From the NCBI RefSeq assembly GCF_900079115.1, contig NZ_LT549890.1:2460001-2492000 (forward strand): a DNA stretch of 32,000 nucleotides, in the 5' to 3' direction. This stretch comes from Saccharolobus solfataricus (GTDB taxonomy: Archaea > Thermoproteota > Thermoprotei_A > Sulfolobales > Sulfolobaceae). A program made the translations under genes and the position numbers. The notes beneath the pieces were generated by a model. It saw only the letters and a program-made list of their open reading frames with translations, did no database searches and had not been told where the DNA came from. Positions 1 through 32,000 of this stretch are shown piece by piece; the stretch's first letter is position 1; the number at the start of each line of letters is the position of its first letter.

Positions 1-649
1 GTGTAAAAGCATAATGTCTAGTCTCATCTACAGTTAAATTTCTAAACGCGTCCTTAAATGTGGGTATTTTAGTCTTATCCTTCATTCCACTAAATACTGT
101 TGTAGCCGCAGCTTCACCCATCATAAAAGATGTAAATAGAATATCCAGAGTGTATTTATTATAAGCTTCAATATAACCTTTCCAATACCTAGAACCGTTC
201 CACCAAACCCACTCAACGTTTAGCTTAGCCTTCCTTTCCAAATCATCTTGTGGTTTAAAATTAAAGGGAAATCCTTTCATTGCCTTATCTATTGCAAATC
301 CACACAGCACATTATGTCTATTCTCATCAAATGTTATCGTCGTTAGGAGGGCTTTTATGGTTACTGGTAATCTTTTTTCACTAGCTTTTACTAATGCGTA
401 AGCGAAAACCGGTGTCGCGTTATCGAAGTTAGATAACAGAGCCCACCAATAGGCCAACGCTAATCTCTGTTTTCTATCAAGGCCAGATATTATTTCCTCG
501 TATTTTTTCCAGTCTAAATCTTCCTCATCCCATTGCTCCTTTTTGGCCCTCCTATAAAGTCTCATAGCTTTCTCGTTATCAAACTCCCATGCGGGTGGAT
601 AGACATTATCCTCAGGATATATTGGATCATCATTATAATTTATATCCAT
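1..649 (-). CDS. Ferritin-like / R2-like di-iron carboxylate protein (N-terminal ~216 aa; 3' end runs off the window)
   Basis: Not in the supplied track because there is no stop in the window. My own minus-strand translation from ATG 649-647 gives MDINYNDDPIYPEDNVYPPAWEFDNEKAMRLYRRAKKEQWDEEDLDW...ITFDENRHNV...MMGEAAATTVF...LTVDETRHYAFT, open to position 1. Two ExxH motifs (DENRH, DETRH) with an intervening Glu fit di-iron four-helix-bundle ligands. GGTGG lies 4 nt upstream of the ATG. Confidence 0.6.
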   Translation of the reverse strand, partial: MDINYNDDPIYPEDNVYPPAWEFDNEKAMRLYRRAKKEQWDEEDLDWKKYEEIISGLDRKQRLALAYWWALLSNFDNATPVFAYALVKASEKRLPVTIKALLTTITFDENRHNVLCGFAIDKAMKGFPFNFKPQDDLERKAKLNVEWVWWNGSRYWKGYIEAYNKYTLDILFTSFMMGEAAATTVFSGMKDKTKIPTFKDAFRNLTVDETRHYAFT

Positions 650-758
650 GTATCCACCATATATATGTTATTGATTCAAATATATAAGCTTTTCCAGACA
701 CTTAAAAAAAATGAAGATTAAGTAAACTATAAGATAAGAATAGAAATTAGGTTCTCCT

Positions 759-1124
759 CTAATTATCCAGATGGTATACTAAAGCAGTAACGTAAGCCAC
801 GAGCTTTCCATCTTCATTTTTTACAATTATCCTATAAAGGGAAGTAGTTTTTCCGCTGCTTTCCTCAAATGCTTCTGCTATTACTTTCTCTCCTTCTTTT
901 ACCGGCCTTCTAAAATCGATATCCATATGTAAGGCTACTGAATCACGAGAGAAGTTACTAATGTATTCGAAAGCTGCATCAGCGATGGCGAAAATAAAAG
1001 AACCATGGGCGGTGTTATGTAAGTTTAAGAAATCTTTAGCCACAACTCCAGAAACCCTAGCGTAACCTTCCCTTATCTCCTCCAATTCTATGTTAAGAAA
1101 TTTAAGAAAAGGACTCTCTTTCAT
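759..1124 (-). CDS. Hotdog-fold acyl-CoA thioesterase, PaaI/4HBT-like
   Basis: 121 aa. The size and the pattern ...NLHNTAHGSFIFAIADAAF...GKLVA..TALVY are typical of PaaI-family thioesterases. It starts 3 nt after the upstream crotonase stop, on the same strand. Confidence 0.7.
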   Translation of the reverse strand: MKESPFLKFLNIELEEIREGYARVSGVVAKDFLNLHNTAHGSFIFAIADAAFEYISNFSRDSVALHMDIDFRRPVKEGEKVIAEAFEESSGKTTSLYRIIVKNEDGKLVAYVTALVYHLDN

Positions 1125-1127
1125 TAT

Positions 1128-1877
1128 TTAAACTCCCTTAAATTTAGGCTCTCTTTTCTCTTTGAATGATGATATACCTTCCTTAAAGTCCTCAGTTTTT
1201 CCTAAATAACCTTGTATGGCGGATTCGTACTCTAAAAACCTTTCTAGATCATTATACAATACTAAATTAGCCATTCTCTTTCCAGCAATATAAGACTGGA
1301 ATGGACCATTTAGGATTTTATTAGCCATTTCCTCAGCGTCGTAAAGTGGATTTTCCGATATCTTCAACAATCCCCATCTCTCGGCATCCTCTGCAGTAAA
1401 TTCCCCTCCTAGGACAGCAATCTCATAGGCTCTTTGATCTCTAGTCAGCTTCAAAAGGAAGTACGCTACTCCAGTGTCTGAAGCTAATCCAAGTCTTTGA
1501 AATGCAGTAACGAATTTGACTTCACGCTTAGCGAATTTGAAATCTGTAGATAAGCTTATCCCTATACAAGCTCCAGCTGTAACACCATTTATTGCAGCTA
1601 TGTAAATTTTATCTGAAAAACGTATCTCCCTAATTATTGGATAAAACGTCTCCCGTAAGTCTATCGTAAAATCTGGGGCGAACTCATTTACGTCAGCCCC
1701 TACGCAGAATGCCCTTCCTTCACCAGTCAGTATTACAGTTCTAATTTTCGGATTAGCGTTAATTTCTTTAAGTTTTGATATCAGTTCATTTCTCATTTCC
1801 AAGTTCAACGCGTTTAATTTATCAGCTCTACTTATTGTAACTACTACGTACCCATCTTTATTATCTACTTTTATCAT
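1128..1877 (-). CDS. Enoyl-CoA hydratase/isomerase (crotonase family)
   Basis: 249 aa. Crotonase oxyanion-hole motif GEGRAFCVGADV. Overlaps the upstream crotonase gene by 17 nt. Confidence 0.85.
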   Translation of the reverse strand: MIKVDNKDGYVVVTISRADKLNALNLEMRNELISKLKEINANPKIRTVILTGEGRAFCVGADVNEFAPDFTIDLRETFYPIIREIRFSDKIYIAAINGVTAGACIGISLSTDFKFAKREVKFVTAFQRLGLASDTGVAYFLLKLTRDQRAYEIAVLGGEFTAEDAERWGLLKISENPLYDAEEMANKILNGPFQSYIAGKRMANLVLYNDLERFLEYESAIQGYLGKTEDFKEGISSFKEKREPKFKGV

Positions 1878-2640
1878 TCTCCCACCTAGGTTTTCTCTTC
1901 TCTAAAAACGCTCTCATACCTTCTTTAGCCTCTTTTGTATTTAAAGCCAAATAGAAATTCCTTCTTTCGAAGTCTAATCCTTGCTGTAGTAAAGTATCCC
2001 AGGCTCTAGCAACTGCCTCTTTAGCTAAAATTATAGATATTATTGGCTTTTCAGCTATTTCCCTCGCTAGTCTAATTGCCTCATCAATTAGTGAGTTATC
2101 TGGTACTACCTTATTTACTAGTCCATATCTTTCAGCTTCTTTAGAGTCTATTAATTTCCCAGTAAGCACTAGTTCCATTGCCTTATACTTTCCTAATACT
2201 CTAGTTAATCTCTGAGTACCTCCTGCTCCTGGCATAATACCTAAATTTATTTCTGGTTGACCCAGTTTTGCGGATTCTGAGGCAATTATAATATCACATG
2301 CCATTGCTAATTCTAGCCCTCCTCCGGCTGTGATACCGTTTAACGCAGCTATAACTGGTTTTTTAAACGTTCTCAACTTTTCCCATAAAGGCATATGACC
2401 CTTTTTCATTATTTCCTCAAGGGGCGTTTCTAGCATCTCTTTAACGTCTGCCCCTGCCGAAAACGCTTTTCCATTCCCAGTTATTATTACGACTTTAATC
2501 TTGTCATCATTATCTAACTTGTTCAAGACATCAACTAATTCATCAACCATTTGGAAGTTGATTGCATTTAACTTATCTGGTCTGTTAAGTTTTATAATTC
2601 CTATATTATCTATAACTTCTATTTGTATTGTACTATACAT
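1861..2640 (-). CDS. Enoyl-CoA hydratase (crotonase family)
   Basis: Motifs GNGKAFSAGADV and ALNGITAGGGLELAMACD. The track ORF starts at 2661, but the ATG at 2640 (MYSTIQIEV...) is preceded by GGTGA about 10 nt upstream, so I prefer 2640. Confidence 0.85.
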   Translation of the reverse strand: MYSTIQIEVIDNIGIIKLNRPDKLNAINFQMVDELVDVLNKLDNDDKIKVVIITGNGKAFSAGADVKEMLETPLEEIMKKGHMPLWEKLRTFKKPVIAALNGITAGGGLELAMACDIIIASESAKLGQPEINLGIMPGAGGTQRLTRVLGKYKAMELVLTGKLIDSKEAERYGLVNKVVPDNSLIDEAIRLAREIAEKPIISIILAKEAVARAWDTLLQQGLDFERRNFYLALNTKEAKEGMRAFLEKRKPRWENDKSR

Positions 2641-2722
2641 ATATATGTAATTCACCTGCATATAGTACTATTCGCAAAAGTTTATATAGTTTAGTATTGT
2701 AAGAAATCATGGTTAATCCAAT

Positions 2723-3886
2723 ATGACAAGAAGGGTAGCTGTAATAGGAGTAGGTAATTCGAAGTTCGGGAGAAGAGATGACGTTTCTATTCAAGAGTTA
2801 GCCTGGGAATCTATTAAAGAAGCGTTGAATGATAGTGGTGTATCTCAAAGTGATATAGGACTAGTGGTTATAGGTAGCACTGCCTATAGAGGTATTGAAT
2901 TATACCCTGCTCCAATCGTTGCTGAGTATTCTGGACTAACAGGCAAAGTTCCTCTACGCGTTGAGGCAATGTGCGCTACAGGATTAGCTGCAGCCTTATC
3001 CGCATATACTGCAGTAGCTTCAGGTTTAGTTGATATTGCTATGGCAGTAGGAGTTGATAAGATGACTGAAGTTGACACCTCAACATCGTTAGCAATAGGC
3101 GGAAGAGGGGGTAATTATCAGTGGGAATATCATTTCTATGGGACCACATTCCCAACTTATTACGCACTTTATGCAACAAGACATATGGCAGTTTTTGGCA
3201 CAACTGAGGAGCAAATGGCTCTAGTTTCGGTAAAGGCGCATAAGTATGGTTCAATGAACCCTAAAGCTCACTTTCAAAAACCGGTTACCGTAGAAGAAGT
3301 TCTCAAGTCCAGAGTAATCTCTTGGCCAATAAAGTTACTTGACTCTTGTCCAATAAGTGATGGTTCCGCCACTGCAGTATTTGCATCGGAGGAGAAAGTG
3401 AAGGAGTTGAAGATTGATTCTCCAGTTTGGATAACTGGAATTGGTTATGCGAATGATTACGCTTATGTTGCAAGAAGAGGAGAATGGGTGGGATTTAAGG
3501 CAACTCAGTTAGCTGCAAGGCAAGCTTATGAGATGGCTAAGGTAACTCCTAATGATATAGAAGTAGCTACGGTACATGACGCGTTTACAATAGCTGAGAT
3601 AATGGGATATGAGGATTTAGGTTTTACCGAAAAGGGAAAAGGAGGCAAGTTTATAGAAGAGGGGCAAAGCGAGAAAGGTGGAAAAGTAGGAGTAAATCTA
3701 TTTGGTGGTCTAAAAGCTAAGGGGCATCCATTAGGAGCTACTGGACTTTCTATGATTTATGAGATAACTAAACAATTGAGAGATGAAGCTGACAAATTAC
3801 AACAACCCCTTAAGAAGTATATTGGGCTTGTTCACAATGTAGGTGGCACAGGTCACTTTGCATATGTTATGATTCTAAGAAGGTGA
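2723..3886 (+). CDS. Thiolase-like acetyl-CoA C-acyltransferase (SCP-x / archaeal type)
   Basis: 387 aa. Nucleophile context VEAMCATGLAA and C-terminal GHPLGATG...NVGGTG. The partner DUF35 gene follows 6 nt downstream. Confidence 0.85.
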   Translation: MTRRVAVIGVGNSKFGRRDDVSIQELAWESIKEALNDSGVSQSDIGLVVIGSTAYRGIELYPAPIVAEYSGLTGKVPLRVEAMCATGLAAALSAYTAVASGLVDIAMAVGVDKMTEVDTSTSLAIGGRGGNYQWEYHFYGTTFPTYYALYATRHMAVFGTTEEQMALVSVKAHKYGSMNPKAHFQKPVTVEEVLKSRVISWPIKLLDSCPISDGSATAVFASEEKVKELKIDSPVWITGIGYANDYAYVARRGEWVGFKATQLAARQAYEMAKVTPNDIEVATVHDAFTIAEIMGYEDLGFTEKGKGGKFIEEGQSEKGGKVGVNLFGGLKAKGHPLGATGLSMIYEITKQLRDEADKLQQPLKKYIGLVHNVGGTGHFAYVMILRR

Positions 3887-3892
3887 CCTTAG

Positions 3893-4279
3893 ATGCAAAT
3901 AGATGCAATACCGTTATCAATAAAATATAAGATCAAATACCCGGACGAATTTATTGAAGCAGTTAAGAGGGGAGAAATTGTAGCTACCAAATGTAAAAAT
4001 TGTGGTTCCGTTTACTTTCCCCCTCAAAAGGATTGTTATAACTGTGGTAAGAATGAGATGGAGTGGATTAAAGTATCTAATGAGGGTGAAATAATGACTT
4101 ATAGTGTAGTATCTCAGAAACCTCAAGGTTTCGAAAATTATGAAGACTACGTTATAGGGATAGTCAAGACAAAGGATGGGATAAATATAATGGCATGGAT
4201 TAAAGGCCAACCTAAGGTCGGTAATAAAGTAAGACTGACTACAGATGGTATGAGGATAATTGGCGAGGTGATAAGATGA
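3893..4279 (+). CDS. DUF35-type Zn-ribbon/OB-fold protein (thiolase partner)
   Basis: 128 aa. Zn ribbon CKNCGSVYFPPQKDCYNCG followed by an OB-like C-terminus. Located immediately after a thiolase gene, as in archaeal thiolase/DUF35 pairs. Confidence 0.8.
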   Translation: MQIDAIPLSIKYKIKYPDEFIEAVKRGEIVATKCKNCGSVYFPPQKDCYNCGKNEMEWIKVSNEGEIMTYSVVSQKPQGFENYEDYVIGIVKTKDGINIMAWIKGQPKVGNKVRLTTDGMRIIGEVIR

Positions 4280-5583
4280 GCGTTAAGTTAACTTATAATG
4301 AGATAGATCCCAAGGCATTAACTAAGGAAGAGATTAAAGAGATCCAGCGATTTAGACTTAGGGGTTTAATTAAAAGAGTTTATGAGAGCTCACCCTACTA
4401 TCATAAGGTGTTTAAAGAAAGGGGATTAACGCCAGATGATATAAGAACTCTAGAGGATTTAGTTAAACTTCCTTTCACCACTAAGGAAGATTTAAGGAGA
4501 TACGCTTATCCACATGGTGGCGATTTCTTAGCAGTTCCCTTTGGAAATTTAGTAGGATGGCATATGACATCAGGAACGACAGGAGTTCCCACAGTAAACG
4601 CTTATACTTGGAGCGATATTGAAATATGGACAAGCCTCGTAGCAAGAAGTCTAGTCACTGCTGGAGTTACAAAGAATGATATTGTTATGAACATTTATGG
4701 GTACGGGTTATTCACTGGTGGGATTGGCTTACATCAAGGTATCCAGAGAATAGGGGCTAAGGTGATACCGTGGAGTACTGGCAGAACTGAAGCTTTAGCT
4801 CGGGCACTAAAGGACTTTAAAGCTACTGTAATAACTGGTACTCCATCTTACGAATTGCTAATAGCTGAAACTTTACGCAAACTAAACATAGATGCTGAGA
4901 AGGAATTGCAACTTAGATTAGCAATCCCCGGTGCTGAAGCAATGTCAAAAGAGATGTTGGAGAGAATTGAGCACGAATTAGGACTAAAGGCTAGAGAAGG
5001 AAGGGCATTAGAAATTTATGGTTTAACCGAGGCTTTAGGGCCAGGAGTTGCACAAGAGTGTCCAGACGATAATCACGAATGGCTACATATATGGACTGAT
5101 CATTATTTGGTTGAGATTATTGATCCAGAGACCGGTGAGAGAATTTCTGAAGATGAAGAAGGGGAAATGGTTATAACTACTCTCAGTAAGGAAGGGATGC
5201 CGTTAATTAGATATAGAACGAGAGATATTACTAGACTTATTGAAAGTGATGATGAAATACCGTTTCCTAAAATAGGAATGTTAAAAGGGAGAGTAGATGA
5301 TGTGATATTCTATAAAGGTGTGAAAGTATTCCCAACTGCTATATCGAATGTTTTAATGTCTTGCGAGGAGGTAAAAGAGTTTCAAATAGTAGTAGATAAG
5401 ACTAATAGGGAGCATAGATTAATAGTTAGAGTAGAAACTGAAAAACCGTCAGAAAAATTAGCTGAAAAACTGATAGAAGAAATTAGAACAGTAGCATTTG
5501 TAACGCCTGAGGTGGAGTTTGTGAGTTTAGGCACACTGCCTAGATTTGAGGGTAAGTCTAAGAGGGTAGTTATTAAAGAGTAA
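4276..5583 (+). CDS. paaK: Phenylacetate-CoA ligase family adenylate-forming enzyme (PaaK / F390-synthetase-like)
   Basis: 435 aa. P-loop-like TSGTTGVPT, then YGLTEALGPG and IRYRTRD, plus a C-terminal EGKSKRV. ATGA start/stop overlap with the DUF35 gene. Confidence 0.75.
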   Translation: MSVKLTYNEIDPKALTKEEIKEIQRFRLRGLIKRVYESSPYYHKVFKERGLTPDDIRTLEDLVKLPFTTKEDLRRYAYPHGGDFLAVPFGNLVGWHMTSGTTGVPTVNAYTWSDIEIWTSLVARSLVTAGVTKNDIVMNIYGYGLFTGGIGLHQGIQRIGAKVIPWSTGRTEALARALKDFKATVITGTPSYELLIAETLRKLNIDAEKELQLRLAIPGAEAMSKEMLERIEHELGLKAREGRALEIYGLTEALGPGVAQECPDDNHEWLHIWTDHYLVEIIDPETGERISEDEEGEMVITTLSKEGMPLIRYRTRDITRLIESDDEIPFPKIGMLKGRVDDVIFYKGVKVFPTAISNVLMSCEEVKEFQIVVDKTNREHRLIVRVETEKPSEKLAEKLIEEIRTVAFVTPEVEFVSLGTLPRFEGKSKRVVIKE

Positions 5584-5639
5584 ATTTATAGTAAACAAGA
5601 ATAGTTAATTTTTAAAACTAGTTAAGAGAAATAAGAAAC

Positions 5640-6002
5640 ATGGCTAAGCTTCTTTTCGTGATAATGGACGATCCAAACAATTTGTCTGAATCCATAAGAG
5701 CTGCTCACGCCTTACACTACGCAGTAGAGCTTAAGAAGGAAGGGCACGAGGTTTACGTTTATTTTGACGGGCTAGGTACCAAAATACCAATATCCGAAAG
5801 TCCTTATAAGGGATTACGACCAGCCTATGAGAGAGCATTAAAAGAGGAAATCATATTAGGTGCATGTGGTTATTGTGCATCTCCACCTCATTTGAATATT
5901 AGAGATAAACTAATTAATTCAATAAAACTAATTGGAGATGAGGAGCATCATTACGCTTTTATTGATTTAATTAACGGAGGTTTCCAGATTATAATTTCAT
6001 GA
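5640..6002 (+). CDS. DsrE/DsrF-like sulfur-relay family protein
   Basis: 120 aa. Begins with a beta-strand (KLLFVIMDDP) and carries a Cys pair GACGYCASPP in the position typical of DsrE-type proteins. Context: tusA-like gene downstream. Confidence 0.55.
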   Translation: MAKLLFVIMDDPNNLSESIRAAHALHYAVELKKEGHEVYVYFDGLGTKIPISESPYKGLRPAYERALKEEIILGACGYCASPPHLNIRDKLINSIKLIGDEEHHYAFIDLINGGFQIIIS

Positions 6003-6171
6003 TGTAGTTTTGTGTATAATTATATACAGTATAGACATACTTTAATTTTAAAACATTTGTAATTTTAGGTATAACTAAATTAAGTAATAACATTCTTGAA
6101 AAAATATATTGTTGAAATAAACGTAATATTTATAAAGTATGAATGTAACATAGAATATAGGTGAGTAAAAA

Positions 6172-6405
6172 GTGAGTAGTCTTAAGATATATAAGGAATT
6201 GGATTTGACTAGTTCTTCGTGTGCTGGGCCTATTGGTGAGTTGTCCAGTGTTATTGATGAGTTGAGGGATGGCGAGGCTGTTAAGGTCATTTTGGGTGAT
6301 GAGGCCACTAAGAAGGACATTACTTTGTGGAGTAAGAAGAAGGGCTTGAAAATAGTACAAGAGTCGCAAGAGGGAAGCAAGTACGTATTATTAATAAGCA
6401 AATAG
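6172..6405 (+). CDS. tusA: TusA/SirA-like sulfur carrier
   Basis: 77 aa with a GTG start preceded by GGTGAG. Single Cys in LDLTSSSCAGPIGEL, which is the TusA CPxP position but reads C-A-G-P here. C-terminal pattern ...DITLWSKKKGLKIV is typical of TusA. Confidence 0.7.
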   Translation: MSSLKIYKELDLTSSSCAGPIGELSSVIDELRDGEAVKVILGDEATKKDITLWSKKKGLKIVQESQEGSKYVLLISK

Positions 6406-6417
6406 GAGATGAGGTAA

Positions 6418-7575
<1,158 letters not shown>

Positions 7576-7576
7576 C

Positions 7577-9084
<1,508 letters not shown>

Positions 9085-9085
9085 G

Positions 9086-9102
9086 TTTTTTTCCTAATTT
9101 TT
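9086..9102 (+). terminator. T-tract candidate archaeal terminator
   Basis: T7 (9086-9092) and T5 (9098-9102) lie immediately after the stop at 9084. Oligo-T tracts are the usual archaeal termination signal. Confidence 0.35.
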
Positions 9103-9153
9103 CTAACTCTATTGATCACAAAATATTTAAGAAATGTTTTGAAATAGAGGCTT

Positions 9154-9507
9154 ATGAGAATAGCTTTAACATATGATAAGTCCCAAGAATTAAAACCTTT
9201 AGATCAAGCGGAAATTATAGGGATAATTGATGAGGAGAAAAGGGAAGTTGAACAATATGAGAACCCTGGAATAGGTAGTAAGGAAGCTACGATGTCAGTA
9301 ATTCTGGATTTAAATGCAGATGCAATAGTGGTAGGTCCAAAGTTCTTGTGTCCAGGTTCTTATATGATGTCATATGGTAGACTAAGATACATTCCTACAA
9401 AGTATGGGAATCTCAAGGATGTATTAGAGCATTTAGAGGAGATAAAGAAGAACATGAAGGAAGAATTGGAAGAAGAAATGTATGCAGAAGAAATGGAAGA
9501 GTTTTAA
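9154..9507 (+). CDS. Small NifX/NifB-C-terminal-like (dinitrogenase FeMo-cofactor-biosynthesis-domain-like) protein, acidic tail
   Basis: 117 aa. The pattern MRIAL....(beta)...IIGIID.....E.YENPG....A...IL.L.ADAIVVG resembles that domain family. The call rests on pattern resemblance only. Glu-rich C-terminus. Confidence 0.35.
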   Translation: MRIALTYDKSQELKPLDQAEIIGIIDEEKREVEQYENPGIGSKEATMSVILDLNADAIVVGPKFLCPGSYMMSYGRLRYIPTKYGNLKDVLEHLEEIKKNMKEELEEEMYAEEMEEF

Positions 9508-9740
9508 TCGTTAAATAATTTGTAGCATTCGTCTATCTCATATACGGAGTATATTCTTTCTCGTGCATCATCTAAACAAGGTAATGTTTTTATTAGACCT
9601 TTTTCCCTAAGTATTCTTAGCGCGTATCTTAACGTGCGTGTTGGTAATTTAGTTTGATCTTGTAATTCTTTGAATCTAATCACCTTCTTTTCCAATATAA
9701 CCTTCAATACAAGTTTTGCTGAGGGCGGGAGTTTTTCCAC
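9504..9740 (-). CDS. Small winged-helix DNA-binding protein
   Basis: 78 aa. LVLKVILEKKVIRFKELQDQTKLPTRTLRYALRILREKGLI is a classic wHTH. Its stop overlaps the convergent 9154-9507 stop (TTAA). Confidence 0.6.
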   Translation of the reverse strand: MEKLPPSAKLVLKVILEKKVIRFKELQDQTKLPTRTLRYALRILREKGLIKTLPCLDDARERIYSVYEIDECYKLFND

Positions 9741-9796
9741 ATTTTATCTTTTTACTCATATTTCTTAAGACTTTCGCTATGTGCAAATAAGTAGTT

Positions 9797-10219
9797 TTAT
9801 CCCAAATTTTTGGTTAGTAACTTATACCACAATGTACCATTATCATCCATTCCTTTTTCAATTTCATAACCCATTATCATCCATAATTCTATTCCACCTA
9901 ACATATTGTAGACTTTTACTTCTTTAAATAAAGAAGGTTCAGTATAAACAAGCCATGTGGATCTATTGGCGTGTTCGCATATAATTGCTACACCATTTTT
10001 AACTAAATTATTTTTGCTTAATACCAACGGAAATAACTCTTTAAAGTAGTCTAAAGGTAGTAATATTGACCCTGGTATATGATGGTCTTCGTATTCCCAA
10101 GGTTGCCTGACATCAATTAGCGTAATTGCCTTATTCTTGACTAGTTTCCTAATTACTGATGGTGGTACGTTTTGTATGTTTGGATAAAAAGGAGACCTTC
10201 TCTCGGTTATTAACATCAT
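9797..10219 (-). CDS. Single-domain rhodanese-like sulfurtransferase
   Basis: 140 aa. LIDVRQPWEYEDHHIPGSILLP plus the active-site loop CEHANRS. Confidence 0.8.
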   Translation of the reverse strand: MMLITERRSPFYPNIQNVPPSVIRKLVKNKAITLIDVRQPWEYEDHHIPGSILLPLDYFKELFPLVLSKNNLVKNGVAIICEHANRSTWLVYTEPSLFKEVKVYNMLGGIELWMIMGYEIEKGMDDNGTLWYKLLTKNLG

Positions 10220-10361
10220 AATCTAAACCTTTTATTGAGAATTTAAATTTGTTGAAATTTTAGATCTTCAAAACTACTTTTATTTAAAATGAAATTTACA
10301 AAAAATGCATAAACATTATGATAGCTAACTTTTTATTTTCTTAGGAGAATATGCTAACTTG

Positions 10362-11756
10362 ATGGCTATTGATAAGCTGATTGATAAATTTAGAGTTAAT
10401 TTAGATAAGTACAAAAAAATGGGATTGAATCCGCTATCGCTTGCTACAGGATGTGCAGTAAAAGTAGATTTAATAGACACAGTTTACCCAGCTATACGGA
10501 AGATAAGAGACGAATTGGTGAAAAGAAATATAGAAATATTACCTAGAGAAGATGCTGACATTTTCGTAAGTAGAGAGAAGATTTACATAAAGAGAGTGAT
10601 TAACGGCGGAGAGTTTGACGCAGATAGAGCCGTTAGCCTTATTCAGGTTAACCAAGAGACATCAGGGAATCCTGATAAGTTTGCTGAGTTCCTATTGAAA
10701 GTTTACACTTCGATAAAAACTACTAGAAAGCTCACAATAGGTAAAGGTCATTCAATAGTTACCTCAAATCCTAAGGGTGAAGTGGCAGTATTAGATCTAT
10801 TCAGACTAGAAGGAGGAAAGGAGAGATCTTACACTGTTGCAAATAACGACACTATTCAAATAGTAGATCCTTTGGATGACCCTGGATCTCAGATGCAAGT
10901 TGATGTGGCTATTTCCAATTCTTTAAATGACCTTTTTACTAAGGGTGTTTTTCAAGATTTAAGGATGATTCCGGTCGTTGATGCTCCAATGGATGATCTA
11001 AAGGAACAATTGCTGAAAAACGCTGAAAATTATTCTAGGGAATATTCAATTGAATTATTAAGCGATGTTCAACCTAATTCCAAAACATTAATGATAGGAG
11101 CTACTGTAATAGGTAAGTCCGATCATGAATTACCAACATATTACAATAGGGTTAATGAAAACATGGAAATCCTAGTGACCAGACCAGTTGGTGAATTAAC
11201 GCCAATAAATGTGTTTATGTGGATGCTGACTGTTCCCGAGTTAATAGAAGATATGGAAGCTAGGGGAATTACTATACAGAGAGTAGAAGAAGCTAAGAGA
11301 AAAGCCCTAATGTACATGAGGAAACCTAATAATGAAGTAGCTAAAATTATATACGATCATCTACCACCCTTTGGAGGCTCATTTGACGAAAATTCTCATA
11401 TAGCCATGACTACTGATGTTACCGGTCCAGGATTATTTGTAATAAAGGAATTTGCTGAAAAGGCACAAGTAGATGTGGAGTTGTTTGATATCCCAGTAAT
11501 AGATCCGGATATACATGAGTTCGCCACCGAGAATTTTATCATACCAAATTCTACTGCAGGGACAAACGGAGCCATAGTTATTTTCGCTCATAAGAGAGTT
11601 ATAGATGAAATTTTCGATGAATTGAAAAGGAAGTCGCAAGAACCTTATATCATAGGTAAGGTTACTGGGAAAGGAAATGGTACCGTTATAGTCCCACCAA
11701 CTATTACAAAGTACATTCATAGAAATAATGTGTTAAGACAGTTCAAAATAAGGTGA
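10362..11756 (+). CDS. Selenophosphate-synthetase-related (SelD-like) PurM/AIR-synthase superfamily protein
   Basis: N-terminal LATGCAVKV has the same Cys-x2-Lys spacing as E. coli SelD GAGCGCK (C17/K20). [29 protein letters not shown] aligns to Sel[43 protein letters not shown] aligns to AMTDVTGFGLL, and [12 protein letters not shown] to DPQTSGGLLLAV. The track starts at TTG 10359; the ATG at 10362 is more likely. Confidence 0.6.
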
Positions 11757-11961
11757 AATATTTCCTTATAAAAATATTTCATAGTAGCAGTATTTCGCCT
11801 TTTTATCTATGTTAATGTAAAATGTTCAATTATTAGTTTTTATATTAGAACTCTCCTCGTGATTTGAATGTAGAGAAATAATTAAACATTTTATTACCTA
11901 ATATTCCTAGCTAAACATTTTTTACGTGATAAAATAAATAGCTAAGAGTGCAATATAATAT

Positions 11962-12810
11962 GTGTATCCGCCAGATTTTACATATGTTAGGGTTAGTAGC
12001 TCTGAGGAAGCTACAAAATTTCTAGAATCCCACGACGATGCAAGGCCTCTAGCTGGAGGACAAAGTTTAATTCCAATGCTTAAACTTCGTGTAATATCGC
12101 CCAATTATATAGTTGACCTAAATCCTATAACGTCACTAAGTTATGTAAGAAGTTCCTTTAATTCAACTAAAATTGGTGCTCTAACTCGATATAATGAAAT
12201 ACTAAAGAATGATCTAGTAAGGGTAAACGTTCCATTACTTCATCAAGCAGTTAGGGTAGTAGGAGATATGCAAGTTAGAAACTTAGGTACTATTGGTGGT
12301 AGCGCTGCAAACGCTGATCCATCAGCTGATATCCCCACTGTACTTACTGCGTTAAACGCCGAAATTATTCTATCCTCAGCATCCGGCAATAGATCAGTTA
12401 ATGCTCTAGATTTCTTTAAAGGCGCATTCGCCACAGATTTAAGAAAAGGTGAAATTATCTCTGAAATTGTTTTACCTAACTTGGAGGGATATAGAACAAT
12501 TTACAAAAAGGTCGTAAGAAGAGCTGGAGATTTTGCACTTGTATCTCTAGCATTAGCGATAAAATTGAGGCAAAATGAGATAGAGGATATTAGATTAGCT
12601 TATGGTGGAGTTGGGGAGAGACCATTCAGAGCGTTAGAAGTTGAGAAAAGTGTAATGGGTAAAAGGCTAAATGATGAGTTAGTAGAGGAAATTGTAAGTA
12701 AGGTTTCAAGTCAAGTAAATCCCCCTTCCGATACTAGGGGGAGTTCTTGGTATAGGAGGGAGGTTATGAAGGTTATAACTAGAAAAGCCTTAAAGGAGGT
12801 GTCGGGTTAA
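11962..12810 (+). CDS. Mo-hydroxylase medium (FAD-binding) subunit, CoxM/CutB-like
   Basis: 282 aa with a GTG start. LAGGQSLIPMLKLR and NLGTIGGSAANADP are typical of the FAD-binding subunit of the xanthine dehydrogenase/CODH family. Confidence 0.85.
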   Translation: MYPPDFTYVRVSSSEEATKFLESHDDARPLAGGQSLIPMLKLRVISPNYIVDLNPITSLSYVRSSFNSTKIGALTRYNEILKNDLVRVNVPLLHQAVRVVGDMQVRNLGTIGGSAANADPSADIPTVLTALNAEIILSSASGNRSVNALDFFKGAFATDLRKGEIISEIVLPNLEGYRTIYKKVVRRAGDFALVSLALAIKLRQNEIEDIRLAYGGVGERPFRALEVEKSVMGKRLNDELVEEIVSKVSSQVNPPSDTRGSSWYRREVMKVITRKALKEVSG

Positions 12811-13302
12811 ATGTTAATGGTTAATCAAGGAGAGAAAATTAAAATAAAAGTTAAGGTAAATGGAGTATTGTATGAGAGATATGTAAGTCCAAGGATACTA
12901 TTAGTTGACTTTTTAAGGGAAGAGTTAGGCTTAACGGGAACGAAAATTGGATGTGATACTACAACTTGTGGCGCATGCACAGTTCTATTAAATGGTAAAT
13001 CAGTAAAATCTTGTACATTGTTTGCAGTGCAAGCTGATGGTGCAGAAATAACTACAATTGAGGGTCTCTCAGTAGATTCTAAGCTTCATCCAATTCAAGA
13101 GGCGTTTAAGGAAAATTTCGCCCTTCAGTGTGGTTTCTGTACGCCGGGAATGATAATGCAGGCATATTTCTTGCTGAAAGAAAATCCAAATCCTTCTGAA
13201 GAGGAGGTTAGAGATGGACTTCACGGTAACATTTGTAGGTGTACTGGATATCAAAATATTGTTAAGGCAGTTTTAGATGCTTCAAGGAGGTTGAGAGCAT
13301 GA
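12811..13302 (+). CDS. Mo-hydroxylase small [2Fe-2S] subunit, CoxS/CutC-like
   Basis: 163 aa. [12 protein letters not shown] and CGFCTPG...CRCTGY are the two 2Fe-2S binding motifs. The ATG directly follows the upstream TAA. Confidence 0.9.
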
Positions 13303-15548
13303 GCTACGTTGGCAAGCCAGTAAAAAGAATTTATGACGATAAATTCGTAACAGGTAGAAGCACTTATGTTGACGATATAAGGATACCAGCTCTATATGCC
13401 GGTTTTGTTAGAAGTACTTATCCCCATGCAATTATTAAGAGAATTGATGTTAGTGATGCGTTAAAGGTTAATGGTATAGTTGCAGTATTTACTGCAAAGG
13501 AAATTAACCCCTTATTAAAAGGTGGAATTAGACCTTGGCCTACGTATATAGATATACGATCATTTAGGTACAGTGAGAGGAAGGCATTTCCAGAAAATAA
13601 GGTCAAATATGTAGGTGAACCAGTAGCAATTGTGCTTGGCCAAGACAAGTATAGCGTTAGAGACGCCATAGATAAGGTAGTAGTTGAGTATGAACCCTTA
13701 AAACCAGTTATTAGAATGGAAGAAGCAGAAAAAGATCAAGTAATAATCCATGAGGAGTTAAAAACTAACATATCCTATAAGATTCCATTTAAAGCAGGAG
13801 AAGTTGACAAGGCATTCAGTGAATCTGATAAGGTAGTTAGAGTTGAGGCCATAAATGAAAGATTAATTCCAAATCCCATGGAACCTAGAGGAATTGTATC
13901 TAGGTTTGAAGCAGGAACACTATCAATATGGTACTCTACTCAAGTTCCTCATTATATGCGTTCAGAATTTGCCAGGATACTTGGTATACCCGAAAGTAAG
14001 ATAAAAGTCAGTATGCCGGATGTGGGAGGTGCCTTTGGGGCTAAAGTTCATTTAATGCCAGAAGAGTTAGCAGTAGTAGCATCGTCAATCATTTTAGGGA
14101 GGCCAGTAAGATGGACAGCTACTAGAAGTGAGGAGATGTTAGCCAGTGAAGCGAGGCATAACGTTTTCACTGGTGAGGTAGCAGTTAAAAGAGATGGTAC
14201 TATTCTAGGTATAAAGGGTAAACTATTGCTAGATCTAGGAGCCTATATAACAGTAACTGCCGGTATCCAACCATTAATAATACCAATGATGATACCCGGC
14301 CCCTACAAAATACGTAATCTGGATATCGAAAGCGTTGCAGTCTACACTAATACCCCACCAATTACTATGTACAGAGGAGCCAGTAGACCAGAGGCAACAT
14401 ATATAATTGAAAGGATAATGAGTACAGTGGCTGACGAGTTAGGGTTAGATGATGTAAGTATTAGGGAAAAGAATCTAGTCACTGAATTACCATATACAAA
14501 TCCGTTTGGTTTAAGGTATGATAGTGGAGACTATGTTGGATTATTAAGAGAAGGCGTGAAGAGGTTAGGTTATTACGAACTTAAGAAGTGGGCTGAAGAG
14601 GAGAGAAAGAAGGGGCATAGGGTTGGAGTAGGGTTAGCGTATTATCTGGAAATATGTAGTTTTGGTCCATGGGAATACGCTGAAGTTAGAGTGGATGAGA
14701 GGGGTGATGTATTAGTCGTTACTGGTACAACACCTCATGGACAAGGTACAGAAACTGCAATAGCTCAAATAGTTGCAGACGCCTTACAAATAGATATAAG
14801 TAGAGTTAGGGTAATATGGGGAGATACTGATACTGTTGCAGCCAGTATGGGAACTTATGGTTCAAGATCTGTAACAATAGGTGGCTCTGCAGCAATTAAA
14901 GTTGCAGAAAAAATCTTAGATAAGATGAAGAGAATTGCAGCATCTACTTGGAATGTCGATGTTCAAGAAGTTCAATATGAGAAAGGAGAGTTTAAGTTAA
15001 AGAATGATCCAAGTAAGAAGATGAGTTGGGACGACGTTGCTAGCATAGCGTATAGAAGTCATGATCCTGGGCTAGTAGAGAAGATAATCTACGAGAACGA
15101 TGTGACTTTCCCCTATGGAGTCCATATAGCGACAGTGGAGGTAGATGATACTGGAGTTGCTAGAGTTTTAGAATATAGGGCATACGATGATATTGGGAAG
15201 GTTGTAAATCCAGCATTAGCAGAAGCGCAGATTCATGGTGGAGGTGTCCAGGCTGTTGGACAAGCACTATATGAGCAAGCTTTACTCAATGAGAATGGAC
15301 AGTTAATCGTAACTTATGCAGATTATTATGTCCCAACTGCTGTTGAGGCGCCTAAGTTTACGTCAGTCTTTGCTGATCAATATCATCCATCTAACTATCC
15401 AACTGGTAGTAAGGGTGTTGGAGAGGCAGCATTAATCGTAGGTCCTGCAGTGATAATTAGAGCATTGGAGGACGCTATTGGCACTAGATTCACTAAAACT
15501 CCAACTACTCCAGAGGAAATTTTAAGGGCTATCGCTAGTAAAAGATGA
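13299..15548 (+). CDS. Mo-hydroxylase large molybdopterin subunit (aldehyde oxidoreductase-type, CoxL/CutA-like)
   Basis: 749 aa. [10 protein letters not shown] (GGxFGxK), loop MYRGASRPE, and catalytic-Glu context [13 protein letters not shown] overlap with the small subunit. Confidence 0.9.
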
Positions 15549-15670
15549 TAGCATTTTTCTTAACTACTTTTTATAAATATAATTTATAAATAACTTTTAG
15601 ATTTAGTGCAAAAAGTTATTATTTTGAAGGTAAAGTTTATTTATGGAAAATATCATATTTATATAATGAG

Positions 15671-15991
15671 ATGATAGAAATGTTAGATAAAGTACCGGGT
15701 ATAATTGCCGTATTTAGATTTCGTGAGGGTAAACTTGCAAAAATATACGGTCAAGATATCTCAATGGACCTAGATAAATTAAGTAACATTTTAGTAGAGA
15801 ATATGAGAATTGGCGAAACTGAAGCTAAAGAGTTAAAGTTTCTTGAGCCGTTCAGAGGATTTGCTATGATATTAGATGATACGGGAGTTGTATTCGTAGA
15901 TGACTATTTAGTAATAACTGATGCTAAGAAAACCAATTGGGACTTATTGGTTAAGTCTATTTTAAAAGGAGAGGTGATAAGAAGTGGGTAG
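15671..15991 (+). CDS. Roadblock/LC7-like (possibly DUF2173-type) small soluble protein
   Basis: 106 aa. The LDKVPGIIAVFRFREGKL... pattern is like Roadblock/MglB-type domains. Clear paralogy to the N-terminal half of the next ORF. The family name is recalled from memory only. Confidence 0.4.
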   Translation: MIEMLDKVPGIIAVFRFREGKLAKIYGQDISMDLDKLSNILVENMRIGETEAKELKFLEPFRGFAMILDDTGVVFVDDYLVITDAKKTNWDLLVKSILKGEVIRSG

Positions 15992-16460
15992 TGTAAAGAA
16001 GTTGAAAGGATATGAGGGGCATGTGAAAATTGACGAGAATGGTGAAATTGAAGAAAGTTCAAATATAGAAAATCTCTCTAAACTAGTTGAATTAATAAAA
16101 TTTAATTTAAAAAAGGGTAATGAAGAGGCGAAACAACTAGGTTTTAACAAGCTGAATGGTTTTGCAATGTTTGGTAGCAATAAGTCCTTAACCTTTATGA
16201 AAGGTTTAGCTATAGTTGTAGATAATGATAAAGCTGATTGGCAAGACTTATTCACATATTATACCTATAATAAGACATTTATAATAACTGGAGGGGTATT
16301 GGTTTTACTTTCAATACTATTATTCTATTATGGGCTGCTTACTCCTATGTTTAACTTTATGGCTCCAGAGCCTCGCATTTATATACCAACAATCCTATTA
16401 TTAATAGGAGTAATATTTCTGATACTTTCCAAGTCTACCTTCTCTTACAGATTAGAATGA
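15984..16460 (+). CDS. Membrane-anchored paralogue of 15671-15991 (Roadblock-like domain plus 2 TM helices)
   Basis: 158 aa. GTG start with GAGGTGA 6 nt upstream and an 8-nt overlap with the upstream stop. NEEAKQLGFNKLNGFAMF...VVDNDKADWQDLF parallels ETEAKELKFLEPFRGFAMI...ITDAKKTNWDLLV. The C-terminus has two hydrophobic helices. Confidence 0.45.
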   Translation: MGSVKKLKGYEGHVKIDENGEIEESSNIENLSKLVELIKFNLKKGNEEAKQLGFNKLNGFAMFGSNKSLTFMKGLAIVVDNDKADWQDLFTYYTYNKTFIITGGVLVLLSILLFYYGLLTPMFNFMAPEPRIYIPTILLLIGVIFLILSKSTFSYRLE

Positions 16461-16542
16461 CTCTTTTTTAAAATAAACTTGTAGATAGTAATGATAGAAA
16501 CTTTTAAAAACTAGCAGTAATAAAGTAATATAACGTGAGAGA

Positions 16543-16977
16543 ATGAAAGAGCTAAAAGGAACCAAAACTGCTGAAAACTTGAGGCATGCATTCTGCGGAG
16601 AAGCAATGGCTAACCGAAGGTATCTATATTTCGCTAAAAGAGCTGATGAGGAAGGATACCCTGAAATTGCTGGATTGTTAAGAAGCATAGCAGAAGGTGA
16701 AACTGCCCACGCATTTGGTCACTTAGATTTCATAAGGCAAGGAGGAATTGGCGATCCAGCTACTGATAAACCAATAGGAACATTAGAGCAAATGTTAGAA
16801 TCAGCAGTAGCAGGAGAAACTTACGAATGGACGCAAATGTACCCAGGCTATGCTAAGGTAGCTAGAGAAGAAGGGTTTAATGAAATTGCAGAATGGTTTG
16901 AAACCTTGGCAAGAGCTGAGAAAAGCCATGCTGAGAAATTCACTGGAGTGCTTAACCAACTAAAGGGAGGCAAGTAA
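16543..16977 (+). CDS. Rubrerythrin lacking a rubredoxin domain (sulerythrin-type)
   Basis: 144 aa. Di-iron ExxH motifs EGETAHA and AEKSHAE. There is no CxxC pair anywhere. Strong resemblance to my recollection of Sulfolobus sulerythrin (MK.LKGTKTAENL...RRYLYFAKRADEEGYPEIAGLLRSIAEGETAHAFGHLDF). Confidence 0.9.
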   Translation: MKELKGTKTAENLRHAFCGEAMANRRYLYFAKRADEEGYPEIAGLLRSIAEGETAHAFGHLDFIRQGGIGDPATDKPIGTLEQMLESAVAGETYEWTQMYPGYAKVAREEGFNEIAEWFETLARAEKSHAEKFTGVLNQLKGGK

Positions 16978-18164
16978 TGTATTCTTTAAATCCAAGTAAT
17001 TCTACTTTTTTTGACTCTAATAAATTATTATCAGAATTTATAAGGCAAGCGAGCGTTTGTCACGGTTGCAGATTATGTTTCAACTATTGCGATTCTTTTC
17101 CCCTTATGTTTACTTATACTGATAAGAAAGGCCCCAAAAACTTAACCTTAGATGACTTGTTTAATGTAGCCTCTAAGTGCTTTCACTGTAAGATGTGCTA
17201 CGTCAATTGTCCCTATGTTCCTCCTCACGAATTTAACATGGACTTTCCAAGCCTAATGGAATGGGCGTGGCTATACTATAAGAAAAATCGAGGATTAACT
17301 GTAAGGGATTTTATCTTTGAAATGCTAGATGGTGTGAAGTTTGCAAGGCCCTTAGCTAAAGTAATTATGGAAAAGAACAAGGAGTTATTAGGTATTCACA
17401 AAGAAGCCCCCACGTTACCAGTAGCGGAGAAAGGTTTAAGGGAAAGAGTTAAGCCCAAACGTATCGATAGTCCCAAAGCAAGGGTTGCACTATTTCCCAC
17501 TTGTTTAATTGAGAATTTCTTCCCAGAAATTGGCGAGGATTTAGTAGAAATATACAACGAATTAGGGATAGAAGTAATTATTCCTAATTTCGTTTGTTGT
17601 GGAGCTCCAATGTTGGATTCTGGTGACGTTGATAGGCTTAAGAAGAATGCTGAGTATAATATCAAAATAATTGAGGATTTAATAAAGGAAGGTTATGATG
17701 TAGTTTCGCCTATACCTACTTGTACGTTAATGATTAAGGAGTACAAGAAGGTTCTTGATAGAGAAGTACCTAAGGTTTATGATGCAATGGAGTATCTTTT
17801 AAAATTAAAGAATGAGGGCAAGATAGAGCTAAAGGGTAAGATTGAGAAGAGTGTGTATTATCATCCTCCATGCCACCTTAAGTTCTTACAATTAGGATTA
17901 CCTGGGGTTAGATTATTAAGGTCAATGGGAGCGAAAGTCGATATTTCCAATAATGGTTGTTCCGGTATAGATGGGGGTTGGGGATTAAGAAATTATGACA
18001 CTGCTAAAAGAGTAGGAAGTAAAATGATGGAAGCTTTTAAACAGAGTAAAGCTGATCTTTTTTCAACTGAATGCCCTCTGGCTGGGCTTCAGATAGAAAA
18101 ATCTTCTGGTAGAAGGCCATTACATCCAATTCAATTGTTAAAGGAGGCGATGAAAAATGGTTAA
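16977..18164 (+). CDS. HdrD/GlpC-like Fe-S oxidoreductase (2x[4Fe-4S] ferredoxin domain plus two CCG-type domains)
   Basis: 395 aa. CHGCRLCFNYCDSFP and CFHCKMCYVNCPY (CxxCxxCxxxC x2). CCG domain FPTC...NFVCCGAPM and a second degenerate one, HPPCH...NGCSGIDGG. TAATG overlap with the rubrerythrin stop. Confidence 0.8.
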   Translation: MYSLNPSNSTFFDSNKLLSEFIRQASVCHGCRLCFNYCDSFPLMFTYTDKKGPKNLTLDDLFNVASKCFHCKMCYVNCPYVPPHEFNMDFPSLMEWAWLYYKKNRGLTVRDFIFEMLDGVKFARPLAKVIMEKNKELLGIHKEAPTLPVAEKGLRERVKPKRIDSPKARVALFPTCLIENFFPEIGEDLVEIYNELGIEVIIPNFVCCGAPMLDSGDVDRLKKNAEYNIKIIEDLIKEGYDVVSPIPTCTLMIKEYKKVLDREVPKVYDAMEYLLKLKNEGKIELKGKIEKSVYYHPPCHLKFLQLGLPGVRLLRSMGAKVDISNNGCSGIDGGWGLRNYDTAKRVGSKMMEAFKQSKADLFSTECPLAGLQIEKSSGRRPLHPIQLLKEAMKNG

Positions 18165-18723
18165 AATAACCCTACAAGATATCTTACCTTGGAGAACATA
18201 TGAAAAAGTTCGAATGGATAGAATAAGGAGGATTATTGAGGTAAAGAATAAGAGAAGAATAGAGCTAGGTGATAGATTAACATTATTGTTTGAAAATAGG
18301 GATACTGTTCTTCAGCAAATTCAAGAGATGGTTTACCTCGATAAAAAAGAGAAAAACGAAGACATACTAGAAGAAATAAAGATATACTCAACATTGCTTC
18401 CATGTGACGGTAAGATAAAAGCCTCTCTATATATACATTCCTATGACTTTAAGGATCTGGATTGGGTCTATGATAATTTGAAAGGCATATATAACTCAGT
18501 ATTCTTAAGAGTAGGAAACAAACTAATTCAAGGAATTCCAGAGGGAGGAAGAGATCAAGGAAGAGAGTTCTCTACGGTCCAGTATTTGACATTTGATCTT
18601 GAGGGAGAGAAAAGTACCGATATGGAAGTTCATGTAATTCACGAGAAGTATAGATATTCAACTAAGATTGACAAAAGCTTAGCGGAGGATTTAATTAGAG
18701 AAGCGTATGATATTTGTGAATGA
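18157..18723 (+). CDS. Conserved hypothetical protein (DUF3501-like, by recollection)
   Basis: 188 aa. 8-nt overlap with the upstream Fe-S oxidoreductase, with AGGAGG upstream. I recall a family of this size commonly following rubrerythrin/HdrD-like genes. No catalytic motif recognised. Confidence 0.5.
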   Translation: MVKITLQDILPWRTYEKVRMDRIRRIIEVKNKRRIELGDRLTLLFENRDTVLQQIQEMVYLDKKEKNEDILEEIKIYSTLLPCDGKIKASLYIHSYDFKDLDWVYDNLKGIYNSVFLRVGNKLIQGIPEGGRDQGREFSTVQYLTFDLEGEKSTDMEVHVIHEKYRYSTKIDKSLAEDLIREAYDICE

Positions 18724-18869
18724 TTTTTAAAACTTTTTATTGCAAAAATATTGTTATCATTAAGTTAAATAGTGTATTACGTTATAATGTTTGTATAGAC
18801 TATACCAAGTGCAAAATGCATATAAACTTTAAAAACTCCAAGGCAGAGCTTAATATTAAAGTGGTAATT

Positions 18870-19292
18870 ATGTTAGCTAATTCTGCCGATATTGATAACC
18901 TTGAAGATTTTATAATGACCGTAGCGAGAAGTAGAGATATCTTTAATCTTAAGAGCTATAGTTTAAAGATAATTTCTGATTATTCGAAATTCTTTAACAT
19001 AATATTGCCTAAAGATGTAAGTGATATTTTAATCGTGTTGCCAATTAGTAGAGACGATTTAGGTAATACCATTAAAAATGAATTAACTAAGATAAGGACT
19101 AGTTGTTCAATATTAGTATTATATAGTTCTAAATTACAGAAAGATAGAATGGCTGTAGGATTTCGTGCTATTGTTAATAAGACGATTAGTGGTGAAGCCA
19201 ATATGAATAAAAATAAAGTAATTAGTAAGCGCCTAGAGCCTCTAGGGTTAAAAACTCATCTAAATCTATACTCTCTCGGTATAACATTTTAA
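18870..19292 (+). CDS. Hypothetical protein (ORFan-like)
   Basis: The track ORF starts at 18720, but its first ~50 codons are low-complexity AT-rich sequence. The internal ATG at 18870 (MLANSADIDNLEDF...) begins a more protein-like sequence. No family recognised. Confidence 0.3.
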   Translation: MLANSADIDNLEDFIMTVARSRDIFNLKSYSLKIISDYSKFFNIILPKDVSDILIVLPISRDDLGNTIKNELTKIRTSCSILVLYSSKLQKDRMAVGFRAIVNKTISGEANMNKNKVISKRLEPLGLKTHLNLYSLGITF

Positions 19293-19359
19293 CTCACGAG
19301 TAATCTTTCTTCTCAGAGCTTTTAAGGTATTGCAATACTGGTCAATAGTCATTTGTCTA

Positions 19360-20175
19360 TTAGTATTCTCCTAGAGTACCTTTTTCTCTAGCTTTTTTGA
19401 ATGCGTGATTATACGAAAATACACCTAGTGGTAATAGAACTATGTCAAATATAGTTAATATTATAATAAACGGAGCAATATCGGTTATTGGGGCCCCATT
19501 TAGAAAAGCCTCTCTTAACCCCTCTAGTGCCCACGTTAACGGGATTCCATAACTTATATATCTAACGTATAGTGGGAGTACTGTAACGGGAAATACGGTC
19601 CCTCCAAGTAGGTTTGTAAAGGTGTTGAAGAAGAATGAAATTGGATTTCCTTGTTTTGTTACCATTGTAACAGCACCAGCTATCATACCTATACCTAAAG
19701 TCGATAATATCAACAATACGATAATGACTATTGCACTGACTATATTGACATTGTAGTGTATATTTAATGCAAATCCTACGGCTAAAATTATAATCGCATT
19801 TATTGTATTTAGGGTAAGACCCCAAAGTGCAGAATATAGCAAAAATCCAAACGTTCCAGTCCTTGAGATAACATAATACTCTATGGTTCCGTAAAGTTGT
19901 TCATTACGTAATCTTTGACTTATGGTTGAAATTACTGAAGATACATACCCTTGAAAAGCTAATCCTATGGTGAAAAACGCTGTATAATTACTTACTCCAA
20001 CTTCGTTCACTAATCTATTTCCTAATGCAGTCCCAGTGAAATAATATGTGAAAACTGGAAGAACCCAACCTAATACTGTTAGTACTGTTTGGGTTCTGTA
20101 TGATACCCATACCTTAAATCCCCTTAAATATAAGAAAGAGTAAAGTTTTCCGCTTATCCCCATCTTCCTCCCCAT
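19360..20175 (-). CDS. ABC-2 type transporter permease
   Basis: 271 aa with about 6 predicted TM helices. Downstream of and overlapping the ABC ATPase gene. An alternative start at ATG 20163 (MGISGKL) follows GGAGGAAG. Confidence 0.75.
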
Positions 20176-21083
20176 CCTCCTCTCCTTACAGCTTCCAACC
20201 TTGCAGAATCCTCTACATCTCCTATTAAATATATATATACGTCTTCCAATGACGGCTCTTCTTCCTTAATTACTCTATAATCCTTTAGTTCATCAAGTTC
20301 CTTTTCTGGTATTCTCAAAATATAGTAGTTCGTGGAAGTCTGCACTACATATTTACCTAATGTTAATGGGTATTCATTGACCTCTACTTCTATAACTTTG
20401 CCCAAATAATTCTTTAAATTATCTTTGTTTCCCTCGGCTATTGCTTTACCCTTCTTTAATAGTATTATCTTCTCTGCCAACTCCTCAATATCTTTCATAT
20501 AATGGGAGGTAAGGAGAATAGTTTTGTCTCTGCCAATTCTTCTAACTAAATCTCTAAACATTCTAGCTGATAGTGGATCTAAACCTAAGGTAGGTTCATC
20601 TAATAGCAGAACTGGTGGATCTGTTATTAACGCCCTAGCTAATGCCAATTTTCTCTGCATCCCAGTACTAAACTTCATGTAGGGTATGTTCCCCCACTCA
20701 GACAACCCCACAATTTCTAATACTTCCTTTGCTCTTTTCCTAGCATCAGATAGGGATAAGTTTTGCAAGCTGGCGAAGAATATTAAGTTTTCTAGGGCAG
20801 TTAGTCTATAATAAAATAACCTTTCACTTACGGTGACTAAACCTATTGATTCTCTAACCTTCTTTTCCTCTTTAGTTATGCTATAACCATTAACTAACGC
20901 ATCACCAGAACTAGGTATAATGAGAGTCGAAAGCATTTTAATTATTGTAGTTTTTCCTGCTCCATTTGGCCCTACTAAAGCTCCAGTAGAATTTCTCTCT
21001 ATTTCAAAGGACACGTCATCTACAGCCTTTATTTCCTTATTCTTTATTTTAAAAGTCTTCGAGATGTCAATTGTTTTGATCAT
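20154..21083 (-). CDS. ABC transporter ATP-binding protein
   Basis: 309 aa. Walker [10 protein letters not shown], signature [12 protein letters not shown], Walker B LLLDEPT. Confidence 0.9.
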
Positions 21084-21161
21084 TAGTTAAACTATTGACA
21101 ATAATACTAAAAACTTTTTGGAGAAAGCTTAAGGATTTTTCTCTCTTAGCTAACTCTCTTT

Positions 21162-21178
21162 AATACTAAATTAGTATT
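21162..21178. promoter_or_regulatory. 17-bp palindrome AATACTAA-A-TTAGTATT in a divergent promoter region (candidate operator)
   Basis: Perfect 8-bp arms around a central base, read directly. The half-site AATACTAAA recurs at 21103-21111. It lies between the ABC operon start (21083) and the HTH/C2H2 gene start (21258). Confidence 0.3.
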
Positions 21179-21257
21179 GTTGATAAGATTAATAGGGTAT
21201 AAATATTAGATACTTATAATAGAAAGGTTTAAAAACTATTAGGAGAATATATCATGT

Positions 21258-21695
21258 ATGACTAATGAGAGTATAAAATATATAGCCATAAAGATGCTGG
21301 CTGATAAAGCATATGTAGTTGATGCCATATATAGTTATCTAGTAGAGGGAGAAAGGCCAAGTGTACTAGCGTATAAATATGGGATAACAAAGCACACAAT
21401 TAGAGGAAACATAATGAGATTCGTAGAGAAGGCGGGTGGAGAGGGGAGGGCGAGAAAGTTAATAGCGCTAGTAAAGCAATCAAATGCCAAAGTAAGTCCT
21501 ATAGTGTATAAATCAGACGGAATGTACACGTGCCTCCTTTGCAATGAGAAACTTGATGAAGGTAAATTAGAAAAGCACATTACAACTAAGCATAAGGCCG
21601 AGTTACAAAGAGCAATAAATTATATTATGTCTAAGGTTGAAGGTAAGAAGAAACAAGAAGAGGCTAATAAGAAAGAAGTTGTTGTCAACGCTTAA
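21258..21695 (+). CDS. Putative DNA-binding protein: N-terminal HTH-like region plus C2H2-like zinc finger, Lys/Glu-rich tail
   Basis: 145 aa. SVLAYKYGITKHTIRGNIMRF is HTH-like. CLLCNEKLDEGKLEKHITTKH gives C-x2-C-x11-H-x4-H. Confidence 0.5.
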   Translation: MTNESIKYIAIKMLADKAYVVDAIYSYLVEGERPSVLAYKYGITKHTIRGNIMRFVEKAGGEGRARKLIALVKQSNAKVSPIVYKSDGMYTCLLCNEKLDEGKLEKHITTKHKAELQRAINYIMSKVEGKKKQEEANKKEVVVNA

Positions 21696-21777
21696 TAAAA
21701 GAGAATATTTTTAATTGATAAATATAGTTAATATATGTCACGATTTTTAAGTTATACTCCAACTTCTTTTATGAATG

Positions 21778-24024
21778 CTAAATTGGGACTAGGGACCATA
21801 AACTCACTATCACACTACTAAATCCCATCGCAAGTGCAGCATATTCCGGTGGTAACGTTATGAATGGGTAAAATACTCCTGCTGCAATAGGTATTATTGC
21901 TGTATTATAGCCAAAGGCCCATGCCAAATTCTCCTTAATTTTTCTAACTGCCAATTCAGTTTGCTCAAATAACCCTATTATGTCATCTAATGAATTAACC
22001 ACAACTTTACCAGCACTCTTAGCCAAATCAGTACCGCTAGAAATAGCTATACCTATGTCAGCTTCTCTCATAGCGATGGAATCATTTATTCCGTCACCTA
22101 TAAACATTACTTTATTGCCATTTTCCCTTAATTCCTTCACCAACTCCGCTTTATCATCTGGAGTTAACTCCTTACGAACTTCAACACCTAACTCCTTCCC
22201 TATTTCATCAGCATAATTACTACTATCTCCAGTTGCTATTATTATCCTAATTCCCCTTCCTTTCAGATAGCTTATTACCTTTTTGGCATCATCCCTGAGC
22301 TTATCCCTTATGTTAACTATCCCTCCAGCATTTCCATTAATGCAAATAAAAATATCTCCTTCATCTTCGACATTCCAGTTACAATTGTCCCTCACGAAAT
22401 CTTTACTCCCCACAATTACATCGTTACCATTTACTCTAGCATATATTCCTCTTCCAGGAAACTCCTCAAACTGCTCAATCTCTCCCGCTCTTACGTTCAT
22501 TTTATGGAATGCTTTAGCGATAGGATGTATACTTCTACTTTCTGCAATTGCAGCCAAATTTAACGCTCCTTCAATGAACTCCTTCTTACTAACAATTACA
22601 TATTCACCCTCAGTTACAGTACCAGTTTTGTCCAAGATTGCAACGTTGATATTTCTCATTTCCTCAAAAATACTACCATCCCTAATTATAATACCTCTTT
22701 TTAATGCTCTCCGAACACTAACTAACATTGCCATAGGCGATGCTAACCCTAGTGCACAAGGACACGCTGCAGCTAATACTGCTACACTGAAAAGTAGAGA
22801 AGAATAGAGGTTATAGTCCAAGACAAATTTCCAAACTAGGAACGTAAGTGCTGAGATGCTAATAACTATAGGCACAAATATTGAGGAAACTTTGTCCACT
22901 AGATTTTGGATGGAAACTCTTGTATTATAAGCCCCTCTTACACTCTCTGTTACTTGTACAATATAACTTCTATCCCAGTTTCTAGTAACGTATACTTCTA
23001 AGTAACCATTTACTAAAATACCACCAGCTAGGACGTTATCTCCTTTTTTCTTCAGTACTGGCTTCTGCTCTCCAGTAAGTATAGCCTCGTTTACTTCTCC
23101 TTCTCCATTCTCAATTATTCCATCAGCTGGTATTCTCTCTCCCGCCCTAACAATTACTACATCGCCTACTTTTAGTTCATTAGAGTTAACTACTCTTCCG
23201 TCTTTCAGAGTGGCTTTATAAGGTTCTATACGTATCTCTGCACTCATCTTAGCTTTAATATACGCTTCTAGTGTTTTACCCACAAGTATGAAGGTTATTA
23301 ATAATGAAGCGTCGGCGTAAAATGTGTTGTGAAGGAAAATACTAGAGAGCCACAATATGTTTGATGCTAAGGAGACTAGTACATCCATATTAGTAGTTTT
23401 ATTCTTTAATGCCCTATACGCACCTTTATGAAATCTTAATCCTGAGTAAAACTGTACTGCTATGGATACCAATATGCCAAAAAAGAATGGAAGTAGATAT
23501 GTTAAAGGTGTAAATATTATACCTACTGCCAATCTCCTTAATAAGTCATGGAAATCCTTATAGAGTATACTCTTTTCACTACGTTGTTCATTTACTATTT
23601 CCCCCTTAACTCCAGCTTCCTTTAATATCTCCTCTGGAGTAGTGGTCTCTGGATTGTACTCTACGCTCACTATTCCTAAACCTGGATTGGACTTTACATC
23701 AACTACCCCCTTAACGTTTTCGAATTTCCTCTCTATTTTAGGCATTTCCTCTGGGTTAACATTCAATTTTATAGTAAACTTCTCTGTTGCAACATCATAT
23801 CCAGCTTTTCTCACGGCCTTTACTAATTCCTTTAATCTTACATTACCACTTAGGATTACTTTTGCGCTCCCAGTTGCTAGATTTACTTCGGCATCTTTTA
23901 CACCACTAACTGACTTCAAAGATTTAGAGACAGTTGTTACGCATGTTGCACAATGCATCCCAACTATTCTTAGTTGTTCCTCATTATCTGTAATTCTTAG
24001 CTCTTCTTTCTTCTCAGTGGCCAT
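21778..24024 (-). CDS. copA: Copper-translocating P1B-type ATPase
   Basis: N-terminal HMA GMHCATCV, then TGE, CPC (AACPCALGLASP), DKTGT and GDGINDS. The track start at 24045 would lie inside copM. The ATG at 24024 (MATEKKEEL) overlaps the copM stop by 11 nt and is preferred. Confidence 0.9.
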   Translation of the reverse strand: MATEKKEELRITDNEEQLRIVGMHCATCVTTVSKSLKSVSGVKDAEVNLATGSAKVILSGNVRLKELVKAVRKAGYDVATEKFTIKLNVNPEEMPKIERKFENVKGVVDVKSNPGLGIVSVEYNPETTTPEEILKEAGVKGEIVNEQRSEKSILYKDFHDLLRRLAVGIIFTPLTYLLPFFFGILVSIAVQFYSGLRFHKGAYRALKNKTTNMDVLVSLASNILWLSSIFLHNTFYADASLLITFILVGKTLEAYIKAKMSAEIRIEPYKATLKDGRVVNSNELKVGDVVIVRAGERIPADGIIENGEGEVNEAILTGEQKPVLKKKGDNVLAGGILVNGYLEVYVTRNWDRSYIVQVTESVRGAYNTRVSIQNLVDKVSSIFVPIVISISALTFLVWKFVLDYNLYSSLLFSVAVLAAACPCALGLASPMAMLVSVRRALKRGIIIRDGSIFEEMRNINVAILDKTGTVTEGEYVIVSKKEFIEGALNLAAIAESRSIHPIAKAFHKMNVRAGEIEQFEEFPGRGIYARVNGNDVIVGSKDFVRDNCNWNVEDEGDIFICINGNAGGIVNIRDKLRDDAKKVISYLKGRGIRIIIATGDSSNYADEIGKELGVEVRKELTPDDKAELVKELRENGNKVMFIGDGINDSIAMREADIGIAISSGTDLAKSAGKVVVNSLDDIIGLFEQTELAVRKIKENLAWAFGYNTAIIPIAAGVFYPFITLPPEYAALAMGFSSVIVSLWSLVPI

Positions 24025-24184
24025 GTGGCATTCCCTTAGGTCCATTCCTTAAATACTCTTCCGGATTTCTCTGAAACTCCCTTAGACAATGAGATGAGCA
24101 GAAATAGTAGATTTTTCCCTTATACATTGTCTTATATTGACTTTTCTCATCTACTTCCATTCCACAAACCGGATCGATTATCAT
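24014..24184 (-). CDS. copM: TRASH/YHS-domain copper metallochaperone (56 aa)
   Basis: Absent from the supplied track because it is under 60 aa. My own translation gives MIIDPVCGMEVDEKSQYKTMYKGKIYYFCSSHCLREFQRNPEEYLRNGPKGMPHGH*. DPVCGM...YYFCS..C...F is the TRASH/YHS metal-binding pattern. It sits between copR and copA, as in the described Sulfolobus cop cluster. Confidence 0.8.
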   Translation of the reverse strand: MIIDPVCGMEVDEKSQYKTMYKGKIYYFCSSHCLREFQRNPEEYLRNGPKGMPHGH

Positions 24185-24200
24185 AATACTAATTATTGCT

Positions 24201-24212
24201 TTTATTATAAAG
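24201..24212 (-). promoter_or_regulatory. Candidate TATA box of the copM-copA promoter
   Basis: The minus strand reads CTTTATAATAAA, centred about 22 nt upstream of the copM ATG. This is consistent with a leaderless or short-leader archaeal transcript. Confidence 0.4.
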
Positions 24213-24274
24213 AACCTTTTCTTCTGTAAATTTGTATCTATATATTGTTGATTACAGTCAAAATGACTCTAAAA

Positions 24275-24766
24275 CTAATGTAAGTGCAAGCCATTGTTGC
24301 GTGCAAATTTTTCCTTTAATCCAGACAAGCAAGAATTGCAACAAGCATAATACGTTTTCCTTCCTACCTTATAGGTCAAGGGATTATCATATATTTCCTT
24401 ACCGCAGTAATCACATTTAACTACAAAACTGCTCTTGCCTATGAAAACTAAATCCTTTTCTTTTACATTTTTTAACTTATTTTCTAAATCTTCTAAAGTG
24501 TTAGCTCTTATCATGTTAATAAATCTACCATCCAACAGTTTGTAACACTCGTCACTTTGACAAGATTCAGAAATGGCGAAGGCAATAAATGGCTCATTCT
24601 GAAATTTAATAGTGAATTTAACCCCTCTTCTTTTAAGGTTCCTCAAAAGTCTTGTGGCAGTGCTCCTACTGATATTAAGCCTTTTTGATAGTTCAGTGAC
24701 ACTTATCCTAGAATCTTCTCTTAAAATCTCCAGCGCTCTAAACTCTAAATCTGTCAACTTTTCCAT
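24275..24766 (-). CDS. copR: Copper-responsive transcription regulator: Lrp/AsnC-type HTH plus C-terminal TRASH domain
   Basis: 163 aa. LEILREDSRISVTELSKRLNISRSTATRLLRNL (HTH). C-terminal CDYCGKEI...YYACCNSCLSGL (TRASH Cys pattern). Confidence 0.8.
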   Translation of the reverse strand: MEKLTDLEFRALEILREDSRISVTELSKRLNISRSTATRLLRNLKRRGVKFTIKFQNEPFIAFAISESCQSDECYKLLDGRFINMIRANTLEDLENKLKNVKEKDLVFIGKSSFVVKCDYCGKEIYDNPLTYKVGRKTYYACCNSCLSGLKEKFARNNGLHLH

Positions 24767-24777
24767 AGAGTTCTTCT

Positions 24778-25437
24778 TTACTTAGGCCGTTTTAAATTTG
24801 TTTTTCTCATATTGCCAAGTATAAGGTTAACTACTCTATTATAAATTGTTGTAATTAACTTTTCTAGATTCGTCGCAGTTAAGGCTATTGCTATTCCTAA
24901 TATCCATCCAACTAGTACATCTAAAGGCCAATGAACTCCTACATAAACTCTAGAGTAACTGGTAAGTAGAGCCTCTATAAATAATGGTATCGATATGTAA
25001 TACGGTAACGTTAAGAGCACTATCACTGCACCCACAGCCACTATCAGAGCGTGTCCTGAAGGATAGGAATAATCAGTAGGTTCTGGAACTAGTAAATTTA
25101 TATTATGCAGTATTAGAAATGGTCTTGGCTGAGCCATTACATATTTTGATACCTCTCCTAGAATTATAGCTATTATAAATCCGCCAACTAGTAGTAATGA
25201 ACTTCTCCTAAACTTCCCACCCATAATGAATAAAATTGCAGTTACTGGTATCCAAATATACTCTCTGCCGTATTTGCTAAAAAATATCATGATAGGATTT
25301 AGTGCTGGAAGTTGTGAGTGATTGATTAAATAAAAGAAATATACGTTTCCAAGAAAATTAACTTCTCCTATAATTTTAACTACTATAGATATAATAATAT
25401 ATAATGCATAAATTATCGCTATATACTTCCATTTCAT
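24778..25437 (-). CDS. PAP2-family membrane phosphatase
   Basis: 219 aa, multi-TM. The three PAP2 motifs are KYVMAQPRP (Kx6RP), PSGH and SRVYVGVHWPLD (SRx5Hx3D). Confidence 0.8.
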   Translation of the reverse strand: MKWKYIAIIYALYIIISIVVKIIGEVNFLGNVYFFYLINHSQLPALNPIMIFFSKYGREYIWIPVTAILFIMGGKFRRSSLLLVGGFIIAIILGEVSKYVMAQPRPFLILHNINLLVPEPTDYSYPSGHALIVAVGAVIVLLTLPYYISIPLFIEALLTSYSRVYVGVHWPLDVLVGWILGIAIALTATNLEKLITTIYNRVVNLILGNMRKTNLKRPK

Positions 25438-25652
25438 ACCTAACAGTCAATCATAGAATTATTTAGTATATATAGTTAATCCAAAAGCGCGTTTTCAATG
25501 TTGTATATTTTTATATATTTCTGTTAAATCTATTTAACAAATATTCGGAAGTTATTTAACAATAACGACAGATGCGCCGCAATACAGATTATAATCTTTT
25601 ACTTTAACTTCGATTACAAGCAAAAAGAAAATTTTAAAAATTTATAAACCTT

Positions 25653-25847
25653 TCATATCTTGTTTATCCCTTTAAAGAGTATTACGAATATAACGCTCGC
25701 TAAGATCATGTATAATGTTGCCATTATTACACTTGTAGGGTCAACTCCTATGTTTCGTGCTGAAATAAAGTTAAGAGGTAGGGAAAGTACTATAAAAAAT
25801 AAAGCCATCATTCCAGCTATAATTCCAGCCATAGTATATCTTTTCAT
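25653..25847 (-). CDS. Small 2-TM membrane protein, last gene of the sox operon
   Basis: 64 aa with two hydrophobic helices. Its ATG immediately follows the TAA of the 40-aa ORF upstream (TAAATG). Confidence 0.45.
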   Translation of the reverse strand: MKRYTMAGIIAGMMALFFIVLSLPLNFISARNIGVDPTSVIMATLYMILASVIFVILFKGINKI

Positions 25848-25970
25848 TTACCTCACCAGCATGGCAATGATTTTAACAGAGTCCCATAGCAAATTATATG
25901 CCATAAACCCAGCCATGAACGCTGTAGCTCCGAATATTAGAGCCAAAATTGCAATACCTAACTTATTCAT
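25848..25970 (-). CDS. soxD: 40-aa single-TM protein, SoxD-like small oxidase subunit candidate
   Basis: Not in the track. My own translation gives MNKLGIAILALIFGATAFMAGFMAYNLLWDSVKIIAMLVR*. It starts 13 nt after the soxC stop, with GGTGGG upstream. The size and position match my recollection of SoxD in the soxABCD operon. Confidence 0.5.
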   Translation of the reverse strand: MNKLGIAILALIFGATAFMAGFMAYNLLWDSVKIIAMLVR

Positions 25971-25983
25971 TTATCCCACCCCA

Positions 25984-27657
25984 CTATTTAACATAAATTT
26001 CATAATGATAAAGTTGAACTGCTATCCCCCATAGCATTAAGATTACGCCTAGGTCCATTCCAGCATACGTTGACTGCGGTCCTATACTCGGTAAGGTCCA
26101 CATTAGGCCCAATAATAATAAGGAAACAATGAAAATTATTATAATTCCATAAAATGCGGCTTTCTTGCTCCAACTGGTCGCTATATTGTTACCTATAGCG
26201 GCTACTGGTTTTCTCCCAAGTATAAAAGCGGCGACTCTTCTTAACATGTATATTGTAAGTAATATAACTGGTATTAAAATGATTCCATTCACGACAGTAG
26301 GAAATTCTAAGAAGTTTACAAATGTTCCTGCCAAGGATAAGGAGGATACACTAGCTAACAGTATTTCCATAGGAGTAATGTTCATTTTAATTACTTTAGT
26401 CTCAGATTTTGAAACTGGGGTATTACCTTGTTTTACTGGCCATAAGTATACAATTATCCCTATAATAACTAACGGTAAACCTAAGTATTCTATCTCTTGT
26501 GAGAATGGAACTGGAACACCAGGTTCCAAGTATCCCCATACTGATAGTTCTATGAGATATATCGCCAAAGTAGAAACTATCCAAGTCCAGAACTTTCTTT
26601 TAGTAACACGTAAATCGTCACTGGGATCCAAGAAGGGAAGGAATATTAGAATTAGAAGACCTATAATGAGAACTGCTAAAACCAATATTGGAGTTATTGG
26701 CATTCCATTAGGTAGAAGGAAGTCAACAAACTTGTAGAGGAATAAGAAGAACCATGGGGGATATGGTTGTACACTGGTAGACTCTGGTGATCCCGCTTGT
26801 GGGGCCGGGTAAGGATTTATAACTATTGGTAATCCATTGATATTTGCTAGTAAGTTAGGAACAAATAGTATTATACCCCATGTTAATAATACGATTGATA
26901 ACATATAAACAAAGTTTCTAGGCCACCATTCATTAAATCTCTGCTGTTCTTCTTTCGTGTAGTATGCGGGGACTTTAGGTTTATCCCTAGCTGAGGGTGT
27001 CATTCCATATCTCTCCGCTAACATGAAGTGAAATAGGAATAGAACTCCCAGTAGAAATACCAACAATATATGCCATCCTAACAATCTATCAAATAATTCG
27101 GATCTCACTAATGGATCTGATGATAATGCAGCACTTCCTCCAGGACCAAATAACCAACCTACTATGGTTGTTGCGCCAGGTATACCAGTACCAACTAATA
27201 ACTGATCTCCAATATCTATCGCATTGACTCCAAGAACATCACTGACTAAGCTATATCCGAAGAATGATGCCCCTAGTGTTAACAATAATAGAATCACTCC
27301 AGTTATCCATTGTAATTCTCTTGGTTTTTTATAAGCCCCCTTATAGAAGTTTCTGAACATGTGTATATATGCCAAGATAATCATAATGTATGCTCCATAT
27401 AAGTGACTAAATAATAAGACTGGGCCATACGGAACGCTGGAAATTATACTTTGTGTTGACTGGTACGCGTAGGCTGGTTGATAATACATTAAGAGGAATA
27501 GACCAGTTATAACAGTATATATGAAAGCCGCAGCTACCATTGCACCTAGCCAATAGGATATATTATACATGTAATCCGGTGTCTTAAATAATGGCGCTTC
27601 AGTTACACCTACTCTATCAATTATCGTATCTATAATACCTTTTTTTTCCTCACCCAT
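25984..27657 (-). CDS. soxC: Di-haem cytochrome b-like subunit of the SoxABCD quinol oxidase
   Basis: 557 aa, polytopic. Paired His in helix B (HLYGAYIMIILAYIH, Hx13H) and helix D (HILLVFLLGVLFLFH, Hx13H). 8-nt overlap with soxB. Confidence 0.85.
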   Translation of the reverse strand: MGEEKKGIIDTIIDRVGVTEAPLFKTPDYMYNISYWLGAMVAAAFIYTVITGLFLLMYYQPAYAYQSTQSIISSVPYGPVLLFSHLYGAYIMIILAYIHMFRNFYKGAYKKPRELQWITGVILLLLTLGASFFGYSLVSDVLGVNAIDIGDQLLVGTGIPGATTIVGWLFGPGGSAALSSDPLVRSELFDRLLGWHILLVFLLGVLFLFHFMLAERYGMTPSARDKPKVPAYYTKEEQQRFNEWWPRNFVYMLSIVLLTWGIILFVPNLLANINGLPIVINPYPAPQAGSPESTSVQPYPPWFFLFLYKFVDFLLPNGMPITPILVLAVLIIGLLILIFLPFLDPSDDLRVTKRKFWTWIVSTLAIYLIELSVWGYLEPGVPVPFSQEIEYLGLPLVIIGIIVYLWPVKQGNTPVSKSETKVIKMNITPMEILLASVSSLSLAGTFVNFLEFPTVVNGIILIPVILLTIYMLRRVAAFILGRKPVAAIGNNIATSWSKKAAFYGIIIIFIVSLLLLGLMWTLPSIGPQSTYAGMDLGVILMLWGIAVQLYHYEIYVK

Positions 27658-29185
27658 TGTTTTTCACCCCATCTTTAGCCATTACGGGTAAATTAGAGGG
27701 AGAAGTTGAGGGAGAAGGAGATGAAAAAATACCTTGTTTAGAAGCATAAGCCAATGCATCGACAATTGCCACAAAGATTGTGACTAATAGTCCCGGAATC
27801 CCTATTTCAGCTAGCATTGATTCCAATAGGTTATAGGGTTGAAATACTGATGGATACGCTATCATTCTTCTCAGCATTCCTAGATAACCAATTACTGACA
27901 TCGTATATCCTACACCTAAAAATGGTGCAGTCCACCATATCATCCCAATTCTCATCCATTTAGAGGCTTGCTCGCTAAAGTTGAACCCACCAAATGTGCT
28001 TTTTAGCATATCCAAAAATACTGTAGTGAAGCCCATTACTATTAAAGTCCATATCATTAAGTGGAAATGTCCTACTACATAATAGGTATTGTGGAATAGT
28101 GGATTTATTGAATTCTCTGGTAAAACGAGTGCTTGAACACCAGCTAATATGAATCCTACTAATGCAATTAGTCCTCCCATTCCTACTGGATCTTTCCAAT
28201 TATATTTTTGAGAAAGAAGTATTGTGAGTCCCAAATTCAATACGGTAAGACCAGATCCCGAGGCTAAAATTAATGTGGATAAGTTTACCCATATTCTCAA
28301 GTCTATTGGTAATGGCCATGTTTGTAGGTGGTGAACCCATATAAGCATTGAGCCTATTGATAGCAAGTATATATTCCATCTAGCCCACTTTTCACTGAAG
28401 AGAGATCTTCCAGCATATTTCGGAATATAGTAGTATAATGCACCAAATAACGGGAATGGAACGTAATATACTACTGGATGCCCATAGAACCAAAATAGCA
28501 ATGCCCACAGTAATGGGTTCACTGGAACTCCTGCAAAGAAATACAGTGTGTACCAAAGCGTTGATGCAGCAAGAGCGGGAAGCGTTATTGCAATAACTAT
28601 TGCAAAGGCTACTCCATAAGCTCCAAAAATGTTTAGTCTTTCATTTTTTGGCTTTGTTGCATATGCATCTGCAATAAGTATTATGAACATTGCAGTCTGT
28701 AGTATGAAAGCTAAGGTTAAGGATAGATATGCCATCCCCATTAGAGCTGGTGTAGTATAGAATAGAAAAGCGTGGAAGTTACTACCAGACTCTATCGCCA
28801 ATGGAGGGTACATATACCAACCCATATCTGGTGATCCAGCTAGTCCAATCGCTAAGAAGATATTAGACAACCAGAAGAAAATTGCCATTAACTTAGTGTG
28901 AACTATAGATAAGTTACTCTTATACATTGCAAATGCTATAACAGCAGCTGCAGCTAAAGGTACAAATCCGAACATACCAGCCCAGCCGTGAATGGTTAAT
29001 GCACTGTAGTATAGTTCTCCCACGTTGGGGGAATTACTATTATATGTCAAGTACGTTCTCAGATTCATGGCTGCTATTCCCAGAACTCCTAGCCAGAATA
29101 TAGAACCTATAGTGTAAAGCCAAACTACGTTTAACGTATTTTTAGGGATAACAGTATCCTTTATCTGATTTAAAAGTTGGCTCAT
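27650..29185 (-). CDS. soxB: Haem-copper oxidase subunit I
   Basis: 511 aa. WFYGHPVVYY (CuB His / cross-linked Tyr region), WVHHLQ (CuB His pair), VVGHFHLMIW (haem ligands). Confidence 0.9.
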   Translation of the reverse strand: MSQLLNQIKDTVIPKNTLNVVWLYTIGSIFWLGVLGIAAMNLRTYLTYNSNSPNVGELYYSALTIHGWAGMFGFVPLAAAAVIAFAMYKSNLSIVHTKLMAIFFWLSNIFLAIGLAGSPDMGWYMYPPLAIESGSNFHAFLFYTTPALMGMAYLSLTLAFILQTAMFIILIADAYATKPKNERLNIFGAYGVAFAIVIAITLPALAASTLWYTLYFFAGVPVNPLLWALLFWFYGHPVVYYVPFPLFGALYYYIPKYAGRSLFSEKWARWNIYLLSIGSMLIWVHHLQTWPLPIDLRIWVNLSTLILASGSGLTVLNLGLTILLSQKYNWKDPVGMGGLIALVGFILAGVQALVLPENSINPLFHNTYYVVGHFHLMIWTLIVMGFTTVFLDMLKSTFGGFNFSEQASKWMRIGMIWWTAPFLGVGYTMSVIGYLGMLRRMIAYPSVFQPYNLLESMLAEIGIPGLLVTIFVAIVDALAYASKQGIFSSPSPSTSPSNLPVMAKDGVKNNG

Positions 29186-29691
29186 GATACCACCTCCAAA
29201 GTTCCAGTCATGTATGATGAAGAGTAGCCATCATATTCCGCATTATACCATGTGTAATTCCCTGGCTGATTGGGAGTTACGAAATAAACGTAACTTGTAA
29301 TTCCAGGCACATTATTAACGTTAATTAATCCATTTGGAAGTCTTAGGTAGAATCCAGTATCTACTTGAGGGGAATTTATTATTAATACTACTGGTTCACT
29401 TACATTAGCTATGATAACGTTGGGAATCCATCTGTATTGCACTGCAGTGAGATTTACTACTAGTGTACCGTTTATAACTTCAGAGTACTCACCAGAAGGT
29501 GGTGGGTGAGCTTCGAAATACTTTACTATTTCTTGAGCTTGTGGAGGTAATCCTGAAAACTCTGGTAAACCGTATCTTAAACTAAAGCTCTTTCCAGTCA
29601 AAATGTAATAGACATTCCAACTGAAGAATGTTGCAACCAAGATCAACATAATTATAAACCACACTTCTTCAGCGTGTTCCTTAATATCCAT
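29182..29691 (-). CDS. soxA: Quinol oxidase subunit II-like protein lacking CuA ligands
   Basis: 169 aa with one N-terminal TM and a cupredoxin-like C-terminus. The protein contains no cysteine at all, so no CuA centre is possible. ATGA overlap with soxB. Confidence 0.8.
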   Translation of the reverse strand: MDIKEHAEEVWFIIMLILVATFFSWNVYYILTGKSFSLRYGLPEFSGLPPQAQEIVKYFEAHPPPSGEYSEVINGTLVVNLTAVQYRWIPNVIIANVSEPVVLIINSPQVDTGFYLRLPNGLINVNNVPGITSYVYFVTPNQPGNYTWYNAEYDGYSSSYMTGTLEVVS

Positions 29692-29725
29692 ACTTTACAC
29701 CTAATTCTTTTTTAGAGTATTGAGG

Positions 29726-29733
29726 CTTATAAA
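29726..29733 (-). promoter_or_regulatory. Candidate TATA box of the soxABCD promoter
   Basis: The minus strand reads TTTATAAG about 35-42 nt upstream of the soxA ATG. AGGTG lies 8 nt upstream of the ATG. It overlaps the repeated AAATCTTT motif. Confidence 0.3.
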
Positions 29734-30046
29734 TCTTTATTTGAAATCTTTCGAAGATTTAATAACTTAAACTCTGTTAAAGTTGAGTTAATTAAAACTA
29801 GAATTACATAACATAATATACTATAAGAAAAATTGTAGGTATTCGCATTCACTATTAATCGGAAACTGGTTTACTAACTCAATATTTTTACCTAAATATA
29901 AATATATATGTTATTTACTTTATCATATAATTTCTAACACGTAAAGGTTAGTGCTTATTTTTACTTATTTATTTAGTTAATTTCATTGCATAATAAATTA
30001 CCTCGTAAAAGAGGGAGTGTTCTCATGTAGTCATCTTATTCGATAA

Positions 30047-30355
30047 TTAGTAGTAAAATTCTATCAAGTTTTCTCTAATATACTGTACTCCCTTCAAGTA
30101 TGCCTCGTTTAAGGGAGTTCTCCCCCTTGAGAAGATATGAGGATATATTACATTCAACAAGGCCAAACTGTATTCCGTCATCCTCATACTCCTAGTAACA
30201 GCTTTAGTATCCCTAGCCAGCCTCGCCAAATGAGACCTACACCAAGAATTATGACTCTCCACAAGATAAGTATACTTCTTACCCACTACACGATTATCGA
30301 GAACTTGATAAACACAGTAATAATCAGTATAGTTGACCTTACTCCTTGTGAATCT
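30047..30355 (-). pseudogene. C-terminal remnant of an IS1-family-like transposase
   Basis: The track ORF 30047-30469 (-) contains YTDYYCVYQVLDNRVVGKKYTYLVESHNSWCRSHLARLARDTKAVTRSMRM. This parallels the IS1 InsB C-terminus (TDGW..Y...[29 protein letters not shown]). The N-terminal ~40 codons of the ORF are AT-rich non-homologous sequence, and no catalytic N-terminal part is present. Confidence 0.55.
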
Positions 30356-30490
30356 TGATATTATATGGAAACGAAGATAATAACAATTCAATTTGTAAAT
30401 ATTCAATATGCTAACAAAGCAGTTTGCAATGTAAAATTTTAATATAAAAATTTTTAAGGTATAGCTCACATTCTAAACTAGGTAATTAGT

Positions 30491-31465
30491 ATGGCTAGGG
30501 GAATACCAATTATCAAGCGTGATGACCTTATATTTGCTATTAAACTCTTAAGAAGGATGAGAGATCCAAAAACTAGGTTTGATGAGAAAGAATTTATGAA
30601 AAGTGGAAGAGATTATTTGTACAACTACGCTGAGAAAAATGTAGGTCCCCTTGATCCTAGCAGAAGAGCTTTCCTAAAAGGTATACTCATAGGTATAGGA
30701 GCCGCAGCAGTATTAAGTGCAATTCCAGTCATTTCATATCTCAATCAACCAGAAATAAGTTTGAAACAATTTCCTTGGGTAATTATAGTCGACTCCAGTG
30801 GCAATCCAATTAAAGCTTCACAAATTCCCGTGAATGACCCAGAGATATTATTGTTCGAATATCCAATGCAAGGCGATATAACCTTCATCTTAAACTTAGG
30901 TGATGAGAACGATAATCCTATAAAAGTTCCTCCGACTACTGTTGTTATTCCGGAAAATGGTAAGACTTATACTTTTCCTGGTGGGGTTGGACCCAATAAC
31001 TCAATAGTAGCTTTTTCAGCAATTTGCCAACATTTAGGTTGTACTCCACCTGAAATACACTTCTATCCTCCTAAGTATATGAAAGTTGGTTTGCCTACTC
31101 CCAATTTTTTACCACAAGTTGCACTTCAAGCAGCCCAACAAGCCAATGCCCCTGGAGTTATACACTGTGACTGTCACGGATCTACTTATGATCCTTATCA
31201 TGGTGCCTCAGTCCTTACTGGACCCACAGTTAGACCGTTACCGTACGTACAGTTGTATTGGGATTCTAATACTGATTACTTGTACGCAATAGGTATGAAC
31301 TTAAATGCTCCCACGATATTAGGACGTACTAACGATCTTTCAGGGTATGCGTATCTATCTTCATATGATGAATCAACTGGCTGTCCAAAAATGCTATTAC
31401 AATCTGGTCAAACACCTAGTAATTGCTACACTGAGCTTGAGAGCGCTGGAAACACCTACCAATGA
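30491..31465 (+). CDS. Rieske [2Fe-2S] protein with Tat-like signal anchor
   Basis: 324 aa. SRRAFLKGILIGIGAAAVL (twin-Arg plus TM). Box I CQHLGC and box II CDCHGS. Confidence 0.85.
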   Translation: MARGIPIIKRDDLIFAIKLLRRMRDPKTRFDEKEFMKSGRDYLYNYAEKNVGPLDPSRRAFLKGILIGIGAAAVLSAIPVISYLNQPEISLKQFPWVIIVDSSGNPIKASQIPVNDPEILLFEYPMQGDITFILNLGDENDNPIKVPPTTVVIPENGKTYTFPGGVGPNNSIVAFSAICQHLGCTPPEIHFYPPKYMKVGLPTPNFLPQVALQAAQQANAPGVIHCDCHGSTYDPYHGASVLTGPTVRPLPYVQLYWDSNTDYLYAIGMNLNAPTILGRTNDLSGYAYLSSYDESTGCPKMLLQSGQTPSNCYTELESAGNTYQ

Positions 31466-31490
31466 GGTGACAAGTTTGGGAGCTATAGAA

Positions 31491-31907
31491 ATGATGTATG
31501 AGAAATATATCCAGATGAGCAAGATGATGTCTAGAATGAACTATATGCCGGCTATCGCTGCTGGTGAGATAACAATATTACTAATCCTTTACGCTGGGGG
31601 TATGCTACTTGCTGTGTATAATCTTTCTCTTCAAGGAGTGCCTTTAATAATGCACTTATACGGTGCAATTCTCGTTGCGATATTAAGTGTAGGTTTACTT
31701 GCTTCGGCAGTAAGTTATAAGGATAAGGGCGCAATTATGCTCTCATTTTTAAATGTTCTCTCGGTTCTTTTAGCAGCCTTTGCTGGGTCGTTTTATTTTG
31801 GAGGTGTAATAGACGTGAGCTATTTGCTCGAAATGGGAATGGGTTTTGTATTTGCACTTATAACCGCTTCTGGCTGTTTAGTATATAGTATTAGAAGAGG
31901 TGAGTAG
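31491..31907 (+). CDS. Four-TM membrane protein downstream of the Rieske gene
   Basis: The track ORF begins at 31347, inside the Rieske gene. GGTGA at 31466-31470 follows the Rieske stop. Candidate starts are TTG 31476 or ATG 31491 (MMYEKYIQ...). Four hydrophobic helices. No family recognised. Confidence 0.5.
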   Translation: MMYEKYIQMSKMMSRMNYMPAIAAGEITILLILYAGGMLLAVYNLSLQGVPLIMHLYGAILVAILSVGLLASAVSYKDKGAIMLSFLNVLSVLLAAFAGSFYFGGVIDVSYLLEMGMGFVFALITASGCLVYSIRRGE

Positions 31908-31908
31908 A

Positions 31909-32000
31909 TTGGCAGTTTCACAATCTAGAATAAGACCAAGTAGGTTGATGTTATATATATCACTAACTGAAACTATACTTTTAGCTGGATTATTTTATGC
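31909..32000 (+). CDS. Partial ORF (5' end only), probable membrane protein
   Basis: GGTGAG lies 4 nt upstream of TTG 31909. It reads (M)AVSQSRIRPSRLMLYISLTETILLAGLFY... with no stop to the window end. An alternative ATG is at 31948. Confidence 0.3.
   Translation, partial: MAVSQSRIRPSRLMLYISLTETILLAGLFY

Follow-up and report, generated by a model that had tools for sequence, protein, structure and literature searches.

The window, a stretch of 32,000 nucleotides of the Saccharolobus solfataricus genome, probably carries two previously described, separately transcribed units lying side by side. The first would be a module of sulfur trafficking and activation, made of a rhodanese and a divergently oriented SelD-like enzyme and functionally joined with the TusA/SQR-like/DsrE/DUF1641 cassette located upstream. 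The second would be the cutBCA operon, expressed from its own promoter and having the downstream Rbr-CCG-DUF3501 block as its evolutionary partner. All genes listed in the initial annotation were found where it had placed them (Table 1).

Table 1. Genes and putative regulatory elements of the region, in window positions.
Feature	Position	Strand	Support or remark
TusA sulfur-carrier protein, first gene of the cassette	6172-6405	+	PF01206, E=2e-14
Type-III sulfide:quinone-reductase (SQR)-like flavoprotein	6418-7575	+	NF049943 347.7 bits, below the cutoff of 525; Pyr_redox_2, FCSD_central
DsrE-family protein	7577-7957	+	PF02635, E=8e-12
Repeat protein, C-terminal DUF1641 domain	7951-9084	+	PF07849, E=1e-14
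117-aa 'NifX-like' ORF	9154-9507	+	NifX/NifB-C/ORP-like fold; invariant C-P-G-S-Y-x-M-S motif
Probable winged-helix regulator, 78 aa	9504-9740	-	HTH_24 21.2 bits vs cutoff 21.9, weak support
Single-domain rhodanese (Rhod1)	9797-10219	-	PF00581, E=4e-12
Putative divergent promoter region, rhodanese / SelD-like gene	10220-10361		two back-to-back TATA-like boxes
TATA-like box, rhodanese side	10240-10249	-	~26-27 nt upstream of the rhodanese start codon
TATA-like box, SelD-like side	10330-10339	+	~26-27 nt upstream of the SelD-like start codon
SelD-like protein, 464 aa	10362-11756	+	NF038049 'SelD-related putative sulfur metabolism protein', 725.8 bits vs cutoff 250
Terminator-like stem-loop with T5 run	11755-11806	+	overlaps the SelD-like stop codon; arms GAAATATTT/AAATATTTC
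TATA-box-like element GATAAAATAAATA	11928-11940	+	centred ~26 nt upstream of the cutB GTG start
cutB, GAOR FAD (M) subunit	11962-12810	+	NF041019 429 bits vs cutoff 350
cutC, GAOR 2x[2Fe-2S] (S) subunit	12811-13302	+	NF041020 307.4 bits vs cutoff 290
cutA, GAOR Mo-pterin (L) subunit, GAOR1 type	13299-15548	+	NF041018 1325.8 bits vs cutoff 790
Rubrerythrin (Rbr), CCG/HdrD-like Fe-S protein, DUF3501	16543-18723	+	Pfam matches

The SelD-like protein is a full member of a family covered by a curated NCBIfam model. Li et al. described this family in 2014, reported SirA/TusA, Prx-like (DsrE) and rhodanese genes around it and put forward a thiophosphate hypothesis (PMC4210487). The neighbourhood, initially presented as undescribed, has thus been known since 2014, the DsrE of the window being the equivalent of the class referred to there as 'Prx-like COG2210' (PMC4210487). 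The ORF list starts the SelD-like gene at TTG 10359. The homologs, 464 aa long, begin with M-[AS]-I-D-K, which makes ATG 10362 the almost certain start. An alignment of 16 sequences shows no change in the catalytic Cys-x-x-Lys of SelD (C32-x-x-K35) or in its Asp/Asn motifs. The AF2 model of the protein (pLDDT 93) was compared with PDB folds and the top 14 matches are all selenophosphate synthetases.

Gene neighbourhoods were compared with those of about 90 other genomes, and synteny statistics were drawn from 80 species-level SelD-like loci, which are the best 80 of 102 matches, several of the contigs being short. Among these best 80 of 102, 67 loci have a TusA gene no more than 500 bp away from the SelD-like gene; a Sulf_transp gene (YeeE/YedE-type transporter) lies nearby in 28, a rhodanese gene in 25 and a DsrE gene in 11. 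This pattern agrees with Li et al. (PMC4210487), and the proposed association of the enzyme with a rhodanese/TusA/DsrE relay is well founded. The synteny with Mo hydroxylases, which the initial annotation had itself put forward as the refuting test, largely failed: in the same best 80 of 102, an XDH-family gene occurs within 10 kb at three loci, all from Sulfolobaceae (the L subunit in two and a cutB remnant in the other), and at none of the 69 loci outside this family. The relay expected upstream, i.e. TusA and DsrE, is present in the window. In S. tokodaii, a Stygiolobus-like genome and RB850M, the TusA-flavoprotein-DsrE-DUF1641 cassette lies immediately upstream of the SelD-like gene and on its strand. 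The translated DUF1641 protein shows four internal repeats.

The rhodanese carries the active loop C81-E-H-A-N-R-S and is divergent from the SelD-like gene, as first annotated, an arrangement encountered at eight Sulfolobaceae loci. The C-E-H-x-N-R motif is invariant across six Sulfolobaceae orthologs and paralogs. The intergenic region, whose boundary is refined by the ATG start, would act as a divergent promoter region; both of its TATA-like boxes are kept in Sulfolobus sp. E5-1-F, sp. A20 and S. acidocaldarius. The ORF annotated as a small winged-helix regulator exists and is confined to the Sulfolobus/Saccharolobus arrangement, and its domain match falls slightly short of the cutoff. The adjacent 'NifX-like' ORF had no match to Pfam and NCBIfam profiles even at E<=1. 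Its fold was borne out by the AF2 model (pLDDT 92), for which Foldseek retrieved the NifX/NifB-C/ORP structures 2RE2, 2QTD, 1RDU and 2WFB (TM 0.6-0.7, E down to 8.5e-6). Homologs elsewhere adjoin COX1-Rdx or unrelated genes and the protein is probably a bystander.

The gap between the end of the SelD-like gene and the GTG start of cutB measures 205 bp, close to the 200 bp first estimated, and is bounded by two putative signals. The stem-loop (-12.2 kcal/mol, z=-2.95) is kept in close relatives and may function as a terminator. The TATA-box-like element would be the cutBCA operon's own promoter: AATAAATA shows no variation among the window, E5-1-F, A20, S. acidocaldarius and the Saccharolobus MAG L001, whereas the remaining spacer diverges. 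Both elements suggest that the SelD-like gene and cutBCA are separately transcribed. In MAG L001, cutBCA is replaced by a 67-aa fusion of the CutB N-terminus with the CutA C-terminus, beside an intact SelD-like gene of 464 aa. This fusion is a deletion scar of cutBCA.

The three-subunit Mo enzyme, with its FAD, 2x[2Fe-2S] and MoCo-binding domains, is a known GAOR1-type glyceraldehyde oxidoreductase. It is the counterpart of Sso2636/2637/2639 and Saci_2269-2271, and CutA shares 77% identity with its S. acidocaldarius counterpart. Gene order points to Saci_2268 and Saci_2267 as the SelD-like and rhodanese genes of that species. SaGAOR (Saci_2271/2269/2270) has been purified and S. tokodaii possesses three active GAORs (PMC4726530). 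The cutBCA-Rbr-CCG-DUF3501 block is kept in S. acidocaldarius, Sulfolobus spp. and Metallosphaera hakonensis. As judged from gene order, Rbr-CCG-DUF3501 is the conserved downstream and evolutionary partner of the GAOR1 operon.

It had been proposed that sulfur delivered by rhodanese/TusA and activated by the SelD-like enzyme would furnish the adjacent GAOR with its terminal Mo=S ligand, a Sulfolobaceae substitute for XdhC and a cysteine desulfurase. This proposal is quite unlikely, although the SelD-like gene does adjoin GAOR-family L-subunit genes in two Sulfolobaceae configurations: Rhod1(-) SelDL(+) cutBCA(+) in S. solfataricus, Sulfolobus sp. E5-1-F, sp. A20 and S. acidocaldarius, and Rhod2(-) SelDL(+) L3(-) DUF2203(-) in M. 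sedula and M. javensis. In S. islandicus, Rhod2 lies 93 bp after the orthologous L3 on the same strand, and the order orfX-wHTH-Rhod1-SelDL-cutBCA is common to S. acidocaldarius and Saccharolobus despite differing upstream genes. Such adjacency exceeds a naive random model and may reflect a lineage-specific functional tie. The initial annotation also rightly noted that the window lacks an XdhC/NifS-type or CoxDEF-type factor; XdhC/CoxI, CoxD/E/F, YqeB/YqeC and cysteine-desulfurase domains were all absent from its ORFs of at least 90 aa. CutA carries GVGEAA, the catalytic Glu context typical of sulfido-dependent hydroxylases. Against the proposal, an XDH-family neighbour is missing from the 69 non-Sulfolobaceae loci (among the best 80 of 102) and from most Sulfolobaceae genera, and each gene has a separate promoter-like element. 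The loci of M. yellowstonensis, S. tokodaii and RB850M are otherwise identical and lack L3, and in S. tokodaii the 10 kb on either side of the SelD-like gene contain no member of the XDH family. MAG L001 lost cutBCA and retained the SelD-like gene. GAOR1-type cutBCA orthologs in Metallosphaera (M. hakonensis), Acidianus (A. brierleyi) and Ca. Aramenus have no SelD-like neighbour; that of M. hakonensis is still followed by Rbr-CCG-DUF3501. The D. gigas AOR reportedly does not need a sulfido ligand. In the crystal structure of S. tokodaii GAOR2, Mo was modelled with three oxygen ligands and no sulfido, as in this enzyme (PMC4726530).

A selenium function appears very improbable, and the analogy with the Haft-Self proposal drawn in the initial annotation does not hold here. 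In the selenium reading, an unrecognised Se trait would depend on selenophosphate made by the SelD-like enzyme, with supply through a YedE-like importer and TusA-like carriers. SelD's Cys-x-x-Lys loop and its metal- and ATP-binding residues are all kept (PMC4210487), the closest structures are selenophosphate synthetases, and the linkage of Sulf_transp, TusA and DsrE with the SelD-like gene mirrors that of YedE, SirA-like (YedF) and SelD in true selenium users (PMC5322559). However, the protein falls far short of the SelD equivalog cutoffs (22.4 vs 125 and 48.8 vs 291), a canonical SelD is lacking, SelA/SelB, YbbB and YqeB/YqeC are absent from the host lineages (PMC4210487), CutA falls far below the cutoffs of Se-dependent families and Se was essentially nil in purified S. 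tokodaii GAORs (PMC4726530). Moreover, two-domain rhodanese, SQR-like flavoprotein and DsrE neighbours are classical sulfur proteins. It is also unlikely, if less so, that the rhodanese/TusA/SelD-like system supplies sulfur for thiocarboxylation of MoaD/ThiS/SAMP-type carriers, for the molybdopterin dithiolene or for thiamine or tRNA thiolation; any tie to Mo enzymes would then lie in the making of the cofactor instead of the terminal sulfido ligand. In E. coli, TusA and rhodanese domains feed MoaD thiocarboxylation. Among NCBIfam models, the window rhodanese most resembles the rhodanese domains of MoeB/MoeZ, and among the best 80 of 102 loci a PLP (PALP) enzyme is found near the SelD-like gene in seven and a ThiF/MoeB-type E1 within 6 kb in six. 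The presence of the SelD-like gene in S. acidocaldarius, a chemoorganotroph, argues for an assimilatory rather than an energy-yielding role. Nevertheless, six of the best 80 of 102 is a small share for the E1 gene, a MoaD/ThiS-like gene was not identified beside the SelD-like gene and thiophosphate has no biochemical precedent in carrier thiocarboxylation.

For the preferred sulfur-activation module, the most likely mechanism is modelled on SelD, whose chemistry is carried over by analogy. Sulfane sulfur, as a persulfide on TusA or rhodanese, would be handed to the flexible N-terminal Cys32 of the Cys-x-x-Lys loop. The SelD-like enzyme would use ATP to turn it into thiophosphate or an equivalent activated phospho-sulfur species, destined for a probably biosynthetic acceptor. 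The literature holds no experiment assigning a function to any SelD-like protein; the thiophosphate chemistry is therefore a conjecture. Mo=S maturation of the adjacent enzyme is unsupported family-wide. Judging by its neighbours, the SelD-like gene is tied to sulfur-carrier proteins and its link to Mo enzymes is a weak, family-restricted signal. That the two units lie next to each other is a trait of the Sulfolobus/Saccharolobus lineage, and this placement does not attest to a dedicated system for Mo=S maturation.

The region is best read as the juxtaposition of two known units, a sulfur-trafficking module (SelD-like gene, rhodanese, TusA, DsrE) and the known operon cutBCA of a GAOR1-type glyceraldehyde oxidoreductase. 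The SelD-like protein scores 725.8 bits against the NF038049 model 'SelD-related putative sulfur metabolism protein' (SelD_rel_HyperS; cutoff 250), its residues 10-464 aligning with model positions 2-465. The start was placed at ATG 10362 and not at TTG 10359 because the homologs are 464 aa long and begin with M-[AS]-I-D-K. Alignment of 16 diverse NF038049 members revealed the invariant residues C32, K35, D37, D65, N162-D164, N187, N190, D191 and D353. The family is small: of 1.84 billion cluster representatives searched, just 128 score at E<=1e-3. A sequence search of the PDB returned a single weak match (E=0.002), and the AlphaFold model of the protein (pLDDT 93) gave 14 selenophosphate synthetases as its top PDB matches, with HypE, ThiL and PurM next. 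The protein shares with canonical SelD the PurM-superfamily fold, the N-terminal Cys-x-x-Lys loop and the motifs NxLxD and TDVTGPG, but it carries ~120 extra residues (465 aa for the query against ~340 aa, with ~310-340 columns aligned) and remains under the equivalog cutoffs of TIGR00476 (22.4 vs 125) and PRK14105 (48.8 vs 291).

The SelD-like family was described from Sulfolobales and Thermoproteales by Li et al. (2014, BMC Genomics 15:908; PMC4210487), who reported the retention of the Cys-x-x-Lys and Asp/Asn residues, neighbouring genes for SirA(TusA)-like, Prx-like (COG2210, DsrE-type) and rhodanese proteins, and the absence of the known selenium traits (SelA/SelB, YbbB, YqeB/YqeC) from the host lineages. 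They proposed that the family synthesises a thiophosphate compound; the adjacency to GAOR genes receives no discussion (PMC4210487). A 2022 review cites just this hypothesis for the function of the family, and a literature search for experimental or biochemical work on it found nothing. The window gene agrees with the published family in its full-length match, its Cys-x-x-Lys and Asp/Asn residues and its neighbours (a divergent rhodanese at 142 bp, TusA and DsrE 2.4-4 kb upstream), and itself shows no difference. Profile searches detected none of SelA/SelB, YbbB (MnmH) and YqeB/YqeC within the 32-kb window. The initial annotation had presented this neighbourhood as undescribed, which cannot be maintained given the 2014 publication of the family with its TusA/DsrE/rhodanese neighbours and the existing NF038049 model. 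The SelD-like gene, the sulfur-carrier genes and the Mo enzyme are all previously catalogued, and the window brings no new component.

Features of the window (G+C ~36%) with their positions and the basis of assignment
Feature	Position	Strand	Basis or remark
TusA	6172-6405		domain/family profile searches
Type-III-SQR-like flavoprotein	6418-7575		profile searches
DsrE	7577-7957		profile searches
Repeat protein with C-terminal DUF1641	7951-9084		profile searches
117-aa ORF (NifX-fold)	9154-9507		predicted fold
78-aa winged-helix (wHTH) protein	9504-9740	-	weak support
Rhodanese (Rhod1)	9797-10219	-	loop CEHANRS
SelD-like gene	10359/10362-11756	+	NF038049
cutB-cutC-cutA	11962-15548	+	NF041018-20
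Two tandem DUF2173-related genes	15671-16460		between cutA and rubrerythrin
Rubrerythrin, CCG/HdrD-like protein, DUF3501	16543-18723
Copper-resistance cluster (CopA P-type ATPase, TRASH-domain wHTH regulator), PAP2 phosphatase, terminal-oxidase cluster (cytochrome b, COX1, Rieske)	21778-25437 and 25984-31465
IS1-like transposase fragment	30047-30469

All ORFs listed in the initial annotation were recovered by ORF calling and profile searches. Its observation that the window lacks an XdhC/CoxDEF-type factor also holds: profile searches detected no XdhC/CoxI, CoxD (AAA+), CoxE (VWA), CoxF, YqeB/C or cysteine-desulfurase domain among the ORFs of 90 aa or longer across the 32 kb. Chaperones of the XdhC/CoxF/FdhD type perform the job proposed for the SelD-like/rhodanese pair, and the window encodes no homolog of them. 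A literature search on XdhC in Sulfolobus and on Saci_2267 and Saci_2268, judged from gene order to be the rhodanese and the SelD-like gene of S. acidocaldarius, yielded nothing useful. The DUF1641 protein contains, N-terminal to the DUF1641 domain, four internal repeats of ~90 aa with a shared motif.

The three cut genes, in the order M-S-L (FAD, [2Fe-2S] and Mo-pterin subunits), exceed the cutoffs of the GAOR equivalogs NF041018-20 (429 vs 350, 307.4 vs 290 and 1325.8 vs 790 bits), and CutA is 77% identical to that of S. acidocaldarius. The GAOR1-type enzymes, encoded in M-S-L gene order, comprise SaGAOR Saci_2271/2269/2270, S. tokodaii STK17810/30/20 and Sso2639/2636/2637 (PMC4726530). No difference from the GAOR1 of Sulfolobales was found, and the Mo enzyme of the window is most likely identical with Sso2636/2637/2639.

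Several observations bear on the independence of this operon. An invariant box, AATAAATA within GATAAAATAAATA (11928-11940), lies ~26 nt 5' of the cutB GTG in the window, in Sulfolobus sp. E5-1-F and A20, in S. acidocaldarius and in the Saccharolobus sp. MAG contig JAVYOH010000040.1; outside this box, the spacer between the SelD-like gene and cutB has diverged across the same five loci. Such a spacing is what is expected of archaeal promoters for a leaderless Sulfolobus transcript. At the same spacing, separate TATA-like boxes precede the SelD-like gene and the rhodanese. Judging from these motifs, the SelD-like gene, the rhodanese and cutBCA would have separate promoters, with cutBCA forming an independent unit. 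A stem-loop (11755-11806; -12.2 kcal/mol, z=-2.95) spans the stop codon of the SelD-like gene, ahead of a T5 run. Its 9-bp arms form the palindrome GAAATATTT...AAATATTTC, which is kept in close relatives and may act as a terminator or bind a protein. The element GAAATATTTC was rejected as a shared regulatory motif: it has 7 matches at no more than one mismatch against 2.7 expected, of which just two, those following the stop codon of the SelD-like gene, are relevant.

In the same Saccharolobus MAG, a 67-aa in-frame ORF (4273-4476) behind the intact cutB promoter box fuses CutB residues 1-51 to the last 16 of CutA. The SelD-like gene is intact there and DUF2173 comes next; several other genes are fragmented, so the quality of this MAG is imperfect. 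The locus was discarded as proof of a cutBCA insertion, since the alignment shows a scar left by loss of the entire GAOR1 operon. GAOR1-type orthologs also occur in other surroundings. In M. hakonensis, the genes for rubrerythrin (Rbr), the CCG protein and DUF3501 lie downstream and no SelD-like gene lies upstream; the Ca. Aramenus genes have unrelated neighbours; in A. brierleyi the operon is preceded by an FdhA-like/DUF1641/FdhD cluster. In this last species (L090:2597-10244), the genes immediately 5' of cutBCA encode a molybdopterin protein resembling formate dehydrogenase, a small DUF1641-like protein and FdhD, the sulfurtransferase that acts on the Mo cofactor of formate dehydrogenases.

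Downstream of the GAOR1 operon, genes for rubrerythrin, a CCG/HdrD-like Fe-S protein and DUF3501 are found in Sulfolobus, Saccharolobus and Metallosphaera (window 11962-18723; loci L082, L081, L084 and L089 of relatives). This partnership of GAOR1 is more conserved than that with the SelD-like gene. The rubrerythrin and DUF3501 genes are also found near the SelD-like gene of Thermoproteus sp. AZ2 (L071). These three proteins might constitute the physiological electron outlet of GAOR1. The DUF2173 pair is present in Saccharolobus and Sulfolobus sp. loci and missing in S. acidocaldarius and Metallosphaera.

Within Sulfolobaceae, the window, Sulfolobus sp. E5-1-F, sp. A20 and S. acidocaldarius share the order 117-aa ORF, wHTH(-), Rhod1(-), SelD-like(+), cutB, cutC, cutA, Rbr, CCG, DUF3501; in S. 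acidocaldarius the genes upstream of the 117-aa ORF are wholly different from those of the window. In M. sedula and M. javensis, the order is Rhod2(-), SelD-like(+), L3(-), DUF2203(-), where Rhod2 is a second rhodanese paralog and L3 a lone GAOR-family L subunit (912 bits on NF041018, 41% identity to the window CutA). The reading of L3 as the cutA ortholog in inverted orientation was rejected, since L3 is a paralog and the true ortholog lies elsewhere. The locus of M. yellowstonensis is the same without L3, and S. tokodaii and RB850M, also devoid of L3, have the order Rhod2(-), TusA, SQR, DsrE, DUF1641, SelD-like, NAD-binding dehydrogenase, DUF2203(-). S. islandicus (L092) encodes an orthologous L3, 69% identical to that of M. 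sedula, between DUF2203 and Rhod2, with no SelD-like gene at this locus. Its Rhod2 shares 71% identity with the rhodanese of M. sedula and just 51% with the window Rhod1. Saccharolobus has two rhodanese paralogs, Rhod1 by the SelD-like gene and Rhod2 by L3, since Rhod2 flanks the L3 of S. islandicus. The window rhodanese matches PF00581 (46.8 bits, cutoff 22.2) and carries its Cys in the six-residue loop C81-E-H-A-N-R; this active-site loop (C-E-H-x-N-R) is kept across the paralogs, as CEHANRS in Rhod1 and CEHGNRA in Rhod2. DUF2203 is conservedly paired with the lone, GAOR3-like L subunit, and Rhod2 flanks the two in S. islandicus (L092:5585-8690) and M. sedula (L085:9383-13998). There are thus two configurations in which the SelD-like gene, or its rhodanese, abuts an L gene of the GAOR family. 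These may derive from one ancestral neighbourhood that was locally shuffled, which fits the recurrence of peptidase M1, terminal-oxidase genes, the NifX-fold ORF and DUF2203 around these loci, or they may point to a functional link particular to this lineage.

The 117-aa ORF matches a Saccharolobus solfataricus protein with 100% identity, which assigns the window to this species; an exact-sequence lookup of the SelD-like protein and a megablast search of plasmids gave no match. The ORF has no profile match in Pfam or NCBIfam at E<=1, including PF02579. Its predicted model (pLDDT 92) fits the NifX/NifB-C/ORP fold (2RE2, 2QTD, 1RDU and 2WFB; TM 0.59-0.71, E 8.5e-6 to 1.3e-3), so that the earlier guess of a NifX-like, possibly cofactor-binding protein was right as regards the fold. 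C-P-G-S-Y-x-M-S is invariant in the alignment of its family, which ranges over Sulfolobales, Micrarchaeota and Thermoplasmatota. Elsewhere the ORF neighbours COX1-Rdx (Metallosphaera, S. tokodaii) or, in Thermoplasmatota, unrelated genes. Linkage of the ORF to SelD-like or Mo-enzyme genes was considered and rejected, and it is treated as a bystander. The wHTH gene is confined to the Sulfolobus/Saccharolobus arrangement.

The neighbours of SelD-like genes were surveyed in one genome per GTDB species, over the best 80 of 102 matches, several of them on short contigs. The ORFs of relatives were called mechanically, and neighbours were counted by ORF clustering and locus-derived HMMs, with cluster representatives verified against Pfam; tblastn with the window proteins alone overlooked most small neighbours. 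The 80 loci belong to Sulfolobaceae, Acidilobales/Desulfurococcales-type lineages, Thermoproteales, Nitrososphaeria/Thaumarchaeota and a few others. Among these best 80 of 102 matches, TusA lies within 500 bp of the SelD-like gene in 67 (84%), often with an overlap at its start or its stop and often in two copies. The other partners are a Sulf_transp (YeeE/YedE) membrane protein (28/80), rhodanese (25/80, two-domain outside Sulfolobaceae), DsrE (11/80), a PLP (PALP) enzyme (7/80) and a ThiF-type E1 (6/80). An XDH-family L subunit occurs within 10 kb in two loci and a cutB remnant in one more; all three are from Sulfolobaceae, against 0 of the 69 surveyed loci of other lineages. The conserved partners are TusA, YeeE/YedE, rhodanese and DsrE, XDH-family genes being rare, and therefore point to sulfur import and carriage. 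This set runs parallel to the association of YedE, SirA-like (YedF) and SelD in selenium users (PMC5322559). In nine Thaumarchaeota/Nitrososphaerales MAG loci (L018, L020, L023, L039, L041, L043-L045, L051), the SelD-like gene, two TusA genes and a two-domain rhodanese form a tight same-strand array, with a YeeE/YedE-type transporter and another TusA 2-3.5 kb upstream. A further locus (L019) comes from a MAG labelled Acidobacteriota (label unverified). The survey extends the 2014 range to Nitrososphaeria/Thaumarchaeota, Acidilobales/Desulfurococcales-type MAGs and a few others, and makes the partner list firmer (TusA, transporter, two-domain rhodanese, DsrE), with YeeE/YedE newly added as a frequent neighbour.

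The initial annotation had proposed that rhodanese/TusA-delivered sulfur, activated by the SelD-like enzyme, serves to install the Mo=S ligand of the adjacent Mo hydroxylase, by analogy with the orphan-SelD system (SelD, YqeB and YqeC) of Haft and Self (2008). Both have a SelD-superfamily gene adjoining an XDH-family enzyme, but the window differs in lacking a canonical SelD and YqeB/YqeC, and in a Mo subunit that falls below the Se-dependent hydroxylase families TIGR03311 (222.8 vs 830.45) and TIGR03313 (240.6 vs 1101.9). Purified S. tokodaii GAOR1-3 hold 0-0.07 nmol Se/mg against 2.9-5.5 nmol Mo/mg (PMC4726530). The selenium analogy is removed because GAORs are essentially Se-free and the family scores are sub-threshold, and cutBCA was rejected as a Se-dependent hydroxylase on the same grounds. 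As for the Mo=S premise, the GAOR2 structure 4ZOH was modelled with two oxo ligands, one water and a dithiolene on Mo, without sulfido (PMC4726530). This structure could be a desulfo form, and the absent sulfido weakens the premise without settling it. The AOR of D. gigas is reported to work without a sulfido ligand.

The synteny of SelD-like genes with Mo hydroxylases does not extend to the family, being seen in 3 of the best 80 of 102 matches and in none of the 69 outside Sulfolobaceae, a clear negative for a general link. Mo-cofactor sulfuration accordingly lacks family-wide support and survives as a Sulfolobaceae-specific proposal of low probability, based on recurrent adjacency. In its explicit form, the rhodanese/SelD-like pair of Sulfolobaceae would have been recruited to mature GAOR-family Mo enzymes, supplying the terminal sulfido or dithiolene sulfur via an ATP-dependent thiophosphate, with no bacterial or eukaryotic counterpart. 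This recruitment is quite unlikely, the one line of evidence for it being that the SelD-like gene or its rhodanese recurrently adjoins cutA and L3 in different genera. A related alternative, in which the sulfur goes to carrier proteins that depend on ThiF/MoeB and through them to molybdopterin itself, is slightly supported by the E1 genes in 6 of the best 80 of 102 loci. For the sulfur-trafficking module as the better-supported reading, it is likely that persulfide sulfur would be passed to Cys32 of the SelD-like enzyme, which would then probably form a thiophosphate-type donor in an ATP-dependent reaction.

The remaining lead on Mo enzymes is narrow and limited to Sulfolobaceae. Should the SelD-like enzyme turn carrier-bound sulfur into thiophosphate, it would rank as the first thiophosphate synthetase in biology, and the SelD-like module would be the sulfur counterpart of the YedE/YedF/SelD selenium module.

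Follow-up and report, generated by a model that had tools for sequence, protein, structure and literature searches.

The gene SSO2635 encodes the Saccharolobus solfataricus member of an archaeal SelD-like family (NF038049, arCOG00643), which, judged from profile comparisons and a predicted structure, is a PurM-superfamily ATP-utilising enzyme with selenophosphate synthetase as its nearest characterised relative. By analogy with SelD, the enzyme most likely uses ATP to phosphorylate sulfane sulfur, or sulfide, that a relay delivers. Neither the gene family nor the sulfur-activation hypothesis is new, since the family was named and the formation of thiophosphate from a sulfur species plus ATP was proposed by Li, Jiang, Ni, Liu & Zhang (2014, BMC Genomics 15:908; PMC4210487), and the family is present in the NCBI annotation (NCBIfam NF038049). 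The first-pass annotation had rightly described such an archaeal family as catalogued and uncharacterised, and a 2026 review describes its role as speculative.

In the window, by which we mean the whole 32,000-nucleotide stretch of DNA that was analysed, the gene is an uninterrupted open reading frame on the forward strand (10359/10362-11756), encoding 465 amino acids with a TTG start or 464 with an ATG start (CDS 10362..11756, 464 aa plus stop). The reading frame is real, and all blocks that had been quoted from it were found in its translation: LATGCAVKV at residues 27-35, IVDPLDDP...NSLNDLF at residues 167-192 and two further blocks at residues 349-359 and 396-407. The protein is an exact match to S. 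solfataricus AKA72852.1 (SSO2635), and identical records are annotated as 'SelD-related putative sulfur metabolism protein'. A profile search yielded a full-length match to NF038049 (SelD_rel_HyperS; 725.8 bits, E 1.7e-218, cut-off 250), with residues 9-463 on profile positions 2-465. A TATA-like box, TTTTTATTTT, is located at 10330..10339 (+), ~27 nt upstream of the ATG, which by the known geometry of Sulfolobus promoters implies a putative promoter of its own and a leaderless or short-leader mRNA.

Outside its own family, the best HMM was the SelD model PRK14105 (48.8 bits against a cut-off of 291, E 4.4e-13). The second SelD model, TIGR00476 (22.4 bits, cut-off 125), the HypE model (22.3 bits, cut-off 251.6) and the Pfam family AIRS_C (21.8 against 23.1 bits) likewise matched below threshold, and the family profile recovered true SelDs at E 1e-19 to 1e-7 only. 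As searching the PDB by sequence, whether with the one protein or with the family profile, yielded marginal matches only (5l16, E 0.0019; HypE, 0.041), structure prediction combined with Foldseek was needed. The AlphaFold (AF2) model was confident (pLDDT 92.3, pTM 0.91), and in this model the protein has the two-domain PurM fold. Foldseek returned 123 PDB matches at E <= 0.001, and the 50 best listed were all of the SelD, HypE, ThiL or PurM type. The top 14 were all SelD (E 1e-17 to 1e-14; PDB 3U0O, 2ZOD, 2YYE, 3FD5 and 5L16), including human SPS1 (E 1.2e-17), followed by HypE (E 5.6e-14) and then by ThiL and PurM (E 1e-12 and 1e-10). The comparison to SelD, ThiL, HypE and PurM that had been suggested from the sequence thus ranks SelD first by HMM and by structure, and the protein is indeed a divergent SelD relative rather than a member of the HypE, ThiL or PurM groups. 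Its identity to SelD is 16-20%, and at 464 against 347 aa it is 117 aa longer than E. coli SelD, close to the excess of about 120 that had been claimed. ThiL and PurM share the overall two-domain fold and an Asp-based ATP/metal site with the window protein, but they rank lower structurally and have no Cys-x-x-Lys loop.

To relate individual residues to SelD, two alignments were used, one of 27 family sequences (A1) and one made by MAFFT that includes E. coli SelD and six other SelDs (A2). Since hhalign of the family against the single E. coli SelD (probability 24.6%) covered residues 182-380 only, the mapping of N-terminal residues rests on the MAFFT alignment with the seven SelDs. In the latter, C31 and K34 were placed on C17 and K20 of E. 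coli SelD, as the first-pass annotation had supposed from their spacing, while D64, D163, N186, D190 and D352 correspond to D51, D68, N87, D91 and D227, respectively. All seven residues are invariant in A1. The ATP-binding aspartates, on which that annotation had let its assignment depend, are not missing: all four ATP/metal aspartates and the asparagine are retained. With the N-terminal Cys-x-x-Lys loop and the same spacing from this loop to the first aspartate, these residues constitute the likeness to SelD.

The nucleophile loop (residues 27-36, 10440..10469, +) contains C31, which is the sole cysteine of the whole protein, followed by K34. Within it G30, C31, V33, K34, V35 and D36 are invariant in A1, and the Cys-x-x-Lys loop is kept in 118 of 118 full-length close homologues. 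Residues 29-32 are the only part of the AF2 model with a pLDDT < 50, which fits a mobile loop. The first Asp strand, REDADIF (residues 62-68, 10545..10565, +), aligns to RDDAAVY of E. coli and carries D64, which is invariant in A1 together with R62, whereas D163 is located in the second Asp strand (residues 161-170, 10842..10871, +). N186 and D190 are part of the motif NSLND (residues 186-190, 10917..10931, +), for which hhalign gives the same pairing; D190 is the same in all SelD-like proteins and SelDs aligned. The hhalign pairing also agrees for D352 in TTDVTGPG (residues 350-357, 11409..11432, +), where D352, G355 and G357 are invariant.

The protein differs from SelD by a family-specific insert of ~85-100 residues between the first (D64) and the second (D163) Asp strand (residues ~69-156, 10566..10829, +), which is a gap in all seven SelDs of A2, and by the loss of the GGH(S/T) motif. 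The first-pass annotation had seen 90-100 extra residues between the Cys loop and the core; these extra residues are present at about that number, but they follow the D64 strand and not the Cys loop, the distance from C31 to D64 being 33 residues compared to 34 from C17 to D51 in SelD. The insert has a predicted strand-strand-helix-strand-strand arrangement, and R78, GKGHSI (residues 127-132, 10740..10757, +) and D145 in it are invariant in A1; the GKGHS motif was found in 118/118 full-length close homologues, and GK(G/A)H(S/T) is its general form in the family. In the MAFFT alignment the canonical GGH(S/T) strand after helix alpha2 of SelD is not retained in the window protein, as AGGHSI of E. 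coli SelD aligns with the non-conserved LLSDVQPNS. By hhalign, residues 106-150 weakly match the alpha2-beta4 region of SelD (E 0.013). The insert with its GKGHSI motif probably replaces the lost strand and contributes to an acceptor or partner site. Because the canonical motif is lost, the acceptor chemistry may differ from that of SelD.

The SelD-like gene is surrounded by genes of sulfur trafficking. A divergent gene for a single-domain rhodanese of 140 aa (9797..10219, -; PF00581, E 4.3e-12) lies upstream, an arrangement also found in loci L002, L003 and L004 of the survey described below. Further upstream, genes for TusA (6169-6405, +; hmmsearch E 1.9e-16, CAGP motif), a type III SQR-like flavoprotein (6418-7575, +), DsrE (7577-7957, +) and a DUF1641 repeat protein (7951-9084, +), supported by Pfam and NCBIfam results, form a putative operon (6169..9084) supplying sulfane sulfur. 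The same four-gene unit adjoins the SelD-like gene in L002, L005 and L007. The neighbours by which the family is recognised (TusA/SirA, DsrE-type, rhodanese) were thus all found in the window. Downstream, genes for the FAD (11962-12810), 2Fe-2S (12811-13302) and Mo-binding (13299-15548) subunits of a CutB/CutC/CutA-type enzyme begin 206 bp past the SelD-like stop codon. Among the 41 larger ORFs of the window that were scanned no SelA-, SelB-, MnmH-, YqeB- or YqeC-type domain was detected, in line with the earlier remark that selA and selB were not visible, and no tRNA was found in the 32 kb. Li et al. (2014, PMC4210487) reported no selenium-trait genes in any genome carrying the SelD-like gene.

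The neighbourhood was surveyed in 79 SelD-like loci, within a distance of 800 bp for TusA and of 5 kb for sulfur-relay genes. TusA was found in 58/79 loci and any sulfur-relay gene in 68/79, the remaining 11/79 having none within 5 kb; a rhodanese was present within 5 kb in 25/79. Transporters of PF04143 (YeeE/YedE-type) occurred in 26/79 loci. An acylphosphatase was encoded by an adjacent gene in 25 and fused to the SelD-like protein in 17 of the 79 (together 42/79), and was not adjacent in the Sulfolobales and Thaumarchaeota loci. In L020, a contig labelled 'Acidobacteriota', the SelD-like cluster is next to sHdr-like genes. The sulfur-relay neighbours fit chalcogen activation. The neighbour families typed here have both S and Se subfamilies, and in NCBIfam typing of the PF04143 and TusA-like neighbours the Se models were slightly ahead of the S models, all of them below cut-off. 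Bacterial SelD proper shows a comparable linkage, to YedE and SirA/YedF (PMC5322559), which resembles the association of the SelD-like gene with TusA-like proteins and a PF04143 transporter. The neighbourhoods revealed no conserved enzyme that would consume thiophosphate; genes for PLP-dependent enzymes and ThiF occurred in 4-5 loci only. Separately, loci of Thaumarchaeota and Acidilobales repeatedly have a GT2 glycosyltransferase gene at a distance of ~3 kb. Its interpretation as a SenB-like consumer was set aside, as GT2 genes are common, spacing and orientation differ and synteny within a clade is not independent.

The orthologue of SSO2635 in S. islandicus, M164_2661, appears in a list of genes scored as essential by Tn-seq (PMC6249222, Suppl. 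Data 4), which argues for a housekeeping role. A literature search by locus tag yielded one proteomics mention alone, in which SSO2635 had a high MS score in a phospho-stained gel spot from heterotrophically grown cells (PMC2739297), and the Sulfolobales sulfur-metabolism reviews consulted do not mention the gene.

As our main explanation, to which we assign about an even chance of being correct, the SelD-like protein is an ATP-utilising enzyme that activates sulfur delivered by a relay. A dimer would bind ATP via D64, D163, D190, D352 and N186, which align with SelD ligands, and the C31/K34 loop would take a chalcogen, most probably sulfane sulfur as persulfide, or sulfide, from the relay into the ATP site. 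The relay would consist of rhodanese together with TusA/DsrE/SQR-like proteins in S. solfataricus, and in other lineages of rhodanese, TusA and YeeE/YedE-type importers. In analogy to the SelD reaction, ATP would then donate a phosphoryl group to the sulfur, giving thiophosphate or a protein-bound S-phospho species, AMP and Pi. Given that the S. islandicus orthologue is on the essential list for heterotrophic laboratory culture, the product may be the form in which activated sulfur is donated to some housekeeping process. Where an acylphosphatase is adjacent or fused, as in about half of the lineages, it probably acts by hydrolysing a product or intermediate of the phospho-anhydride type. This point weighs against the explanation: hydrolysis of the product would be futile, unless the release of sulfide were its purpose. 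So do, among the results above, the lack of a conserved thiophosphate consumer nearby, the slight lead of the Se models in neighbour typing, the 11/79 loci with no relay gene within 5 kb and the lost GGH(S/T) motif.

The position of HypE as second-best structural class, albeit with a weak HMM match, raises the alternative of a HypE/PurM-like chemistry, in which ATP would phosphorylate, and so dehydrate or displace, a group on C31 or on TusA without forming free thiophosphate. A Cys-S-thiosulfonate, a thiocarbamate or some other acyl/thio adduct could be the group so treated, and a substrate of the acyl-phosphate type would fall to the acylphosphatase, much as it does to the acylphosphatase domain of HypF in the case of HypE; taken with these details, we consider this chemistry unlikely. 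HypE shares the PurM fold and a reactive cysteine on a flexible terminal segment, matching the single essential-looking cysteine here, and has as its functional partner a domain of the acylphosphatase type, the one found in HypF. The acylphosphatase linkage counted above and the TusA gene abutting most SelD-like genes would suit such a mechanism, the conserved insert could serve as a docking site for a protein partner, and an acyl-(thio)phosphate figures in Model 1 of Li et al. (2014, PMC4210487). In addition, TusA and DsrE3A of Metallosphaera are reported to carry thiosulfonates (PMC4175335). However, SelD ranks above HypE by both sequence and structure, and the SelD-specific Lys three residues past the Cys and the Asn87 equivalent are retained. 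The cysteine of HypE is C-terminal, whereas that of the window protein is N-terminal and a C-terminal cysteine of the HypE type is absent. Neither Hyp genes nor HypF-type YrdC/Kae1 domains for carbamoyl transfer were seen near the SelD-like genes, and the Sulfolobales and Thaumarchaeota loci do without an adjacent acylphosphatase.

Every catalytic residue of SelD being kept, the protein might instead be a selenide, water dikinase in the strict sense and supply an unrecognised selenium-dependent process, in archaea that have none of the known selenium traits, a use named as possible by Li et al. (2014, PMC4210487). This would agree with the PF04143 and TusA-like neighbours, which score best on selen_YedE_FdhT and YedF, below cut-off, and with the order transporter/TusA-like/SelD-like, which mirrors YedE/SirA-like/SelD (PMC5322559). 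We nevertheless regard it as improbable, as the cut-offs of both SelD HMMs were missed widely, the canonical GGH(S/T) motif is lost and the genes for SelA/SelB/MnmH/YqeB/YqeC-type proteins are absent from the window and, per Li et al., from the carrier genomes. Unlike SelD, the SelD-like family occurs in organisms without known selenium traits, and no Sec form was seen among its members; type III SQR-like, DsrE and sHdr-like neighbours are tied to sulfur oxidation. Moreover, the gene is listed as essential in S. islandicus cultures. Standard Sulfolobus media are not known to contain added selenium. The Cut genes downstream suggest yet another role, the supply of the terminal sulfido ligand of the Mo cofactor to this enzyme, in parallel to orphan SelDs serving selenium-dependent Mo hydroxylases; SelD, YqeB and YqeC are known to provide a Se cofactor as a third selenium trait (see the summary in Li et al., 2014, PMC4210487), and the essential genes listed for S. 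islandicus include a different CutB/CutC pair, M164_0242/0243. As a whole this appears very improbable, and as a general explanation it was discarded because only in Saccharolobus are the two adjacent, no other locus of the 79 having such subunits nearby. Furthermore, the SelD-like and Cut units have separate promoter-like regions, and M164_2662 is absent from the essential list of S. islandicus.

Our results agree with Li et al. (2014) on the conserved Cys, Asp and Asn and on the SirA/TusA, DsrE-type 'Prx-like' and rhodanese neighbours, and revise their description in several respects. The family extends to Thaumarchaeota and Bacteria, and thus beyond Sulfolobales, Thermoproteales and hyperthermophilic sulfur reducers; many lineages encode the acylphosphatase by a gene of its own next to the SelD-like one, and not by a Thermoproteales-type fusion alone; the insert and its GKGHSI motif are defined, and the orthologue in S. 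islandicus appears on a list of essential genes; and catalytically degenerate paralogues exist. Added here are the linkage counts for TusA and acylphosphatase, the recurring YeeE/YedE-type transporters and rhodaneses, the wider range and the essentiality.

Returning to the activation of relay-delivered sulfur, a broader and more doubtful proposal is that the thiophosphate or S-phospho donor constitutes an unrecognised, locally essential currency of activated sulfur, the sulfur counterpart of selenophosphate, fed by TusA and rhodanese. As part of the same tentative proposal, it might be used in Sulfolobales, Thermoproteales, many other Thermoproteota, some Thaumarchaeota and a small bacterial clade. 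S. islandicus and S. acidocaldarius are tractable genetic hosts for the family, and since the orthologue is listed as essential, the question of its function is directly testable. If thiophosphate is produced, it would be a new biological sulfur donor and would directly connect the evolution of sulfur metabolism with that of selenium metabolism.

The SelD-like gene was found to be an uninterrupted ORF on the + strand (10359/10362-11756), and its translation contained all protein blocks quoted in the first-pass annotation. Counted from the ATG, the product comprises 464 aa versus 347 aa for E. coli SelD, and it is 100% identical to Saccharolobus solfataricus proteins named 'SelD-related putative sulfur metabolism protein' (SSO2635 is the 465-aa form). 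A TATA-like TTTTTATTTT is located ~27 nt upstream of the ATG, and the next gene is preceded by a T-rich stretch as well as a distinct AT-rich region, so that the gene looks monocistronic from its sequence. The NCBIfam equivalog model NF038049 ('SelD_rel_HyperS, SelD-related putative sulfur metabolism protein') matched the protein over its full length with 725.8 bits (cut-off 250). Both NCBIfam SelD models (48.8 of 291 and 22.4 of 125 bits) and the HypE model (22.3 of 251.6 bits) were failed, and with Pfam a sub-threshold match to AIRS_C alone was obtained. An AlphaFold model generated from a 27-sequence family alignment (members 40-74% identical to the window protein) was confident (pLDDT 92.3, pTM 0.91), residues 29-32 of the Cys loop being the sole stretch with pLDDT <50. 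When the model was compared with the PDB by Foldseek, the 14 best matches were all selenophosphate synthetases, including those of human (SPS1, E 1.2e-17), Leishmania, E. coli and Aquifex; HypE (5.6e-14), ThiL (1e-12) and PurM (1e-10) ranked thereafter. The HMM and Foldseek results thus bear out the proposed kinship with SelD rather than a robust clustering with HypE or ThiL.

To map the catalytic residues, the window protein was aligned with seven SelDs, that of E. coli among them. C31 and K34 correspond to C17 and K20 of E. coli SelD, in agreement with the Cys/Lys loop assigned earlier, and N186 corresponds to N87. The ATP-binding Asp residues are present, since D64, D163, D190 and D352 align with D51, D68, D91 and D227 and, like C31, K34 and N186, are invariant in the 27-sequence alignment. 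The NSLND and TTDVTGPG motifs were independently paired with their SelD equivalents by hhalign. The G-C-x-x-K loop is kept in 118 of 118 full-length close homologues, and C31 is the single cysteine of the window protein.

The extra residues described in the first-pass annotation are indeed present, but they do not directly follow the Cys loop: in the alignment with SelDs, 85-100 additional residues separate the first Asp strand from the second (~69-156), and the C31-to-D64 spacing equals that from C17 to D51 in SelD. The insert is predicted to fold as strand-strand-helix-strand-strand, and R78, GKGHSI (127-132) and D145 are invariant in it among the 27 sequences. The canonical GGH(S/T) strand of SelD was aligned opposite the non-conserved LLSDVQPNS of the window protein. 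A weak hhalign match (E 0.013) of insert residues 106-150 to SelD 116-160, the helix and GGHS strand, suggests that the insert may be a duplicated or relocated copy of this unit, which would supply the motif.

Genomic neighbours were clustered at 80 fetched loci and counted over the 79 with a full SelD-like gene. In 58 of these, TusA was encoded within 800 bp, in many cases directly abutting and in many cases present twice; 68 had at least one sulfur-relay gene (TusA, rhodanese, DsrE or PF04143 transporter) no more than 5 kb away. A YeeE/YedE-type transporter (26/79) or a rhodanese (25/79) was located nearby, and an acylphosphatase (PF00708) was either a separate gene immediately 3' (25 loci) or fused to the SelD-like protein (17 loci). 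In the window, the partners are a divergently transcribed rhodanese gene (9797-10219) and a TusA / type III SQR-like / DsrE / DUF1641 unit (6169-9084), which flanks the SelD-like gene also in three other loci (L002, L005, L007). In a further locus, L020, the cluster adjoins sHdr-like genes.

The L020 cluster (SelD-like / TusA / rhodanese / acylphosphatase / TusA) is of the canonical archaeal type on a contig labelled bacterial (CBDCMH010000005.1, 406 kb, Acidobacteriota MAG), directly beside hdrC1, hdrB1, hdrA, hyp and hdrB2C2 and an SQR-like gene. The final gene of the window's TusA/SQR-like/DsrE unit (7951-9084, +) encodes a DUF1641 protein in which a ~70-aa repeat occurs four times in tandem and the Pfam match is limited to the C-terminal 39 aa. 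Between this unit and the rhodanese gene, a 117-aa acidic-tailed protein with no family match (9154-9507, +) and a 78-aa winged-helix regulator (9504-9740, -) are encoded; the latter may control the divergent rhodanese/SelD-like pair. In four loci of Caldisphaera, Acidilobus and Hestiella (L063, L067, L073, L078), a PLP-dependent cysteine-synthase-like gene (PF00291) lies divergently upstream, with a GT2 glycosyltransferase two genes beyond, and ThiF-family genes are neighbours of the SelD-like gene in five other loci; the products of these genes are candidates for consuming an activated sulfur donor. Two DUF2173 genes (15671-16460) precede a trio of rubrerythrin, CCG-domain (HdrB-like) Fe-S protein and DUF3501 (16543-18723, +), which recurs no more than a few kb from the SelD-like gene in Saccharolobus and in a Thermoproteus MAG (also L002 and L072). 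The regions 21778-24045 (-) and 24275-24766 (-) encode a CopA-type P-type ATPase with HMA domain and a TRASH-domain wHTH regulator; a CopA-type ATPase is found ~10 kb or less from the SelD-like gene in five loci of different lineages, L002, L047, L052 and L072 among them. Unrelated to the SelD-like gene are a terminal oxidase cluster (25984-31465; cytochrome b, COX1, small subunit, Rieske protein) and an IS1-like transposase fragment (30047-30469).

The family is small, with 190 clusters (50% identity) matching at E <= 1e-3 of 1.84 billion representatives, and its distribution is wider than published. Members are present in Desulfurococcales, Acidilobales, Ignisphaera, Pyrodictiaceae, Thermofilaceae, many marine and groundwater Thaumarchaeota MAGs, Hydrothermarchaeales and others. 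A divergent bacterial sister clade (L082-L086) includes Bdellovibrionales and Gemmatimonadetes MAGs and freshwater metagenomes, with sigma-70, PNPase and OMP genes on one contig. This clade keeps the CGCxxK loop and GKGHS, and its neighbours differ: either a hypothetical protein of 467-510 aa and an EamA transporter lie directly upstream, or an ACP-like protein (79 aa), a DltA-like adenylation enzyme and a rhodanese-domain protein (424 aa) lie downstream in what resembles a small biosynthetic cluster. A sub-clade of full-length paralogues with degenerate active-site motifs (440-489 aa; P0132, P0139, P0143, P0149, P0150, P0154) and N-termini like Thaumarchaeota-type members carries Glu in place of K34 (GCSxE), mostly retains the Cys and has lost REDADIF, GKGHS, NNDT, NSLND and TTDVTGPG; its members may serve the active form as pseudoenzyme partners.

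A 'SelD-like' family with conserved Cys, Asp and Asn residues was described in Sulfolobales and Thermoproteales, fused to acylphosphatase in the latter and neighbored by SirA/TusA, 'Prx-like' (DsrE-type), rhodanese and Fe-S oxidoreductase genes; synthesis of a thiophosphate compound was proposed and an unknown selenium role left possible (Li et al., 2014; PMC4210487). The chalcogen activation put forward in the first-pass annotation is partly supported by the SelD-type residues and the sulfur-relay context, but it is not new: because the thiophosphate hypothesis was published in 2014, that interpretation is a rediscovery, and with its presence in the NCBI annotation the finding was already known. 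A 2026 review still regards the function as speculative, and Sulfolobales sulfur-metabolism papers make no mention of the gene.

The best-supported model, to which we give about an even chance, has sulfur as the substrate of a SelD-type reaction. C31 would be loaded by relay proteins, or these would deliver sulfide; the mobile loop would move into the Asp/Mg-ATP site, and a phosphoryl group would pass to sulfur, yielding either thiophosphate or an S-phospho species that stays bound. HypE-like chemistry on a protein-bound adduct would have the frequently adjacent or fused acylphosphatase as partner and seems unlikely. Cryptic selenium use is somewhat less probable still. The transporter / TusA-like / SelD-like arrangement parallels the linkage of genuine SelD with YedE and SirA-like (YedF) (PMC5322559). 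Typing of the neighbours as S-type or Se-type by NCBIfam gave scores below cut-off in every case. Directly 3' of the SelD-like gene, CutB (FAD), CutC (2Fe-2S) and CutA (Mo) hydroxylase genes (11962-15548, +) are encoded, and a role in Mo-cofactor sulfuration is very improbable, these genes being SelD-like neighbours only in Saccharolobus among the 79 loci. We take them (SSO2636, 2637, 2639) to encode probably a glyceraldehyde/aldehyde oxidoreductase of the branched Entner-Doudoroff pathway. An unforeseen substrate takes the rest of the probability.

In S. islandicus M.16.4, M164_2661 (COG0709, arCOG00643; orthologues SSO2635, Saci_2268, ST0618, Msed_0781) is on the Tn-seq essential-gene list, from which its immediate neighbours are absent (PMC6249222 Suppl. 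Data 4); the window protein shares one 90%-identity cluster with the S. islandicus proteins. In heterotrophically grown S. solfataricus, SSO2635 was identified in a phospho-stained 2D-gel spot shared with FadD-1, and no protein in Table 3 of that study had a higher MS score (PMC2739297). That the gene is essential during aerobic heterotrophic growth speaks against a function confined to dissimilation (an 'S-reducer' role) and for a housekeeping one in mobilising sulfur. The enzyme is apparently essential and has the full set of SelD-type catalytic residues, and the context and essentiality data make its reaction directly testable.
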